Shown here: piece by piece, positions 1 through 48,257 of the stretch | Layout: each line of letters opens with the position of its first letter | How positions within the stretch are numbered: position 1 is the stretch's first letter | Source of the DNA: Elusimicrobiota bacterium | GTDB lineage: Bacteria > Elusimicrobiota > Elusimicrobia > UBA1565 > UBA9628 | Assembly (NCBI GenBank): GCA_028865585.1 | Contig: JAGWJU010000001.1 | Location: 1-48,257 of the forward strand | DNA length: 48,257 bases | Direction: 5' to 3' | The notes under the pieces: model-generated | Told to the model about the DNA's origin: nothing | Seen by the model: the letters and a program-made list of their open reading frames with translations, nothing else | Database searches by the model: none | Made by a program: the position numbers and the translations under genes

Positions 1-585
1 GTTCCGGCCGAGGTCGTGGCCTCGTCCTCTGACCAGTCCTACGATCGGCACGTGGCCGTGGCCGAGGAGCTCATGAAGAAGGCCGTCGCCGAGGCGTCGG
101 CGGGCGCGGACGTCTTCTTATTGCTGGACTCGCTGACCCGCCTTTCGCGCGTGCACAACCAGTTCGCCACGGGCACCCGCACCATGACGGGCGGCTTGGA
201 CACCCGCGCCATGGAGGTGCCGCGGCGCTTTTTCGGCGCGGCGCGCAAGCTGGAGGAAGGCGGATCTCTTACCATTCTGGCCACCATCCTGGTTGACACC
301 GGCAGCAAGATGGACGACATCATCTTCCAGGAGTTCAAGGGCACCGGAAACATGGAGTTGGTGCTCTTCCGCCAAGCTGCGGAGATGCGCATATTCCCGG
401 CGCTGCGGGTCAAGGACACCGGCACGCGCAAAGAGGAGAAGCTCCTGCCGCCGGAAACGCTCGAGGGCGTTTGGAAGCTGCGCCGGCACCTGGCCGATCG
501 GGGCGACTTGGAGGCGACCAAATCCTTGAACGAGCTTCTGCGCACGCACAAGACCAATAAGGCGCTTTTGGCCGCTTTGCGTTAA
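1..585 (+). CDS. rho: Transcription termination factor Rho, C-terminal part (5' end upstream of window)
   Basis: Frame 1 is open from nt 1. The translation ..VFLLLDSLTRLSRVHN..GGLDTRAMEVPRRFFGAARK..GSLTILATILVDTGSKMDDIIFQEFKGTGNMELVL matches the Rho ATPase core and C-terminus. Stop at 583-585. Confidence 0.95.
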   Translation, partial: VPAEVVASSSDQSYDRHVAVAEELMKKAVAEASAGADVFLLLDSLTRLSRVHNQFATGTRTMTGGLDTRAMEVPRRFFGAARKLEEGGSLTILATILVDTGSKMDDIIFQEFKGTGNMELVLFRQAAEMRIFPALRVKDTGTRKEEKLLPPETLEGVWKLRRHLADRGDLEATKSLNELLRTHKTNKALLAALR

Positions 586-596
586 GGAAGACGGCG

Positions 597-974
597 ATGA
601 AAAAAGCCGTTTTATCGCGCAAAGCGCCCAAGCCTATCGGCCCCTACTCTCAAGGGGTCGATTGCGGGAAGATGGTTTTCGTTTCCGGGCAGATTCCGGC
701 CGATGCCGCCGGAAATTTGACGGGCCCGGCCGTTTCCGAGCAAACGGAGCGCTGCTTAGATAACTTGGAGGCGGTGCTTAAGGCCGCGGGATTGGGGCTC
801 AAGGACGTGGTGAAGACCACGGTCTTCATGACCGACCTGGTGTGCTTTTCCGAGATGAACGAAGCCTACGCCAAGCGCTTCAAACCGCCCTATCCCGCGC
901 GCGCCGCCGTTCAGGTTTCGGCGCTGCCTAAGGGCGCGGCCGTCGAGATTGAGGCCGTTGCGGCCCGCTCCTAG
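597..974 (+). CDS. ridA: RidA/YjgF family reactive-intermediate deaminase
   Basis: 125 aa with KAPKPIGPYSQGV..VFVSGQIP.., typical of the RidA family. AAGGAAG Shine-Dalgarno at 580-586. Confidence 0.85.
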   Translation: MKKAVLSRKAPKPIGPYSQGVDCGKMVFVSGQIPADAAGNLTGPAVSEQTERCLDNLEAVLKAAGLGLKDVVKTTVFMTDLVCFSEMNEAYAKRFKPPYPARAAVQVSALPKGAAVEIEAVAARS

Positions 975-2092
975 AATTTCGGCGAGGCCAAATCGCTGAA
1001 GGCGCCCAGGTCCTGGGCCTGGACGGCGGGAGCCGCCATGTCGGCCAAGCGCTTCAAGCCCGACGGGTCATGGGCTTTGGAGAGCGCCTCCTGCATGTTG
1101 ACCAGACCCGCGCGCGTCAGGCGCGCCAAGTCCTGATCGAGCGAGACCATCCCGGAGGCCGAGCCCGTCTCGATGGCGCCGTAGATCTGGGCGATTTTGT
1201 TTTCCCGGATGAGGCTGGCCACGGCCGAATTCATGATCATGATTTCGCGCGCGCAGGTCAGGCCCCCCGCGGGCTTGGGCAGGAGAACCTGGCTGACCAC
1301 GGCCGAAAGGACGGTGCTCAAGAGCGTGCGCAGGCTGTGCTGCTGCTCGTGGGGAAATTCGTCGATGATGCGGTTGACCGTGGAAGCCGCGTCCTGGGTG
1401 TGCAGCGTGGAAAAGCACAGGTGTCCGGTTTCGGCTGCGGCCAGGGCCAGGGCCATGGTTTCCTGGTCGCGCATCTCTCCGACAAGGATGATGTCCGGGT
1501 TTTGCCGCAACGCGTATTTTAGGGCGCGACTGAAGGACCCTGTGTGCGCGCCAACTTCGCGCTGGTTGACGATGGAATTCTTGTTCTGGTAGAGGAACTC
1601 GATGGGATCCTCGATGGTGAGGATATGCTTGCTCTGGGTCTGGTTGATGCGTTCGATGAGCGCGGCCAAGGTGCTGGTCTTGCCCGAGCCCGTGGGGCCC
1701 GTGACCAGCACCAAGCCGCGGGGCTGGTTGCAGAGGTTCAAGACGGCCGCGGGAAGCCCGATTTGCTCGGGCGTCGGGATGCTGGTGGGGATGTAGCGGA
1801 ACGCCGCGGCCGTGCCGTAAGCCTGCAAGAACACGTTGACCCGGAAGCGGCCCACCCCGCGCAGGCTGAAGGCGAAATCCAGCTCGCGCTCGCGATCGAA
1901 GTCCTTCTGCTGGATGGGGGTCATGGCCGAGAAAATCCAGCGCCGGCACTCGGCCGCATCCGCGGCGGGAAAGCCCGGCAATTTTTTCAAGGTTCCGTCG
2001 ATGCGCGCGCTGGGAGGCTGGTTGGGCGCCAGAAGCACGTCGCTGGCGCGCGATTTGGCCGCGGTGGTGAGGATGTCCGTGATTTCCGCCAT
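971..2092 (-). CDS. pilT: Type IV pilus retraction ATPase PilT
   Basis: Walker A GPTGSGKTSTLAALI, then GEMRD and GHLCFSTLHT motifs. ORF 971..2308 trimmed to the internal ATG at 2092 (MAEITDIL..), which lies 9 nt downstream of a TTGACA-17-TATACT promoter. The upstream extension is Arg/Gly-rich and overlaps rlmI. Confidence 0.9.
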   Translation of the reverse strand: MAEITDILTTAAKSRASDVLLAPNQPPSARIDGTLKKLPGFPAADAAECRRWIFSAMTPIQQKDFDRERELDFAFSLRGVGRFRVNVFLQAYGTAAAFRYIPTSIPTPEQIGLPAAVLNLCNQPRGLVLVTGPTGSGKTSTLAALIERINQTQSKHILTIEDPIEFLYQNKNSIVNQREVGAHTGSFSRALKYALRQNPDIILVGEMRDQETMALALAAAETGHLCFSTLHTQDAASTVNRIIDEFPHEQQHSLRTLLSTVLSAVVSQVLLPKPAGGLTCAREIMIMNSAVASLIRENKIAQIYGAIETGSASGMVSLDQDLARLTRAGLVNMQEALSKAHDPSGLKRLADMAAPAVQAQDLGAFSDLASPKF

Positions 2093-2101
2093 TCGACGAG
2101 A

Positions 2102-2130
2102 AGTATAGCCCCGGGCTGGTTTCTTGTCAA
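2102..2130 (-). promoter_or_regulatory. Sigma70-like promoter of pilT (TTGACA-17-TATACT), near-leaderless
   Basis: Minus strand reads TTGACA (2130-2125), a 17-nt spacer AGAAACCAGCCCGGGGC, TATACT (2107-2102), then 9 nt to the ATG at 2092. Confidence 0.6.
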
Positions 2131-2152
2131 CGCCCGCGCGATATGTTGCAAT
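2124..2152 (+). promoter_or_regulatory. Sigma70-like promoter of rlmI (TTGTCA-17-TGCAAT)
   Basis: TTGTCA at 2124-2129, 17-nt spacer, TGCAAT at 2147-2152, then 10 nt to the ATG at 2163. Its -35 overlaps the pilT -35 by 5 bp within TTGTCAA. Confidence 0.45.
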
Positions 2153-2162
2153 TAAAGGCGCC

Positions 2163-3362
2163 ATGGCTTCCCACCCCGCTCCCCCGAAGGCCCCCGCCGG
2201 CCATTCTTTGCCCATTCCCTGGGTGCGCCTGCGCTCGGCGGCCTCCGGCCCGCGCGTGTTCAAGCGCATGATTTTGGACGCGGCGCCCGGAGCCAAGGCC
2301 GGCGACATCGTGGCGGTCTACGACAAGTCGGACGCGCCCTACGGCGTGGCGATGTACAACCCGCGCAACGTCGTGGCCCTGCGCCTCCTGGCCCGCGGAG
2401 TCGGCGATTTCGACGCCGAGAAATTTTTTACGCAGAAAATCGCGCAGGCGGTGGAGTTCAGGCGCGAGGTTCTGCGCTTGGACGAGGCGACGGACGCCTG
2501 CCGCCTGGTGCACGATCAGGGCGACGGCCTGCCGGGCCTGGTCATCGACCGCTACGGCGATTTTCTGGTGCTGGAATTCTACTCTCTGGGGATGTTCCGC
2601 CAAGCGGCGCTTTTGGAACGGATTTTAAAGCAGCACTTCCCCGCGGCGCGCTTCGTGCGGCGGGCCAGCGAACATTCACAGTCGATGGAAGGCTTCCGCA
2701 TCCCTCCGGGGCCGGCGTTTAAAACTCGAATCAAGGAAAACGAGGTGCTCTTCGAGGTGACGCCTTCGGAAGGCTACAAGACCGGCTTTTTTTGCGATCA
2801 GCGCGACAACCGTCTCGCGGCCGCGGCCCTGGCGCGCGACCGGAGCGTTTTAGACGTGTGCGCTTACACGGGCGGCTTTGGCCTCTACGCGGCGAAGCTG
2901 GGAGGCGCGCGGGAGACCGCGTGCGTGGAGCTCGACCCCGAGGCGCACGCGCTCATCCGCAAGAACGCCAACGTCAACGGCGTGCGCATCGATGCCGTCT
3001 GCGCCGACGCCTTTCCTTACTTGAGGCAGATGGCGGCCAATGGGCGGCGCTACGGGTTCATTGTTCTCGATCCGTACAAGCTCATCGCCTCGAAGGAGGG
3101 CGAGCGTCTGGGCCGGCAGAAATACCTGGATTTAAACCGGCTGGCGTTCTCCCTGCTCGATTCGGGCGGCATTCTGCTGACGTGCTCGTGCAGCGGGCTC
3201 CTGCCCTGGGCCGATTTCCAGCAGATCGTGCGTACGGCGGCGGGAAGCGCCGGGCGGCGGGTGCAAATTTTCCGCAAATCCGGCGCTGGAGCGGATCATC
3301 CTTTCGCGGTCGACTTTCCGGAAGGCGAATACTTGAAGGCTCTCTGGTGCCGCGCGGCCTGA
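2163..3362 (+). CDS. rlmI: Class I SAM-dependent rRNA (cytosine-C5) methyltransferase, RlmI-like (PUA + MTase)
   Basis: GLPGLVIDRYGDFLVLEF, SAM motif VLDVCAYTGGFGLYAA, IVLDPYK. The ORF track starts at TTG 2124, but that TTG is the putative -35 hexamer, so ATG 2163 is preferred. Confidence 0.8.
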   Translation: MASHPAPPKAPAGHSLPIPWVRLRSAASGPRVFKRMILDAAPGAKAGDIVAVYDKSDAPYGVAMYNPRNVVALRLLARGVGDFDAEKFFTQKIAQAVEFRREVLRLDEATDACRLVHDQGDGLPGLVIDRYGDFLVLEFYSLGMFRQAALLERILKQHFPAARFVRRASEHSQSMEGFRIPPGPAFKTRIKENEVLFEVTPSEGYKTGFFCDQRDNRLAAAALARDRSVLDVCAYTGGFGLYAAKLGGARETACVELDPEAHALIRKNANVNGVRIDAVCADAFPYLRQMAANGRRYGFIVLDPYKLIASKEGERLGRQKYLDLNRLAFSLLDSGGILLTCSCSGLLPWADFQQIVRTAAGSAGRRVQIFRKSGAGADHPFAVDFPEGEYLKALWCRAA

Positions 3363-3364
3363 GC

Positions 3365-4288
3365 ATGAGCGATATGATGGCGTCCGAAGAGGCGTTGGCC
3401 CAATACCGCGCCGCAAGGGAAGGAGCGGCCTTCGCCGTCTTCGCGGACTGGGGCGTCCTGCGCTTTGCGGGCCCGGAGCGGATGAAATTCCTTCAGGGGC
3501 TCATGACGAGCGATGTGGCGGCTCTCGCGCCCGGACAAAACGGGTGGTCCTGTCTTCTGACCGCCAAAGGACGCATCCGCGCGCACGCGCTGCTGCTGGC
3601 CCGCGAACAGGAAATTTTAGCCCTGGGTCCCGGAGCCGCGCTGCGGAACATGGCCGAGGATTTCGGACGCGTCATTTTGCTCAGCCAAACCACGATGTCG
3701 TCCGCGGAAGATTTGTCCGCGCCGATCCTTTTGCTTGGCCCGGGCGCGGCGGATCTCGCGGCCCGCGTGCCGGCCGCGTTGGACGTCCTGGCCGCGCGGG
3801 ACGAGCGGTTTTCCCCTCCGGGCACCTGGCTTCCGACGCCCAAGGACCGATCGGAAAAAATACTGGCGGCCCTGCAAAGCGCGGGAGCGGCGCGGCTGGG
3901 GGCAGAAGCCTTTGAGATGCTGCGCCTGGAGTCGGGGGTCGCCGCCTTCGGCCGCGAGTTGGGCGAGGAGGTTTTTCCCCAGGAGGCGCGGCTTGAGGCC
4001 GAGGTGAGCCTTAATAAAGGATGCTACCTCGGCCAGGAGATCATGTCGCGGCTCTCGCGCCGCGGACACGTGAACCGGCTTCTGGTCCGGCTCAAACTGG
4101 CCGGTCCGGAGGTTCCGGCCGCCGGGACGAAGGTTCTTGTCTCGGGCCGCGAGAGCGGCTCTACGGCCGGCGCGGCTTATTCGCCGCGCGAGGGCGCGGC
4201 CTTGGCCTTCGCCTTTCTGCGCCGCGAGGACGCCGCCGCCGGAACCCGCGCGGAGCTTGTGGGCGGAAGGCCTGCGGAAATTATTTAG
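3365..4288 (+). CDS. ygfZ: Folate-binding protein YgfZ (GcvT-like, Fe-S cluster maintenance family)
   Basis: ORF 2792..4288 trimmed to ATG 3365 (MSDMMASEE..), 3 nt after the rlmI stop. Carries the family signature KGCYLGQE and the GcvT-like N-terminus. Confidence 0.8.
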   Translation: MSDMMASEEALAQYRAAREGAAFAVFADWGVLRFAGPERMKFLQGLMTSDVAALAPGQNGWSCLLTAKGRIRAHALLLAREQEILALGPGAALRNMAEDFGRVILLSQTTMSSAEDLSAPILLLGPGAADLAARVPAALDVLAARDERFSPPGTWLPTPKDRSEKILAALQSAGAARLGAEAFEMLRLESGVAAFGRELGEEVFPQEARLEAEVSLNKGCYLGQEIMSRLSRRGHVNRLLVRLKLAGPEVPAAGTKVLVSGRESGSTAGAAYSPREGAALAFAFLRREDAAAGTRAELVGGRPAEII

Positions 4289-4301
4289 CGGCTGACCGCG
4301 C

Positions 4302-7037
4302 TCAGAGCGGCTGATACTGCGGCTTCCAGAGCCGCGAGAACTGCAGGGAAATCCCGGTCATGGCGCTGTAGCCCCACTCGGGCGCGACCTTAAGTCCGAA
4401 GACGTAAACGTCGATGAACGGCGCGATGTTGAGCGCGTCCGTGATGGGGATGCTGAGCTTGAGATCGGCGTCGCTTTGCAGGCGCAGATCCTGCGGGCTG
4501 TCCTTGGCGGTGAGGAAGGAGTAGTTGGCGTAGAACTCTCCCTGCAGCGTCGCCGCGCCCCAGGCATGCGACAAAATCGCGCGCGTGTGAAGGCCGTACT
4601 GGGTGTTCTGCGGCACGCGGGCTTGATTGCGCAAGAGCACGCCCGAGAGTTCCCAGGAGCTTAGCCACGTGCCGTCGTAGAACTGCACGCCGGGATAAAG
4701 GCTGTAGGTGTTTTGCTGGGGCAGCCCCGGCGGCGGCGCGAACTGCCCGTCGTACTCGAAGCCCAGAGAGGGACCCCAAGATTTTCCCATCCAGGCTTGG
4801 GATATGGTGCCGGTCTTGCGCGTCAACGTGGTCAGCGCCGTGATGTCGTTGGCGGAAGTATTTGTAATGGGAGTCTGGCCGGGCGGTTCCAGCCGGCTTT
4901 TGGCGTAGTCCATTTCCAAAGTGTTCGACCATTTGTAGACGTTTCGGAAGTAATCCGCGTCCACCTTGATGTCGCCGCCCAGCAGCATCTGGTTGTAGCC
5001 CTGGATGCGGGAGTCGGGAACTCGGGAGAAAGGGCCGTTGTTGACCACCTGGGTGTTCTGCAGGTTGAGGCTTACGTCGCGAAAGTTGACCAGCCAGAGC
5101 CCGGCTTTGGAGGTCGAGCGGCCTTCGGTCCAGGCACGGTAGAGTGCGGGCGAGGCGCCCGCGCGGGCTTGGAGCGCCGCGAGCACAAGGGCGTCCAGAT
5201 TCTTTGGCAGCGGCGTGCTTTTGCGGTTTTGCAGCCCGAGCGCTTCGGCCAGAGTCACAGGGATCGCCACGCGGTAAGTCTCGTCTTCGGAGATGCTCCG
5301 GCCCTGAATGCCGCCTGTTTTGTCCAGGCCTCCGGCGGTGAACTGCAGGTCGTCGTTCGCGGGCAGGTGCTCCGCGCCGCGCGCCGCTTGGCGCTTGATG
5401 CGGGCCAGAAGCGGCAGGATGTCGGAGCCCTTGAGGTAGAGGATTTCCATGGCGGAGTTGGTGCGCAGCCAGGCCCGCACCACGCTTTCCGGGATGGGCG
5501 CGCTGGCTTCGACCCGCACGGTCAGCGGCCAAATCCAAAGCAGGGAAAGCTCCGATTGCGTCCTGGCCGCGGACAAGGACGCGGCCAGGGTCCAGAACTC
5601 GCGGTCGCTCAAGTACATCGATGGGCGGTCGGGAAAAATGGAGCCCTCGGGGGGAATCAGCGCGGCTTGCGTGGAGAAGCCGATGCCGTAGTTTTCCGGA
5701 TCGAACTCGGGATAGCCGGGAGCCGAAGGCACCGAGGCGTCGAGGATGCGGTGGTCCACGCGGGCCGTCCAGTCGGAGCTGCTCCCGTGGACGGCGACCT
5801 CGGCGTGGATGAAATCGACCGAGGTTTCGTAGGAGTCGACGACTCCCAGGGGAGGGTCGAAGGGCCTGCGGCCGTTCTGCGAGAAAACGGATTCCGGCGG
5901 AGGCTCGGCATGGTCCGGGGTGGAACGGTCGCGCGCCAGGATGAGGTCGACCCCCGCGGCCTCGTCGGCCAGGGCCTCCGTGCCGCCGTCCATCTCGGCC
6001 AGGAGCACGACCGCGTCGCCGTCTTTGCGCCACCGGGGGGCGCGGGCGTAGATGGCCGCGATGGGGTCCGTAATTTTCATATTGGAAAGGCCGTTTTCCT
6101 TCAGGTATCTTGCGGTCGCTGGCGGGGTTACTGCCGCCAGCACCACGCGCAGGCCCCCGACGTCGACCACCGCGTGGTCCGGAAACACGGTCGTCTGGGG
6201 CGCCGAGGAATAGACGATGTTGGCGGAAATGAACTTAATGCCCCGGGGATGTTCCGCGCGGTAGCGCATCAGCGCGCTCCAGTCGCGCAGTTCCGCGTAG
6301 CCCACGCCGGAGTATCGCAGCCCCATGCGCGCCAAGTCCTCGGCCAGCGCCGCGCCGTGCGCCTCGGAAAGCACGCCTCCGAACACCTCGCCGCGGGCCA
6401 CGCCGATGAGGGGCCCATTTTTCGCCGCCTCGGCCAGCACGCTCGCTTGGCGCCCCAGGCCTCCGAAGCTCTTGCCTACCACGAGGACGCGCACTTTCCG
6501 GCCCCGCCAGGACAAATCGTAAATCGAAGCGGCGGTCTGGTGCCAGATGGTGCTTACTGTCTTGCCGGGGTTGATGAAGGCCGTGAGCACGGCGCCATCA
6601 GGGGCGGGAGATTGGAAAAGAGCGGCGGAGGAGGTGGTGAAGCTCACGCTCCAGGGCCGGCCGTAGGTCTGGGGATTTTCGGCCGCGGCGGCCAAGGCCG
6701 CGATGAGGCCCGGCTCGGGAGGATAAACGAAGGCCAGTCCCGCGCCGGTCCGCAGGACCGAGGCGGCGAGGCTTCCGGAAGAGGCGTCCGCGCTGCTTTC
6801 CGGGACGCGGAAGCGGTAGTCGCCCCCGCTGTAGTAGCACGGGAGGATCCGCACATCCTTGATGACGAGCTCGGCCGCGTCTTTCTTGGACAGCGCCTCG
6901 AGGGGCTGGGCGAGGAAGAAGGAAAAACGCGGCGGGTTGTCCTCAATGAGGGCCAAACGGAAATGGCCGCTCCGCGTCTGGGCCCGGGCCAGCCCCGGCA
7001 GGCAGAGAAGCAGCGCGGCCAGCGCGCGGGCGATCAC
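4302..7037 (-). CDS. Large outer-membrane protein: signal peptide + degenerate UshA/5'-nucleotidase-like domain + C-terminal beta-barrel
   Basis: The 1305-aa ORF 4302..8219 overlaps clpB out of frame and was trimmed to GTG 7037, which gives (M)[19 protein letters not shown]. The middle region aligns motif by motif with UshA, but the metal ligands are replaced. The last ~300 aa are alternating, aromatic-rich beta-strand-like sequence ending ..[17 protein letters not shown]. Confidence 0.7.
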
Positions 7038-9595
7038 GCGGCCGCGGCTTTGCCGCGCCCGCGGCCGGAGTTCGAAGCGATGGGGCTTAAAGTCAGCGCC
7101 CCGCCCTCCGCCCCGACCTTGACTGCGTCGCCGTCGCGGATTTCGCCGGAAAGGATCATCCGCGAGAGCGGATCGACGAGATATTTCTGCACCGCGCGCT
7201 TCAAGGGCCGGGCGCCGTAGGCGGGGTCGTAGCCCTTTTCGGCCAAAAACGCCTTGGCCGCGGCGTCCGGATCCAGAATGATGCGCCGCTCCGCGAGGCG
7301 CTTTTGCACTTGAGCGATTTGGATGTCGACGATGCGCTCCAGGTGCTTGGGATCTAAAGCGTGGAAGGCGAGAATTTCGTCGATGCGGTTCAGGAATTCC
7401 GGCCGGAAATGGACTTTCAACTGCGAGGGCTCCAGGTTCGAAGTCATCAAAAGGAGCGAGTTCTTGAAGTCGACGAGCCGTCCCTGGCCGTCGGTCAGGC
7501 GCCCGTCCTCCATGATCTGCAGCAGCGCGTTGAACACGTCCGGGTGCGCCTTCTCGATTTCGTCCAAAAGCACCACGCAGTAGGGCCTGCGCCTCACGGC
7601 TTCGGTGAGCTGTCCGCCCTCCTCGTAGCCGACGTAGCCCGGCGGCGCGCCGATGAGGCGGGAGACCGAGTGCTTCTCCATGTACTCGCTCATGTCCAGG
7701 CGCACCATGCTTTTTTCCGAATCGAAGAGCGACTCGGCCAGCGCCCGTGCGAGCTCGGTCTTGCCCACGCCCGTCGGGCCGATGAGCAGGAAGACGCCCA
7801 GCGGACGGTTCGGATCGGCCAAGCCGCTGCGCGCGCGGCGCACGGCCTGTGCCACCGCGGCCACGGCCCCGTCCTGGCCGATGACGCGCCTGTGGAGCTC
7901 GTCCTCCAAGCGCAAAAGTTTCTCCGCCTGGCCCTCTAGAAGCTTCTCGACCGGGATGCCGGTCCAGCGCGCCACGGCCTGGGCCACGTCCTCCTCCCCG
8001 ACTTCCTCTTTCAAAAGCTTGGTGCCGGACTGAAGCAGGGCGAGCTCCTTTTGCGCGGCCTCGATTTTCTTGGCCGCGTCCGGCACGCGGCCGTAGCGGA
8101 TTTCCGCGGCGCGATTCAAGTCCCCGGCGCGCTCGGCCTTGGCCTCGTCCGCGCGCAGCGTCTCCATTTCGGACTTGAGGCGCCGCAGGGCCGAGATGCA
8201 GGATTTCTCCTTGTCCCACTGGGCGCGCAGATCCTTGCGCCGGGCGTTGAGACCCGAGAGCTCCTTGTCCAGGGCGGCCAGGCGCTCGCGGCTGGCCGCG
8301 TCCTTTTCCCGCGACAAGGCGGTCTTCTCGATTTCCAGCTGCCGGATGCGGCGCTCGGCGACGTCAAGCTCCTGCGGCACGGAGTCCATCTCCATGCGCA
8401 GGCGGCTCGACGCCTCATCGATGAGGTCGACGGCCTTGTCCGGCAAAAAACGGTCCGAGATGTAGCGGTTGGAGAGGGTCGCGGCCGCGACCAGCGCGGC
8501 GTCGCGAATTTGCACGCCGTGGTGGAGCTCGTAGCGTTCCTTCAATCCCCTCAAAATCGCGATGGTATCCTCGACCGAGGGCTCGCCCACCATCACCGGG
8601 GCGAAGCGGCGCTCCAGGGCCGCGTCCTTTTCAATGTATTTCTTGTACTCGTCCAAAGTCGTCGCGCCCACGCAGCGCAGCTCCCCGCGGGCCAGCATGG
8701 GTTTGAGCATGTTGGCCGCGTCCATGCCGCCCTCGGCCGCGCCGGCGCCGACCAAGGTGTGGAGCTCGTCGATGAAGAGGACGATGCGTCCCTCCTGCGC
8801 CGCGACTTCCTTTAAGACGGCTTTCAATCGCTCCTCGAACTCTCCGCGGAATTTGGCCCCGGCCACCAGCGCCCCCAAATCGAGCGCCACGATGCGCTTA
8901 TCCTTGACGCCCTCGGGCACGTCGCCTTCCGCGATGCGCAGGGCCAGGCCCTCCACAATCGCGGTTTTGCCCACGCCCGGCTCGCCGATTAAAACGGGAT
9001 TGTTCTTGGTGCGTCGCGAAAGCACCTGGACCACGCGGCGGATTTCCGCGTCGCGCCCGATGACGGGATCCAGCTTGCCCCGCTTGGCCGCGGCCGTCAA
9101 GTCGCGGCCGTACTTCTCCAGCGACTGGAACGTGCCCTCCGGATCCCGGCTGGTCACGCGCTGAGCTCCGCGCACCGCGACCAGGGCCGAGAGGATTTTG
9201 TGCTCGTCAAGGCCGGAAGCCTTTAAAATCTTGGCCGCCGCGCCGCCCTCGTCCAGGAGCCCCAGCAGCAGGTGCTCAACGGAGACGAACTCGTCTTTCA
9301 TCGCCTCCATGCGGCTTTCCGCGAAGTTAAAGGCGCGGGTGAGCCCCGAGGCGGCGTAAATCTGCCCCCCGGAGACCTTTGGTTTTTTTTCCAGGTCCTT
9401 GCGAATGACGGCCGACACCAGCTGCGCGTCGGTGCCGGCCTTGCGCAGGATTTCGGGCACGACGCCGTCTTTCTGGCGCACCAGGGCCAGGAGCAGGTGC
9501 TCGGGCGAAAGCTCCTGGTGGCCCTCCCGCTCGGCCAGCGCGCGCGCGTCTTCGAGGGCTTCCTGCGATTTGGCGGTCCAGCGTTCCAGGTTCAT
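7034..9595 (-). CDS. clpB: Disaggregase chaperone ClpB
   Basis: 853 aa with two AAA+ modules ([18 protein letters not shown]), a Clp N-domain and a coiled-coil middle domain. Confidence 0.97.
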
Positions 9596-9617
9596 GGGAA
9601 AAAGATCCCTTTTGGGG

Positions 9618-11996
9618 CTATCGGGGCTTCGCGCCGGCGAGGTTCGCGGAGACGCCCAGGCTCTTGGCCGAAGGCTTGCCGATCATGTCCGCCAGGACGT
9701 GCGCGGCTTCCTCGAGGACGAAGTCGGTCGGCGGGGGCGCGTGCGCGTAGCCCTTGGCGGAGGCGGAGGACGAGGAGACGGAGAACGCCGCGGCCTCGGC
9801 GGCCGAACTCGGCGGCGGCGCGGAAACCGACGCCGCGGGCTCCGGGGTTTGGGAAGCGGCGCTCTTGCCCGCCGCGCCCGCGGCCGTCGAGGTTGAAACC
9901 AGGGGATTGACGCCCGCGATGACGTCCTCAAGCGTGACGTCCGTGACGGTGAAAGGGGCGGCCGGCCGGGAGGCGCGCTCTTTTTTGCGCGCCTCGGCGC
10001 GCGCCTCGTTGGCCTTCTCTTCGGCCAAGCGGGCCTCGTAGTTGAGGGAGACGCTCTTGTCCTGCTTATGCTTCATGTAAAGAGCGATGTCCTGACGCAC
10101 GTACGCGAAGTCGGTCGAGACCGCGACGCGCTCCTCGGAGGCTTTCTGGAGCGCCGCGATCTCTCCCGCGGTGACGTCGTTTTTGGGCTCGTAGACGGCG
10201 GGCGCGATGTGATCGTAAGGGAGCGCGTTGGGAAGCGAGGACTCGGTCATGTCCAGCTCGTCGTCCAGTGACGGCAGCTGGATGTCGGGCGTCACGCCGC
10301 GATTCTGCGTCGAGCCGCCGGAGACGCGGTAGAATTTCTGGATGGTGATCTTGAGCGCGCCGGGGTTGTCCTTGCGCATGGACCAGGGCAGGTAGTCCGC
10401 GAGGTCGACGACGGACTGGACCGTGCCCTTGCCGAAGGTGCTCTTCTCCCCGACCACGACCGCGCGGCGGTAATCTTGAAGGGCCGCGGTCACGATTTCG
10501 GAGGCCGAGGCGGAGGCGCGGGTGGTCAGCACCACCATGGGGCCCGTGTACTCGGCCTGCGACTCGGGCGCGCGCAGGACCTCGACGCGGCCCTGGGAGT
10601 CCCGCACCTGCACGACCGGGCCGGGGCCGTCGAAGAGCCCGGCCATGGCCACGGCCTCGGCCAGCGATCCGCCGCCGTCGTTGCGCAAGTCCAGAATGAT
10701 GCCGGCGGCGCCTTGCTTCTCAAGGTAGGCGACCAGGCGGCTGACGTCCCTGGTGGCGCTGGTGCGCCCGTCCGGGCGCATGTCGGCGTAAAAAGAGGGG
10801 AGGTAGACCACGCCCAAACGCTCGGTCTTGCCGTCCTCGAGCGGCCAGGTGATGACCTGCGCGCGGGCTTCCTGGTCCTTGAGCTTGATGACCTCGCGGA
10901 TGATGTTCACGACCACGCGCGTCGCCGGATCGATGGCGTCGGCCGGGATGAGGCGCAGGCGCACGAGAGTGCCCTTTTTGCCGCGAATCATGTCCACCAC
11001 GTCGTCCAAGCGCATGCCCACGACGTCCACGAAGGAGCCTTCGCCCTGGGCCACTCCCACGATGCGGTCGTTGGGGTGGATTTGCTTGGACTTGTCCGCG
11101 GGGCCGCCCGGAACCAGGGAGACGATTTTGGCGTAGCCGCCGTCGGAACTCAGGACCGCGCCGATGCCCACAAGCGAGAGGCGCATGCTGATGTCGAAAT
11201 TGGCCTCGGTCGAGGCCGCCATGTAGTCGCTGTGCGGATCGTAGGTGCCCGCGAGCGCCGTTAGGTAAGCCTGCAGGACGTCGCTCGAGGCGAACTCCTT
11301 GTAGTAGGTCAGCAGGCGCTCGTAGCGCTGGACCACGTCCTTGATTTGGTCCTCGGGCTTGACCTTGTCGAGCATCTCTTCGAGCACGTCGTTCTTGAGG
11401 CGCTTTCTCCAAAGGTCCTTGGCGTCGCGTTCGTCGGAGGGCCAGGGCAGTTTTTCCCGATCCAGGATCACGCTTTCGTTTTTCTTAAAATCGAATATTT
11501 TATCGGGATTGACGAAGGCGGCGGAGGAGGCCAAGACGGAGTTCATGGCGGACAAAACCGTGGTCGAGGATTTTTCACCCGCTGTTTTCCCGACCGGAGG
11601 GGCGTGAAGGGTCCGCCGCACGAAGCGCACCCGCTCGCGCACGCGTTCCATGAAGCGGTTGAAGATGAAGTAGGCCGGCCCGACGTCGCCCGCCCGGACC
11701 ATCTGGGCCATGTCGTCTCCGAAGCGCGCCCGGAACTCGGCCGCGTCCGAACGCAGGAAAAACATCTTGTCGGGATCGAAATTCTGCAGGTAGAGCTTGA
11801 GCATGTCCCGGGACGTGGAGGCGTCCAGGGGTTTGTGTTCGTAATGGTCCTGCTCCAGGATGCGGGCCACGATTTGGCCGATGACGGGGCCGTCCTGACT
11901 CGGCTCCAGGGGCTTCTGCGGCGCCGCCTTGGCGGCGGCCAGCGGGGGAAAAAACAGGGCCGCGGCAAGAAGGAGGAGCGAAAGAGTCTTTTTCAA
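9618..11996 (-). CDS. prc: Tail-specific (C-terminal processing) protease, S41 family
   Basis: Prc N-terminal domain, PDZ, and [19 protein letters not shown]41 core, followed by a long Ala/Ser/Pro-rich C-terminal extension. Start set at TTG 11996, giving the textbook signal peptide (M)[23 protein letters not shown]. The alternative ATG at 12071 overlaps the upstream gene by 71 nt. Confidence 0.85.
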
Positions 11997-12000
11997 CGCG

Positions 12001-12465
12001 CTACGGGGCCCGCCCGGCGAGAGTTTTGCGCATCTCCTTGAGGAACTCGACCGTCTTGGGCAAATCTCCATACGGAATGCGCACCCCCTTCTTCGACCAA
12101 CCCTTGTACGACTGATCCTCGACCCACTCGCGCAAATCCACGCCCGTGGCGTCCTTGAAGATGGTCACGCGCACGACCAGCTCGATGCCCATGCGCCGCG
12201 GGATGCGCGCCAACTCCTTCTCGGCCAGCGCCTCGGGTTCGGCGGGCAAAGACGACAGGGCCTGGATGACGCCTTCCAGGGCCGCGGCGTTGAGCGTGAT
12301 GCCGGCCTTGGTCGGCCCCGAGTAGTGATCCCCTTTGATGAAGGATCGGATTGAGCCGTAGCGGTGGCCGCGGTATTCGTCCACGTAGAAGCGGATTTGC
12401 GTGACGTCCGAGACGGAGATGGAGCCGATGTCCTTGAGAGGTTTGAATTCCTGGCTTTGGGGCAT
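12001..12465 (-). CDS. Tandem PC4/YdbC-like putative ssDNA-binding protein
   Basis: 154 aa with two internal repeats, each matching the PC4 pattern (beta-strands, then KG-ISL/RIP, then helix): IRFYVDEYRGHRYGSIRSFIKGDHYSGPTKAGITLNAAALEGVIQAL and LVVRVTIFKDATGVDLREWVEDQSYKGWSKKGVRIPYGDLPKTVEFLKEM. Confidence 0.6.
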   Translation of the reverse strand: MPQSQEFKPLKDIGSISVSDVTQIRFYVDEYRGHRYGSIRSFIKGDHYSGPTKAGITLNAAALEGVIQALSSLPAEPEALAEKELARIPRRMGIELVVRVTIFKDATGVDLREWVEDQSYKGWSKKGVRIPYGDLPKTVEFLKEMRKTLAGRAP

Positions 12466-12502
12466 GGTGATCTTCGCCGTCTGATCAAGACTACCAAAAT
12501 CC

Positions 12503-12531
12503 TAGAGATTTTTCATCTCAAGGGCTATAAT
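12503..12531 (+). promoter_or_regulatory. Sigma70-like promoter (TAGAGA-17-TATAAT) giving a leaderless CNNM-EIIA mRNA
   Basis: TATAAT at 12526-12531, then 7 nt to the ATG at 12539. The -35-like TAGAGA sits at 12503-12508 with a 17-nt spacer. Confidence 0.5.
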
Positions 12532-12538
12532 GGGGGGC

Positions 12539-14050
12539 ATGAGCGCCTGGGTGTGGCTGCCCATTCTCCTAATCCTGATCAACGGCGCCTTCGTCTTGAT
12601 CGAATACTCCCTTCTGCGCGTGAGGCCCTCGCGCCTTGAGATTTTGGCGCGGCGGGGCAGCGCCGCGGCCAAGCTCGCCCAAGAGATGCAGGCGCGCTTC
12701 GACTATTACCTGGCCGCCATCCAGGTGGGGCTCATCCTGACCGCCCTGGCCTTGGGCCGCCTGGGGGAGCCCCTCGTGGCCGCGTGGGTGCAGGAGCGTT
12801 TTTCCGCGGCCGCCGCGGCGTGGCTTGGCCCCCGCTGGGACGCCGCCATCGCCTTTATCATCGCCCTGGCCGCGCTCACCTTCGTGATGTCCGTTTTCGG
12901 CGAGCTTTTGCCGCGGGCCGTGGCCTTGCGCCGGGCCGAGGCCGTGGCGCTGTGGGGGGCCTATCCGCTGAGGGTTTTCGCGGCGGCGTTCCGCCCCGCG
13001 GTGTCTCTGATGGCGCTCTCCTCGCGCGCGATTCTGAGGCTTCTGGGCCTCTCCGGCGCCGCGTCCTCGGAGACCTCCTTGTCCGCGGAGGAGATGCGCG
13101 TGCTCATCGGCGAGACCCAGGAAAAAGGCGCCCTGGCCCTGGAGCAGCTTTTTTTGCTGGAGAATCTCTTCGATTTCGGCAAGGCCGTGGCCGCGGACGC
13201 GATGGTGCCGCGCGAGAAAATCGCCGCCCTCTCCCTGGCCGAACCCTGGCCCGTCAACCTGGGAGTCATCCGCGCGCGCCGCTTTTCCCGCTATCCTCTT
13301 TACGAAGCCGATCTGGATTCGACCGTGGGCCTGGTCCACGTCAAGGATGTTTTCCTGGCGCAAAACGGTTCGGGTCCGCCGGACTTGCGGCGCCTCAAGC
13401 GCGAGCTTATGAGCGTCTCGGAGACCGAGCCTTTGGAGAAGCTGGTCAAAATCCTGCCCGATCGCGGGGTGCACATGGCGCTGGTGCGCAACGCCTTGGG
13501 CCGCGTGGCGGGGCTCATCACGCTTGAGGACATCATCGAGGAGCTGGTCGGCGAGGTTCACGACGAGTTCGACTTGCCCCAGGCCTGGTCCTTCATGGAC
13601 GTGGTCTCGCGCAAATCCGTGGCGGTGCATCTGCAGGCCGCGGACCGCGCCGCGGCGGTGCGCCGCGTCATGGGCCTTCTGGAAAAGGCGCACCCGGGCC
13701 TCATCCCCGCGGGCGCTCTCTCCGCGGTCCTGGAGCGCGAGGAAAGGCTCTCCAGCTGCATCGGCCGCGGCGTGGCCGTGCCGCACGCGCGCCTGGCTTC
13801 CATCGATAGGGGCCTGGTCGCGGTTGGGCGTTTCCATAAGCCCGTCGATTTCGGCGGCGACAAAGGGCCGGTCCGCCTGGTGTTTCTGGCGCTGACTCCG
13901 TCCGCGCACCCGGTCCTTCAGATCCGCATCCTCTCCCGCATCGCGTCCTTGGTCGCCAACGAGAACCTGCGCCGCAAGCTGCTTCACGCGCCGTCGGCGG
14001 AGAGCCTCTTCGACATCCTGCGCACCGCCGACACCATGCTGGCCGACTAG
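12539..14050 (+). CDS. CNNM/CorB-type (DUF21 + CBS pair) divalent-cation transporter with a C-terminal PTS EIIA(Ntr)-like domain
   Basis: N-terminal DUF21 transmembrane region (ILINGAFVLIEYSLLRVRPSRLE), then a CBS pair (..VHVKDVF.., ..GLITLEDIIEELVGEV). The C-terminal ~150 aa align with PtsN, including the phospho-His motif GRGVAVPHARL. The alternative ATG at 12530 overlaps the TATAAT box. Confidence 0.85.
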   Translation: MSAWVWLPILLILINGAFVLIEYSLLRVRPSRLEILARRGSAAAKLAQEMQARFDYYLAAIQVGLILTALALGRLGEPLVAAWVQERFSAAAAAWLGPRWDAAIAFIIALAALTFVMSVFGELLPRAVALRRAEAVALWGAYPLRVFAAAFRPAVSLMALSSRAILRLLGLSGAASSETSLSAEEMRVLIGETQEKGALALEQLFLLENLFDFGKAVAADAMVPREKIAALSLAEPWPVNLGVIRARRFSRYPLYEADLDSTVGLVHVKDVFLAQNGSGPPDLRRLKRELMSVSETEPLEKLVKILPDRGVHMALVRNALGRVAGLITLEDIIEELVGEVHDEFDLPQAWSFMDVVSRKSVAVHLQAADRAAAVRRVMGLLEKAHPGLIPAGALSAVLEREERLSSCIGRGVAVPHARLASIDRGLVAVGRFHKPVDFGGDKGPVRLVFLALTPSAHPVLQIRILSRIASLVANENLRRKLLHAPSAESLFDILRTADTMLAD

Positions 14051-14082
14051 CCCGCGCGCCGGTTTTTGTAAGATAGGATCCT

Positions 14083-15114
14083 ATGGCGGCGACCGGGGGG
14101 CCTTCTCTTTTCCTCGACGCTTGCCGGCGGCGCCCGACGCCCCGCCCGCCCGTCTGGTTCATGCGCCAGGCCGGGCGCTACATGAAGGACTACCGCGATC
14201 TGCGCGCCAAGCATTCCATCTTGGAGCTGGCCAAGACGCCCGAGCTGGCCTGCGCCGTGACCCTGCAGCCGGTGCGCCGCTTCGGCTTTGACGCGGCGAT
14301 TCTGTTCTCCGACATCCTCCTGCCCTTGGAGCCCATGGGCGCGCGCCTACGTTTTGCCCCGGCGCCGGTCATCGACAACCCGGTGCGCTCGGCGCGAGAC
14401 GCCGCGCGCTTGAGGCCCTGCGCGCCGCGCGAGGACTTGTCCCGCGTGCTCAAGGCCGTCTCCCTGCTGCGCCGGGAGTTGGGCCGAACGCCGCTCATCG
14501 GCTTCGTGGGCGCGCCTTTCACGCTGGCCAGCTACCTGATAGAAGGCGGCCCTTCCAAGGATTTCATCCGCACCAAGGCCTTCATGAATTCCGAGCCGGA
14601 CGCGTGGGCCGGCCTCATGCGCCGGCTCTCCCGGATGGGAGCGGACTACCTTTCGGCCCAGGTCGAGGCGGGCTGCCGGGCCGTTCAGGTCTTCGACAGC
14701 TGGGCGGGAGCCCTCTCTCCCGCGCAGTACCGCGGCAAGGTCCTGCCCTACTCGCGGGCGCTCATCGCCGCGGCGCAAAAAAGCGGGGCGCCGGTCATCC
14801 ACTTCGGCACGGGCACGGCGGGATTTTTGCGCGATTTCGCGTCGGCGGGCAGCGACGTGGTGGGCGTGGACTGGCGCGTGGACTTGGCGCAGGCCTTCAA
14901 GATCTGCCCGGGCCGCGCCGTGCAGGGAAACCTCGATCCGGCCGTCCTGGCGGGGCCGTTGCCCGCGCTCAAGAAAGAGGCGGCGGGGATTCTCCGCGCC
15001 GGCCGCGGGCGGCGCGGATTCATTTTCAATTTGGGCCACGGCGTTTTGCCCCAGACGCCCGAGGCCAACGTGCGCGCCGTGGTCGAGCTGATCCGCCGCT
15101 TCGGCCGTCCATGA
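14083..15114 (+). CDS. hemE: Uroporphyrinogen decarboxylase
   Basis: RPPVWFMRQAGRYMKDYR, LQPVRRFGFDAAILFSDILLPLEPMG. Confidence 0.93.
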   Translation: MAATGGPSLFLDACRRRPTPRPPVWFMRQAGRYMKDYRDLRAKHSILELAKTPELACAVTLQPVRRFGFDAAILFSDILLPLEPMGARLRFAPAPVIDNPVRSARDAARLRPCAPREDLSRVLKAVSLLRRELGRTPLIGFVGAPFTLASYLIEGGPSKDFIRTKAFMNSEPDAWAGLMRRLSRMGADYLSAQVEAGCRAVQVFDSWAGALSPAQYRGKVLPYSRALIAAAQKSGAPVIHFGTGTAGFLRDFASAGSDVVGVDWRVDLAQAFKICPGRAVQGNLDPAVLAGPLPALKKEAAGILRAGRGRRGFIFNLGHGVLPQTPEANVRAVVELIRRFGRP

Positions 15115-16556
15115 CCCGCCGCGAATCGCGAGCGCGTCCCGGAGGGACGAACGCGCCTTCCAGAGGGCTCAGGCGCGTCGCGGTTTTGGGGGCCGGCGTC
15201 GCGGGCCTCGCCGCGGCCTATGAAGTCATCCGAGCGGGCGCGTCCGGGGGCGCCCAGGCGCTGGTGTTGGAGGCTTCGGAGCGCGTCGGCGGCAAGGTCC
15301 TGAGCGTTTCGCGCGGCGGAGTCGTCTACGAGGCCGGGCCCGATTCTTTTATTTCCGCCAAGCCGGACGTGCTGGAGTTGGCCCGTGAGCTGGGCATTTC
15401 CGGCGATTTGGCGGCCACCAATCCGGGAGCCTCTTCGGTTTCGATTTATTTCAAAGGCCGCTTGCGGACGCTGCGCGGCGGGATGTGGCCGCCCAAGGCG
15501 TCGGCGCTTTTGGGCGCCGGCCTTTTGAGCTGGCGCGGTTTGGCGCGGCTGGCGCTCAGCGGATGGATGGGGCTTGAGGATCCCGCCGTCGCGGACGAGT
15601 CTTTGGCGGCGTTCGTGCGCCGCCGTTTCGGCCAAGAGGCGCTTGAGCGTCTGGCCGATCCGCTTTTGGCCGGCATCTACGCCGGAGACGCGGAAGAGCT
15701 GAGCCTGGAAAGCACCTTCCCCCAAATCAAAACGGCTTTCGCCAAAAACGGCGCCTCCGCCGCCCGGCCGCCCTGGCGCCCGGCGCCCGGGCAAAGCTTG
15801 TTCATGACTTTTCAGGGCGGCCTTTCGCGGCTTCCCGAGGCGCTCAGCGCGGCGCTGCCCGGCAGGGCGGTGCGCACGGGGGCGCGCGTGCTTGCGCTCT
15901 CGCGCCGCGACCGGGAATGGAAGATTGAGACCTCGGCGGGAGATTTCGCGGCCGACGCCGTCGTAAGCGCTCTTCCGGCCAGCGCCCTGGCGCCCGCGGT
16001 CGAGCGCCTCGATCCGGAACTGGCCGCCGTTCTGCGGGAAATTCCCTTCGCCTCCACTGCCACGGTGTCCCTGCTTTACGACGATTCCTCGCTGCCGGCC
16101 AGGCCCGAGGGCTTCGGCTTTCTGGTGCCGCGCCGGGAGGGCAAGGCGGTTTCCGCCGCGACCTACAGCTCCTCCAAGTTCCCCGGCCGCGCGCCGGAAG
16201 GCAAAACGCTGGTGCGCTGCTTCGTGGGCGGCGCGGGGCGCGGCGCCTGGGCCGAGAAATCGGAGGAGGACCTGATTCGCCTGGCCTCGGAGGAGCTCTC
16301 CGAAATCCTGGGCCTGGGCAAAGCCTGCCGTCCCGCCGAGGCCAGGGCGTGGCGCTGGCTTGCGGCCAACCCGCAGTACACCGTGGGCCACGCCCTGCGC
16401 TTAAAGCGCCTGGAGTCCTGCTTGAGGAGCCACCCGGGGCTTCTGCTGGCGGGCGCCTCCTACCGCGGCGTGGGCCTGCCCGACTGCGTGCGCTCCGGAC
16501 GCGCCGCCGCGCGCGCCGCGCTTTCCCCGCGCGGCGGGTTTCCGGCCGTGGCCTGA
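15111..16556 (+). CDS. hemY: HemY-type FAD-dependent protoporphyrinogen/coproporphyrinogen III oxidase
   Basis: ORF 14604..16556 trimmed to ATG 15111, which forms an ATGA overlap with the hemE stop. Dinucleotide fold VAVLGAGVAGLAAAYE, with HemY-like length and C-terminus. Confidence 0.8.
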   Translation: MTRRESRARPGGTNAPSRGLRRVAVLGAGVAGLAAAYEVIRAGASGGAQALVLEASERVGGKVLSVSRGGVVYEAGPDSFISAKPDVLELARELGISGDLAATNPGASSVSIYFKGRLRTLRGGMWPPKASALLGAGLLSWRGLARLALSGWMGLEDPAVADESLAAFVRRRFGQEALERLADPLLAGIYAGDAEELSLESTFPQIKTAFAKNGASAARPPWRPAPGQSLFMTFQGGLSRLPEALSAALPGRAVRTGARVLALSRRDREWKIETSAGDFAADAVVSALPASALAPAVERLDPELAAVLREIPFASTATVSLLYDDSSLPARPEGFGFLVPRREGKAVSAATYSSSKFPGRAPEGKTLVRCFVGGAGRGAWAEKSEEDLIRLASEELSEILGLGKACRPAEARAWRWLAANPQYTVGHALRLKRLESCLRSHPGLLLAGASYRGVGLPDCVRSGRAAARAALSPRGGFPAVA

Positions 16557-16566
16557 AGCCGCCGGC

Positions 16567-17817
16567 CTACGCCAAGCGCTGGATGAGGATCGCCGCGAAG
16601 CCCGCCGCGAGCACGGCCAGCGTCGGCACGAGCATCCGGAGGCGCCCGCGCGCGCTGGCAGCGGGGCGAAAAAACAGCGGCCAGTTGAGGTTGCTTGCGG
16701 CGCTGACCATGGAGGCCAGAACCGCCGCGATTGCCGCGACCCGCTCGCCGACCTGGCCGCGCGCGCCCAGGTTCGCGGCCGAGGCGACCGCGCTCGCGCT
16801 GCTTAAAATCCCGCCTACGAGGCTTGCCCCGAAAAATCCCGAGCGGCCCAGGTGGCGCTCGGCCAGAACGCCCGCGGCCTCGATGGCGAAAAAGAGCGCG
16901 GCGAAGGCGGAGAGCCGGCGCAGGGAGATGGGCGAGGAGATTTTAAGCTCGAAGCCCCGGCGCGGCCCGTTGGACTGAATCTTGGCGAAGAGCAGGGCCG
17001 TCGCGGCCATGGCCGAAAGCGGAGCGGCGGCGAAGCGCGCGGAGGGCGGGTAGAGCAGCGCCAAAAGCAGCAGGTTGCGCGAGAACATGGCGAAGACGGT
17101 CAGCAGGGACGCTGCGGCCAGGATGGGTTCGGCGGCCTCGGTCAGGCCGCCCAGGGCGGCGGTCAGCTCCGCGACGGTGGCCGTGCTGTTGACCAAGCCG
17201 CCCAGGATGGCCGTGTAGTGGAATCCGCGCGTGCTCAAGAGGCGCAGGAGCACGTAGTTGACGAAGCCGATGCTGGCGATGACGATGATGGTGACCCAGA
17301 ATTCGCGCGGGTTCAAAAGCCCCCACGGGTCGACCAGGCGGTCCGGCAGAATCGGGTAGATGACGAAGCTCAGCAGGCCCAGGAGCACGGCGCTGCGGAT
17401 TTCCTCCGGGCGCAGGCGGCTGGCGAAATTGGTCAACTCCACCTTCCAGGTGAGCAAAATGGTGGTCAAAATCGCCGCGGCCACGGGCTCGAAGAAGCGC
17501 CCCTGCCCGATGAGCACGCCCAGCACGAAGGTCAGCACCAGGACGACCGAGGTGGTCACTTCCAGGGTCTTATCCAGCATCAGGCGGCGTATATTAAGGA
17601 AGGCGATGAGCACCAGCACGCCCGCCAGGGCGGCGATGGAGAAGGAGATGGACAGGAGCGCGCTGAGCATGCCCAGGAGCGCGGTAATCGCGAAGGTGCG
17701 CGCGCCCGCGTCCTTGTTGGACCACTCGCGCTCAAGGCCGATCAAGAGACCCGCGCCCAAAGACAGCAGCAGGCGCAAGGCCATGTCCTGGGCGGAAATG
17801 GGGATAGGGAGGGGCAC
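16567..17817 (-). CDS. MgtC/SapB-family membrane protein with DUF4010-like C-terminal region
   Basis: LRLLLSLGAGLLIGLEREW is the MgtC N-terminal signature, and the protein is polytopic and hydrophobic. The ORF-track start TTG 17853 coincides with a TTGACA -35 box, so GTG 17817 is preferred (7 nt after AATACT). Start uncertain. Confidence 0.7.
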   Translation of the reverse strand: MPLPIPISAQDMALRLLLSLGAGLLIGLEREWSNKDAGARTFAITALLGMLSALLSISFSIAALAGVLVLIAFLNIRRLMLDKTLEVTTSVVLVLTFVLGVLIGQGRFFEPVAAAILTTILLTWKVELTNFASRLRPEEIRSAVLLGLLSFVIYPILPDRLVDPWGLLNPREFWVTIIVIASIGFVNYVLLRLLSTRGFHYTAILGGLVNSTATVAELTAALGGLTEAAEPILAAASLLTVFAMFSRNLLLLALLYPPSARFAAAPLSAMAATALLFAKIQSNGPRRGFELKISSPISLRRLSAFAALFFAIEAAGVLAERHLGRSGFFGASLVGGILSSASAVASAANLGARGQVGERVAAIAAVLASMVSAASNLNWPLFFRPAASARGRLRMLVPTLAVLAAGFAAILIQRLA

Positions 17818-17824
17818 GGAAAAT

Positions 17825-17853
17825 AGTATTTCCCCAACGGCCATTATTGTCAA
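17825..17853 (-). promoter_or_regulatory. Sigma70-like promoter (TTGACA-17-AATACT) of the MgtC-like gene
   Basis: Minus strand reads TTGACA (17853-17848), spacer ATAATGGCCGTTGGGGA, AATACT (17830-17825), then 7 nt to the in-frame GTG at 17817. Confidence 0.45.
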
Positions 17854-17876
17854 GTCCGGCGATGTTATGCCATAGT
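17847..17876 (+). promoter_or_regulatory. Sigma70-like promoter (TTGTCA-18-CATAGT) of rlmN, near-leaderless
   Basis: TTGTCA at 17847-17852, 18-nt spacer, CATAGT at 17871-17876, then 8 nt to the ATG at 17885. Confidence 0.45.
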
Positions 17877-17884
17877 GGACCCGT

Positions 17885-18922
17885 ATGGATGTGGATAAGG
17901 CGGCGGCCGTTTTAAAGAGGCTTAAGGCCCCGCCTTTTCGCCTGACCCAATTGCGTCAGGCGGTCTTCCGCGAGGCGCAGGACTCCTACGAGGCGATGAC
18001 CACTTTGCCCGAGGAGTTGCGCCGCACCCTGGCCGCGGAGGCGCCGCTCTTGTGCCTTTCCCCCGCACTGGTCCGCGCTTCCGCCGACGGCTTGTGCCGC
18101 AAGGCCCTGCTGCGCCTCCGCGACGGGCTTAAAATAGAGACCGTGCTCCTGCGCCCGAGCCCGCGGCGCTGGACCGTGTGCATTTCCAGCCAGGCCGGCT
18201 GCGCGGTGGCCTGCACGTTCTGCGCCACGGGCCTGATGGGGCTTTCGCGCAACCTCAGCGCCGAGGAAATCTCGGATCAGGTGCTCTTTTGGAAGCAGTT
18301 CACGCGCCGGGAAAAAATCGCGGGCGGCGGGACGGGCCCGGACAACGTGGTCTACATGGGCATGGGCGAGCCCTTCGCCAACTACGAGCCCGTGGCCCGA
18401 AGCCTGCGCGCGCTCATGGACCAGGCGCAGTTCGGCCTGGGCGCGCGGCACATCTCGGTCTCGACCTCGGGCATCGCGCCCAAAATCGAGCGCTTCGCCG
18501 AGGATTTTCCCCAGGTCAACCTCGCGCTCTCCTTGCACGCGGCCGAGGACGAGCTCAGAACGAGGCTCGTGCCCATGAACAAGGCCTACCCGTTGGAGAG
18601 CTTGGCCGCGTCCCTGCGCGTTTATCTGGAGCGGACCGGGCGCAAGGTTTTCGTGGAGTACGTGCTTTTGCGCGGCGAGAACGACAGCGCCCAAGACGCC
18701 CGCAGCCTCGCCGCTTATTTGCGCTCCGTCGGGTCTTTGGAGCGCCTGCACGTGAACCTCATCGCCTTCAACCAGACCGACACCCCGCACCAGGCGCCGC
18801 CCGAGGCCGAGGCCAGGCGCTTCCAGGCTCTTTTGCGCCGCTGCGGAATTCCGACGACGCTGCGCCGGAACCTGGGCCAGGACATCGACGGCGCCTGCGG
18901 CCAGCTGCTGGCTAAGAACTAA
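17885..18922 (+). CDS. rlmN: Radical-SAM 23S rRNA/tRNA adenine-C2 methyltransferase RlmN
   Basis: Radical-SAM motif CAVACTFCATG, MGMGEPFANY, C-terminal ..DIDGACGQL. Confidence 0.92.
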   Translation: MDVDKAAAVLKRLKAPPFRLTQLRQAVFREAQDSYEAMTTLPEELRRTLAAEAPLLCLSPALVRASADGLCRKALLRLRDGLKIETVLLRPSPRRWTVCISSQAGCAVACTFCATGLMGLSRNLSAEEISDQVLFWKQFTRREKIAGGGTGPDNVVYMGMGEPFANYEPVARSLRALMDQAQFGLGARHISVSTSGIAPKIERFAEDFPQVNLALSLHAAEDELRTRLVPMNKAYPLESLAASLRVYLERTGRKVFVEYVLLRGENDSAQDARSLAAYLRSVGSLERLHVNLIAFNQTDTPHQAPPEAEARRFQALLRRCGIPTTLRRNLGQDIDGACGQLLAKN

Positions 18923-18943
18923 AGCGCTTCCTTATATAAAACG

Positions 18944-18970
18944 TTCGCCCCGGCGGGAAGCCGGGGCGAA
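18944..18970 (+). terminator. GC-rich hairpin after rlmN (10-bp perfect stem, 7-nt loop, no U-tract)
   Basis: TTCGCCCCGG (18944-18953) pairs with CCGGGGCGAA (18961-18970). Starts 22 nt after the rlmN stop and is followed by TCTCCT, not a T-run. Confidence 0.5.
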
Positions 18971-19083
18971 TCTCCTAGGCGGGATGCGGCTCTGTTGTCG
19001 TTCGTGGTGCCGTACCGTTGCGAACCTGGAGAAAGCTTACCAAGGCCGCGTCACGAAAATGTTTCGCGGCCGTGAAAAAGTTG

Positions 19084-19113
19084 TTGCCGGAAAGGCCGGG
19101 GGTTTGGTATCGT
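19084..19113 (+). promoter_or_regulatory. Sigma70-like promoter with extended -10 (TTGCCG-18-TGgTATCGT)
   Basis: TTGCCG at 19084-19089, 18-nt spacer, TG at 19105-19106, TATCGT at 19108-19113, then 6 nt to the GTG at 19120. Confidence 0.4.
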
Positions 19114-19119
19114 CACCCC

Positions 19120-19392
19120 GTGACGCGCACAGCGCTCGGGAAAATCGCGGCCGCGTTTTTTGCCGGCTGCCTGTTCCTCCTGACCATCCACGACTTGGCC
19201 CACGCCAAGGAGAAGCACTCGGCTCCCTGCCAGGTCTGTGTGATGGTCGCGCGCACTGCGGCGCACACGGCCAAGGCCGCGCCGCATGTCATTGCCCGCG
19301 CCGCGCGGATCAGCGACGCGCCCCTTCCCGTCATCAAGCTCGTGTGTCGCGCGCCGTCCCCCGCCGCCTCCCGCGATCCGCCCGCCGCCTAG
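19120..19392 (+). CDS. Small membrane-anchored His/Cys-rich protein (CxxC), reminiscent of DUF2946-type proteins
   Basis: In frame within ORF 19018..19392. From GTG 19120 it reads (M)TRTALGKIAAAFFAGCLFLLTIHDLAHAKEKHSAPCQVCVMVARTAAHTAKAAPH.., that is one TM helix, several His and a CxxC. It lies directly upstream of the porin/metal-uptake genes, and the promoter position supports this start. Confidence 0.4.
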   Translation: MTRTALGKIAAAFFAGCLFLLTIHDLAHAKEKHSAPCQVCVMVARTAAHTAKAAPHVIARAARISDAPLPVIKLVCRAPSPAASRDPPAA

Positions 19393-19460
19393 AAAGCCGC
19401 CCGTTCTTCCGTTCCGGGTTTGTTCCCGTTCGTACGACGATTTTAATTTGGAGGTTTCCC

Positions 19461-20603
19461 ATGCGTTCGATTCTCTTATGCGGCCTGTGCGCCGTCCTGC
19501 TTCCTCTTTCGGCCTGGGCGGACTCCCAAGGCGCGTCCGCGGTTGAGAGCGGCATCATCACATCTTACGTTCCCAGCGTGCCCAAGCTGTTTCTGCCCGA
19601 CTTCGGCATCGCCGGAGACTTCGCCTACCAGCGCACCAGCCTGACTAAAAAGGATCCGCGCTACAACAACGGATCCATCAACCAGCCGCAAATTCGCGAC
19701 GGTCAAATCGTGGCGTTTTCTCCCATCGATCCCTACGCCAACGCCCAGTTCACCGTCGACCTGCCCGGCAGCGGCACGCCCAACGTCCAAGAAGCCTGGG
19801 TTTATTTCGATCAGCTGCCCTGGGGCGTGGACATGCGCGCCGGGCGCTTCCTGCCCCAGTTCGGGCTTCTGGATCAGCAGGACACCTTCCAACTGGCCAT
19901 GCTCAACCGCCCAAGCGCCATCGGCGACTACATCGGCTCGGGCGGCATGGACGCCTCGGGCGCGGAGGCCGACTTCTACGTGCCTAATCCGTGGAACTTA
20001 AACCTGAAGGCGGACTTGAACGCCGTCGAGGGGGACGTCCTTGGCGGCACGGCTCAAAAAGGCGAATTGGCGTACCTGGGGACTCTCGATTATTCGGGAG
20101 ACTTCCTGACCTCCGGATCCATCGAGGCCGGCGCCAGCGCGGCCCAGGGGCCTTCGCCCTACGGGCTCGCGGAAACGCTGGTCGATCCTTACTTCCAGGT
20201 TCAGTATGCCCCGTCCCAGCGCCGCGTCTGGACTTGGAGCGTGGAGGGCATGCTGGCCGAACGCCGGGGGCTGGGCGGCGCCGACTTCAAGAAAAGCGTC
20301 TACACCTTCCTGGACTACAACTTCGCGCTCTTCTACCACGTCGGCTTCCTTGTGGACGTCGCGGACTTGCCCGGGGCGCTGCCCGGCGTGACCTATCCGG
20401 GGGCCTTCCCCGATGCGTTCGCAGGAGCGCCTTCCTATGGGACGCAGGTGAGCTTCGCGCCCAACTTCACCTGGTTCGTCTCGGACAACACGCGCCTGCG
20501 GCTGCAGTACACGCACACCACGCCCGTGGGCTCGGAGCGTCCTGATGAAACCGCGTCCCTTCAGCTTACCTTCTCGCTCGGGAACTTGAAGCAGCTCAAC
20601 TAG
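19461..20603 (+). CDS. Porin-like outer-membrane beta-barrel protein (porin O/P-like pattern)
   Basis: ORF 18984..20603 trimmed to ATG 19461, with a GGAGG Shine-Dalgarno at 19450-19454. Signal peptide MRSILLCGLCAVLLPLSAWA/D. EAWVYFDQLPWGVDMRAGRFLPQFG resembles the porin O/P family motif, and alternating beta-strand pattern runs to the C-terminus. Confidence 0.65.
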   Translation: MRSILLCGLCAVLLPLSAWADSQGASAVESGIITSYVPSVPKLFLPDFGIAGDFAYQRTSLTKKDPRYNNGSINQPQIRDGQIVAFSPIDPYANAQFTVDLPGSGTPNVQEAWVYFDQLPWGVDMRAGRFLPQFGLLDQQDTFQLAMLNRPSAIGDYIGSGGMDASGAEADFYVPNPWNLNLKADLNAVEGDVLGGTAQKGELAYLGTLDYSGDFLTSGSIEAGASAAQGPSPYGLAETLVDPYFQVQYAPSQRRVWTWSVEGMLAERRGLGGADFKKSVYTFLDYNFALFYHVGFLVDVADLPGALPGVTYPGAFPDAFAGAPSYGTQVSFAPNFTWFVSDNTRLRLQYTHTTPVGSERPDETASLQLTFSLGNLKQLN

Positions 20604-20620
20604 GATCAACGAAAGGAAAA

Positions 20621-21568
20621 ATGGAGAATTTTATGCTTAAAAAAATGAAGTTCGCGCCGTTGTTTTTGGCGGCATTTTTGTGCGCCGCCGTTCCGGGCGC
20701 GTGGGCCGGCCGCCTGCGCGTCCTGGCCACGACGGATTACATCGCGGCCCTGGCCAAGGCCGTCGGCGGGGACAAGGTCTCGGTGGATTATCTTTCGCCC
20801 GCGGGCTTCGACGCGGACGGCTATTCGCCGCGCCCGCAGGACATCTTCAAGGTCCATCAAGCCCAGCTTTTCCTCATGATCGGCTTGAACTTGGAGGACT
20901 GGGCCCGCGACGTGGTCAACGCCGCCAACAATCCGCACCTGATCAAGGCCCAGATTTACCACGGCATCAAGCTGTTGGACAAGCCGACCGGCCCGATTAA
21001 TTACAGCTTCGGCGACATCCATCCTTACGGCAACCCGCATTTCCAAACGGACCCGGAGGACGGAGGCATCATGGCCAAGAACATCTACCAGGCCCTGGTC
21101 TACGCGGATCCGTCCAATCAGGCCTATTACGCGAAAAACCTGGCCGACTTCGAGGCCCGGCTCACCAAGGCCGCGGCGCGCTGGAGGGCGGAGCTGGCGC
21201 CCTATAAAGGAGACGCCATTTTGCCCTACCACGAATCCTGGCACTATTTCGCCGAGGCCTTCGGCTTCGTCGATCCCAACCCGCCCTTCACCATCGAGGA
21301 AAAGCCGGGCTTCGTGCCCTCGCCGCGCCGCATCGAGGACGTGATCCAGGACGGCAAGGCCGCCCACGTCAAGCTGGTCATCACCGAGCCTTACTATGAC
21401 GTCTCCATCGGCCAAGCCGTGGCCAAGGGCATCGGCGCGCCCTGCGTGGTCATCTCTCTCTACGGCATCGGCGCGAATCCCAAGGAGACGGACTACATCT
21501 CGATGATGAACGTCATCGTCGGGAAGGTCGCCGAGGCCCTGAAGGAGGGCGCCGCCCATGCCGGCTGA
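20621..21568 (+). CDS. Metal ABC transporter substrate-binding protein (ZnuA/TroA family)
   Basis: Signal peptide, then ..VLATTDYIAALAKAVGGDKVSV.., GDIHPYGNPHF, PYHESWHYFAEAFG, typical of cluster A-I metal-binding proteins. Confidence 0.85.
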   Translation: MENFMLKKMKFAPLFLAAFLCAAVPGAWAGRLRVLATTDYIAALAKAVGGDKVSVDYLSPAGFDADGYSPRPQDIFKVHQAQLFLMIGLNLEDWARDVVNAANNPHLIKAQIYHGIKLLDKPTGPINYSFGDIHPYGNPHFQTDPEDGGIMAKNIYQALVYADPSNQAYYAKNLADFEARLTKAAARWRAELAPYKGDAILPYHESWHYFAEAFGFVDPNPPFTIEEKPGFVPSPRRIEDVIQDGKAAHVKLVITEPYYDVSIGQAVAKGIGAPCVVISLYGIGANPKETDYISMMNVIVGKVAEALKEGAAHAG

Positions 21569-22271
21569 GCTTCTGCGCGCCAAGGGCTTGAGCGTCGGCT
21601 ACGGCGCCCACGCCGTCCTGCACGGGATCAACTTCGCCATCGAGCGGGGGGATTTTATGGGCGTCATGGGCCCCAACGGCGCCGGAAAAACCACCTTGCT
21701 CAAAACCTTCCTGGGGCTCTTGAAGCCCCTGGCCGGAAAAATCGAGCTGACGGGGGCCGGCGGAGGCCGGCCCCTGTTCGGCTACGTGCCCCAGCGGGAA
21801 AGCCTGGATCTGCATTATCCCCTGACGTCTCTTGAGGTGGCGCTCATGGGGCGCTTCGGCCGCATCGGCGCCTTGCGCCGCCCGGGCGCGGAGGACGCGC
21901 GCATCGCGCGGGCCTGCCTGCGCCAGACGCACATGGACGCCCACGCGGACAAGCCCTACCGCAAGCTCTCGGGAGGTCAAAAGCAGCGCGTGCTCATCTC
22001 GCGGGCGCTGGCTTCCGAGCCCGAGATCCTGCTTTTGGACGAGCCGACCAACGGCATGGACATCAATTCGGAGAAGGCCATCATGGAGCTCCTGACCGAA
22101 CTGCAGAAAGAAAAGGGCACCACGGTCGTCTTCGTGACGCACTTGATGAGCACCATCGAACGCTACGCGCGCCGCGTGGCGCTCATCACGTTCCAAGGCA
22201 AGCTGCTGGTCGGAGCCAAGTCCGAAATGCTCGCCCCCGACGTGCTGGCGGAGGCCTACAAAAGCCGATGA
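21558..22271 (+). CDS. Metal ABC transporter ATP-binding protein (ZnuC-like)
   Basis: Walker A GPNGAGKTT, signature LSGGQKQR, Walker B LLLLDEP. Confidence 0.9.
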   Translation: MPAELLRAKGLSVGYGAHAVLHGINFAIERGDFMGVMGPNGAGKTTLLKTFLGLLKPLAGKIELTGAGGGRPLFGYVPQRESLDLHYPLTSLEVALMGRFGRIGALRRPGAEDARIARACLRQTHMDAHADKPYRKLSGGQKQRVLISRALASEPEILLLDEPTNGMDINSEKAIMELLTELQKEKGTTVVFVTHLMSTIERYARRVALITFQGKLLVGAKSEMLAPDVLAEAYKSR

Positions 22272-23071
22272 TGCAGATCCTTGCCGTTCCTTTCCTGCGC
22301 AACATCCTGCTGGCCGGAATTTTGGCGGCCGTGGGCCTGGCGCCCTGGAGCGTTTACGTGGTGCTCCGGCGCATCGTGTTCTCCGGCGCGGCCGTGGCCG
22401 AAGTGGCCTCCGCGGCCGTGGCGTTGGCGGTGCTCTTCCAGTTGGCGCCCTTTCCCATCGCGCTGGCGCTGACCGTCTTGAGCTTTTTGGCGCTCTCCCG
22501 CCTGGCCGACTCCTCCACGCTGCCGCCGGAAACCTTGGTGGGCATGATCTACGCCGGGGGCTCGGCCGCCTCGGTGCTGCTCATCGCCAAGGCGCCGCGC
22601 GGGGAGGCCGACATTCTCAACATCCTTTTCGGCAACATCCTCACCGTCCCCACGGCCATGCTGTGGATCCTGGCCGGGGTCTTCGGGGCGCTTTCGCTGC
22701 TGCAGTACCTGGCGGCCAAGGAGTTCCTGATTTCCGCCTACGATCCGGACATGGGGCGCACGCTGGGCATCCGCGTGGGCCTGTGGAACATGATTTTCTA
22801 CGGCTCCCTGGGCGTGGCCGTCGCCGTGGCCATCCGCGCGGTGGGAGCCCTGCTGACCTTTACGCTTTTGGTGGCCCCGGGCGCCTCGGCGCTTTGCCTG
22901 ACCGGGCGCCTGAGCCGCGCGTTCAAGCTCTCGCTGGTCTTCGGCGTGATTTCGGCCGTGGCGGGCGTAGTCCTGTCCTACCAGTTCGATTTGCCGACGG
23001 GCTCGACCATCGTCGCCATTCTGGCCGGCCTGTTCGTCCTGAGCTTTTCGGCAGGCCGCTTGAGAGCCTAG
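22268..23071 (+). CDS. Metal ABC transporter permease (ZnuB-like)
   Basis: 267 aa, polytopic, ABC-3 family pattern (..YDPDMGRTLGI..). ATGA overlap with the upstream ATPase gene. Confidence 0.85.
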   Translation: MMQILAVPFLRNILLAGILAAVGLAPWSVYVVLRRIVFSGAAVAEVASAAVALAVLFQLAPFPIALALTVLSFLALSRLADSSTLPPETLVGMIYAGGSAASVLLIAKAPRGEADILNILFGNILTVPTAMLWILAGVFGALSLLQYLAAKEFLISAYDPDMGRTLGIRVGLWNMIFYGSLGVAVAVAIRAVGALLTFTLLVAPGASALCLTGRLSRAFKLSLVFGVISAVAGVVLSYQFDLPTGSTIVAILAGLFVLSFSAGRLRA

Positions 23072-23099
23072 AAGCTTCGCGACGGCCGCGTCTTTCCCC

Positions 23100-23128
23100 T
23101 TGACTCTCGACGGGGGCGGGGCTATACT
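23100..23128 (+). promoter_or_regulatory. Near-consensus sigma70 promoter (TTGACT-17-TATACT), leaderless ankyrin gene
   Basis: TTGACT at 23100-23105, 17-nt spacer, TATACT at 23123-23128, then 6 nt to the ATG at 23135. Confidence 0.6.
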
Positions 23129-23134
23129 TCGGGC

Positions 23135-23866
23135 ATGCAGGGCGCGGTGCGATCCGCAGGACTTTTGATCCTGACCCTGGCCTTGGCATCGGGGGCCGTC
23201 CAGGCGTCTTCGGCTGCCGCGCCGCTCATCATCGCGGCGCGAAACGGCCAGCTTTCGGACGTGCTCGCGGACTTGGCTCAGGGCCAGAACCCCAACGTGA
23301 CCGATCCCTACGGCTACACGCCGGCCATGTGGGCCATTTCGCGGGGCGGTCTGCAGATTCTTCAGGCGCTCTTGAGCCAAGGGGCCAAGCTTCCCGCTGC
23401 GACCGCGAATTACGTCCCCATCATCGCCGCGGCTAAAAGCGGCAAGGCCGACGTCGTCGACTTTCTTTTGAAGCAGGGCGCCGCCGTCGACGCGCGGGAT
23501 TCCGCGGGGAACACCGCGCTCATCTGGGCCGCGCAGCGCGGCAACGCGGAGGTCGTCTCGACGCTGGTGTCCGCGCACGCCGATGTCAACGCCGCCAATA
23601 ATCGGGGGCAGACGCCGCTCATCCTGGCGGCCCAGTTGGGGGAGACCGATCTCGTCAACCTTCTCGCGAGCCAGAAGGCGGATTTGAACGTCCGCGATGA
23701 CTTCGGCTACACCGCGCTTATCTGGGCCGCGCACAACGGTTTTTCGGCGGCGGCCAAGGCCCTCATCGCCGCCGGAGCCGACCCGTCCATCGCGGGCAAG
23801 GACGGCCTGACCGCCAAGGCCGTGGCCCAACGCCGCGGCTACGCGGGTTTGGCGCAGTCCCTTTAG
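23135..23866 (+). CDS. Secreted ankyrin-repeat protein
   Basis: Signal peptide ..LLILTLALASGAVQA/S followed by ~6 ANK repeats (..G.TPLI.AA..G....V..LL..GA..N..). Confidence 0.85.
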   Translation: MQGAVRSAGLLILTLALASGAVQASSAAAPLIIAARNGQLSDVLADLAQGQNPNVTDPYGYTPAMWAISRGGLQILQALLSQGAKLPAATANYVPIIAAAKSGKADVVDFLLKQGAAVDARDSAGNTALIWAAQRGNAEVVSTLVSAHADVNAANNRGQTPLILAAQLGETDLVNLLASQKADLNVRDDFGYTALIWAAHNGFSAAAKALIAAGADPSIAGKDGLTAKAVAQRRGYAGLAQSL

Positions 23867-24957
23867 GCTGAAGCGGTCCGCGGCGGCGCGGTCAAGAGCC
23901 CGGCGCGGGTCTTGGCCCTGTTCAGCGCCAGGCGGATGAGCCGCTCGATGAGGCTCTTGGCGGGCACGCCCGAGGCGCGCCAAAGGTTGGGGTACATGCT
24001 GGCCGAGGTGAAGCCGGGAATGGTGTTGATCTCGTTGAAATAGAGGCGCCCGGATTTCGACTCCATCAGAAAGTCCGCGCGGCCCATGGCGTAGCCGTCC
24101 AAGGCCCTAAAGGCCGCCAGGGAAAGCTGCTGCACGCGCCGCGCCTGGGCGGCCGAGAGCCGGGCCGGGACGTAGCGCGCCGAGCCGTCCGGGTCGAGGT
24201 ACTTGGAGGCGTAGCTGTAGAACTCCGTCTTGGGAACGACCTCGCCGCAGACGGAGGCCTTGAGCCCCAGGGGATGCGCGGCGGGCAGCGCCGGGTCGCC
24301 CAGCACGGCGCACTCGATTTCCCGGGCCCGCGGCACCGCGCGCTCGAGCAAAATCTTGTCGTCGTAGCGCAGGGCTTCGCGGATCGCGCCGGCCAAGTCG
24401 GCGGGTTTGCCCGCGCGGGAAACGCCTACGGAGGAGCCTTGCCGCGCAGGCTTGACGAAAAGGGGAAAGCCCAAAGCGCGGGCGGCGGCGCGGGCCTCTG
24501 CGAGGGAGCGGGCGGCGCGGTAAGGGACGACGGGAATGCCCGCCTGGGCCGCCAATCGCTTGGCGATTTCCTTGTCCATGCCCGCGGCCGAGGCGAGCAC
24601 GCCGCAGCCGACGTAGGGCACGCCGAAGAGCTCGAGCATCCCCTGCAGAGTGCCGTCCTCGCCGTGCGGCCCGTGCAGGACAGGAAAGATCGCCTCGGGC
24701 TTCCGGGAGCCTCCCAGTTCGCGGGAGAGCTCGAGCGCGGGGCCCAAGGCGCGCGCTCCGGCCGCGGCCTGCGAAACCCGGGAGGCCAGGATGTCCGGCG
24801 ACGCCTTGCGCCAGAGTCCCCGCGCGTCGATGTAGACGAGTTCGGGCGAAAATTTCGAGCGATCGACAGTCTCGTGGATGAATTTGGCCGAGACCAGGGA
24901 CACGTCGTGCTCGGCGGATTTGCCGCCGCAGAGGATCCAAAGGCGGGTTTTTTTCAT
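23863..24957 (-). CDS. ddl: D-alanine--D-alanine ligase
   Basis: ORF 23863..25497 trimmed to ATG 24957 (MKKTRLWILCGGKSAEHDVSLVSA..). ATP-grasp motifs and C-terminal ..YFNEINTIPGFT..SMYP.LW. Confidence 0.92.
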   Translation of the reverse strand: MKKTRLWILCGGKSAEHDVSLVSAKFIHETVDRSKFSPELVYIDARGLWRKASPDILASRVSQAAAGARALGPALELSRELGGSRKPEAIFPVLHGPHGEDGTLQGMLELFGVPYVGCGVLASAAGMDKEIAKRLAAQAGIPVVPYRAARSLAEARAAARALGFPLFVKPARQGSSVGVSRAGKPADLAGAIREALRYDDKILLERAVPRAREIECAVLGDPALPAAHPLGLKASVCGEVVPKTEFYSYASKYLDPDGSARYVPARLSAAQARRVQQLSLAAFRALDGYAMGRADFLMESKSGRLYFNEINTIPGFTSASMYPNLWRASGVPAKSLIERLIRLALNRAKTRAGLLTAPPRTASA

Positions 24958-24977
24958 GCGGCGCTTCGCGGCGGCCG

Positions 24978-26150
24978 TCAGCGGCCCTTGGCCGCGCCGT
25001 TTTTGGCCAGAAGGGCGGCGACCTTGGAGGCGAAGAGCGACTCTTCGAAAGGCTTGATCAGGATGTCCTCGGCGCCGGCCAGGCCCGCCTTCTTGGCGCC
25101 GACCTCGTAGCCGCTGACGATGAGCACCGGAACGCCCGCGGTCCGGCGGTCCCGCTTCAAGCGCTCCAGAATCGAGAGGCCGTCCAAGCCCGGCAGCATC
25201 AAATCGAGGATGACCAGATCCGGCGCGCGCCTGGAGACTTCCTCCAGCGCCGCCGCACCCGTCTCCGCGGCCGCGACCTCGATGCCGTCGCCCAGGCGGC
25301 TCAAGAAAATGACCATGAGCTGCAGGAAGTCCATGTCGTCTTCCACGACGAGGACGCGGCGCGGGGCCGCGCCCGGGGCGAGCCCCGGCGCCGGCTTGGC
25401 GGCCAGGGGAAGGGTGAATTGGGCCAGGCAGCCGGGGCCGGCTTCCGGCCGCCCCGCGGAAATCGCTCCCCCGTGCTGCTCGAGGATCTCGCGGCACAAG
25501 TAGAGGCTCAAGCCCAGGCCCCCGTGGTCGCGCGCCAGGCCGCGCTCGGTGGCGGAAAACGGATCGAACATGCGGCGCTTGTCCTCGTCGGAGATTCCGG
25601 GGCCCGAATCCCGGACTTGGACCCGGGCCTCGCGGCCGTCCGAGGAGAGCCGGACGCGCACGGCGCTTTTCTCGGGGCCGAACTTGTAGGCGTTGAAAAG
25701 CAGGTTGTCGACGACCTCGCCCAACTTTTGCGCGTCGGCCTTGACCCAGACCTCGGCGCCGCCCAGGTCTTGCTCCAGCGCCATGCCCTTGCGGTCCTGT
25801 TCCCGCGAAGTCCGCGCCAGGCGTTCGGCCAGAAACGCGCGCAGGTCCAGGACTTCCATCCGGATGTTCTTTCTCCCTTCCTGGATGTCGCGCGCGGCCA
25901 GGAGGTGGGTCATCACGCGCAGCAGGTCCTCGGCGCGGCTGTAGATGGTGTCGAGGGATTTTTTCTGCTCCGCGGTGAGCGGGCCCAGCGTCTCTTCCTT
26001 AAGGATTTGGACGTAGCCCATGATGACCGAGAGCGGCGTGCGCATCTCGTGAGAGACGCTGGCCAAAAACTCCTTCTTGTGATTCTCCAGGTCCCCGCCG
26101 CGCGCGGCGCCGTTTGAGGGCGCGCGGGCGGGCTCGTTTGGCGCGGCCAT
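24978..26150 (-). CDS. Cytoplasmic hybrid histidine kinase (HisKA-HATPase-REC) without a sensor or TM domain
   Basis: H-box FLASVSHEMRTPL begins ~25 aa from the N-terminus, followed by the N box (NLLFNAYKF) and G box (DSGPGI). The C-terminal receiver domain reads VLVVEDD..DLVILDLMLPGLDG. Confidence 0.85.
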   Translation of the reverse strand: MAAPNEPARAPSNGAARGGDLENHKKEFLASVSHEMRTPLSVIMGYVQILKEETLGPLTAEQKKSLDTIYSRAEDLLRVMTHLLAARDIQEGRKNIRMEVLDLRAFLAERLARTSREQDRKGMALEQDLGGAEVWVKADAQKLGEVVDNLLFNAYKFGPEKSAVRVRLSSDGREARVQVRDSGPGISDEDKRRMFDPFSATERGLARDHGGLGLSLYLCREILEQHGGAISAGRPEAGPGCLAQFTLPLAAKPAPGLAPGAAPRRVLVVEDDMDFLQLMVIFLSRLGDGIEVAAAETGAAALEEVSRRAPDLVILDLMLPGLDGLSILERLKRDRRTAGVPVLIVSGYEVGAKKAGLAGAEDILIKPFEESLFASKVAALLAKNGAAKGR

Positions 26151-26156
26151 GAAATC

Positions 26157-26185
26157 ATTCTACCACCCTTGATTGCGCCGCGCAA
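26157..26185 (-). promoter_or_regulatory. Sigma70-like promoter with extended -10 (TTGCGC-17-TGgTAGAAT), leaderless kinase gene
   Basis: Minus strand reads TTGCGC (26185-26180), 17-nt spacer, TGG then TAGAAT (26162-26157), then 6 nt to the ATG at 26150. Confidence 0.55.
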
Positions 26186-26197
26186 TAAAGTTATTCT
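26169..26197 (+). promoter_or_regulatory. Sigma70-like promoter (TTGATT-17-TATTCT) of the hpt-ftsH array
   Basis: TTGATT at 26169-26174, 17-nt spacer, TATTCT at 26192-26197. The ATG at 26218 is 20 nt downstream with no Shine-Dalgarno in between. Interdigitated with the divergent kinase promoter. Confidence 0.4.
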
Positions 26198-26217
26198 TAA
26201 GGGCAACGCCAATTTTC

Positions 26218-26781
26218 ATGCCGACCGAGTCAAATCCGGTTCCCGCGGGAGTCGAACGCATTCTTTTGGACGAGCGGGCCCTGCGCGCCCGGATCGCGGA
26301 ATTGGGGGAGCGCATTTCGCGCGATTATGCGGGCAAAAAGCCCGTGCTCATCGGCATCTTGAAGGGCAGCGTGGTCTTCCTGGCCGACTTGATGCGCGCG
26401 CTGAGCCTGGACTGCTCGGTGGACTTCATGAGCGTGTCCTCCTACGAGGCCGCCGACTCGACCGGCGTGGTGCGCGTGAACCTCGACTTGAAGGCGAGCG
26501 CCGCCGGCAAGGACCTGATCGTGGTCGAGGACATCGTGGACACGGGCCTGACCCTGCATTACCTTCTGGACAACCTCAAGACCCGCGGCCCCAAGAGCCT
26601 GGAGGTCTGCGCGCTTCTGGACAAGCCCGAGTGCCGGCGCATCCCGGTCAAGGCCAAGTACGTGGGCTTCTCCATCGCCAACGATTTCGTGGTGGGCTAC
26701 GGGCTCGATTTCGACGAGCGCTACCGGAACCTGCCGTATGTGGCCGTTTTGAAAAAGGACGCGACGAATCATGGAAAATAA
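26218..26781 (+). CDS. hpt: Hypoxanthine-guanine phosphoribosyltransferase
   Basis: LIGILKGSVVFLADL, PRPP motif DLIVVEDIVDTGLTL, VGYGLDFDERYRNLPYV. Start taken at ATG 26218, because the ORF-track TTG at 26173 lies inside the promoter. Confidence 0.9.
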   Translation: MPTESNPVPAGVERILLDERALRARIAELGERISRDYAGKKPVLIGILKGSVVFLADLMRALSLDCSVDFMSVSSYEAADSTGVVRVNLDLKASAAGKDLIVVEDIVDTGLTLHYLLDNLKTRGPKSLEVCALLDKPECRRIPVKAKYVGFSIANDFVVGYGLDFDERYRNLPYVAVLKKDATNHGK

Positions 26782-28582
26782 GAATTTCAAGCAGCTGGCC
26801 CTGTGGGCGGTGGCGTTCATCCTTTTGGTGGCCTTGTTCCGCAACGTCAAGGCTCCCGAGCAGCAGATCAAGATCCCTTACTCCGAGTTCCAGTCCAAGC
26901 TCAAGGCCGGCGCGGTCGCGAGCGTGAAGGTCCAGCCGGATCTCATCGAGGGCAAGTACAAGGGCGCCGGCGGCCGGAGCGTGGACTTCGAGACCATCCC
27001 GCTTCCCGACGCCAACCTGGTCCAGGAACTGCAGACCTACCACGTCGCGCGCTACGAGGGCGAGCCCGACCGCAGCTGGATCACGAGCCTGGCCGTCAAC
27101 GTGGGCTGGATCGTGCTCTTCTTCGTCTTCTGGTGGCTTTTCTTCATCCGGCAGGTCCAGGTCGGCGGCAAGCAGGCCATGTCCTTCGGCCGGACGCGCG
27201 CCAAGCTCGCCGACGGCAACAAGAACAAGACCACCTTCGCCGACGTGGCTGGCTGCGACGAAGCCAAGGAGGAGCTCTCCGAGATCGTGGATTTCTTGAA
27301 GAACCCCGAGCAGTTCCGCAAGCTCGGCGGCAAGATGCCCCGGGGCGTCCTTCTCTTCGGGCTGCCCGGCACCGGCAAGACGCTCTTGGCCCGGGCCGTG
27401 GCCGGCGAAGCGGGCGTGCCCTTTTTCTCCGCCTCGGCCTCCGAGTTCGTGGAGATGTTCGTGGGCGTGGGCGCCTCCCGGGTCCGCGACTTGTTCGTGC
27501 AGGCCAAGAAGGCCGCGCCGGCCGTGATTTTCGTGGACGAGCTCGACGCCGTGGGCCGCCACCGCTTCGCGGGCATCGGCGGCGGCCACGACGAGCGCGA
27601 GCAGACCTTGAACCAGCTTTTGGTCGAACTGGACGGCTTCGAGCAGAACCAGGGCATCGTGCTCATCGCCGCCACCAACAGGCCCGACGTGCTCGATCCG
27701 GCGCTCCTGCGCCCGGGGCGCTTTGATCGCCAAATCAACGTCCCCGCGCCGCACTTGAAGGGCCGGGAGGAAATCCTGAAAGTCCACGCGCGCAACGTGA
27801 AGATGGCCCAAGGCGTGGATCTGGCGCTGGTCGCGCGGCGCACGCCGGGATTCTCCGGCGCGGATCTGGCCAACGTCATCAACGAGGCCGCGCTCCTGGC
27901 CGCGCGCAAGAAAAAAGAGGCCATCGAAACGGTGGATTTGGAGGAGGCCATCGAGCGCGTCATGGCCGGCCCCCAGAAAAAAACCAGCGTGATGTCGGAC
28001 AAGGAAAAACGCATCGTGGCCTACCACGAGTCCGGGCACACTTTGGTCGCGAAGATCCTGCCGGGCACCGATCCGGTCCACAAGGTGTCCATCATCTCGC
28101 GCGGCCACGCCCTGGGCTACACCCTGCAGCTGCCCACCGAGGACAAGTACCTGACCTCCAAGTCCGAGATCTTGAACCGCCTGGCCGTTCTTTTCGGGGG
28201 CCGCTGCGCCGAGGAAATCATCTTTTCCGACGTGACCACCGGAGCCTCGGACGACATCGCCAAGGCCTCCGCTTTCGCGATCCGCATGGTGACCGAGTTC
28301 GGCATGAGCGAGAAAATCGGCCCGCTGTCCCTCAAAAAGCCGGATCAGGAGATTTTCCTGGGCCGCGACATCGCCCAGCAGCCCAATTATTCCGACAACA
28401 CGGCGCGCTTGGTCGACGAGGAGGTCAAGCGCATCATCACCGAGGCGCAGAGCAAGGCCCGGGAGATCCTCTCCACGCACAAGCGGGCTCTGGACGCCCT
28501 CGCGGCCAAGCTTTTCGACCGCGAGGTCCTAAACGGAGAGGACATCGATGCCATCCTCCAGCAGGCCGGCGCCGCGGCTTGA
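26771..28582 (+). CDS. ftsH: ATP-dependent zinc metalloprotease FtsH
   Basis: Two N-terminal TM segments, AAA motif [23 protein letters not shown], zinc site HESGHTL. Confidence 0.97.
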
Positions 28583-29405
28583 GCCGCGGCTCTGGGGCGG
28601 CGCGCACGGGCCGCCTAAAATCATGGGCGTCATCAACGTGACGCCCGATTCCTTCTATCCCGGCTCGCGCGCGGCCACGCCCAAGGAGGCGGCCGCCTGC
28701 GCCCGGCGCATGAAGGAGGAGGGCGCGGACATTTTGGACGTGGGCGGCCAGTCCACGCGCCCGGGCTCGGAGCCCGTGCCGCTGGCCGAGGAGCTCCGCC
28801 GCGTGGTCCCGGCCGTGCGCGCGGCGGCCGAAGAGACGGGGCTTCCGGTTTCGGTCGACACGGACAAGGCCGAGGTCGCGCGCTTGGCGCGCCTGGCCGG
28901 CGCCTCCATTTTGAACGACGTCTCGGCCCTGCGCGCCGAGCCCGAGCTCGCGCATGAGGCCGCGAAATTCGACGCGGTCGTGCTCATGCACAGGCTGGGG
29001 GAGAGCTCCAAGACCATGCAGGACTCCCCGCGCTACGCGGACGTGGTCGCGGAGGTCCGCGATTTTTTGGCCGCGCGCCTGGAGGCCTTCGTTCAGGCCG
29101 GCGGCGACCGCGCGCGCGCGCTCATCGACCCGGGCATCGGCTTCGGCAAGACCCCGGCGCACAATTTATCCCTGCTCAAGCACCTGGACGCCTTCGCGCG
29201 CCTGGCGCCCGTGGTCCTGGGGGCGTCGCGCAAGTCGTTTTTGGGCGCCGTCATCCCGGATGAGGGCCCGGACGATCGCCTGCCGGGCAGCCTGGCCGCG
29301 GCCCTGTGCGCCGCGGCCTCGGGCGCGGCCGCGGTGCGCGTCCACGACGTGGACCAGACGCGCCGCGCCCTGGCGACGTTCTGGGCCGTGCGCGCGGCGT
29401 GCTGA
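28548..29405 (+). CDS. folP: Dihydropteroate synthase
   Basis: IMGVINVTPDSF, DILDVGGQSTRPG, DPGIGFGKT. Overlaps the ftsH end by 35 nt. An alternative ATG lies at 28623. Confidence 0.9.
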   Translation: MPSSSRPAPRLEPRLWGGAHGPPKIMGVINVTPDSFYPGSRAATPKEAAACARRMKEEGADILDVGGQSTRPGSEPVPLAEELRRVVPAVRAAAEETGLPVSVDTDKAEVARLARLAGASILNDVSALRAEPELAHEAAKFDAVVLMHRLGESSKTMQDSPRYADVVAEVRDFLAARLEAFVQAGGDRARALIDPGIGFGKTPAHNLSLLKHLDAFARLAPVVLGASRKSFLGAVIPDEGPDDRLPGSLAAALCAAASGAAAVRVHDVDQTRRALATFWAVRAAC

Positions 29406-29406
29406 G

Positions 29407-30780
29407 ATGGGCGCTCTCTTCGGCACCGACGGCGTGCGCGGCATCCCGGGGCGCTATCCGCTGACGCCCGAGGCCGTGCGCGCCATCGCGTTCTCCGCGG
29501 GAAAAATCCTGGCGGAAAAAGCCCGCGCCGGCGGGGGGCCGCCGGCCGTGCTCCTGGGCCGCGACACGCGGGAGAGCGGCCCGGCGCTCTGCCGGGACGC
29601 GGCCGCCGGATTCTCCGCGGCCGGCTGCCGGGTGTTGGATGCCGGCGTCATCCCCACGCCCGGAATTTCCTGCCTCATCCCGCGCTTGGGCGCCGCGGGC
29701 GGCGCCGTGGTCTCGGCCAGCCACAACCCGGCGCGCTTCAACGGCGTCAAGTTTTTCGACGCCGCGGGCTTCAAGCTCTGCCCCGAGGCCGAGGAGCGCA
29801 TCGAACGCGAGGTCGCCGGGCCCGCGCGCCCGGTCCGCCCGCGCCGCGCCCGCGCCGCGCCAAAGCGGCGGCCGGACTTGGCCGGACTCTACGCCGATTT
29901 CCTGCGCAGCACGTTTCCCGCGAATATCGATTTGTCGGGCCTGACCATCGCGTTGGACTGCGCCAACGGCGCCGCGGCCGAGATCGCCCCCGGACTGTTC
30001 GCGGCCTTGGGCGCCAAGGTCGTGCCCCTGGGCGTCTCGCCGGACGGCCGCAACATCAACGCCGGCTGCGGCGCGCTTTTCCCGGGGGCGGCGCGCCGGG
30101 CCGTGCTGCGGCACAAGGCCGATTGCGGCGTGTCCTTGGACGGCGACGCGGATCGCGCGCTCTTTACGGACGAGAAAGGACGGCTTTTGGACGGCGACGC
30201 CGTCATCTGCCTCTCCGCCCTGCGCTTGAAGCGCCTGGGCCTCCTGCGCAAGGACAAGGTGGCGCTCACGGTCATGTCCAACTACGCGCTGCTGCGCTTT
30301 TTGGAGTCCAAGGGCATCGCCAACGTCTGCGTGCCGGTGGGCGACCGCAACGTGACCGACGCCATCGAACGCGAGGGTTTGAGTTTGGGCGGCGAAACCT
30401 CGGGCCACGTGGTTTTCCGCCGCTTCGCGGCCACGGGCGACGGCCTCTTGACCGCGCTGCAGGTTTTGGCCGCGCTGCGCGAGTCCGGCGGGCGCTTGAG
30501 CGCCTTGGGGGGCGCCTTCCGCGCGGTGCCCCAGGCGGTCGAGAACGTGGAGACCGACTCCAAAATCCCCCTGGAGGACTTGCCCCGGCTCCAGAAAGCG
30601 CTGCGCCGCGGCGAGAGGGAGCTTCGCGGAAGGGGCCGAATTTTGCTTCGCTATTCAGGGACCGAGCCGGTCCTGCGCATCCTGGCCGAGGGCCCCAGCA
30701 AGGCCCGCGTCCGGGCCTTGGCGCGGGGACTGGCCGAGGCCTACCGCCGGGAGACCGGACAACAGGGAGGAAGAACATGA
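29407..30780 (+). CDS. glmM: Phosphoglucosamine mutase
   Basis: ORF 28954..30780 trimmed to ATG 29407 (MGALFGTDGVRG..). Active-site loop SASHNPARFNGVKFF. GDGDADR is replaced by LDGDADR. Confidence 0.93.
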   Translation: MGALFGTDGVRGIPGRYPLTPEAVRAIAFSAGKILAEKARAGGGPPAVLLGRDTRESGPALCRDAAAGFSAAGCRVLDAGVIPTPGISCLIPRLGAAGGAVVSASHNPARFNGVKFFDAAGFKLCPEAEERIEREVAGPARPVRPRRARAAPKRRPDLAGLYADFLRSTFPANIDLSGLTIALDCANGAAAEIAPGLFAALGAKVVPLGVSPDGRNINAGCGALFPGAARRAVLRHKADCGVSLDGDADRALFTDEKGRLLDGDAVICLSALRLKRLGLLRKDKVALTVMSNYALLRFLESKGIANVCVPVGDRNVTDAIEREGLSLGGETSGHVVFRRFAATGDGLLTALQVLAALRESGGRLSALGGAFRAVPQAVENVETDSKIPLEDLPRLQKALRRGERELRGRGRILLRYSGTEPVLRILAEGPSKARVRALARGLAEAYRRETGQQGGRT

Positions 30781-31502
30781 GGCTTTCCAGCCGCGTCAAA
30801 TTGGGCGTCAACATCGATCACGTCGCGACCCTGCGCCAGGCGCGCAAGGAGGCCGAGCCGGATCTTTTGGCCGCGGCCCGGGTGTGCCGCCAAGCCGGCG
30901 CGGACTCCGTCGTCGTGCACCTGCGCCGCGACCGGCGCCACGTCCAGGACGAGGACGTGCGCAAGCTCTGCGCGGCCCCCGGGCGCGTGCACCTGGAGAT
31001 TTCCTCGGAGCCCGCCATGATCGCGGCGGCCGTGAAGGCGCGGCCCAACTCCGTCTGCCTGGTGCCCGAGCGCCCGGGCGAGGTCACGACCGAGGGCGGC
31101 CTGAACCTCGCCAAAAACGGCCGGGCCGTCAAGGCCGCGGCCGCGCGGCTGAAGGCCAAGGGCGTCGGCGTGAGCCTTTTCATCGATCCGGAGGCGTCGG
31201 CGGTGCGCGCGGCCAGAAGCCTGGGCGCGGACGCCGTCGAGCTCTGCACCACGGCGTACTGCGCCGCGCGGGGACAAAAAGCCTCCGCGCAGGAGCTGGA
31301 GCGCCTGGAGCTGGCCGCGTACCTCGCCTACGAAATGGGCCTGGAGGTCCACGCCGGCCACGGGCTGGCCTACGACAACGTCAAGCCCGTCGCGTCGATT
31401 CCCCACCTGGGCGGCCTCAACATCGGGTTTTCCATCGTGGCCCGAGCGATGTTCGTGGGCCTGAAGTCCGCGGTTTCCGAGATGAAGGAGCTCGTCTCCT
31501 AG
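30777..31502 (+). CDS. pdxJ: Pyridoxine 5'-phosphate synthase
   Basis: ORF 30123..31502 trimmed to ATG 30777 (ATGA overlap with glmM). LGVNIDHVATLRQAR, HLRRDRRH, EVHAGHGL. Confidence 0.93.
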   Translation: MRLSSRVKLGVNIDHVATLRQARKEAEPDLLAAARVCRQAGADSVVVHLRRDRRHVQDEDVRKLCAAPGRVHLEISSEPAMIAAAVKARPNSVCLVPERPGEVTTEGGLNLAKNGRAVKAAAARLKAKGVGVSLFIDPEASAVRAARSLGADAVELCTTAYCAARGQKASAQELERLELAAYLAYEMGLEVHAGHGLAYDNVKPVASIPHLGGLNIGFSIVARAMFVGLKSAVSEMKELVS

Positions 31503-31511
31503 GCCAAGCGC

Positions 31512-33381
<1,870 letters not shown>

Positions 33382-33384
33382 GCC

Positions 33385-33726
33385 GTGGCCGCGGCTTTGG
33401 GCGTCGACATCGTGGACATCCGCCGCATCCGAGAGGCCGCCCGGCGCCGGCCGAAATTCCTGCCCCGGGTCTTTACGCCCGAGGAAATCGCCTACTGCAG
33501 GACCAAGAGCGATCCGTGGCCGCACTTCGCCGTGCGCTTCGCGGCCAAGGAGGCGGTCTGGAAGGCCGCGGGCATGAAGGGGATTTTCTTGAAGGACATC
33601 TCCGTCGCGCGCGACGCCTCGGGCCGGCCTTGGGCGCTCATCCGCGGCCGCAAAAGGCCCGGAATCGAAATCTCGCTTTCGCACAGCCGCGACTACGCGG
33701 TCGCGGTCGCCATGAAATCCCGATGA
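33385..33726 (+). CDS. acpS: Holo-[acyl-carrier-protein] synthase
   Basis: GVDIVDIRRI, FAAKEAVWKA, SLSHSRDYAVAVA. GTG start. Confidence 0.85.
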   Translation: MAAALGVDIVDIRRIREAARRRPKFLPRVFTPEEIAYCRTKSDPWPHFAVRFAAKEAVWKAAGMKGIFLKDISVARDASGRPWALIRGRKRPGIEISLSHSRDYAVAVAMKSR

Positions 33727-34643
33727 TCCGCCCGCCGCGGCCGAAAATCCTCTCGCGCCGGGAGCTGCGCGCGGCCTTGACGCCGCGGCGGCCCGGCGAT
33801 CACAAGGGCGTCTTCGGCCACGTCCTCGTCGTCGCGGGCTCGCGCGGGATGGCCGGCGCGGCGATCCTCTCGGCCCGCGCCGCGGCGCGCTCCGGGGCGG
33901 GCCTGGTCACTTCGGCCGTGCCGCGCGGGCTTCAGGACTTGGTCGCGGGCCAAGTCCCCGAGGCGATGACGCTGGGCCTGGCGCAGAGCCCGGCGGGCGC
34001 CTTCTCGCCGGCCGCGGCCGGCGAGCTCGCGCGCGCGGCCGAGAATAAAAACTTCACGGCGATGGCCGTCGGCCCGGGCCTCTCGCACCGGCCCGAGGCG
34101 GCCAAGTTTTTGCTCAGGCTCTTGGCCGCGGTCAAGACACCGGCCGTTTTGGACGCCGACGCGCTCAACATCCTGTCCGCATGCGAGCGGGGCGAAGTCC
34201 GGCGCCTGCTGGCGCGCCCGGGCGGCTGCGTCGTCACGCCGCACCCGGGCGAGATGGCCCGCGCCTTGAGGACCACCACGGCCCGCGTCGAGGCCGCGCG
34301 TCCGGCCGCGGCGCTGGCCTTGTCGCGCCGCTGGGGCTGCGCGGTCCTGCTCAAGGGGCGCCGCACGCTCGTCACGGACGGGTGGAGCCTTTGGATGAAC
34401 GCGACCGGCGGGCCGGCCCTGGCCAAGGGCGGCTCGGGCGACGTTTTGACCGGACTCTTGGCGGGACTTTGGGCCCAGCGCCTGGCCTCGGGCCGGGGTC
34501 CGAGCGACGCCGCCCAATCGGCCGCGCTGGCCGCGTGGCTCCACGGCAAGGCGGGCGAGGCGGCCGGGCGCCTCGCCACGCCCTGGGCTTCGACCGCGTC
34601 CTTGGTCGTCGAAAAATTTCCCGAGGCTTTTAAAGCGCTATGA
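33723..34643 (+). CDS. nnrD: ADP-dependent NAD(P)H-hydrate dehydratase (YjeF C-terminal type only)
   Basis: ORF 33516..34643 trimmed to ATG 33723 (ATGA overlap with acpS). HKGVFGHVLVVAGSRGMAGAAILSARAA.RSGAG, GGSGDVLTG. Confidence 0.85.
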   Translation: MIRPPRPKILSRRELRAALTPRRPGDHKGVFGHVLVVAGSRGMAGAAILSARAAARSGAGLVTSAVPRGLQDLVAGQVPEAMTLGLAQSPAGAFSPAAAGELARAAENKNFTAMAVGPGLSHRPEAAKFLLRLLAAVKTPAVLDADALNILSACERGEVRRLLARPGGCVVTPHPGEMARALRTTTARVEAARPAAALALSRRWGCAVLLKGRRTLVTDGWSLWMNATGGPALAKGGSGDVLTGLLAGLWAQRLASGRGPSDAAQSAALAAWLHGKAGEAAGRLATPWASTASLVVEKFPEAFKAL

Positions 34644-35113
34644 CCGCGTCCTCGTCCCGGAGCTTCGTGACCCGGAGCGCTGCCGAGACCGTGGCCCTGG
34701 GCCGGCGGCTGGGAAAAGCCCTGCGCGGCGGAGACGTGGTTCTTCTTTCGGGCGACTTGGGCAGCGGCAAGACGACTCTGGCCAAGGGCATCGCGGCCGG
34801 CGCGGGCTTTAAGGGCCTGGTCGCGAGCCCGACCTTTACGCTGGCGCACACCTACCGCGCGCGGCGCGGCGCGGTCTACCATCTTGATCTCTACCGCATC
34901 GCCGCGGCCGAGTCGGGCGACATCGGCATCGAGGACTTCCTGGCCGACGCCTCGGGCGTCTGCCTCATCGAATGGCCCGCCGCCGCCCAGGCCTATTGCC
35001 CGAAAGACCGCCTCGAGGTCTCTCTCGCGGTGGCGCCGCGCGGGCGCCGCCTGAAGTTCCGCGCGCGCGGCCCCAGGGGGCGCGCGGTGCTCAAGGCGCT
35101 GGGGCGGGCATGA
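34640..35113 (+). CDS. tsaE: tRNA t6A37 biosynthesis ATPase TsaE
   Basis: LSGDLGSGKTTLAKGI, SPTFTL.H.Y, HLDLYR. ATGA overlap with nnrD. Confidence 0.85.
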   Translation: MTASSSRSFVTRSAAETVALGRRLGKALRGGDVVLLSGDLGSGKTTLAKGIAAGAGFKGLVASPTFTLAHTYRARRGAVYHLDLYRIAAAESGDIGIEDFLADASGVCLIEWPAAAQAYCPKDRLEVSLAVAPRGRRLKFRARGPRGRAVLKALGRA

Positions 35114-35736
35114 ACATCCTCGCGGTCGACTCCTCGGGGCCGGACTTGAGCGTGGCGCTTTTGTCCCGCGGAAAGATTTATTCCCTTTCGCGCCGCGGCT
35201 CCGCCAGGCCCCACGACGAGACGATTTTTCCCGCCGCGGCGGAAATCCTGCGCCGGGCCCGCCTGGCGCTCAAGGACTTGGACGCCGTCGCCGCGGCGGC
35301 GGGCCCCGGGCGCTTCACCGGCATCCGCATCGGCATGGCCTACGCCGCGGTCACCGCGGGGACGCTGGGCGTTCCGGCCCTTTCCGTTTCGCGCCTGGAG
35401 GCGGCGGCCTTCGCTTTCGCGCGGGGCGGCCGGCGCTGCCCGGCCTTGACGGGCCCGCGCGGGGAAGTGTTCCATCAGGGCTTTTCCGGCGCGGCCGGCC
35501 GCGCGCCCACGCCCGCCGCCAAGCCCGCCTGGGCCGAGGCCGCGGCGTGGCCCGCGGCGAAGGCCCAATGGGAGAAGCGCGGCTTCGCGGTGTTCGAGGC
35601 CGCGCCCGGCGCCCGGGATCTTCTGGCGCCCGCGGCCGCGGCGCTTTCGGGCGGCAAGCGTCCCGCCTTCGAGCCGCTCTACTTGAAGACCGCCGGCTAT
35701 GAAAAACGACGGCATCCGACCGGCCCGGCCTGCTGA
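35110..35736 (+). CDS. tsaB: tRNA t6A37 biosynthesis protein TsaB
   Basis: ORF 34972..35736 trimmed to ATG 35110 (ATGA overlap with tsaE). MNILAVDSSG.., GPGRFTGIRIGMA. Confidence 0.8.
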   Translation: MNILAVDSSGPDLSVALLSRGKIYSLSRRGSARPHDETIFPAAAEILRRARLALKDLDAVAAAAGPGRFTGIRIGMAYAAVTAGTLGVPALSVSRLEAAAFAFARGGRRCPALTGPRGEVFHQGFSGAAGRAPTPAAKPAWAEAAAWPAAKAQWEKRGFAVFEAAPGARDLLAPAAAALSGGKRPAFEPLYLKTAGYEKRRHPTGPAC

Positions 35737-36151
35737 TTTAGACGCCCTTCTGGCCATCGAGGCCCGCTGGCCCACCGCGCCCGGCTGGAGCCGCGCGCAG
35801 TTCGAGCGCGAGATGTCCTGGGAGCGCTCGTACTTCGTCGTGCTGGAGGAAAACGGCGCGGTCGCGGGCTACGCCGGCCTGTGGGAGATCCCGCCCGAGG
35901 GCCAGGTGACCACGATCGCGGTGGCTCCCGAGTCGTCGGGGCGCGGCCTGGGCCGCCGGCTCTTGAACGCGCTTTTGGGGCGCTGCCGGGAGCGGGGCCT
36001 TTCGAGCGTCACTCTCGAAGTCAGCGCGAAAAACCCGGCGGCCATCGCCCTCTACGAGTCGTCGGGCTTCCGCGTTGTGGGCCGGAGGCCAAAATTCTAT
36101 AATGACGGCTCCGATGCCCTCTTGATGGATCTCTCCCTTGAAGCCTCTTAA
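35699..36151 (+). CDS. rimI: GNAT acetyltransferase, RimI-like
   Basis: 150 aa GNAT fold (IAVAPESSGRGLGRRLL), in the usual tsaB-rimI position. Confidence 0.75.
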   Translation: MKNDGIRPARPADLDALLAIEARWPTAPGWSRAQFEREMSWERSYFVVLEENGAVAGYAGLWEIPPEGQVTTIAVAPESSGRGLGRRLLNALLGRCRERGLSSVTLEVSAKNPAAIALYESSGFRVVGRRPKFYNDGSDALLMDLSLEAS

Positions 36152-38342
36152 GCGCGCGGCCGTTCTGGCGGCCCTGGCCCTGGCCCTGGGCCTTTGGGCG
36201 CCTCGGGCGGCTCTCGCGCAGGACGCCGCCGCGGCTTCCGCGCGCAATCCCGGCCTGGATTTTTACTTGAAGGCCCTGCTGCTGGAAAACCGGGGCGACA
36301 GCGCGGGCGCGCTCAAGGCCTACCGCGCCGCGTTGGAGCGCGATCCGGACTCCGCCTATCTTCTGCGCCAGGCCGCCCGGGAGGCCCTCAACTCCAACGA
36401 CGCGGCCGAGGCCGGGGACTGGGCTCGGCGGGCCGTGGCCGCGGACTCCTCGGACGCCAAGTCCTACCTGCTTCTGGGCCAGGTCGCCTGGTCCGCGGGC
36501 GAGAAAGACGCGGCCCTCTCGGCCTTCGAGCGGACGCTGGAGCTTAATCCGGCCTCCGCCGACGCGGCGTTTTCCGAGGCCGAAATCCTCGCCGTGGACT
36601 CTCCGGCCCGGGCGCTTGGGTTTCTGGAGGCATTTTTGACGCGCAACCCGGCCGAGGCGTCCGCGGTCCGCTACGAGCGGGCCAAAATCGAGATCATGGC
36701 GGGGGACTTGGACCGGGCCCGCGGGGAGCTGGAGTCCGCCGCGTCCATGGATCCGGAGCTGGACACCCTGGAGGGCCGCTACGCCCTGGCCCAGGCCTAC
36801 GAGGTCAGGGCGGACACGGCGTCGGCGCTCGCCCAGTACCGCGTCATCCTGGACCAAGCGGGGCCCAGCGCCCCGCTGCTCGATCACATGGGGGACCTTC
36901 TTCTCGAGGAGAACGACGGCCGGGCGGCGCGCGCGCGCTTTTTAGCCGCGCACGAGCTCTCGCCCTCGGACGCGGAGGCCGACGACTATCTGGCCGCGGA
37001 CGCGGAGGGCCGGGGGGACTTTCCCGCCGCGGCGGCCTTCATCAGCTCGAGCGCGGCCCTGGGGCAGGATCCGGCGCTCTCCTTGCGCCTGAGCTACGAT
37101 TTGACGCAGATGGACCAAACGCCCGCGGCGGTCAGGGCCCTCGAGCGCGCGCACGCGCTCTGGCCGGACAACATCGAGGTTTCCTATTTCCTGGCCCTGG
37201 GCCGGCGGGATCTCGGGCAAAACGCCGCGGCCGAGGCGCTTTTGCGCTCCGTCGTGAAGGCGCGGCCGGATTTCCGCGACGCGCGCTACCAGCTGGGAAG
37301 CCTGCTTGAGTCCGAGGACAGGATGGCCGAGTCGGAAAAGGAGTTCGACGCGCTTCTTGCGCGCGACCCCAACGACGCCGCGGCCCTGAACTATTTGGGT
37401 TATTCGCTGGCCGATCGGGGCCTGCAGTTGGCCAAGGCCGAGAGCCTGGCCGGCCGGGCCGTCAAGCTCGATCCGAACAACGGCGCCTACGTCGACTCCC
37501 TGGGCTGGGCGTACTTCAAGGAGGGCCGCTCGACCGAGGCGGTGAGCGAACTCGCGCGCGCCGTCTCCCTCATCCCGGACGACGAGACCATCTGGAAGCA
37601 CCTGGGCGAGGCCTACGCGCAGAAAGGCGACTGGCCGGCGTCCTGGAAGGCCCTGATGCGCTCCGCGTCCTTGGCCGCGCCGAAATTTTCCGGCGACTCC
37701 CTCGCCCGGCCCGCGCGCAAGCGCCTCCTGGCCGCGCAGTTGGGGCCGCTCTATCTCAAGTATCTCGCCGCGGCGCAGGGCGGCGTCGAGCGCGTCTCGG
37801 GCCTCTGCGCGGTGCGCGGCAAGGTTCTGGGCCGGACATTCTCGTTTTCGGGCCTCATCTCCTTCCGCGGGCCCGGCGACCTCGACCTGGAGTGGACGGG
37901 CCCGCTGTTCACGCCGATTGCGGACTTTCGCCTGGATGAAAAAGGCCTGCGCGTCTCCGCCGGGGCGCTGGAAGCGGCGGGCTTGGACCCCGCCGCGGTC
38001 AAGGCCGCGGCCGGCGCGGCCTTGGAGCTTTTGCGCGGCTACTTGAGCGGCGCCGTCTACGCGCAGTCCTCGGCGCGCTACGCCGATCCTTGGTTTTCCA
38101 AGTCCCGGCTGGAGGGGCCGGACTGGACCCTGGCCTTGGGCCGCGGCGGGCTCTTCGTCTCCGAGGTGCGTTCGCCGCGGTGGCCGGGCGTGGTCCTGCG
38201 GCTGCGCCGCTTCTCCTTTCAGAACGGCCGCGCCCTGCCGCGCGAGTTCGTCTTCTCCGGAAGGGGCTTCGCGATGGACGTCGTCCTCACGCAGGTCCAC
38301 GTGCGCTTCTCCCCGCTCTCCGCGGCCGCGTTGGTCCCATGA
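36138..38342 (+). CDS. Secreted TPR-repeat protein with a non-TPR C-terminal LolB/DUF4292-like domain
   Basis: TTG start. Signal peptide ..ALALALGLWAPRAALA/Q, followed by ~450 aa of TPR repeats. The C-terminal ~230 aa (..FSFSGLISFRGPGDLDLEWTGPLFTPIADFRL..) follow the LolB-like strand pattern. Sits immediately upstream of ispE. Confidence 0.7.
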   Translation: MKPLKRAAVLAALALALGLWAPRAALAQDAAAASARNPGLDFYLKALLLENRGDSAGALKAYRAALERDPDSAYLLRQAAREALNSNDAAEAGDWARRAVAADSSDAKSYLLLGQVAWSAGEKDAALSAFERTLELNPASADAAFSEAEILAVDSPARALGFLEAFLTRNPAEASAVRYERAKIEIMAGDLDRARGELESAASMDPELDTLEGRYALAQAYEVRADTASALAQYRVILDQAGPSAPLLDHMGDLLLEENDGRAARARFLAAHELSPSDAEADDYLAADAEGRGDFPAAAAFISSSAALGQDPALSLRLSYDLTQMDQTPAAVRALERAHALWPDNIEVSYFLALGRRDLGQNAAAEALLRSVVKARPDFRDARYQLGSLLESEDRMAESEKEFDALLARDPNDAAALNYLGYSLADRGLQLAKAESLAGRAVKLDPNNGAYVDSLGWAYFKEGRSTEAVSELARAVSLIPDDETIWKHLGEAYAQKGDWPASWKALMRSASLAAPKFSGDSLARPARKRLLAAQLGPLYLKYLAAAQGGVERVSGLCAVRGKVLGRTFSFSGLISFRGPGDLDLEWTGPLFTPIADFRLDEKGLRVSAGALEAAGLDPAAVKAAAGAALELLRGYLSGAVYAQSSARYADPWFSKSRLEGPDWTLALGRGGLFVSEVRSPRWPGVVLRLRRFSFQNGRALPREFVFSGRGFAMDVVLTQVHVRFSPLSAAALVP

Positions 38343-39229
38343 AAATCCAGTGCCCGGCGAAGGTGAACCTGTTTCTCGAAATCGTCTCCAAGCGCCGCGA
38401 CGGCTATCACAACATCGCGAGCTTGATGGCCAAGATTCATCTCTACGACGTGCTGGACCTGGACTGGGCGCCGGGCGCGGACTTGAGCTTCGAGGTCCTG
38501 CCCGAGGACGGCGCCCCGGCGGTACCGGCGGGCCCCGACAACCTCGTGTTCCGCGCGGCCACGCGCTTGAGCGAGGAAGTGGGCGTCAAGCGCGGCGTGC
38601 GCCTGGCCCTGACCAAGAGGATTCCCGTGGGCGCGGGCCTGGGCGGCGGCTCCTCGGACGCGGCCGGGGCGCTTCTGGGCCTGGCCAAGCTCTTCGAACT
38701 GCCCAAGGGCGCCGAGACCAGGAAGCTTCTCTTCGACATCGGACGAAGCCTGGGCGCGGACGTGCCCTTTTTCCTGCAGCCCGCGGCGTTCGCGCTCGCG
38801 CGCGGCATCGGCGACCGGCTTAAACCCCTTAAAGTGCGGCACACGCTGCCCTACATGATCCTGGCCTACCCCGCGGTCGCGGTCTCGACGGCCGAAGCCT
38901 ACAAGGCGCTGCCCAAAGCGCCCCGCTCCGGCGTGTTGACAAGGCTGTCCCAGCTTGATAAACTGGCCCGGGGCCTGGAAAAGGGCCGTCCCCTCGAGAA
39001 TCTTTCGGGACTTTTCTTCAATCGCATGGAGGAGGCCCAAATCGACTCCCTGCGGACGGTGGAGCAGGCCAGGGCCATCCTCGAGAAGGCGGGGCTTTCG
39101 GGCGTGCGCATGTCCGGGTCCGGATCGTCGGTGTTCGGGTTCGCCGCGTCGCACGAAGAGGGGAAGCGGGTCCTGGCGCGCCTTTCGGGGTATCCCTGGA
39201 AAGTTTTTTTGACATCCTTGGGCGGCTGA
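38339..39229 (+). CDS. ispE: 4-diphosphocytidyl-2-C-methyl-D-erythritol kinase
   Basis: ORF 38090..39229 trimmed to ATG 38339 (ATGA overlap). CPAKVNLFLEI..RRDGYH, IPVGAGLGGGSSDAA. Confidence 0.9.
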   Translation: MKIQCPAKVNLFLEIVSKRRDGYHNIASLMAKIHLYDVLDLDWAPGADLSFEVLPEDGAPAVPAGPDNLVFRAATRLSEEVGVKRGVRLALTKRIPVGAGLGGGSSDAAGALLGLAKLFELPKGAETRKLLFDIGRSLGADVPFFLQPAAFALARGIGDRLKPLKVRHTLPYMILAYPAVAVSTAEAYKALPKAPRSGVLTRLSQLDKLARGLEKGRPLENLSGLFFNRMEEAQIDSLRTVEQARAILEKAGLSGVRMSGSGSSVFGFAASHEEGKRVLARLSGYPWKVFLTSLGG

Positions 39230-39233
39230 CGCG

Positions 39234-39533
39234 TTGCGAATAACGGAAATTCGGGTTCATCTGCGGGAAGAAGACAAGTTGAAGGCCTTCGCCACCGTGA
39301 CCTTCGACGACTGCTTCGCCGTGCGAAACATGAAGATCATCTCCAGCAACAAGGGGCTCATCCTCTGCATGCCGTCGCGGCGCCTGCCCGACGGCACCTA
39401 CCAGGACGTCGCCCATCCGGTCACGGCCGAGTTCCGCAAGGCGCTCGAGGACAAGGTTCTGGCTTCTTATCAGGACGAGCTCAAGAAGAAGGCGGCGCCG
39501 CCCGCGGGACCGGCCTCCGGCGGCGCGCGATGA
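39234..39533 (+). CDS. spoVG: SpoVG family protein
   Basis: (M)RITEIRVHL..KLKAFATVTFDDCFAVRNMKII...GLILCMPSRR. TTG start. Confidence 0.9.
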   Translation: MRITEIRVHLREEDKLKAFATVTFDDCFAVRNMKIISSNKGLILCMPSRRLPDGTYQDVAHPVTAEFRKALEDKVLASYQDELKKKAAPPAGPASGGAR

Positions 39534-39551
39534 CGGATTTGCGCCGGAGAC

Positions 39552-39625
39552 TCCCAGGTGGTGTAATGGTAACACAGCGGACTTTGAATCCGCTATTCCT
39601 GGTTCGAGTCCAGGCCTGGGAACCA
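39552..39625 (+). tRNA. tRNA-Gln (anticodon UUG), CCA encoded
   Basis: Acceptor stem TCCCAGG/CCTGGGA. Anticodon arm GCGGA-CTTTGAA-TCCGC places TTG at positions 34-36. T-arm CTGGTTCGAGTCCAG. 3' end is A-CCA. Confidence 0.9.
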
Positions 39626-39633
39626 GGGCGGCC

Positions 39634-41079
39634 ATGAAGCGCGGGCAAGCGCGGGAGCTGGGCGTGCTGGTCCTGGCCGCCGGCGCGGGCACGCGCATGG
39701 CCTCCGTCACGCCCAAGGTGCTCCACCCCATCGGCGGGCGGCCCATGATTTTCCACGTGCTGCGCGCGGCCAACGCCTTGAAGCCCGCCGAAATCGGCGT
39801 GGTCGTCGGCCACCAGGGCGACGCGGTCAAGTCCGCCTGCGAGGCCATGGCCAGGGACGGCGGCGTGGCGCGCCCGCTGGCTTTCGTGCGCCAGAAGGAG
39901 CCCAAGGGCTCGGCCGACGCGGTGATGACCTCCTTGTCCTTTCTCAAGAAGTTCAAGACCGCGGTGGTGCTCTGCGCCGACGCGCCCTTAATCACCTATG
40001 AGAGCCTCTACGCTCTTTTGCGCCTGCATCAGGAGCAGAAAAACCAGGTGACGTTTTTGACCGCGCGCGTGCGCAACCCGCGCGGCTACGGCCGCGTGGT
40101 GCGAAGCCCGTTGGGAGAGGTTCTGCGCATCGTCGAGGACGCGGTGGCCTCGTCCAAGGAGCTCTTGATTTCCGAGGTCAACTCCGGGGTCTACTGCTTC
40201 GAGACCTCGGCCCTGGCCGCGGCCTTGAAGGCGGTCTCGCCCAAGGGCCCCAAGAAGGAATTCTTCCTGACCGACGTCCTGGAGGTCGCGCGCGCCTCCG
40301 GCGGGCGCATCGGCGCGCATCTTCTGTCCTCGCCGGAGGAAATCGGCGGGGTCAACACGCGGGTGCAGCTCGCCGAGGCCCAGCGCCGCTTCAACCGCCG
40401 CATGCTCGAGCGCCTGATGCTCTCCGGCGTGACCGTCGTCGATCCGGCCTCGACCTGCGTCGACGCCGACGTCGAGGTGGGCCGCGACAGCGTGATTTGG
40501 CCGGGCACGGTCCTGCGCGGCAGGACCAAAATCGGCCGCGGCTGCGTCGTCGGCCCGCACTGCCTCATCGACGACTCCGAGGTGGGCGCCGAGTGCGAAA
40601 TCGAGATGTCGAGGCTTTTGCGCTGCCGCGTGCTCGAGAAGACCAGGGTGGGCCCCTTCGCGCACATCCGCGCGGACTCGGTCCTGGGCCCGCGCGCGCG
40701 GGTGGGCAACTTCAGCGAGCTTAAGGCCACGCGCCTGGGCGCGGGCTCCAAGGTCAACCACTTGAGCTACGTGGGCGACGCCGACGTCAAAGAGGACGTC
40801 AACATCGGCGCCGGCACGATTACCTGCAATTTCGACGGCCGCGCCAAGCACAAGACGACCATCGAGGCCCGGGCCTTCATCGGCTCCAACGCCACCATCG
40901 TGGCGCCCCTGCGCGTCGGTCGCGGGGCCCTGGTGGCCGCGGGCTCGACCATCGACGCGGACGTGCCCGCGGGCGCGCTCGCCTTCGGCCGCGCGCGGCA
41001 GGAGAACAAGCCCGGCCGCGCCAAGGACGGCCTGCTTTTAAACGGCGGCCGGAAAATCGCCGGAGGACGCCATGCCTAG
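39634..41079 (+). CDS. glmU: Bifunctional GlcNAc-1-P uridyltransferase / GlcN-1-P acetyltransferase
   Basis: LAAGAGTRM, N-terminal nucleotidyltransferase fold and C-terminal left-handed beta-helix hexapeptide repeats. Confidence 0.93.
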   Translation: MKRGQARELGVLVLAAGAGTRMASVTPKVLHPIGGRPMIFHVLRAANALKPAEIGVVVGHQGDAVKSACEAMARDGGVARPLAFVRQKEPKGSADAVMTSLSFLKKFKTAVVLCADAPLITYESLYALLRLHQEQKNQVTFLTARVRNPRGYGRVVRSPLGEVLRIVEDAVASSKELLISEVNSGVYCFETSALAAALKAVSPKGPKKEFFLTDVLEVARASGGRIGAHLLSSPEEIGGVNTRVQLAEAQRRFNRRMLERLMLSGVTVVDPASTCVDADVEVGRDSVIWPGTVLRGRTKIGRGCVVGPHCLIDDSEVGAECEIEMSRLLRCRVLEKTRVGPFAHIRADSVLGPRARVGNFSELKATRLGAGSKVNHLSYVGDADVKEDVNIGAGTITCNFDGRAKHKTTIEARAFIGSNATIVAPLRVGRGALVAAGSTIDADVPAGALAFGRARQENKPGRAKDGLLLNGGRKIAGGRHA

Positions 41080-42058
41080 GACCAAGGCCGCGCCCGCGCC
41101 GGCCAAGACCGAGCCCGTGCGCATCTTCCCGCGCTTCAAGATTTTCTCCGGCAACGCCAACCGGGCGCTCTCCGAGGACATCTGCCGCTACCTGGGCGCG
41201 GCCCCGGGCCGCGCGCGCGTCACGCGCTTCGCCGACGGCGAAATCAACGTGCAGATCGACGAGAACGTGCGGAGCATGGACTGCTACGTCGTCCAGCCCA
41301 CCTGCCGCCCGGTCAACGAGAACCTGATGGAGCTGCTCATCATGATGGACGCGCTGCGCCGCGCCTCGGCAGGGCGCATCACCGCGGTCATCCCCTATTT
41401 CGGCTACGCGCGCGCGGACCGCAAGACCGCGCCCCGCGTGCCCATCTCCTCCAAGCTCGTGGCCAACCTCATCACGGTCTCGGGCGCGCACCGCGTCATC
41501 ACGGTGGACCTGCACGCCGCGCAGATCCAGGGCTTTTTCGACATCCCGGTCGACCACCTCTACGCCGCGCCCATTCTCCTGGACTACATCCGCAAGAAGG
41601 GGCTTGAGGACCTGGTGGTGGTCTCGCCGGACGTGGGCGGCGTCGAGCGGGCTAGGGCCTTCGCCAAGCGCCTGGGCGCGCACCTGGTCATCATCGACAA
41701 GCGCCGGCCGCGGCCCAACGAGGCCTCGGTCTACAACATCATCGGCGACGTAGACGGCAAGACCGCGCTCATCCTGGACGACATGGTCGACACCGCGGGC
41801 ACGCTGACCAAGGTCGCCGCCAAAATCAAGGCCGCCGGCGCCCGGCGCATCTTCGCCGCCTGCTCGCACGGCGTGCTCTCCGGCCCCGCTTTGGATCTCA
41901 TCGAGAAGTCGGACATCGAGGAGATGATCCTCACCGACTCCATTCCCATCAGGAACCTGGACGGCGGGAAGTTCAAGGTCCTCTCCATCGCCCCTTTGAT
42001 GGGCGAGGCGATTTCACGCAACCACGAGGGCAAGTCCATCAGCGCCCTTTTCGTCTAA
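41072..42058 (+). CDS. prs: Ribose-phosphate pyrophosphokinase
   Basis: IFSGNAN..L, YFGYARADRK, DLHA.QIQGFF, PRPP loop LILDDMVDTAGT. Confidence 0.95.
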   Translation: MPRTKAAPAPAKTEPVRIFPRFKIFSGNANRALSEDICRYLGAAPGRARVTRFADGEINVQIDENVRSMDCYVVQPTCRPVNENLMELLIMMDALRRASAGRITAVIPYFGYARADRKTAPRVPISSKLVANLITVSGAHRVITVDLHAAQIQGFFDIPVDHLYAAPILLDYIRKKGLEDLVVVSPDVGGVERARAFAKRLGAHLVIIDKRRPRPNEASVYNIIGDVDGKTALILDDMVDTAGTLTKVAAKIKAAGARRIFAACSHGVLSGPALDLIEKSDIEEMILTDSIPIRNLDGGKFKVLSIAPLMGEAISRNHEGKSISALFV

Positions 42059-42079
42059 TATACTCGAGGTCAAAAAAAC

Positions 42080-42841
42080 ATGGAAGACATCAAATTGACG
42101 GCGGAAAAAAGGCCCTCCAAGGGCACCAAGAAGGATCTCTCGTCCCTGCGCGCGCGCCTGCGCGTGCCGGGCATCGTCTACGGCGAGGGCAAGCCGGAGA
42201 TTTTAGTGGAGGTGGCGGAGAAGGACATCCTCGCCGCGCGCAAGAAGGGCGGCGTCAACGCCATCCTGCACCTGGAGCTGGGCGGCGCGACCGAGACCGT
42301 CATCGTCAAGGAGCTCCAGAGGCATCCGGTTTCCTCCCAGCTCTGGCACGCGGACTTCCAGCGCATCTCCATGACCCGCAAGATCACGGCCAAGGTGCCG
42401 CTGCGCATCAAGGGCGAGGCGCCGGGCGTCAAGAACTCGGGCGGCGTGCTCCAGCACGAGCTGCGCGAGCTGACCTTAAAGGCCCTGCCCGCGAAGATTC
42501 CCCAGTTCATCGACGTGGACGTCTCGAACCTGGAGCTGCACAAGCACATCGCGGTCAAGGACCTGTCCCTGGGCGGCGACGTCGAAGTCGTGGAGGCTCC
42601 CGAGCACATCGTGGTGCACGTGACCATCGCCAAGGTCGAGGAAGCGGCTCCCGCTCCCGCGGCCGCGGACGCCGCCGCGGCGGGCGCGGCTCCGGCCGAA
42701 CCCGAGCTCAGCCAGGTCAAGGGCAAGAAGGACGAGGAAGGCAAGCCCTTGCCCAAGGAAGCCAAGGAGGGCGGCAAGGAAGGCGGCAAGGAAGCCGCCC
42801 CCAAGGGCAAAGAAGGCGGCGCGGCTCCGGCGAAGAAGTAG
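42080..42841 (+). CDS. rplY: 50S ribosomal protein L25/Ctc form with a long low-complexity C-terminal tail
   Basis: N-terminus ..KRPSKGTKKDLSSLRARLRVPGIVYG.. and the Ctc beta-barrel domain. The last ~60 aa are rich in Ala/Lys/Glu/Gly and contain a KEGGKE repeat. Confidence 0.85.
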   Translation: MEDIKLTAEKRPSKGTKKDLSSLRARLRVPGIVYGEGKPEILVEVAEKDILAARKKGGVNAILHLELGGATETVIVKELQRHPVSSQLWHADFQRISMTRKITAKVPLRIKGEAPGVKNSGGVLQHELRELTLKALPAKIPQFIDVDVSNLELHKHIAVKDLSLGGDVEVVEAPEHIVVHVTIAKVEEAAPAPAAADAAAAGAAPAEPELSQVKGKKDEEGKPLPKEAKEGGKEGGKEAAPKGKEGGAAPAKK

Positions 42842-42853
42842 CCGCGGACCCGC

Positions 42854-43420
42854 TTGGCGGAGCTGCGACTCGTCGTGGGCCTGGGCAACCCCGGCCCCCG
42901 CTACGCCCGCACGCGGCACAACGTCGGCTGGCGGCTGGTGGACTTTTTGGCCGGCCCGGACGCGGCCTGGAAGAACTTCAAGGGCCTGGGCGCCTGCGCG
43001 GACGCGGGAGGCTTTTTGCTGGCCAAGCCGGAGACCTTCATGAACGACTCGGGCCGCTTCGTGCGCGCCTTCGCGGCCTTCCGCCGGATTTCGCCCGCGG
43101 AAATCCTGGTCTGCTACGACGAGCTCGATTTGCCCTTCGGGCGCCTGCGCTTGAAGCCCTCCGGCTCCGCGGCCGGGCACAAGGGCATGGGCTCCATCAT
43201 CGCGGAGCTGGGCACCGAGGAGATTCCCCGGCTGCGCCTGGGCGTGGGGCCCAAGCCTCCCCAGGCCGACGGCGCGGCCTTCGTGCTGGGCCGCTTTTCC
43301 CCGGATGAGGAAAAAACCCTGGGCGGCGTGCTCGAGGCCGCGGCCCAGGCCGCGCGCCTGGCCCGGGCGGAAGGCCTGGAGGCGGCCATGAACCGCTTCA
43401 ACGGGGCGGCCGCGCCATGA
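42854..43420 (+). CDS. pth: Peptidyl-tRNA hydrolase
   Basis: LVVGLGNPGPRYARTRHNVGW, FMNDSG, GHKGM. TTG start. Confidence 0.9.
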   Translation: MAELRLVVGLGNPGPRYARTRHNVGWRLVDFLAGPDAAWKNFKGLGACADAGGFLLAKPETFMNDSGRFVRAFAAFRRISPAEILVCYDELDLPFGRLRLKPSGSAAGHKGMGSIIAELGTEEIPRLRLGVGPKPPQADGAAFVLGRFSPDEEKTLGGVLEAAAQAARLARAEGLEAAMNRFNGAAAP

Positions 43421-43635
43421 AGCCGCTGTTGCTCTCCCTGAGCGCCGTTTTTTTCCTGCTGGGCTTCGGCTATCTCTACCGCCCCGATCTGGTCTCCCGC
43501 CTGATGTCCTTCCTGCGCGACTACGTCTTGAACGACAGCCACATGATTCTGGAGCGCAAGAAGTGGGGGGCTTTTTTTCTGCTGGCGGGATTCTTCCTTC
43601 TTTACGTCGGCCTGGGCGGGATGGCGAGGCGCTAG
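43417..43635 (+). CDS. Small hypothetical membrane protein (2 predicted TM helices)
   Basis: 72 aa, ATGA overlap with the pth stop. Hydrophobic segments LLLSLSAVFFLLGFGYL and GAFFLLAGFFLLYVGLG. No family recognised. Confidence 0.45.
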   Translation: MKPLLLSLSAVFFLLGFGYLYRPDLVSRLMSFLRDYVLNDSHMILERKKWGAFFLLAGFFLLYVGLGGMARR

Positions 43636-43639
43636 CGCG

Positions 43640-44998
43640 GTGAAAGACTTAAAAGGCATGGCGGAGCAGGCTTTGGCGGACATCCGCGCGCGCCTGCCCG
43701 CGGGAGCGGAGGCGGAGATCTATCTCTCCCGCAGCGCCGGGCGCGGCGTCGAATTGCGCCGCGGCCGCCTGGACGCCGTGGAGGACTCCGAATCCTCCGG
43801 CGCGGGCCTGCGCGTCATCCACGAGGGGCGCGCGGGCTTCGCCTCCTGCGGCGGCCTGGAGCCGGAAAAAATACGCGGGCTCGCCGCGCCCGCGCTGGCC
43901 CAGCTCAAGCACTCCTCCGGCGACTATTTCCGCGCGTTCGCGCCGGCGGCCGCGGCGGAGGGCGCTCCGGCGGGTCCCCTGGCGGCGACGCTTTGGGACG
44001 AGTCCGTGCTCACCGGCCCCTGGAAGGAAAAAGAGGAGAGCTTGAAGGCCCTGTGCGCGGCGGCGCAAGCCGCGGACAAGCGCGTGGGCGACGTTCTGCG
44101 CGCGGGCTATCACGAAGGGCGCGGGGAGAGCGCGACGGCCAACACGCGGGGGCTTCTCTCCTGCGAGCGCGGCACCTTCGCGGGCGCCGGCGCCTCGGTC
44201 CTGGCTCTTCAGGACGGCGAACGCCAAATCGGCTCCTCCTCGGCCTCGGCCCGGAAGGGCGGCGGCTTCGACTTCAAGCGCCTGGGCGAAACGGCCGCGC
44301 GGCGCGCCTGCGCGCTTTTGGGCGCGCGCCAGGCTCCCAGCGGGCCCCGCGCCGTGATTTTCGATCCGTGGATTTCCGGCGAGTTCGTCGACTTGATCGC
44401 GGATCTCCTGTGCGCCGACGCGGTCCAGAAGGGCAAGTCGCTCATGGCCAGGAAGGTCGGCCTCAAGGTCGCCTCGCCCCTGGTCACCTTCGTCGACGAT
44501 CCGCGGCTGCCCGGCGGGACGGCCAGCTCCCTCTACGACGACGAGGGCTGCGCGACCAAGCGCAAGACCATGATCAAGGACGGCATCCTGCAGGACTACT
44601 TCTACGACGTGTATTGCGCCAATAAGGACGGCCGGCGCACCAACGCCAGCGCCGCGCGCGGCTCCTACCGCGGCCGGCCCGGGCCGGCCGCCTCCAATTT
44701 TTACCTCGCGCCCGGCAAGGACAAGCGCGACGACATCATCGCCGGGACCAAGAAGGGCGTCCTGGTCCTGGAGGTCATGGGCATGCACACGGTGGATCCC
44801 GTCTCCGGGGAGTTTTCCATTGGGGTCTCGGGCCTGGAGATAGACGGCGGCCGCCTGGGCGCGCCTCTGCGCTCGGCCATGATTTCCGGGAACCTGCTCG
44901 ACGTGCTCTCCCGCGTCGACGCCGTCGGCTCGGACCTCGCCTTCTACGGCTCCACGGGCGCGCCCACCTTCCGCGTCGCCGAGCTCTCGGTCGCCTAG
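43640..44998 (+). CDS. pmbA: TldD/PmbA-family metalloprotease
   Basis: 452 aa, GTG start. ..SGAGLRVIHEGRAGFA.., C-terminal GVLVLEVMGMHTVDPVSGEFSIGVSGLEIDGG. Confidence 0.85.
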   Translation: MKDLKGMAEQALADIRARLPAGAEAEIYLSRSAGRGVELRRGRLDAVEDSESSGAGLRVIHEGRAGFASCGGLEPEKIRGLAAPALAQLKHSSGDYFRAFAPAAAAEGAPAGPLAATLWDESVLTGPWKEKEESLKALCAAAQAADKRVGDVLRAGYHEGRGESATANTRGLLSCERGTFAGAGASVLALQDGERQIGSSSASARKGGGFDFKRLGETAARRACALLGARQAPSGPRAVIFDPWISGEFVDLIADLLCADAVQKGKSLMARKVGLKVASPLVTFVDDPRLPGGTASSLYDDEGCATKRKTMIKDGILQDYFYDVYCANKDGRRTNASAARGSYRGRPGPAASNFYLAPGKDKRDDIIAGTKKGVLVLEVMGMHTVDPVSGEFSIGVSGLEIDGGRLGAPLRSAMISGNLLDVLSRVDAVGSDLAFYGSTGAPTFRVAELSVA

Positions 44999-45009
44999 CC
45001 GGACGGCCG

Positions 45010-45127
45010 CCGGCGCTCCGAAACCCGTCCGCCCCCGAACCCCGGGAAACCCATCCCGGGTTTCCCTCCGGCCTTCGGCCGGAGCCTCCCTTCCCCACGG
45101 GGTCCGGCCTGGTTTTCGGAGCGCCGG
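45010..45127. repeat. Structured repeat, module 1, copy A (14-bp outer stem enclosing a conserved 53-nt segment plus extra hairpins)
   Basis: CCGGCGCTCCGAAA (45010-45023) pairs perfectly with TTTCGGAGCGCCGG (45114-45127). Inner hairpins are GGGAAACCC/GGGTTTCCC (45044-45066) and CTCCGGCC-TTC-GGCCGGAG (45066-45084). Positions 45013-45065 match the reverse complement of 47281-47333 at 48/53 by hand alignment. Confidence 0.8.
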
Positions 45128-45173
45128 CATGGACCTTCTCTTCTCTGCTTCGGCGCGGTTTCTCTTCGTCAAC

Positions 45174-45255
45174 GCCCGGGACGGGCGCGATCCGGAGCGA
45201 GATGAGCCCGAGAGCGCTCTTGACGGGGCGAGCGCAGGACGCGCCCGTCCCGGGC
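45174..45255. repeat. Structured repeat, module 2, copy A (16-bp perfect stem, 50-nt loop with a conserved 40-nt apex)
   Basis: GCCCGGGACGGGCGCG (45174-45189) pairs with CGCGCCCGTCCCGGGC (45240-45255). The apex 45195-45234 matches the reverse complement of 47187-47226 at 37/40. Confidence 0.8.
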
Positions 45256-45289
45256 GCAAACGCAAGGGCAAACAGCGCCGGCGGGTCCG

Positions 45290-45721
45290 CTAGCGCGCGA
45301 TCCGGTTGACGACCACGTCGGCCTGGCTGGAGCCGTTGGGCACGGGGTCGGGGCGGCGCCCTTCCAGGTCGCCGGGCCGGAGCTTGCCCACGTCTCCGCG
45401 AGAGTTTTCCTCCACTTCGATGAGGAAGGGCCCGCCGGGCGGCCCGCCCGGCAGCAGCAGATCGGGAGCGCCTAGGCGGTAGAAGACCGGAAAGACGGGA
45501 TTGACCACGCGGCGCACGGCCACGGGCACGCCGCCCATGTTCTTGGCGACGACGAAGAGGACCGAGTTGGGGCGCTGGGCGCGGGAGCGCAGCGGGGTCG
45601 AGACCGTGACCGTGCCCGAGAGCGAGAAGCCCCTGGCCCGGCAGGCGCCCAGGGCCAGCGCGGCGGCGGCGCCGGCCGCCAGGAGGACGCGGGCGCGCGA
45701 AGCCCGGACCGCCCGGGTCAC
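45290..45721 (-). CDS. Hypothetical lipoprotein
   Basis: GTG start in a GTGA overlap with the upstream gene. Lipobox-like ..AAALALGAC. No catalytic motif recognised. Confidence 0.5.
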   Translation of the reverse strand: MTRAVRASRARVLLAAGAAAALALGACRARGFSLSGTVTVSTPLRSRAQRPNSVLFVVAKNMGGVPVAVRRVVNPVFPVFYRLGAPDLLLPGGPPGGPFLIEVEENSRGDVGKLRPGDLEGRRPDPVPNGSSQADVVVNRIAR

Positions 45722-46506
45722 GCCGGCGCGGTTTCCTGGTGTTCCGGCCTCAGGGCCAGGTAGAGATAGGCGCCGGTGACGGCCAGGGCGACCAGGGAGA
45801 ACAGCGGGATGCGCGCGGGCATGAAGAGGAAGATGATCTGCACCGCGATGATGAGCGTCTGGGCGTAGGCCGAGAGGTTGAAGAGCTCGGCGTAGGCCCG
45901 CCCGGCGTGGAGCGCGTTGTTCAAGGCCATCGCGACCAGGGAGTAGAAGAGCGAGGAGACGAGCTTCCAGACCAGGAACACCACGAAAAGCCCGAAGATC
46001 GCGGCGGGGTAGAGGATGCGGTTCAAGAGCGCGCCCGCCTCCTTGTAGAAGGCGGCGTCCAGGGTCACGGGCTTCTCGGTCTTGGTGTCCGAAAAGCTGC
46101 GGTCCTCGATGGTGCCGTTGGGCCGGCGCAGGTAGAAGTCGGACTGGGTCAGGTAGGCCGTCACCCCCGAGTCGTCCATGTCCTTCTCCGTGACGGGCGC
46201 GGTGCGGGTCGTGTCGATGGCCACGGCCACGTCCTGGTAGGCGGGATCGCGCAGCACCACGGGCATGGCCGCGGGCGAGGTGAACTTGCCGTTGTCGAAG
46301 GTCAGGACCGGCGCGGACTTGGCCAGCCAGTCGAAGGTCTGATCCAGGGCGGGACCGACGCGGACTTTCAAAGCGACGGCGCCCAGGACGCAGAAAATCG
46401 CGGCCAGGTACACGAGGTAGAGCAAGGTGCGGGAGAAGGCCTGCTTGGCGATCTTCCGGTAGAAAGAGACGCTGGTAATCGCGTTGACGGGATCGAGGAG
46501 AATCAT
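45718..46506 (-). CDS. DUF1189/YvdJ-like polytopic membrane protein
   Basis: N-terminus ..SVSFYRKIAKQAFSRTLLYLVYLAAIFCVLGAV.. followed by an extracytoplasmic loop and 4-5 more TM helices, matching the DUF1189 layout as I recall it. Confidence 0.6.
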   Translation of the reverse strand: MILLDPVNAITSVSFYRKIAKQAFSRTLLYLVYLAAIFCVLGAVALKVRVGPALDQTFDWLAKSAPVLTFDNGKFTSPAAMPVVLRDPAYQDVAVAIDTTRTAPVTEKDMDDSGVTAYLTQSDFYLRRPNGTIEDRSFSDTKTEKPVTLDAAFYKEAGALLNRILYPAAIFGLFVVFLVWKLVSSLFYSLVAMALNNALHAGRAYAELFNLSAYAQTLIIAVQIIFLFMPARIPLFSLVALAVTGAYLYLALRPEHQETAPA

Positions 46507-46512
46507 GGGCCT

Positions 46513-46542
46513 AGTTTAGCACGGGCGGCTTCGCGCGCGCAA
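46513..46542 (-). promoter_or_regulatory. Sigma70-like promoter with extended -10 (TTGCGC-18-TGcTAAACT), leaderless
   Basis: Minus strand reads TTGCGC (46542-46537), 18-nt spacer, TGC then TAAACT (46518-46513), then 6 nt to the ATG at 46506. Confidence 0.5.
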
Positions 46543-46566
46543 ATGCTCCGCACGGCGCGCGGCGGC

Positions 46567-46596
46567 TTGACAGGGGCGCGGTCGGGAGGCTACCCT
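46567..46596 (+). promoter_or_regulatory. Sigma70-like promoter (TTGACA-18-TACCCT), leaderless rfbC
   Basis: TTGACA at 46567-46572, 18-nt spacer, TACCCT at 46591-46596, then 7 nt to the GTG at 46604. Confidence 0.5.
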
Positions 46597-46603
46597 TTGA
46601 GGC

Positions 46604-47167
46604 GTGAACTTCAAAACCTCGCCCGCGGCCCTGCCCGAGGTCCTGCTTGTTGAGTTCGGGCGCATCCAGGACGAGCGCGGATTTTTCGCCGAGACGTATA
46701 AGGAAAAGGACTTCGCGGCCCTAGGCTTGCCGCGCTTCGTGCAGGACAACGCGTCCCGCTCAGCCCAAGGCATTCTGCGCGGCCTGCACTACCAGTTGAA
46801 CCCCGCCGCGCAGGGCAAACTGGTGCGCTGCACGCGCGGCCGCGTCTTCGACGCCGCGGTGGACATCCGAAAGGACTCGCCGCGCTGGGGCAAGTGGGCC
46901 GCGGTCGAGCTTTCCGAGGACAAGCCCCTCATGATCTACGTGCCGCCCGGCTTCGCGCACGGCTTTTTGGCCTTGACCGACGGCGCCGAGGTGCTCTACA
47001 AGACGACCGCGTATTACTCGCCCGAGCACGAGCGGTGCCTTTTGTGGAACGACCCGGCCGTGGGCGTCCCCTGGCCGATCAGGGAGCCCGCCCTCTCGCC
47101 CAGGGACGCGCGCGCGCCGCTCTTGAAGGACGCCGAGACGAACTTCGAGTTCGCGTTCCCGCTCTAG
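46604..47167 (+). CDS. rfbC: dTDP-4-dehydrorhamnose 3,5-epimerase
   Basis: DERGFF.E, RGLHYQ, QGKLVRC..G.VFDAAVDIRK.SP..GKW, PPGFAHGF, typical RmlC cupin motifs. GTG start. Confidence 0.92.
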   Translation: MNFKTSPAALPEVLLVEFGRIQDERGFFAETYKEKDFAALGLPRFVQDNASRSAQGILRGLHYQLNPAAQGKLVRCTRGRVFDAAVDIRKDSPRWGKWAAVELSEDKPLMIYVPPGFAHGFLALTDGAEVLYKTTAYYSPEHERCLLWNDPAVGVPWPIREPALSPRDARAPLLKDAETNFEFAFPL

Positions 47168-47250
47168 CGGTTGCGGCCTGTCCCCTCGCTCGCCCCGTCA
47201 GGAGCGTTGTCGGGCTCATCTCGCTCGGTGACCAAGCCGCAACCGCTAGA
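47163..47250. repeat. Structured repeat, module 2, copy B (15-bp perfect stem, 58-nt loop), inverted relative to copy A
   Basis: TCTAGCGGTTGCGGC (47163-47177) pairs with GCCGCAACCGCTAGA (47236-47250). The left arm contains the rfbC stop codon TAG (47165-47167). Confidence 0.8.
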
Positions 47251-47268
47251 GACTCCGGACTGGATTTG

Positions 47269-47338
47269 AGCGGGCGCCCCGGAAACCCGGGATGGGTTTC
47301 CCGGGGTCCGGGGACGGCCGGGTTCCGGGGCGCCCGCT
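47269..47338. repeat. Structured repeat, module 1, copy B (14-bp outer stem), inverted relative to copy A
   Basis: AGCGGGCGCCCCGG (47269-47282) pairs with CCGGGGCGCCCGCT (47325-47338). It holds the 26-nt core GGAAACCCGGGATGGGTTTCCCGGGG (47281-47306), the exact reverse complement of 45040-45065. The right arm overlaps the ferredoxin stop codon. Confidence 0.8.
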
Positions 47339-47627
47339 AGCCCAGGAGATCGCGCAGGATTTCGGGCGCGTCCTCGGGCTTGACGCCCGAGCGCCACTCG
47401 CCGCCCGGGTAGACGAAGAGGTTGGGGCCGTGCGCGCACAAATCGAGGCAGCCGGACTTGGCCACGCGGATTTTGCCCTTCAAGCCCGCGTCCTTGACCG
47501 CTTTCTTGAGCGCCTCGCAGAGCTCCGCGCCGCCGCGGCCGGGGTTGGCGCAGGCCTCGCGCCCGTCCGTGCGGACGTTGGCGCAGACGAAGACCGTCTT
47601 TTGGTAGGGGACGCTTTTCTTTTCCAT
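47337..47627 (-). CDS. Thioredoxin-like [2Fe-2S] ferredoxin
   Basis: ORF 47337..48233 trimmed to ATG 47627 (MEKKSVPYQKTVFVCANVR..). Cys pattern C-x10-C ... C-x3-C (VFVCANVRTDGREACAN ... SGCLDLCAHGP), as in the Trx-fold ferredoxin family. The rest of the ORF is antisense to the DegT-like gene. Confidence 0.75.
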   Translation of the reverse strand: MEKKSVPYQKTVFVCANVRTDGREACANPGRGGAELCEALKKAVKDAGLKGKIRVAKSGCLDLCAHGPNLFVYPGGEWRSGVKPEDAPEILRDLLG

Positions 47628-47654
47628 GCGTTTTTCGGGGCCCCGGACGCCATA

Positions 47655-48257
47655 ATGTACAATATCCGCGTGCTGAAAACGTCCGTCGGCGTGGGCGCTC
47701 TGCGCGTCGGGCCGCGCGGCCGCCGCTACGTCCAAGAGGCGCTCCTGGCCAACCGCCTGTCCTACGGCCCCTTCACCCGCCGCTTCGAGGCCCTCTTCGC
47801 GCGCCTGCACGGCTGCCGTCATGCGGCGTTCTGCAGCTCCGGGACCAGCGCCCTGCACGTCGCCCTGCAGGCGCTCAAGGAGAAATACCGCTGGAAAGAC
47901 GGCGACGAGGTGCTGGTCCCGGCGGTGAGCTTCGTGGCCACGGCCAACGTGGTCCTGCACAACCGCCTGCGCCCGGTCTTCGTGGACGTGCGCCAGGACA
48001 CCTACAACGTCAACCCCGAGCTCATCGAGCGCAGAATCGCGCGCCGGACCCGCGCCGTCATCCCGGTGCACCTGATGGGCCTGCCCGCGGAGATGCCGGC
48101 CATCCTCGCGATTGCGCGGCGGCGGGGCCTGAAGGTCATTGAGGACTCCTGCGAGGCGATGTTCGTCAAAAGCGGCGGCAGGCCCGTGGGCTCGATGGGG
48201 GACGTCGGCTGCTTTTCCACCTACGCGGCCCATTACGTCACGACCGGCGTGGGGGGC
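47655..48257 (+). CDS. DegT/DnrJ/EryC1/StrS-family sugar-modifying enzyme, N-terminal ~200 aa (3' end beyond window). His occupies the usual PLP-lysine position.
   Basis: Not in the ORF track because it is open at the window end. My translation reads MYNIRVLKTSVG..YVQEALLANRLSYGPFTRRFEALFARLHGCRHAAFCSSGTSALHVALQAL..GDEVLVPAVSFVATANVV..PVFVDV..TYNV..AVIPVHLMG..VIEDSCEAM..GSMGDVGCFSTYAAHYVTTGVGG. The start is either ATG 47655 or GTG 47670 (6 nt after TACAAT at 47658-47663). Confidence 0.85.
   Translation, partial: MYNIRVLKTSVGVGALRVGPRGRRYVQEALLANRLSYGPFTRRFEALFARLHGCRHAAFCSSGTSALHVALQALKEKYRWKDGDEVLVPAVSFVATANVVLHNRLRPVFVDVRQDTYNVNPELIERRIARRTRAVIPVHLMGLPAEMPAILAIARRRGLKVIEDSCEAMFVKSGGRPVGSMGDVGCFSTYAAHYVTTGVGG

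What the first reader, a model, noticed from the sequence alone, without database searches (positions are those of the whole stretch)
12539..14050. CNNM/CorB-type cation transporter fused to a PtsN-like EIIA domain
DUF21 + CBS-pair transporters normally end in a CorC_HlyC domain. Here the C-terminal ~150 aa instead align along their length with nitrogen-PTS EIIA (PtsN), including the phosphorylatable His context GRGVAVPHARL and the ..VRLVFLALTP.. strand. In enterobacteria, free PtsN regulates K+ transport systems by protein-protein contact according to its phosphorylation state. A covalent fusion suggests direct PTS(Ntr) phospho-control of Mg2+/divalent-cation efflux. An MgtC-family gene lies 2.5 kb downstream. 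No ptsP, npr or hprK is present in the window.
Basis: partly seen in the sequence, partly recalled or inferred. Interest (0 to 1): 0.6.

Follow-up and report, generated by a model that had tools for sequence, protein, structure and literature searches.

The report
CNNM cation exporter with PtsN-like tail
This gene encodes a CNNM/CorB-type membrane cation transporter whose usual C-terminal domain is replaced by a PtsN-like PTS signalling domain with an intact phosphorylation site. Ion export is therefore probably switched by the cell's PEP-driven phosphorelay, and the design is real and widespread but unstudied.

Summary
Window 12539-14050 (+) encodes a 503-aa protein with three parts:
- a DUF21/CNNM membrane domain
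- a CBS pair
- a PTS_EIIA_2 domain (84 bits) placed exactly where CorB/CorC proteins carry CorC_HlyC

The EIIA part is closest to PtsN in sequence and fold. The phospho-His and the Arg57 equivalent are invariant in 81 homologues.

The fusion is found in about 130 of 401 sampled genomes of the phylum, all in the window's own class. It also occurs in MAGs labelled Myxococcales and Planctomycetota. This scan had already found the same fusion on other DNA.

- The genome does encode the phosphorelay: an hprK-rapZ-ptsH-ptsI cluster. No EIIC was found, so a regulatory PTS is plausible.
- EI has no GAF domain, so this is not PTS(Ntr) in the strict sense.
- Mg2+ as substrate is unproven. Three of the five TpCorC Mg2+ ligands are replaced.
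- The MgtC-like neighbour is not conserved.

New support comes from three directions:
- A second EIIA protein is encoded directly after mgtA in 14 of 19 relatives.
- The same CBS-EIIA cassette sits on TerC and cation/proton antiporters.
- E. coli PtsN is reported to bind the CorC domain of YcgO.

No paper describing this architecture was found.

Verdict: a new variant of a known kind, of moderate interest.

The parts
12503..12531 (+). Sigma-70-like promoter site, TAGAGA-17-TATAAT. The -10 box ends 7 nt before the ATG at 12539, so the mRNA is probably leaderless or has a very short leader.
   Evidence: Consensus scan: 10 of 12 matches, 1 site found against 0.2 expected from shuffles. Sequence read. 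This is a consensus match only, not shown to function.
12539..14050 (+). Coding sequence of the CNNM-CBS-EIIA fusion protein: 503 aa, stop codon included. An upstream in-frame ATG at 12530 would give 506 aa, and tool results use that numbering; subtract 3 for the 503-aa protein.
   Evidence: ORF list. Pfam architecture. At least 385 homologues, of which all 120 listed have the same architecture. Start choice.
12563..13138 (+). DUF21/CNNM transmembrane domain. It keeps the pi-helix motif GELLPR (E125, P128 and R129 invariant) and E25. At the TpCorC Mg2+ ligand positions S43, S47 and N90 it has N18, V22 and L68.
   Evidence: Pfam PF01595, E 1e-39. Alignments to TpCorC 7cfg and MtCorB 7m1t. Ligand list from PMC7875539. 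AF2 pLDDT above 90 here.
13181..13564 (+). CBS pair (Bateman module), about residues 218-345. R254 is invariant and corresponds to MtCorB R235, the residue changed in the R235L mutant structure 7m1u. The module ends in the conserved CNNM linker EELVGEVHDEFD.
   Evidence: Pfam CBS at 290-340. Foldseek TM 0.86-0.92 to CorC/CorB CBS-pair structures. The R235 and R235L alignments. Invariant columns.
13604..14023 (+). PtsN-like PTS EIIA (type 2) domain, occupying the position of CorC_HlyC.
   Evidence: PF00359, 84-87 bits. PtsN structures are the best solved relatives. Foldseek gives 1a6j TM 0.89, rmsd 1.7 A. NCBIfam PtsN model scores 53.9 bits, below its 138.7 cut-off.
13784..13786 (+). Codon of the predicted phospho-acceptor His (H419 in 506-aa numbering, H416 in the 503-aa protein), within GRGVAVPHARL. 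It is equivalent to E. coli PtsN His73.
   Evidence: Translation. Alignment to 1a6j. Invariant in 81 aligned homologues and at least 98% conserved in 121.
13736..13738 (+). Codon of R403 (R400 in the 503-aa protein). It aligns with the Arg of the LTREK segment of E. coli PtsN, which is Arg57 by the His73 numbering.
   Evidence: Alignment to 1a6j. Invariant column.

Best explanation
The gene encodes a dimeric CNNM/CorB-type secondary cation exporter. Mg2+ is the default guess for the substrate, at roughly even odds. Its cytoplasmic regulatory region has two inputs: the family-typical Mg-ATP-binding CBS pair, and a covalently attached PtsN-like EIIA domain in place of CorC_HlyC.

The proposed switch works as follows. 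PEP phosphorylates EI, EI phosphorylates HPr on His15, and HPr~P phosphorylates the EIIA domain on His416 (His419 in tool numbering). HprK/P opposes this by phosphorylating HPr on Ser46. The phosphorylation state of the tail then changes how it packs against the CBS-pair dimer and so opens or closes transport. This would be an intramolecular version of what free, unphosphorylated PtsN does to TrkA, KdpD and YcgO in E. coli.

Shown here: the architecture, the conserved catalytic residues, the presence of the phosphorelay, and the apparent absence of sugar-PTS permeases.

Inferred: phosphotransfer to this domain, the effect on transport, its sign, and the substrate.
For: - **Architecture and fold:**
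- **Exact replacement:** the EIIA domain starts just after the CNNM linker EELVGEVHDEFD.
- **Active-site residues under selection:** H419, P418, R421 and R403 are invariant in 81 homologues spanning 40-94% identity. The G-x-[AG]-x-PH-x-R motif is also present in members labelled Myxococcales and in one of two Planctomycetota members.
- **Phosphorelay in the same genome:** hprK-rapZ-ptsH-ptsI lie on contig C327, and HPr has His15 and Ser46 contexts. No PTS_EIIC and no EIIA-Man were found, so the PTS is plausibly regulatory. HPr is present in 392 of 401 genomes of the phylum.
- **Transport machinery kept:** the pi-helix GExxP[KR], E25, and the Arg equivalent to MtCorB R235.
- **Sole family member:** it is the only CNNM protein in this genome.
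- **Independent parallels:** (i) a 257-aa EIIA_2 protein with an invariant His is encoded 3-20 nt after mgtA (TIGR01524, 671 bits) here and in 14 of 19 relatives from three families. (ii) The same CBS+EIIA_2 cassette ends TerC and Na_H_Exchanger+TrkA_N transporters, and EIIA_2 alone ends other CPA antiporters. (iii) E. coli unphosphorylated PtsN inhibits the antiporter YcgO by binding its C-terminal CorC_HlyC-type domain (PMC11808508).
Against: - There is no experimental datum on any member.
- PtsN His120 is replaced by a nearly invariant Gln.
- The EIIA part scores below the PtsN equivalog cut-off, 53.9 against 138.7 bits.
- EI has no GAF domain, so the nitrogen-sensing logic of PTS(Ntr) does not transfer.
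- Two free EIIA_2 proteins in the genome could be the only real HPr clients.
- HPr is almost universal in the phylum, so co-occurrence says nothing.
- The AF2 inter-domain geometry is unreliable at pTM 0.45, so no contact between the EIIA domain and the CBS pair is shown.
- The TpCorC Mg2+ ligands S43, S47 and N90 are not conserved, which weakens the Mg2+ part. However, CorC_HlyC-bearing CNNM paralogues in the same phylum deviate in the same way, and mutating these ligands in TtCorB did not abolish transport (PMC8242095).
- One distant member (P0220) shows no PH motif at the expected place.
Confidence: 0.55

Rival explanations
1. The switch is the same but the substrate is different. The protein would export something other than Mg2+, such as polyamines (as PaeA does) or another cation, and the PTS link would couple that export to carbon and energy status. 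This rival concerns the substrate only and is compatible with the proposed switch.
For: - Three of the five TpCorC Mg2+ ligands are replaced: N18, V22 and L/I/V68 stand for S43, S47 and N90.
- The putative Na+ site residue N94 is Ala, Ser or Thr.
- The TM2 motif QxG[LIV] is shared with E. coli PaeA, which has QIGLN.
- The best NCBIfam hit is PaeA.
Against: - PaeA scores 118 bits against a cut-off of 500.
- PaeA keeps the TM1 serines that this family lacks, and it has AD instead of GE in TM3.
- The same ligand substitutions occur in ordinary CorC_HlyC-bearing CNNMs of the phylum.
- This is the only CNNM in a genome that imports Mg2+ through MgtA.
- The lysA-type decarboxylase next door in one family is housekeeping LysA (442 bits, above its cut-off) and gives no polyamine link.
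Confidence: 0.35
2. The EIIA domain is a phosphorylation-independent structural module used for dimerisation, ligand binding or docking. It would merely substitute for CorC_HlyC, much as the EIIA-like fold serves in the cytoplasmic domain of Band 3 anion exchangers.
For: - Several family members also hit Pfam Band_3_cyto, PF07565.
- PtsN His120 is replaced by Gln.
- The C-terminal domains of CNNM proteins are interchangeable across life: CorC_HlyC in prokaryotes and CNBH in eukaryotes (PMC8242095).
- One distant member lacks the PH motif.
Against: The His, the preceding Pro, the following Arg and the Arg57 equivalent are invariant down to 40% identity, and the motif is kept in other phyla. Such conservation is hard to explain without phosphoryl chemistry. 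A complete EI/HPr relay with no sugar permease is present.
Confidence: 0.12
3. The signal runs the other way. The membrane protein would be a sensor or phosphate sink whose conformation, set by Mg-ATP in the CBS pair or by substrate occupancy, controls how readily its EIIA domain draws phosphoryl groups from HPr~P. That would tune the other PTS outputs: the free EIIA proteins, the mgtA partner, and RapZ/HprK-linked regulation.
For: - One HPr serves at least three EIIA_2 domains in this genome, so competition for HPr~P is built in.
- The CBS pair keeps the Arg that corresponds to MtCorB R235.
- From general knowledge of PTS regulation, sugar-PTS EIIs signal by draining phosphoryl groups.
Against: There is no acceptor downstream of this EIIA domain (no EIIB or EIIC), so without a phosphatase it cannot act as a continuous sink. 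The transport residues of the DUF21 domain are conserved, which argues that transport itself is the selected function.
Confidence: 0.1

Closest known systems
Prokaryotic CNNM/CorB/CorC transporters (DUF21 + CBS pair + CorC_HlyC), e.g. MtCorB (PDB 7m1t), TpCorC (7cfg, 7cfh) and TtCorB
   Same: - The DUF21 membrane domain and the CBS pair are homologous. phmmer gives E 1.3e-25 to 7m1t over residues 12-345. Foldseek ranks MtCorB first, with CBS-pair TM about 0.9.
- The pi-helix GExxP[KR], E25, the Arg equivalent to MtCorB R235, and the EE[IL]VGE.xDE linker are all kept.
   Different: - The C-terminal CorC_HlyC domain is absent and replaced by PTS_EIIA_2.
- The TpCorC Mg2+ ligands S43, S47 and N90 are N, V and L/I/V, and K134 is R.
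PtsN (EIIA-Ntr) of Proteobacteria and its transporter targets TrkA, KdpD and YcgO
   Same: - Same fold and closest sequence relatives.
- The phospho-His73 and Arg57 equivalents are invariant.
- The regulatory logic fits: PtsN controls cation transporters according to its phosphorylation state (PMC13104625). It binds the CorC_HlyC-type domain of YcgO (PMC11808508), which is the very domain type that the EIIA tail replaces here.
   Different: - It is covalently fused rather than free.
- It scores below the PtsN equivalog cut-off.
- The His120 equivalent is Gln.
- It is not in an rpoN operon.
- The upstream relay is EI without GAF, plus HPr and HprK, rather than PtsP and NPr.
- The target is a CNNM protein rather than a K+ system.
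Other cation transporters ending in EIIA_2: Na_H_Exchanger+EIIA_2, Na_H_Exchanger+TrkA_N+CBS+EIIA_2, and TerC+CBS+EIIA_2 (uncharacterised metagenomic proteins P0142-P0144, P0211, P0213, P0229)
   Same: They carry the same C-terminal EIIA_2 domain with the G-x-A-x-PH-x-[RQ] motif. In three of them the same CBS+EIIA cassette aligns over the whole 222-aa query.
   Different: The membrane domains and therefore the substrates differ. None has been characterised.
PaeA (YtfL), the cadaverine/putrescine exporter of E. coli and Salmonella
   Same: It has a CNNM-family DUF21 domain and CBS pair. It is the best NCBIfam hit and shares the TM2 motif QxG[LIV].
   Different: The score is 118 bits against a cut-off of 500. 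PaeA keeps the TM1 serines, has AD instead of GE in TM3, and ends in CorC_HlyC rather than EIIA.

Membership tests
CNNM/CorB/CorC transporter family (Pfam CNNM, TC 1.A.112) | DUF21/CNNM transmembrane domain | tested here: met
   PF01595 scores 136 bits against a cut-off of 28.4. It aligns to MtCorB and TpCorC. Foldseek top hit is 7m1t.
CNNM/CorB/CorC transporter family (Pfam CNNM, TC 1.A.112) | Cytoplasmic CBS pair carrying the Arg that corresponds to MtCorB R235 | tested here: met
   Pfam CBS hit. Foldseek TM 0.86-0.92 to CorC/CorB CBS pairs. R254 aligns with MtCorB R235, the residue changed in the 7m1u R235L mutant, and is invariant. Nucleotide binding itself was not tested.
CNNM/CorB/CorC transporter family (Pfam CNNM, TC 1.A.112) | Conserved pi-helical turn GExxPK in TM3 | tested here: met
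   The motif is GELLPR. E125, P128 and R129 are invariant, with K conservatively replaced by R here and K present in other members.
CNNM/CorB/CorC transporter family (Pfam CNNM, TC 1.A.112) | Mg2+ coordination set of TpCorC/CNNM2/CNNM4 (S43, S47, N90, G129, E130) | tested here: not met
   Only G124 and E125 are kept. S43 becomes N18, S47 becomes V22, and N90 becomes L68 (I or V in relatives). Ordinary CNNM paralogues in the phylum deviate in the same way, so this set defines a subgroup rather than the whole family.
CNNM/CorB/CorC transporter family (Pfam CNNM, TC 1.A.112) | C-terminal CorC_HlyC domain (prokaryotic members) | tested here: not met
   There is no PF03471 hit in the protein or in the whole genome. 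The position is occupied by PTS_EIIA_2.
CNNM/CorB/CorC transporter family (Pfam CNNM, TC 1.A.112) | Mg2+ (or other cation) transport activity | not testable with these tools
   This needs proteoliposome or complementation assays.
PtsN / EIIA-Ntr (TIGR01419, PRK10896) | PTS_EIIA_2 fold | tested here: met
   PF00359 scores 83.9 bits against a cut-off of 27. Foldseek gives 1a6j TM 0.89, rmsd 1.7 A.
PtsN / EIIA-Ntr (TIGR01419, PRK10896) | Phosphorylatable His (E. coli His73) in G-x-G-x-A-x-P-H, and the Arg57 equivalent | tested here: met
   GRGVAVPH aligns with GNGIAIPH. H419 and R403 are invariant in 81 sequences.
PtsN / EIIA-Ntr (TIGR01419, PRK10896) | Second active-site His (E. coli His120) | tested here: not met
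   It aligns with Q464, which is nearly invariant in the family.
PtsN / EIIA-Ntr (TIGR01419, PRK10896) | Score above the curated equivalog cut-off, as a free-standing protein of about 160 aa | tested here: not met
   TIGR01419 scores 53.9 against 138.7, and PRK10896 scores 46.7 against 221. The domain is the C-terminus of a 503-aa membrane protein.
PtsN / EIIA-Ntr (TIGR01419, PRK10896) | Phosphorylation by NPr/HPr~P | not testable with these tools
   EI and HPr genes exist in the genome, but phosphotransfer must be measured.
PTS(Ntr) phosphorelay (PtsP-PtsO-PtsN) | EI-Ntr carrying an N-terminal GAF domain | tested here: not met
   The only EI found is 583 aa and consists of PEP-utilisers_N, the mobile domain and PEP-utilizers_C, with no GAF. 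It matches the description of 'regulatory EI in organisms without PTS permeases' in PMC2405797; no phylogeny was done.
PTS(Ntr) phosphorelay (PtsP-PtsO-PtsN) | No sugar-transporting EIIB/EIIC, i.e. a purely regulatory chain | tested here: inconclusive
   PF02378 (PTS_EIIC) and PF03610 (EIIA-Man) were not found. However, the genome is only 86.6% complete, and the other EIIC families (mannose, galactitol, ascorbate) were not searched.
PaeA polyamine exporter (NF052568) | Score above the curated equivalog cut-off | tested here: not met
   118.5 bits against a cut-off of 500.

The most novel reading that the evidence does not exclude
In this lineage a permease-less PTS (EI-HPr-HprK) would act as master regulator of magnesium balance, working on both sides at once. 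HPr~P would phosphorylate the EIIA tail of the sole CNNM exporter and also the dedicated EIIA protein encoded behind the MgtA importer, so that import and export are switched reciprocally by the PEP and energy state.

More generally, CBS+EIIA would be a portable phospho-switch cassette that evolution has plugged onto unrelated cation transporters (CNNM, TerC, CPA). That would predict that free PtsN also controls CorC_HlyC-bearing CNNM and TerC transporters in Proteobacteria.
Probability: 0.25. Interest if true: 0.75.

Novelty: new variant of a known kind. Interest (0 to 1): 0.55.

Why it matters
CNNM/CorB proteins are the least understood of the major Mg2+ transport families, and the role of their C-terminal domain is unclear. 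PtsN is known to control K+ systems, but no link to Mg2+ or to CNNM proteins appears in the PTS(Ntr) review I searched.

A natural covalent fusion is a 'Rosetta stone'. It says that an EIIA-Ntr-type domain and the CBS-pair region of a CNNM transporter work together. It also provides a simple system, one polypeptide plus EI and HPr, in which histidine-phosphorylation control of an ion transporter could be reconstituted.

Three further observations point to a broader, undescribed layer of PTS control over cation homeostasis in little-studied phyla:
- the mgtA-EIIA gene pair
- the TerC and CPA fusions
- the reported binding of PtsN to the CorC domain of YcgO

Tried and rejected
1. **Assembly or frameshift artefact: rejected.** The same open frame occurs in about 130 genomes and in all 120 top database hits.

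2. **Functional operon partners from gene neighbourhood.**
   - A PC4-like gene is divergently adjacent in all 11 close loci.
   - Twelve more distant members (31-42% identity) share none of the window's neighbours, so this is probably inherited synteny.
   - The downstream genes vary: hemE, hemY or rlmN.

3. **Polyamine link through a neighbouring Orn/DAP/Arg-decarboxylase in one family: rejected.** The gene is LysA, TIGR01048 at 442 bits against a cut-off of 298.

4. **MgtC-like neighbour as support: not conserved**. MgtC/DUF4010 proteins are also not established transporters; that last point is from my own knowledge.

5. **Co-occurrence of the fusion with HPr: uninformative.** HPr is found in 392 of 401 genomes of the phylum.

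6. **Reading domain contacts from the AF2 model: not attempted.** pTM is 0.45 and the linkers at 196-213 and 347-350 have pLDDT below 50.

7. **Using loss of the TpCorC ligands as proof of a non-Mg2+ substrate: weakened.** CorC_HlyC-bearing paralogues in the phylum lack them too, and TtCorB ligand mutants still transport.

8. **Literature.**
   - No paper holds both CNNM and PTS_EIIA_2.
   - The Barabote & Saier PTS genomics review could not be read, so an earlier passing mention of such fusions cannot be excluded.
Full report
**Numbering.** Residue numbers follow the 506-aa frame from the ATG at 12530, as used in the tool calls. Subtract 3 for the likely true 503-aa protein.

**Observation**

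The window carries one uninterrupted + strand ORF at 12530..14050. Pfam finds three domains:
- CNNM/DUF21 at residues 12-203, E 1.1e-39
- a CBS domain at 290-340
- PTS_EIIA_2 at 360-498, E 1.4e-23, 83.9 bits against a cut-off of 27

A promoter-like TAGAGA-17-TATAAT site ends at 12531, so its -10 box overlaps the first ATG. Most homologues start at the second Met.

**Domain identities**

The membrane and CBS parts match CorB/CorC:
- phmmer against solved structures gives the archaeal CorB (7m1t) over residues 12-345 at E 1.3e-25, followed by many CorC CBS-pair structures.

The tail matches IIA-Ntr:
- IIA-Ntr of Neisseria, E. coli and Burkholderia score E 4e-12 to 2e-11, well ahead of IIA-Mtl at 3e-5.

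The structure prediction agrees:
- An AlphaFold2 model built on 81 homologues has mean pLDDT 88.7. Its pTM is 0.45, so the domains are reliable but their mutual arrangement is not.
- Foldseek ranks MtCorB first, CorC CBS pairs at TM about 0.9, and E. coli IIA-Ntr 1a6j at TM 0.89 with rmsd 1.7 A.

The EIIA domain begins right after the conserved CNNM linker EELVGEVHDEFD, which is where CorC_HlyC normally starts. No CorC_HlyC domain exists in the protein or in the 86.6%-complete genome.

**Conservation**

In an 81-sequence alignment spanning 40-94% identity, the following are invariant:
- H419, which aligns with E. coli PtsN His73
- P418 and R421
- R403, which aligns with PtsN Arg57

PtsN His120 is replaced by a nearly invariant Gln.

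On the transporter side:
- E25, E125, P128 and R129 (the pi-helix GExxP[KR]) are invariant.
- R254 is invariant and is the equivalent of MtCorB R235, the residue changed in the R235L mutant structure.

**Substrate caveat**

The five residues that coordinate dehydrated Mg2+ in TpCorC are S43, S47, N90, G129 and E130. The paper describes them as strictly conserved in human CNNM2 and CNNM4 (PMC7875539). Here they read N18, V22, L68 (I or V in relatives), G124 and E125. The proposed Na+ site residue N94 is Ala, Ser or Thr.

Two further points lean away from Mg2+:
- The TM2 motif QxG[LIV] resembles E. coli PaeA, the polyamine exporter.
- PaeA is the best NCBIfam hit, although it scores 118 bits against a cut-off of 500.

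Three points weaken that reading:
- CorC_HlyC-bearing CNNM paralogues from other classes of the phylum show the same substitutions.
- Alanine mutants of these ligands in TtCorB still transport Mg2+ (PMC8242095).
- This is the only CNNM protein in a genome that has an MgtA importer.

I therefore treat Mg2+ as the default guess, at about even odds.

**Phosphorelay**

The window has no PTS genes, but contig C327 of the same genome carries hprK-rapZ-ptsH-ptsI in a row.
- HPr has both the His15 (GFHARPA) and the Ser46 (GKSVLG) contexts.
- EI is a 583-aa PtsI-type protein without a GAF domain, so this is not PtsP.
- PTS_EIIC and EIIA-Man were not found. The genome is incomplete and other EIIC families were not searched.

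The picture fits a regulatory, permease-less PTS of the kind described in PMC2405797. It is not the proteobacterial PTS(Ntr) in the strict sense.

Two further EIIA_2 proteins exist:
- a PtsN-like one on contig C421
- a 257-aa one on contig C291

**Distribution**

All 120 best database hits share the architecture. Where they are named, they carry only generic CNNM/DUF21 labels from Elusimicrobia or Elusimicrobiota MAGs.

In a sample of 401 genomes of the phylum:
- About 130 have a near full-length match, covering roughly residues 10-500, with identity down to 30%.
- All of these lie in the window's own class.
- The other classes have only ordinary CNNM proteins.
- Two sister families carry about 350-aa versions that stop right after the linker.

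A search of 1.84 billion representative proteins with the CBS2+EIIA part found 27 clusters at E below 1e-30. Members labelled Myxococcales and Planctomycetota have the same three domains and the same DUF21 subtype.

**Parallels that bear on function**

1. **A second EIIA protein behind mgtA.**
   - The 257-aa EIIA_2 protein on C291 starts 4 nt after the stop of mgtA (TIGR01524, 671 bits, above its cut-off even as a fragment).
   - The pair is kept in 14 of 19 relatives' loci from three families.
   - Its His is invariant.

2. **The same cassette on other cation transporters.**
   - The CBS+EIIA_2 cassette ends TerC proteins and Na_H_Exchanger+TrkA_N proteins.
   - EIIA_2 alone, in one or two copies, ends other CPA antiporters.

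3. **The E. coli precedent.**
   - Unphosphorylated PtsN is reported to inhibit the K+/H+ antiporter YcgO.
   - It does so by binding the C-terminal CorC_HlyC-type domain (PMC11808508).
   - That is the same domain type which the EIIA tail replaces here.

These observations make a regulatory coupling between EIIA-Ntr-type domains and the cytoplasmic regulatory regions of cation transporters plausible. They do not prove it for this protein.

**Neighbourhood**

- A PC4-like gene (12001-12465, minus strand) is divergently adjacent in all 11 close loci, but in none of 12 more distant ones.
- Downstream genes vary between hemE, hemY and rlmN.
- The MgtC/DUF4010 gene 2.5 kb downstream is real. It is not a conserved neighbour, because in three relatives rlmN directly follows the gene.
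- The decarboxylase next door in one family is LysA.

No operon partner emerges.

**Literature and earlier notes**

- No held paper contains both CNNM and PTS_EIIA_2.
- The 2026 PTS(Ntr) review mentions neither magnesium nor fusions.
- The scan's own notebook shows that the same fusion was found and confirmed on at least 11 other genomes, with the same reading.

- the phosphorelay genes in the same genome
- the mgtA-EIIA pair
- the TerC and CPA cassette fusions
- the ligand analysis
- the start-codon assignment
- the YcgO-CorC precedent

**Verdict**

The protein is best described as a CNNM-family cation exporter with a PtsN-like phospho-switch in place of CorC_HlyC. Phosphorylation by HPr~P and control of transport are inferred with confidence of about 0.55, and the substrate is open. 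It is a new variant of a known kind, uncharacterised and readily testable.

Noticed in passing
Own genome contig C291:1-2304 (locus L032). Relatives: L033-L051.: An mgtA gene (Mg2+-importing P-type ATPase, TIGR01524, 671 bits) is followed 4 nt later by a 257-aa protein. That protein has an N-terminal PTS_EIIA_2 domain with an invariant GxACPH motif and an unassigned C-terminal half of about 120 aa. The gene pair is kept in 14 of 19 relatives from three families.
   Followed up: partly
Proteins P0211, P0213, P0229 and P0142-P0144, P0177, P0185, P0204, P0232, P0242 (metagenomic representatives): The CBS+EIIA_2 cassette also ends TerC-family and Na_H_Exchanger+TrkA_N transporters. Other CPA antiporters end in one or two EIIA_2 domains. 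This suggests a portable PTS-responsive module on cation transporters.
   Followed up: partly
Own genome contig C327:8813-12655 (loci L004-L006): An hprK-rapZ-ptsH-ptsI cluster sits at the end of a contig. EI has no GAF domain. No PTS_EIIC or EIIA-Man was found in the 86.6%-complete genome, so the PTS looks purely regulatory.
   Followed up: partly
window 12001-12465 (-): A 154-aa protein with two PC4-like units (Pfam PC4, 2 stretches) is divergently adjacent to the CNNM-EIIA gene in all 11 close relatives. It is more conserved than the transporter, at 60-95% identity. In more distant members this adjacency is lost.
   Followed up: partly
Loci L053, L054, L058 (genomes G305, G112, G371): Sister families of the same class carry about 350-aa CNNM+CBS proteins that end just after the GE/DIxDEHD linker, with no C-terminal domain at all. 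One of them (f13) has the same DUF21 subtype as the fusion family, so the EIIA tail was either lost or never gained there.
   Followed up: no
Protein P0220 (MAG labelled Planctomycetota): This distant member has the CNNM+CBS+EIIA_2 architecture but shows no PH motif at the expected phospho-site position. It may be a degenerate, non-phosphorylatable tail.
   Followed up: no
window 16567-17853 (-): This is an MgtC + DUF4010 membrane protein. In the window, hemE, hemY and this gene lie between the CNNM-EIIA gene and rlmN. In three relatives rlmN directly follows the CNNM-EIIA gene.
   Followed up: partly

Follow-up and report, generated by a model that had tools for sequence, protein, structure and literature searches.

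Two gaps between convergent genes in one Elusimicrobiota contig contain the same GC-rich palindromic sequence, read in opposite directions. What is this sequence, and how did it come to lie at both places? The contig (JAGWJU010000001.1) was analysed over positions 1 to 48,257, and this whole stretch is referred to here as the window. A first-pass annotation had described the pair as inverted copies, A and B, of a single structured module (m1), and had suggested a REP/BIME-like element, a bidirectional terminator without a U-tract, or a small non-coding RNA.

Two inverted copies of a composite element

The 26-nt core of m1, CCCCGGGAAACCCATCCCGGGTTTCC, is present exactly twice, at 45040-45065 (+) and 47281-47306 (-), as had been claimed. 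None is expected from 100 dinucleotide shuffles, even when 3 mismatches are allowed. The inverted similarity between the copies reaches 57 nt at 89% (45009-45065 / 47281-47337). Both of the 14-bp outer stems described previously are perfect on direct reading, and an inverted-repeat search lengthens them, to 18 nt at 94% in copy A (5' arm 45009-45026, 3' arm 45111-45128, enclosing the earlier 45010-45023 and 45114-45127) and to 19 nt at 95% in copy B (47269-47287 and 47320-47338, enclosing the earlier 47269-47282 and 47325-47338). Alignment of the stem arms of A and B gives three differences (C to G, T to C and A to G), each compensated on the partner arm, again in agreement with the first-pass annotation. 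Neither copy has a U-tract terminator, none being called on either strand and no run of T following the stems. No sigma-70-like promoter was called at copy A or copy B.

Module 1 is not the stand-alone unit that it was taken for. It forms half of a composite in which m1 is followed by a variable linker and another hairpin module, m2. In a listing of the 25 longest inverted-repeat pairs of the 48-kb window, only the stems of m1 and m2 are local pairs of 94% or more. This composite unit, the duplicated stop-codon tetranucleotide at its junctions and the flips in its orientation had all been missed in the first pass.

Copy A is a long form of the element (44999-45289, + strand) consisting of m1, linker, m2 and tail. 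Convergent flanks had been reported for both copies, and are found. Copy A occupies the entire gap from the stop codon of a PmbA/TldD-family gene (43640-44998, +) to that of a gene for a 143-residue Ig-like protein (45290-45721, -), and it is flanked by two copies of CTAG, of which the left (44995-44998) includes the PmbA TAG stop and the right (45290-45293) includes the stop of the Ig-like gene, which reads CTA on the + strand. Inside m1, the conserved C-rich lead GCCCCCGAA (45031-45039) stands immediately upstream of the core, and the core holds a hairpin GGGAAACCC/GGGTTTCCC (45044-45052 / 45058-45066). The long-form segment (45066-45098) then begins with the 8-bp hairpin CTCCGGCC-TTC-GGCCGGAG, located at 45066-45084 as annotated, and continues as an unpaired C-rich tract, CCTCCCTTCCCCA. 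The linker, defined by alignment of copies, runs from 45129 to 45172. The m2 stem is a perfect 17 bp (arms 45173-45189 and 45240-45256, the latter from the inverted-repeat search and covariation) and encloses a 40-nt core at 45195-45234, made up of GAGCGAGATGAGCCCG, 10 variable nt and TGACGGGGCGAGCG. All of these parts lie on the + strand, as do the terminal inverted repeats: cggacGgccgccggcgct on the left (45001-45018) overlaps the 5' arm of the m1 stem, is partly used in the fold of copy A, and pairs with agcgccggcgggtccg on the right (45272-45288, read from the sequence). The right repeat is also the third copy of a short motif, ccggcgct/agcgccgg, which is thus repeated three-fold in copy A.

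Copy B is a short form (47168-47336, - strand), inverted with respect to A, with m2, linker and m1 in that order on the + strand. It likewise fills a whole gap, from the stop of the dTDP-4-dehydrorhamnose 3,5-epimerase (RmlC) gene (46604-47167, +) to that of a 298-aa gene (47337-48233, -), the product of which has a C-terminus like thioredoxin-like ferredoxin and a weak match to DUF1636. The CTAG that carries the RmlC TAG stop (47164-47167) is also inside the m2 stem, whose arms (47162-47180 and 47233-47251, both -) are 19 nt long and 95% complementary; a third CTAG lies in the second arm, at 47246-47249. At the other end, the CTAG with the stop of the 298-aa gene (47337-47340) contributes its first two positions, 47337-47338, to the outer end of the m1 stem 3' arm. 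The m2 core (47187-47226, -) equals that of copy A at 37 of its 40 positions, and the m1 core is the same.

A small family in Elusimicrobia

Further copies were sought in genome and metagenome collections, using the exact m1 core or the m2 pattern. The idea of a dispersed intergenic repeat family held: further copies were found, all of them in Elusimicrobia MAGs and metagenome contigs. Among 185,579 species-representative genomes, just 2 contain the exact m1 core, with 1-2 matches in each. Of the ten metagenome matches to the pattern, eight fall by chance within coding sequence; their spacers are 7, 19 or 20 nt long, and m1 is absent. There are no matches in viral contigs, plasmids or phages, nor in 5,426 E. 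coli genomes (blastn, 'distant' mode), and nhmmer searches with m1 and m2 profiles (--max) of 188 kb around the matched loci gave no copies beyond those known. In total, m1 is represented by 8 distinct copies and m2 by 7; they occupy four loci, and the Elusimicrobia genomes that carry them are related and number about four. The copy count appears low, with 2 in the 48-kb contig.

The element is 140-291 nt long. In m1 a variable stem of ~14-25 bp surrounds a conserved C-rich loop with the 26-nt core, and in m2 a variable stem of ~17-25 bp surrounds a conserved 40-nt loop; as hairpins, the modules measure ~70-120 nt, their stems being 14-25 bp and their loops 26-90 nt long. The order from m1 to m2 is constant. 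The linker between them ranges from 0 to 48 nt, and neither its length nor its sequence is kept among copies. Only at the rearranged site A of one related genome, L001, is m1 found without m2, and the module X that replaces it there has no second copy in the sequence around the matched loci. The segment originally described as a 47-nt insertion in copy A proves to be the majority form, present in 5 of 8 copies, with copy B and two others being short; the short form in L002 resembles a deletion between CCGGCC and CCGGCT repeats. The hairpin of the long form has a fixed stem and a loop that differs among copies (TTC, TTA or GCA).

At the gathering thresholds of Rfam 15, the window yields a tRNA and nothing else. 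When copy A and the copy in L002 were scanned permissively, the matches were weak and well below gathering scores, and were to models of long hairpins and of unrelated small RNAs. The element contains no conserved ORF. A small protein read across the m1 core from an antisense ATG was considered and rejected, the peptides being 16-19 aa long and differing among copies, and the upstream GGAGG being absent from copy B; the ATG in m2 fares no better as a start codon, being CTG in L003. A hammerhead-like reading of the m2 core (GAUGAG ... GCGAG), made by eye, fails at the C3/U4 and G12-A13-A14 positions. A literature search on intergenic palindromes of Elusimicrobia found nothing relevant. The conclusion is that this is a small, previously undescribed, non-coding two-hairpin repeat family, and a further instance of a type of bacterial repeat that is already familiar.

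Stems keep their pairing and loops their sequence

Both strands of each copy fold better than their shuffles, with z-scores from -4.7 to -8.1. The sense strand, read from m1 to m2, scores better (-6.5 and -8.1) than the antisense strand (-4.7 and -4.9), although m1 alone folds slightly better antisense.

In the m2 stem, 93.8% of cells are paired, against 34-44% in slid controls. Double changes are found at 16 of 20 m2 arm pairs (26 pairs counted overall), a result that 0 of 500 shuffles equalled, and at ~9 homologous positions in the m1 stem. The extra copies therefore gave more compensatory changes, not fewer, and support the proposal that a nucleic-acid structure is selected here, with pairing rather than sequence being kept. 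Wobble cells in m2 favour the sense strand by 10 to 2, these cells not being independent, and the m1 arms have no strand bias in their wobble pairs.

The loops behave differently: the 26-nt m1 core and the 40-nt m2 core are near-invariant, whereas the stems vary among copies yet remain paired. The contrast can be calibrated at orthologous loci. At the locus called here site C, the neighbouring gene is 70% identical at four-fold degenerate sites between L003 and L009; in the same comparison m1 is ~91% identical (a hand count on the alignment), the m2 core is identical at 29 of 30 positions outside its central 10 nt, and the m2 arms are ~65% identical with pairing retained. Similarly, m1 of the window and the inverted copy in L001 share 94% identity, where the neutral level is 81%. 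The loops are constrained above four-fold degenerate sites, and the stems change at about the neutral rate while staying paired. Such conservation of the cores in place is not expected of a purely selfish insertion and points to a possible function at the level of the host or of RNA.

In the consensus fold of m2, the pairs G30-C66 and C31-G65 are followed by an asymmetric internal loop and then by GCCC/GGGC. A K-turn consists of a canonical stem, a 3-nt bulge, tandem sheared G.A/A.G pairs and a non-canonical stem. The innermost residues of the m2 internal loop could form tandem G.A/A.G pairs, leaving a bulge of 5 nt where the canonical one has 3. Covariation is silent on this K-turn-like motif, and on the GGGAAACCC/GGGUUUCCC helix of m1, because the core pairs never vary.

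Insertion sites and orientation

Relatives with empty sites are available at three of the loci, and in them the convergent stop codons overlap as CTAG, CTAA or TTAG. The filled site A of the window has the sequence gtcgcCTAG[291 nt]CTAGcgcgcg; its empty orthologue in L014 is gtcgcCTAGcgcacc. At site C, L003 and L009 carry the element, and L017 lacks it and has stop codons that overlap as CTAA; the filled junctions are CTAG and CTAA in L009, and in L003 CTAG on the left and no more than a TTA stop on the right. At site D the element is confined to L002/L006, with junctions TTGA (left) and TTAG. Four other lineages are empty there: the genes overlap by CTAG in L019, by TTAG in L021 and by 14 nt in L022/L023 (where the junction was not read), and in L018 a gap of 13 nt separates them. 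Comparison of filled and empty sites A, C and D thus gives the pattern of a target-site duplication, an outcome that retention of stops would also favour; the flanking tetranucleotides could partly reflect selection for two stops rather than the specificity of an enzyme.

The window contains 20 occurrences of CTAG where 144 are expected, a depletion of ~7-fold; most are at TAG stops, and 5 of the 20 flank or sit within the two elements. Enrichment of TAG at the flanks was considered as independent proof of the target and was set aside, since TAG accounts for 18 of the 43 stops in the window and there are four independent sites, so that the enrichment is not significant. The terminal inverted repeats are imperfect (~16 nt in copy A, 13/15 in L009, ~10/13 in the site B copy of L001), and none was seen on reading the sequences of copy B, L003 and L002; the termini vary among copies. 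An origin of the stem arms by copying of the local flank was suggested by matches of 9-11 nt, such as GCGCGATCCGG at 45185 and 45295, and was rejected because the flanks of other sites match equally well or at greater length, up to 12 nt.

L001 is ~91% identical to the window and collinear with it, and the orientation of the element is flipped at both orthologous sites. At site A, m1 is inverted and 94% identical to the window copy. At site B the element is a long form that runs the other way, and its stem arms resemble those of copy A. Recombination between two of the ccggcgct/agcgccgg copies would yield the right-hand junction seen in L001. A pair of successive inversions between A and B was also considered, by reasoning only, and rejected, because recombination between inverted copies swaps the inner parts and never the orientation of either copy.

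Comparison with known repeats

REPs are units of 20-40 nt with a conserved GTAG or CGTC tag, in tens to hundreds of copies, and REP/BIME are dispersed extragenic palindromes, mainly downstream of genes and between convergent or co-directional ORFs (PMC3733652). The family described here resembles REP, BIME and REPIN sequences in consisting of probably transcribed hairpins in either orientation, joined as composites of hairpin and linker (PMC3733652). It differs in that its modules are ~70-120 nt, its copy number appears low, and it is the loops and not the stems that are conserved. The GTAG/CGTC tag is not visible at the hairpin feet in alignments checked by eye only; the feet differ among copies, and the flanking CTAG, CTAA or TTAG belongs to stop codons. 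In the pieces of 2-21 kb around the matches there is no RAYT (Y1 HUH transposase) gene. The label 'REP/BIME-like' therefore survives as an analogy, in that the copies are scattered palindromes outside coding sequence, placed at the 3' ends where genes converge, but fails on the REP features tested, and judged by these features the family is not a member of REP/BIME.

ERIC (IRU) and the Neisseria Correia/NEMIS elements are imperfect palindromes of 100-160 bp, found in transcribed intergenic regions in both orientations with TA duplications. They have long and short variants that arise by internal insertion or deletion, and as folded structures in mRNA they influence its stability or termination. 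The likeness extends to size class, long and short forms, a TA-containing target, orientation variability and 3'-UTR location. However, ERIC and Correia elements form one long hairpin from conserved terminal repeats, whereas this element has two separate hairpins in which the stems vary and the loops are conserved; its copy number appears much lower, and its target is specifically an overlapping pair of convergent stops. The search of E. coli genomes gave no similarity to REP, BIME or ERIC sequences.

IS5-group elements duplicate a 4-bp YTAR target. According to a passage in PMC2170065 that cites Tenzen & Ohtsubo (1991), IS630 prefers TA within CTAG and duplicates the TA. As in IS630/Tc1-mariner or IS5 MITEs, the element is small, non-coding and insertion-polymorphic, and its CTAG, CTAA and TTAG junctions fit either pattern. 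Unlike them, it has no common conserved terminal inverted repeat, and its loops are more conserved than its ends, where a typical MITE shows the opposite. Pneumococcal BOX elements are modular boxA-boxB-boxC repeats that form stable intergenic secondary structures and are transcribed. They share with this family a modular, composite and structured repeat; they belong to another host phylum, have another sequence and exceed 100 copies, and are not known to target stop-codon overlaps.

The ends of IS200/IS605 elements and PATEs have different left and right subterminal hairpins, no real terminal inverted repeats and a tetra- or pentanucleotide target, and in IS200/IS605 a right-end cleavage site matching the target would mimic a duplication. 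Their hairpins are short, with small loops, and similar on left and right, whereas the loops here are 26-40 nt and unrelated. No TnpA or TnpB gene was found near the copies at the examined loci. Finally, intrinsic terminators share with the element a GC-rich hairpin directly after a stop codon, and a palindrome can act both ways; but in the element neither strand carries a U-tract, the stems greatly exceed the usual length, the loops of 26-40 nt are conserved, and the same sequence recurs at unrelated loci.

Origin and function of the element

What has to be explained is a repeat family with a covarying structure, insertion polymorphism with a flanking tetranucleotide, flips of orientation and loops conserved in place. 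On balance we lean, by a little, towards a low-copy, clade-restricted, non-autonomous, MITE-like mobile palindromic element that would work in the manner of REP, ERIC or Correia repeats. The element would insert at a tetranucleotide YTAR (CTAG, CTAA or TTAG) formed by overlapping convergent stop codons, and the tetranucleotide would be restored on either flank, and therefore both genes would retain a stop. The inserted element would then sit in the 3' untranslated region of both converging transcripts, where its long GC-rich hairpins may fold as a two-way barrier or as a structure that protects the 3' end. Compensatory substitution would maintain the pairing, and sequence-specific selection would maintain the loops, presumably through the binding of some factor. 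We consider that the element is probably transcribed as a 3'-end hairpin, and we infer both its role as a terminator or stabiliser and the existence of a mobilising enzyme.

Several observations count against a mobile element. The conserved parts are the loops and not the ends, opposite to a classical MITE, the terminal inverted repeats are weak and inconsistent, and copies appear to be few. The 2-21-kb pieces around the matches contain neither a transposase gene nor a full-length parent element.

An alternative that we regard as unlikely is a dispersed family of structured non-coding RNAs, either small RNAs derived from the 3' UTR or protein-binding RNAs, in which the loops do the work and the stems are scaffolds. 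The C-rich strands of m1, CCCCCGAA and CCUCCCUUCCCCA, could pair with G-rich sequences of the Shine-Dalgarno type, and the tandem G.A of the m2 loop makes a K-turn-like motif possible. This reading draws on the constraint on the loops over nearly neutral but paired stems, the wobble pairs of m2 that favour the m1-to-m2 strand, the better z-scores of that strand, and the long-form hairpin with its fixed stem; the best Rfam alignment of the C-rich tract, which is non-significant, is to CcsR1, an sRNA with a CCUCCUCCC motif. Yet there is no space for a dedicated promoter outside the element and none was called inside it, a U-tract terminator is absent, the better antisense fold of m1 alone runs the other way, no Rfam family reaches threshold, and the invariant core pairs offer no covariation for either of the motifs named above. 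The flipping of orientation relative to the flanking genes among close relatives would also be odd for a 3'-UTR RNA tied to its gene.

The element could instead work as DNA, the hairpins or cruciforms and their conserved loops being sites for a DNA enzyme or binding protein; we think this improbable. The enzyme might be an invertase or an HUH/Y1 transposase (IS200/IS605 or RAYT type), which recognises hairpins of single-stranded DNA; a topoisomerase or nucleoid protein at work between the convergent genes is another candidate. The perfect stems would then result from palindrome-templated repair (template switching) rather than from selection on RNA. In favour are the perfect 9-bp inverted repeat with a 5-nt spacer in the m1 core, as for the binding site of a dimer, the good folding on both strands, the unbiased wobble pairs of the m1 arms, and the inversion in place at orthologous sites together with the short repeats that fit the right junction of L001. 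Two distinct subterminal hairpins with weak or absent terminal inverted repeats also recall the ends of IS200/IS605-type elements, but the two loops are unrelated, unlike the similar left and right hairpins of those elements, and no gene for such an enzyme adjoins any copy at the examined loci. The strand bias of the m2 wobble pairs stands against this reading too, though weakly, because folded single-stranded DNA would show the same bias.

That bidirectional terminators arose independently at each junction, in place, with their shared sequence due to convergence or chance, is effectively refuted: every copy does lie between convergent genes and forms strong GC-rich hairpins, but (near-)identical 26- and 40-nt cores occur at four unrelated loci where none is expected and relatives have empty sites, the hairpins have no U-tract, and four other confidently called convergent junctions in the contig have no hairpin. 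Those four pairs overlap by 4 nt or lie 10-13 nt apart, and for this reason the element, as far as the window allows it to be judged, is not the usual or general terminator of the genome.

To return to the mobile palindrome favoured above, we see some chance, and a small one, that it is more than just selfish, being a mobile module of structured RNA or single-stranded DNA whose two large loops are its selected functional parts. This could take two forms. One possibility is a regulatory RNA borne in the 3' UTR, with C-rich strands resembling an anti-Shine-Dalgarno sequence and a protein-binding m2 loop. The other is a non-autonomous element of a new kind, which might be recognised through its hairpin loops and not its termini, and which might home to overlapping convergent stops.

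Significance

The family offers a clear case, from an uncultured phylum, of a small mobile palindrome that lands, in a highly compact genome, where it seems to do no harm. The landing site is the 4-nt overlap of convergent stop codons, rebuilt on each flank. Repeats of this type can interrupt metagenome assemblies or put parts of them in the wrong orientation, and at present neither gene finders nor RNA databases annotate them. The combination of invariant loops with stems that are nearly neutral but paired is unusual for a MITE or REP. It makes exaptation as an RNA element a reasonable possibility, and it provides natural data on compensatory evolution. If it is true that the loops bind a host factor or a new kind of transposase, the interest of the family rises; as matters stand it is a new family of a familiar class.

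A composite element of two hairpin modules

The hairpin module flagged in the first-pass annotation (m1) has a 26-nt core, CCCCGGGAAACCCATCCCGGGTTTCC, at 45040-45065 (+) and 47281-47306 (-). No third core was found in the window with up to three mismatches allowed, and shuffled sequences lead one to expect none. The two inverted copies, A and B, match over 57 nt at 89%, and their outer stems are perfect over 14 bp in both, reaching 18-19 nt at 94-95% when extended by inverted-repeat search. Cores and stems (45010-45127 and 47269-47338) are as the annotation described them. So is their setting in gaps between convergent genes, PmbA and an Ig-like gene at site A and RmlC and a ferredoxin-like gene at site B, with no U-tract at either copy; no sigma-70-like promoter was found at copies A and B.

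A second inverted pair adjoins m1 (45195-45234 and 47187-47226, 40 nt at 93%) and has its own near-perfect closing stems, at 45173-45189/45240-45256 in copy A and 47162-47180/47233-47251 in copy B. The real unit is therefore a composite of m1, a linker and a second module, m2, which fills the whole stop-to-stop space at 44999-45289 (+) and at 47168-47336 (-). Of the 25 longest inverted-repeat pairs listed for the 48 kb, the four m1 and m2 stems are the only local ones that reach 94%.

The m1 outer stem is variable (about 14-25 bp) and encloses a conserved C-rich lead (G[C/U]CCCCCGRA), followed by the core with its helix GGGAAACCC/GGGUUUCCC. The 47-nt segment that had been called an insertion in copy A is indeed there, but it belongs to the majority form: the long m1, with an extra hairpin CUCCGGCC-loop-GGCCGGAG and an unpaired CCUCCCUUCCCCA tract, is found in five of eight copies. 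The short forms are copy B and those at two related loci, L002 and L014, and the L002 junction looks from its sequence like a deletion between CCGGCC and CCGGCT. Module m2 has a stem of 17-25 bp around GAGCGAGAUGAGCCCG, 10 variable nt and UGACGGGGCGAGCG, and the linker, of 0-48 nt, is barely alignable among copies.

The antisense strand of the m1 core and lead (45040-45065 (-); 47281-47315 (+)) reads GGGATGGGTTTCCCGGGGTTCGGGGG, a canonical four-run G-quadruplex motif, and an i-motif is possible on the sense strand, which may be incidental in a genome of ~68% GC. An exact 11-nt direct repeat, GCGCGATCCGG, lies at the foot of the m2 stem of copy A (45185-45195) and outside the element, at the 3' end of the Ig-like gene (45295-45305). 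It was rejected as special, equal-length matches to the flanks of other sites placing it within the background of GC-rich sequence.

Copies and distribution

Among 185,579 species-representative genomes only two contain the m1 core without mismatch, and both belong to Elusimicrobia (loci L001, L002 and L003). A pattern scan for m2 in metagenome contigs yielded two more loci, L006, which is identical to L002, and L009; its eight remaining matches lay inside coding sequence and were put down to chance. L014 and L016-L023 were obtained by following flanking proteins into related assemblies. The claim of a repeat is borne out by these further copies; with those of the window there are eight distinct m1 and seven distinct m2 at four loci in all. 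Besides sites A and B these are site C, between a SpoU/TrmJ-like gene (assigned by eye from its translation) and a RecD-like helicase, and site D, between YraN and a 549-aa predicted membrane protein, possibly a glycosyltransferase (more distant homologs: PF13231/PF02366). The module order is m1 then m2 in all, and every element lies between convergent genes. A profile search of 188 kb of sequence, related loci included, gave no extra copy, which makes this a low-copy family, and nothing similar was found in viral contigs, plasmids, phages, E. coli genomes or Rfam.

Nucleotide identities suggest a tree in which the organism of the window pairs with Org2 ('clean11', ~91%) and Org3 (SMAG_U13921/Ga0307373) with its sister Org6 (~87%), at ~82% between the pairs, with two more distant genomes at ~77% and ~74%.

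Insertion at overlapping stop codons

Site A is empty in the syntenic locus L014 (~81%), where PmbA and the Ig-like gene share 4 nt, gtcgcCTAGcgcacc; the window reads gtcgcCTAG[291 nt]CTAGcgcgcg. Site C is filled in L003 and L009, the latter reading ...gcCTAG[element]CTAAgg...; L017 has no element there, and its stops overlap as CTAA. Site D is filled only in Org3; elsewhere there is a CTAG overlap (L019/L020), a TTAG overlap (L021), a 14-nt overlap (L022/L023) or a 13-nt gap (L018), so that by parsimony the element was gained after Org3 split from its 87% sister. The 13 nt between the stops in L018 (11648-11660, CTAGccaacgccgcgctCTAc; Org2), where other relatives have a 4-nt overlap, might be what a lost element left behind, as a footprint or remnant, or no more than a short spacer.

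Three independent filled/empty comparisons thus put the element precisely where two convergent stops overlap as YTAR. This tetranucleotide flanks the element on both sides, except that the left side of site D is TTGA and the right side in L003 only a TTA stop. Selection to keep both stops is not fully separable here from the specificity of an enzyme, because an insertion survives only with both stops kept, and the enrichment of TAG at the flanks is not significant by itself.

CTAG is depleted about 7-fold in the window, with 20 occurrences where base composition predicts 144. Most of them coincide with TAG stops, and five flank or fall within the two elements. GTAC is also depleted (35 against 144); candidate causes are repair bias and the avoidance of restriction. 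This is a very compact genome, and convergent genes here usually overlap at their stops or sit 10-13 nt apart (4289-4301, 16557-16566). The stop overlaps at 971-974 (CTAG) and 23863-23866 (TTAG) look like unoccupied targets. No terminator hairpin was found between the genes at any of these four junctions.

Folding and covariation

Both strands of both copies fold far better than shuffled sequences, with z of -6.5 and -8.1 on the m1-to-m2 strand and -4.7 and -4.9 on the opposite one. In the alignment of seven m2 sequences 93.8% of cells are paired, and 16 of 20 arm pairs have changes on both sides (26 pairs were counted in all). None of 500 shuffles reached any of the pairing measures, and sliding the partner by 1-3 columns lowered pairing to 34-44%. 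For m1, with pairs taken from each copy's own fold by homologous 5' column, double changes occur at about nine positions (for example U-A/G-C/C-G, C-G/U-A/A-U and G-C/U-A). All three stem differences between copies A and B are matched on the partner arm, as had been noted, and a G-C to U-A exchange is directly visible between the orthologous copies at site C. The covariation in both modules and this exchange give good support to the earlier inference that pairing is conserved rather than sequence. The core pairs are invariant and so say nothing either way about pairing in the core.

As to strand, ten m2 stem cells are G.U on the m1-to-m2 strand (A.C on the other) and two are the reverse, the cells not being independent, and m2 pairing is 93.8% sense against 89.2% antisense, a modest signal. 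For m2, a folded single strand in the m1-to-m2 sense, RNA or DNA alike, is favoured. The m1 arms show no strand bias, and m1 alone folds slightly better in antisense. Two further features are only leads: one way of drawing the m2 loop gives a K-turn-like motif whose bulge is 5 nt, and the C-rich tracts of m1 recall anti-Shine-Dalgarno sRNA loops, with a weak alignment to CcsR1 (Rfam).

Turnover and neighbouring genes

L001 (Org2) is collinear with 41616-48257 of the window at ~91%. At site A it has an unrelated segment of 128 nt that forms a hairpin, X (3396-3523), and after it an oppositely oriented m1, which shares 94% identity with the window copy and has one extra G in the core. X takes the place of m2, folds into a long imperfect hairpin of its own (tggcgcgggt ... 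acccgcgcca) and is perhaps a module of a third type; no second copy was found in the window and related loci. At site B, L001 has a long-form m1 with m2, oriented oppositely to the window and L014, and its stem arms resemble copy A (82% over 250 nt) rather than copy B. Types of m2 arm are common to different loci, one to copy B, L009 and L002 and another to copy A and site B of L001, which implies that the arms travel with the element. Copying of the arms from local flanks failed its control. Two successive A-B inversions were considered for the flip; by reasoning, they leave orientation unchanged. Copy A contains the motif ccggcgct/agcgccgg three times (45010, 45120, 45272), and recombination between the outer inverted pair would give the right-hand junction of L001, gcggacgggtttcggagcgccggc.

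Other differences were seen nearby. A tRNA-Gln(ttg) (39552-39625) lies just upstream of the GlmU-like gene (39634-41079). In L014 (1-2229) Prim-Pol, PC4, HTH_17 and phage-integrase genes precede the same gene, suggesting an integrative element that the window lacks. L014 also has a 294-aa ankyrin-repeat gene (8840-9724) between the DUF1189 and RmlC genes, where the window has only a 97-nt divergent gap (46507-46603). In L002, from Org3, two close 134-nt segments (5893-6026 and 6082-6215) are ~76% identical, seen as off-diagonal BLAST matches of L002 with L006.

Nature of the element and selection after insertion

The element is a clade-restricted, low-copy, non-coding two-hairpin repeat, polymorphic in insertion and orientation, that lands on overlapping convergent stop codons and maintains its pairing. 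It would be mobilised in trans by an enzyme not seen at these loci. IS5-type insertion duplicates YTAR. The junctions are compatible with this or with IS630-type targeting, IS630 being directed at the TA in CTAG (reference cited in PMC2170065). An HUH/Y1 enzyme would be another fit, to the weak termini and the conserved hairpins in subterminal position. Once inserted, the element would be transcribed at the 3' ends of both converging genes, its GC-rich hairpins acting as a two-way barrier or as 3'-end protection. Such a role has been proposed for ERIC and Correia repeats, and also for REP repeats (PMC3733652).

The element works like REP/BIME, ERIC, Correia and BOX elements and MITEs. Like a MITE it is small, multi-copy and without coding capacity, and has a target duplication; however, it lacks consistent terminal inverted repeats and a known parent element. 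The first-pass annotation was right about a selected structure and a repeat family, but not about a plain terminator or about belonging to REP/BIME. The unit size does not suit REP and the low copy number seems not to, there is no GTAG or CGTC tag by eye, and no similarity to E. coli repeats was found. Nor is the element the terminator that this genome ordinarily uses: at the four other convergent junctions called with confidence in the window, the genes overlap by 4 nt or sit 10-13 nt apart.

When L003 is compared with L009, the adjacent helicase gene has 69.7% identity at its four-fold degenerate sites, m1 is ~91% identical over ~118 nt (our own count on the alignment), and the m2 core is identical at 34 of 40 positions, or 29 of 30 without the central 10 nt; the m2 arms, at ~65%, still pair. 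Likewise the m1 of the window and the inverted m1 of L001 are 94% identical, against 81% at four-fold sites. The stems thus evolve at about the neutral rate under a pairing constraint, while the loops are constrained in sequence and the linker is unconstrained. Such a pattern is not what one would predict for an insertion that is purely selfish and decaying. It is explained either by a function of the loops, for the host or in mobility together with gene conversion between copies, or by templated correction of palindromes. It seems unlikely that the element is a functional RNA centred on its loops, or a mobile hairpin whose loops are what is recognised. With no Rfam family matching it, the element is a mobile intergenic palindromic repeat, of a known class, with an unusual pattern of conservation.

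What the first reader, a model, noticed from the sequence alone, without database searches (positions are those of the whole stretch)
45174..45255. Structured repeat, module 2: conserved 40-nt apex carried on unrelated but perfect 15-16-bp stems
At 45174-45255 a perfect 16-bp stem (GCCCGGGACGGGCGCG/CGCGCCCGTCCCGGGC) encloses 50 nt. At 47163-47250 a perfect 15-bp stem (TCTAGCGGTTGCGGC/GCCGCAACCGCTAGA) encloses 58 nt. The stems share no sequence similarity. The enclosed apices, however, are 37/40 identical in inverted orientation: GAGCGAGATGAGCCCGAGAGCGCTCTTGACGGGGCGAGCG at 45195-45234, against the reverse complement of 47187-47226. Inside the apex, GAGCG (1-5) can pair with CGCTC (21-25), and a second GAGCG (36-40) offers an alternative partner. 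There are two readings. One is a functional hairpin family in which only structure is selected in the base and sequence in the apex (a protein or ribosome-independent recognition site). The other is a ~40-58-nt miniature element that inserts into the loops of pre-existing terminator hairpins. I do not recognise either as a described element.
Basis: seen in the sequence. Interest (0 to 1): 0.7.

Follow-up and report, generated by a model that had tools for sequence, protein, structure and literature searches.

The report
Two-hairpin intergenic repeat of Elusimicrobiota
The hairpin is real, but it is one half of a small non-coding repeat that a few related uncultured Elusimicrobiota carry between the ends of convergent genes; it looks like a miniature transposon later kept folded by selection, so it is a new example of a familiar kind of bacterial repeat, not a new kind of system.

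Summary
In detail: both stems are perfect and the apices are 37/40 identical in inverted orientation, with none expected by chance. It is incomplete, though. "Module 2" always follows a second conserved hairpin (module 1). Together they form a 135-291-nt element that fills the whole spacer between convergent genes.

I found it at five genomic loci in about six Elusimicrobiota lineages and nowhere else (Rfam, plasmids, phages and viral contigs gave nothing).

- **Stems:** they are not locus-specific. Two stem classes recur at non-orthologous loci, and 16 of 28 pairs show compensatory double changes, while the apex is nearly invariant.
- **Empty sites:** relatives lacking the element have no hairpin. 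The two stop codons overlap in CTAG at two independent loci.
- **Insertion signature:** the youngest insertion (window 44999-45289) is flanked by CTAG on both sides and has about 20-nt terminal inverted repeats.
- **Later history:** sister lineages carry both copies in the opposite orientation, and one lineage keeps only a 35-nt remnant.

Best reading: a MITE/REP-like mobile-origin element whose folded single strand is under selection, probably as a 3'-UTR terminator, stabiliser or recognition hairpin. "Apex inserted into pre-existing terminators" is refuted. It is a new member of a known kind, of moderate interest.

The parts
43640..44998 (+). Flanking gene X, a PmbA/TldD-family metallopeptidase. 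Its stop codon TAG is 44996-44998. Copy A lies in its 3' direction, in sense.
   Evidence: Pfam PF19289, PF19290 and PF01523. ORF list.
44995..44998 (.). CTAG at the left edge of copy A. It holds the stop codon of X and is the putative duplicated target.
   Evidence: In the relative L008 the empty site holds a single CTAG shared by both stop codons.
44999..45289 (+). Element copy A, the long form of 291 nt: module 1, spacer, module 2 and a right terminal repeat. It fills the whole spacer between two convergent genes.
   Evidence: It is absent from the orthologous site in L008, L016, L010 and L015.
44999..45020 (+). Left terminal inverted repeat of copy A, CCGGACGGCCGCCGGCGCTCCG. It is also the 5' arm of the module 1 outer stem.
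   Evidence: Alignment to the reverse complement of the right end scores p = 0.0005 against shuffles. The first 21 nt are identical in L001, although the interior there is inverted.
45009..45129 (+). Module 1, long form. It has an outer stem (GCCGGCGCTCCGAAACC / GGTTTTCGGAGCGCCGGC), an invariant hairpin GGGAAACCC-AUC-CCGGGUUUCCC, a hairpin CUCCGGCC-UUC-GGCCGGAG, and a C-rich tail CCUCCCUUCCCCAC.
   Evidence: I1; I18. The core CGGGAAACCCATCCCGGGTTTCC is exact in seven of the eight copies seen here (winA, winB, L001 B*, L002/L005, L004/L006, L007). L001 A* has CGGGGAAACCC and L008 has CAGGAAACCC.
45130..45173 (+). Spacer between the modules. It is pyrimidine-rich and not conserved between copies.
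45174..45255 (+). Module 2 hairpin, the finding itself. It has a 16-17-bp perfect A-type stem, a sub-apical TCC/GGA helix and the 40-nt apex.
   Evidence: I15; covariance model R1, 96.4 bits.
45195..45234 (+). Conserved 40-nt apex of module 2, GAGCGAGATGAGCCCGAGAGCGCTCTTGACGGGGCGAGCG.
   Evidence: (I2). It is 32-40/40 identical in seven copies.
45272..45289 (+). Right terminal inverted repeat of copy A, GCGCCGGCGGGTCCG. It is complementary to the left end.
   Evidence: (the MFE fold pairs the two ends).
45290..45293 (.). CTAG at the right edge of copy A. It holds the stop codon of gene P on the minus strand and is the second copy of the putative target.
45290..45721 (-). Flanking gene P, a 143-aa protein with weak Ig_CycH-like similarity, convergent with X.
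46604..47167 (+). Flanking gene rmlC (dTDP-4-dehydrorhamnose 3,5-epimerase). Its CTC-TAG end forms the last 5 bp of the copy B module 2 stem.
   Evidence: Pfam PF00908..
47164..47167 (.). CTAG at the rmlC edge of copy B. It holds the rmlC stop codon.
47168..47336 (-). Element copy B, the short form of 169 nt, read on the minus strand: module 1 without its second hairpin, then spacer, then module 2.
   Evidence: Orthologous copies occur in L008 (135 nt, same orientation) and L001 (256 nt, opposite orientation), and a 35-nt remnant in L026-L031.
47163..47250 (-). Module 2 hairpin of copy B. It has a 15-bp perfect stem (19 bp with one G.U pair) of the B type that is shared with other loci.
   Evidence: I13; 93.7 bits.
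47187..47226 (-). Conserved apex of copy B, 37/40 to copy A. It is 40/40 identical to the apex at the orthologous L001 site.
47246..47249 (.). Third CTAG, inside copy B between the modules. It mirrors the rmlC stop region across the hairpin.
   Evidence: Its origin is unresolved: palindrome extension, a module 2 target duplication, or chance.
47269..47338 (-). Module 1 of copy B, short form. The outer stem GCGGGCGCCCCGGAA/TTCCGGGGCGCCCGC encloses the invariant GGGAAACCC hairpin.
   Evidence: I8.
47337..47340 (.). CTAG at the Y edge of copy B. It holds the stop codon of gene Y.
47337..47627 (-). Flanking gene Y, a 96-aa (2Fe-2S) ferredoxin-domain protein. Copy B lies in its 3' direction, in sense.
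   Evidence: Translation. Homologues and names given by sources.

Best explanation
The hairpin at 45174-45255 is the second of two hairpin modules of a 135-291-nt non-coding element. The element is restricted to a small clade of uncultivated Elusimicrobiota.

**Origin (shown in part).** The element is, or was, mobile. It lands where the stop codons of two convergent genes overlap in the palindrome CTAG (more generally YTAR). That tetranucleotide then appears on both sides, so both genes keep their stops, and the element fills the new spacer. Its two ends are inverted repeats of each other in about half of the copies. [quoted passage not shown] No transposase partner was seen.

**After insertion (shown).** Copies persist for a long time at the same site. 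They can flip orientation in place, exchange parts with the neighbouring copy 2 kb away, lose internal pieces, or be largely deleted.

**What is selected (shown for structure, inferred for the molecule).** In each module the stem changes fast but stays paired through compensatory changes, while the apex is almost frozen. So a folded single strand with a sequence-specific tip is under selection in situ.

**Function (inferred).** Most likely the fold acts in RNA, as the 3' UTR of whichever flanking gene reads it in sense. It would act as a 3'-end-forming or insulating structure between convergent transcripts (terminator plus decay barrier, as shown for REP elements). The module 2 apex would be a recognition site for a protein or RNA. 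One possible recognition motif is an internal loop with tandem GA/GA next to a GCCC/GGGC helix, which resembles a kink-turn.
For: **Composite and family**
- Module 1 and module 2 lie in the same order and orientation in both window copies.
- The same holds for every other module 2 copy: L001, L002/L005, L004/L006, L007 and L008.
- The search with the module 1 core, which did not select for module 2, returned three contigs. All three carry module 2.
- All copies fill convergent intergenic spacers exactly, from stop codon to stop codon.

**Insertion**
- Locus A is filled in the window, L014, L001 and L018. It is empty in L008 (stops overlap as CTAG), L016, L010 and L015.
- The L005 locus is filled, while its relative L032 has the stops overlapping as CTAG.
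- The filled locus A reads gtcgcCTAG|CCGGAC...GTCCG|CTAGcgcg.
- The termini are significant inverted repeats in winA (p = 0.0005), L001A (0.004), L004 (0.018) and L008 (0.05).
- CTAG is rare in the window, 20 sites against 59 expected, and 5 of the 20 lie at module boundaries.
- IS5 duplicates YTAR, most often CTAG (PMC5493358). IS630 inserts at TA within CTAG (Tenzen & Ohtsubo 1991, as listed in PMC2170065).

**Structure under selection**
- Module 2: 95.5% of cells paired, 16 of 28 pairs with double changes, 0 of 500 shuffles as good, slid controls at 30-41%.
- Between window A and L001 B* the stems differ by three fully compensated changes.
- The module 1 outer stem also covaries, with 6 pairs showing double changes.
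- The orthologous B copies (window, L001, L008) keep the apex at 37-40/40 while their stems diverge.

**Post-insertion dynamics**
- Orientation is opposite at both loci in L001 compared with the window. Each arrangement is confirmed by an independent assembly: L018 at 99% and L014 at 97.9%.
- A 35-nt remnant is all that remains in L026-L031.

**Functional analogy**
- REPs act as 3'-UTR terminator/stabilisers and are associated with higher expression of convergent pairs (bioRxiv 10.64898/2026.03.23.713779).
- Terminator stems evolve by compensatory switches (PMC5381666).
- In 6 of 8 copies, module 1 has an A-tract, a GC-rich hairpin and a run of 3-5 U.
Against: - **Copy number is low.** About two or three copies per genome, and no further copy in 311 kb of related DNA. 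Copies within one genome are quite diverged, which is unlike an active MITE family.
- **The conservation pattern is the reverse of a classical MITE.** The interior is conserved and the termini vary. The termini are not significant inverted repeats in winB or L002.
- **The target duplication rests on one young insertion.** Because the flanks are stop codons, selection to keep both stops could also produce CTAG...CTAG. At the second filled/empty pair the flanks are now CTAA and TCA(A).
- **No mobilising enzyme was found.** None of the 38 window ORFs scanned is a transposase or recombinase.
- **No transcript evidence.** There is no canonical U-tract terminator and no consistent strand bias in folding energy. 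Module 2 folds better in sense, module 1 in antisense. So RNA versus single-stranded DNA is undecided.
- **One lineage tolerates loss of most of the element**.
Confidence: 0.5

Rival explanations
1. A family of two to three paralogous small-RNA genes (or cis-acting 3'-UTR RNA domains) that is not mobile. The copies arose by rare duplication. The CTAG flanks are only the stop codons of tightly packed convergent genes. The two domains act in trans, for example the C-rich CCUCCCUUCCCC tail of module 1 as an anti-Shine-Dalgarno seed and the module 2 apex as a protein-binding loop.
For: - Conserved apices with covarying stems are the classic signature of a functional RNA.
- Copy number is low.
- The copy at locus B has been retained across three species-level lineages.
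- All five non-Watson-Crick pairs in the module 2 stems are G.U on the sense strand, and none is A.C.
- Module 2 folds better in sense in 5 of 7 copies.
Against: - The element appears at five unrelated loci, always exactly between convergent stop codons, with empty sites in close relatives.
- The ends are inverted repeats in half the copies.
- Orientation flips relative to both flanking genes between sister lineages. An RNA gene with its own promoter would need room that is not there.
- No promoter-like site was found.
- One lineage deleted most of the element.
- Short forms lack the C-rich tail.
- No Rfam family matches.
Confidence: 0.2
2. A DNA-level element. The hairpins and terminal inverted repeats would be sites for a recombinase or for replication-associated template switching. 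The unit would be an invertible segment (inverton-like), or the pair of inverted copies would mark a 2.3-kb cassette (P, DUF1189, rmlC). The perfect stems would be maintained by arm-to-arm copying rather than by selection on RNA.
For: - Whole-element orientation differs at both loci between sister lineages, while the genes between them stay put.
- The stems are almost entirely Watson-Crick, and both strands fold about equally well.
- The window B stem extends 5 bp into the rmlC coding end, with a mirrored CTAGA. Palindrome extension would produce exactly this.
- The two window copies are inverted repeats bracketing three genes.
Against: - No recombinase gene was found in the window.
- The three genes between the copies have the same orientation in every lineage seen.
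- In L008 only one of the two sites is occupied, so the pair is not a unit.
- G.U pairs do occur in stems, and arm-to-arm copying would erase them.
- A frozen apex is not explained by palindrome maintenance.
Confidence: 0.15
3. The 40-58-nt apex is itself a miniature insertion that targets the loops of pre-existing, locus-specific terminator hairpins.
For: - Window A and window B stems are unrelated in sequence.
- In L001 the locus-B apex (identical to the window-B apex) sits in a window-A-type stem, so apex and stem can have different histories.
Against: - Empty orthologous sites have no hairpin. The genes overlap or abut.
- The B-type stem accompanies the apex at four non-orthologous loci, and the A-type stem at two.
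- No apex-less long hairpins exist in the window.
- Module 2 never occurs without module 1.
Confidence: 0.03
4. It is simply a diverged local segmental duplication of one intergenic region, with no wider meaning.
For: The two window copies lie only 2 kb apart and share both modules.
Against: - Copies occur at three further unrelated loci in other lineages, with different flanking genes.
- The cores are conserved far beyond the level of the flanks.
- Covariation is significant.
Confidence: 0.02

Closest known systems
Bacterial MITEs derived from IS5- or IS630-family insertion sequences (targets YTAR/CTAG, or TA within CTAG)
   Same: - Small (135-291 nt), non-coding and intergenic.
- Folds into a very stable stem-loop.
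- Termini are inverted repeats in about half the copies.
- The youngest copy is flanked by CTAG on both sides, where relatives have a single CTAG.
- Presence or absence differs between close relatives.
   Different: - Only about two or three copies per genome, and they are diverged.
- The interior apices, not the terminal repeats, are the conserved part.
- No partner insertion sequence or transposase has been identified.
- GC-rich rather than AT-rich.
REP / BIME / REPIN elements of Proteobacteria
   Same: - GC-rich extragenic palindromes placed after stop codons, often between convergent genes.
- Occur in mosaics of hairpins in either orientation.
- Location varies between strains.
- Have documented roles as 3'-UTR terminator/stabilisers.
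   Different: - REPs are 20-40-nt hairpins with a conserved stem and a 5' GTAG-type tetranucleotide. They occur in hundreds of copies and are linked to a RAYT (TnpA-REP) gene.
- Here the hairpins are 80-120 nt, the stem is variable and the apex conserved, no GTAG is present, and copy number is tiny.
Modular pneumococcal repeats (BOX, RUP, SPRITE) and Correia/ERIC-type elements
   Same: - Built from separable modules that occur in long and short forms.
- Transcribed into stable structures.
- Cluster next to one another.
- Some are terminator-like.
   Different: No sequence relationship. Those families are abundant and are defined in Firmicutes and Proteobacteria.
Intrinsic (bidirectional) transcription terminators evolving by compensatory substitution
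   Same: - Placed between convergent genes.
- GC-rich stems kept paired by double switches, with G.U intermediates.
- Module 1 has an A-tract, a hairpin and a short U-run.
   Different: - Ordinary terminators are locus-specific, 5-12 bp, with small loops and no conserved 40-nt apex.
- Module 2 has no U-tract.
- The consensus terminator scan does not call either module.
Integron attC sites
   Same: Single-strand hairpins at the 3' ends of genes, in which structure rather than stem sequence is conserved.
   Different: attC sites have conserved R''/R' core sites (RYYYAAC/GTTRRRY), extrahelical bases and a variable apex. Here both core motifs are absent from the module 2 hairpins and element ends. 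GTTRRRY occurs only once each, internally, in L001 A* and L008, and RYYYAAC never occurs. The apex is the conserved part, and there is no integrase or cassette array.

Membership tests
MITE (miniature inverted-repeat transposable element) | Small (about 50-500 bp), non-coding, intergenic | tested here: met
   The element is 135-291 nt and fills the spacers between convergent genes. The antisense ATG-led ORF in module 1 is not conserved in length or sequence.
MITE (miniature inverted-repeat transposable element) | Terminal inverted repeats | tested here: inconclusive
   Significant in winA (p = 0.0005), L001A (0.004), L004 (0.018) and L008 (0.05). Not significant in L001B (0.14), L007 (0.09), L002 (0.34) or winB (0.94).
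MITE (miniature inverted-repeat transposable element) | Target-site duplication, seen by comparing filled and empty sites | tested here: inconclusive
   - Locus A has CTAG on both sides, against a single CTAG in L008.
- The second filled/empty pair (L005 versus L032) has a CTAG empty site, but the filled flanks now read CTAA and TCA(A).
- The test is confounded, because these tetranucleotides contain the stop codons.
MITE (miniature inverted-repeat transposable element) | Many near-identical copies per genome | tested here: not met
   Two copies in the 48-kb window. One or two per related genome in the collection scans. No further copy in 311 kb of related DNA. Copies within one genome differ in stems, spacers and length.
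MITE (miniature inverted-repeat transposable element) | A parent insertion sequence or transposase sharing the terminal repeats | not testable with these tools
   Whole genomes of these MAGs could not be searched. None of the 38 window ORFs scanned is a transposase. An IS1595-type gene lies next to the ferredoxin gene in L028, but no link to the element is shown.
REP / REPIN | Short (20-40 nt) palindrome with a conserved stem and a 5' GTAG-like tetranucleotide | tested here: not met
   No GTAG in any of the eight copies. The stems vary and the apex is conserved. The hairpins are 80-120 nt.
REP / REPIN | Tens to hundreds of copies, with an associated RAYT gene | tested here: not met
   Low copy number. 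Presence of a RAYT gene could not be tested genome-wide.
Intrinsic terminator | GC-rich hairpin with a small loop, followed by a U-tract | tested here: not met
   The consensus scan calls neither module. Module 2 has no U-run. Module 1 has only 3-5 U after its inner stem in 6 of 8 copies.
Any described RNA family (Rfam 15) | Covariance-model score at or above the gathering threshold | tested here: not met
   The only hit in the window is a tRNA at 39552-39622. In 44950-47400 the best E-value is 0.26, and every hit is far below its gathering score.
Integron attC | R''/R' core sites (RYYYAAC ... GTTRRRY) at the hairpin base, and an integron context | tested here: not met
   The motifs are absent from the module 2 hairpins. 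There is no integrase or cassette array.
Kink-turn-containing hairpin | A canonical stem, a 3-nt bulge, tandem sheared G.A/A.G pairs and a non-canonical stem | not tested
   By inspection only. G10-A11 lies opposite G36-A37 next to the helix GCCC(12-15)/GGGC(32-35), but the bulge would be 5 nt. There is one supporting covariation, C4-G38 to U-A in L007.

The most novel reading that the evidence does not exclude
The element is a host-selected, two-domain structured RNA module of a previously undescribed class. It can be installed at, and flipped within, the CTAG junction of convergent genes. Its orientation would then decide which of the two mRNAs carries the functional sense fold: the module 1 terminator and C-rich tail, and a module 2 protein-binding apex that resembles a kink-turn. 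The orientation switches seen at both loci between sister lineages would then be regulatory rewiring, not neutral rearrangement.
Probability: 0.1. Interest if true: 0.7.

Novelty: new member of a known kind. Interest (0 to 1): 0.35.

Why it matters
Nothing in Rfam, the plasmid, phage or viral collections, or the searched literature corresponds to this element. It therefore adds a repeat family to a phylum (Elusimicrobiota) known almost only from metagenomes.

It is a compact natural example of three processes acting together:
- Insertion into the CTAG formed by overlapping convergent stop codons. This is a site where a 4-bp (or TA) duplication leaves both genes intact.
- Long-term retention, with fast compensatory stem evolution around a frozen apex.
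- In-place orientation flips and part-swapping between neighbouring copies.

If the fold acts in the 3' UTR, it would be a candidate terminator or insulator part for high-GC bacteria. It would also be a handle for finding the protein that reads the apex.

For genome annotation, it explains two otherwise odd 170-290-nt spacers in an otherwise tightly packed region.

Tried and rejected
- **Rfam.** Both the gathering-threshold and permissive searches found nothing relevant. The weak hits (mir-967, D12-methyl, group II D1D4) are chance.
- **Ribozyme or coding explanations.** Hammerhead, other ribozymes and box C/D were considered by eye for the GAUGA motif, and no model supports them. The antisense ORF in module 1 (GGAGG, 10 nt, ATG, MGFPG...) was rejected. 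It is absent from short forms, variable in length, and runs into variable stem sequence.
- **Collections.** There were no viral-contig matches to the module 1 core and no plasmid or phage matches to the whole element. A literature search for the core sequences returned only unrelated mammalian primer hits.
- **More copies.** A covariance model of module 2 and nhmmer profiles of both modules were run over all held DNA (179-311 kb). They found only the known loci and the L026 remnant.
- **Strand of action.**
  - Whole-element sense and antisense energies differ inconsistently.
  - Module 2 favours sense and module 1 favours antisense.
  - The 5 G.U versus 0 A.C count in module 2 is suggestive, but the structure was derived on the sense strand. 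No strand call is made.
- **Selection from the close pair, window versus L014.** Abandoned. The whole 43250-47500 tract is nearly identical, so one difference in 460 nt of element says nothing.
- **Explaining the orientation flips by crossovers between the two inverted copies.** Rejected on logic. Such events invert the intervening genes or swap segments, but never flip a copy in place.
- **More distant ferredoxin (Y) loci** (L020-L025). They have a different neighbour gene and no element, so they are uninformative for locus B.
- **The Haliangium hit** (L003) from the genome scan is a chance match.
Full report
**1. The observation.**
- The sequence at 45174-45255 is a perfect 16-bp stem (17 bp by the repeat finder) around 50 nt. 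The sequence at 47163-47250 is a perfect 15-bp stem around 58 nt.
- The apex 45195-45234 matches the reverse complement of 47187-47226 at 37/40. These are the only two matches in the window at up to 3 mismatches, and none is expected in shuffles.
- Both intergenic regions fold much better than dinucleotide shuffles, z = -6.4 and -8.1.
- The four best short-range inverted repeats of the whole window all lie in these two regions.

**2. It is half of a larger unit.**
- A second repeat, module 1, is shared by the two regions: 45009-45065 against 47281-47337, 89%. It lies in the same order and relative orientation to module 2 in both.
- Copy A (44999-45289, plus strand) lies between the PmbA/TldD gene and a small Ig_CycH-like gene.
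- Copy B (47168-47336, minus strand) lies between rmlC and a 96-aa (2Fe-2S) ferredoxin gene.
- Both gene pairs are convergent, and each copy runs from stop codon to stop codon.
- Module 1 is a long hairpin. Its outer stem differs between copies but stays paired.
  - Its interior holds an invariant GGGAAACCC-AUC-CCGGGUUUCCC hairpin.
  - Long forms also hold a CUCCGGCC/GGCCGGAG hairpin and a C-rich tail.

**3. Relatives.**
- The window is a contig of an Elusimicrobia MAG.
- A scan of one genome per species with a module 2 pattern found three true copies in two Elusimicrobiota MAGs, plus one chance hit.
- A metagenome scan with the module 1 core did not select for module 2. It found three contigs, and all three carry module 2 downstream.
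- Fetching loci around homologues of flanking proteins added a compact 135-nt copy (L008) and independent assemblies of both the window lineage (L014) and its sister lineage (L017, L018).
- In all, the element occupies five genomic loci in about six lineages, always between convergent genes.
- Nothing matched in Rfam, viral contigs, plasmids or phages, or the literature text.
- Profile and covariance-model searches of 179-311 kb of related DNA found no further copies. Copy number is therefore low.

**4. Stems and apex.**
- On seven distinct module 2 copies, 95.5% of stem cells form standard pairs, and 16 of 28 pairs show changes on both sides.
- None of 500 column shuffles reaches any of the five measures. 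Sliding the partner by 1-3 columns drops pairing to 30-41%.
- The apex is 32-40/40 identical.
- The stems are not locus-specific.
  - A B-type stem (GCGGCTTG.../...CAAGCCGC) recurs in window B, L002, L004, L007, in compensated form in L008, and in the L026 remnant.
  - The A-type stem of window A recurs, with three fully compensated changes, at locus B of L001.
- The hairpin therefore belongs to the element. It is kept folded while its sequence drifts, and its tip is constrained.

**5. Empty sites and ends.**
- *Locus A.*
  - It is occupied in the window, L014, L001 and L018.
  - In L008 the two stop codons overlap as CTAG. In L016 they are 9 nt apart, in L010 1 nt, and in L015 20 nt.
  - PmbA nucleotide identity places L001 nearest the window (91%), L008 and L016 next (82%), and the others at about 71%. 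One gain in the window+L001 ancestor is therefore the simplest history.
  - The filled site reads ...gtcgcCTAG|CCGGACGG...GGGTCCG|CTAGcgcg..., so CTAG is present on both sides of the insert.
  - The two ends of the insert are inverted repeats (p = 0.0005).
- *The L005 locus.* A second, independent pair gives the same picture. The L005 locus is filled, and the orthologous site in L032 (75% protein identity) has the stops overlapping as CTAG. At that distance the flanks of the filled site have changed to CTAA and TCA(A).
- *CTAG and terminal repeats across the family.*
  - Four-nucleotide overlaps of convergent stops are necessarily YTAR, and they are common in these genomes.
  - CTAG itself is rare in the window: 20 sites against 59 expected, 5 of them at module boundaries.
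  - Terminal inverted repeats are significant in four of eight copies.
- *Comparison with known transposases.*
  - IS5 duplicates YTAR, mostly CTAG (PMC5493358).
  - IS630 inserts at the TA of CTAG (title in the reference list of PMC2170065).
  - Because CTAG is palindromic, the two modes cannot be told apart here.
  - No transposase or recombinase was found among the 38 window ORFs scanned.

**6. What happens after insertion.**
- *Locus B history.* The locus B copy is orthologous in the window, L001 and L008. In strains whose ferredoxin protein is 98% identical to that of L008, only the last 35 nt of the element remain. This is seen in six assemblies.
- *Orientation flips.*
  - Between the window lineage and its sister lineage, the whole element is inverted at both loci. 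The three genes in between keep their orientation.
  - Flank sequence is collinear right up to the element ends.
  - Each arrangement is confirmed by a second, independent assembly.
  - Crossovers between the two mutually inverted copies cannot produce this. Inversion between the terminal repeats, or excision and re-insertion at the same CTAG, could.
- *Exchange and replacement of parts.*
  - The L001 locus-B module 2 has the apex variant of window B (40/40) inside a window-A-type stem. This shows exchange of parts.
  - L001 locus A carries module 1 followed by an unrelated hairpin of about 100 nt.
  - The window B stem extends 5 bp into the rmlC CTC-TAG, mirrored by an internal CTAGA. This may reflect palindrome extension by template switching.

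**7. Which molecule is selected?**
- I could not decide between RNA and single-stranded DNA.
- All five non-Watson-Crick pairs in module 2 stems are G.U on the sense strand, and module 2 folds better in sense in 5 of 7 copies.
- Against that, module 1 folds better in antisense in 5 of 5, and whole-element energies show no consistent bias.
- No sigma-70-like promoter or canonical terminator is called.
- Module 1 does have an A-tract, a GC-rich hairpin and 3-5 U in 6 of 8 copies.
- By analogy with REP elements, I infer a 3'-end-forming or insulating role in the 3' UTR.
  - REPs act as 3'-UTR terminator/stabilisers and accompany higher expression of convergent pairs (bioRxiv 10.64898/2026.03.23.713779).
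  - Terminator stems are known to evolve by compensatory switches (PMC5381666).
- I infer that the apex is a recognition site.
- The kink-turn-like reading of its internal loop is speculation from inspection, plus one covariation (C4-G38 to U-A in L007).

**8. Comparison and verdict.**
- The element works like, and most resembles, a bacterial MITE/REP-type structured intergenic repeat (general features in PMC10969869).
- It meets the MITE criteria for size, location and stable fold. It partly meets the criteria for terminal repeats and target duplication.
- It fails the copy-number and homogeneity criterion, and it reverses the usual pattern of conservation (interior rather than termini).
- It is not a REP (no GTAG, wrong size, low copy number), not an attC site, and not in Rfam.
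The "insertion into pre-existing terminator hairpins" reading does not.
- I classify it as a new member of a known kind, of moderate interest. The orientation flips and the separable histories of apex and stem are the parts most worth following up.

Noticed in passing
window 39552-39622 (+): A tRNA gene, the only Rfam hit above the gathering score in the window (69.5 bits).
   Followed up: no
window, whole (20 CTAG sites); L008 8510-8513, L023 6746-6749, L025 10288-10291, L032 6606-6609, L011 10402-10405 and 3686-3689: CTAG is about three-fold under-represented in the window (20 sites against 59 expected). Convergent gene pairs in these Elusimicrobiota frequently overlap by exactly 4 nt at CTAG or CTAA, so the two stop codons share bases.
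   Followed up: partly
L016 630-645: At the empty locus A of one relative, the junction reads CTAG-GCGGCGCGT-CTAG. That is a 13-nt insertion relative to L008, with CTAG duplicated. It could be an excision footprint or solo end of the element, or a simple tandem duplication.
   Followed up: partly
L001 3400-3495 (same in L018 1770-1880): An unrelated near-perfect hairpin of about 100 nt follows module 1 in place of module 2 at locus A of the sister lineage. It has no similarity to anything in the window.
   Followed up: partly
L028 21-935: An IS1595-family transposase gene (Zn_ribbon_IS1595 + DDE_Tnp_IS1595) lies directly upstream of the ferredoxin gene in one assembly of the lineage that carries only the 35-nt remnant.
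   Followed up: no
L008 13884-16907: A small integrated island (phage-type integrase, HTH_17, PC4-like, Prim-Pol) sits next to the glmU-like gene in a relative. It is absent from the corresponding part of the window, which has the tRNA at 39552 upstream of glmU.
   Followed up: no
window 42250-43250 and 47500-47640, compared with 43250-47500: Compared with the second MAG of the same species (L014), divergence is mosaic. It is about 10% in the L25/pth region and beyond 47500, but only 0.3% across the 4.2 kb that contains both elements. This suggests a recent recombination tract.
   Followed up: partly
window 4302-7034 and 18984-20603: Long ORFs with no Pfam match, in a window otherwise made of housekeeping genes (ClpB, Tsp protease, HemE, ZnuABC, FtsH, FolP, GlmM, PdxJ, GlmS, IspE, GlmU, Prs).
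   Followed up: no
window 45066-45108; L001 5571-5613; L004 and L007 equivalents: Long forms of module 1 carry an invariant single-stranded C-rich stretch, GGAGCCUCCCUUCCCCAC, complementary to Shine-Dalgarno-like GGAGG/GGGG sequences. The short forms (window B, L002, L008) lack it.
   Followed up: no
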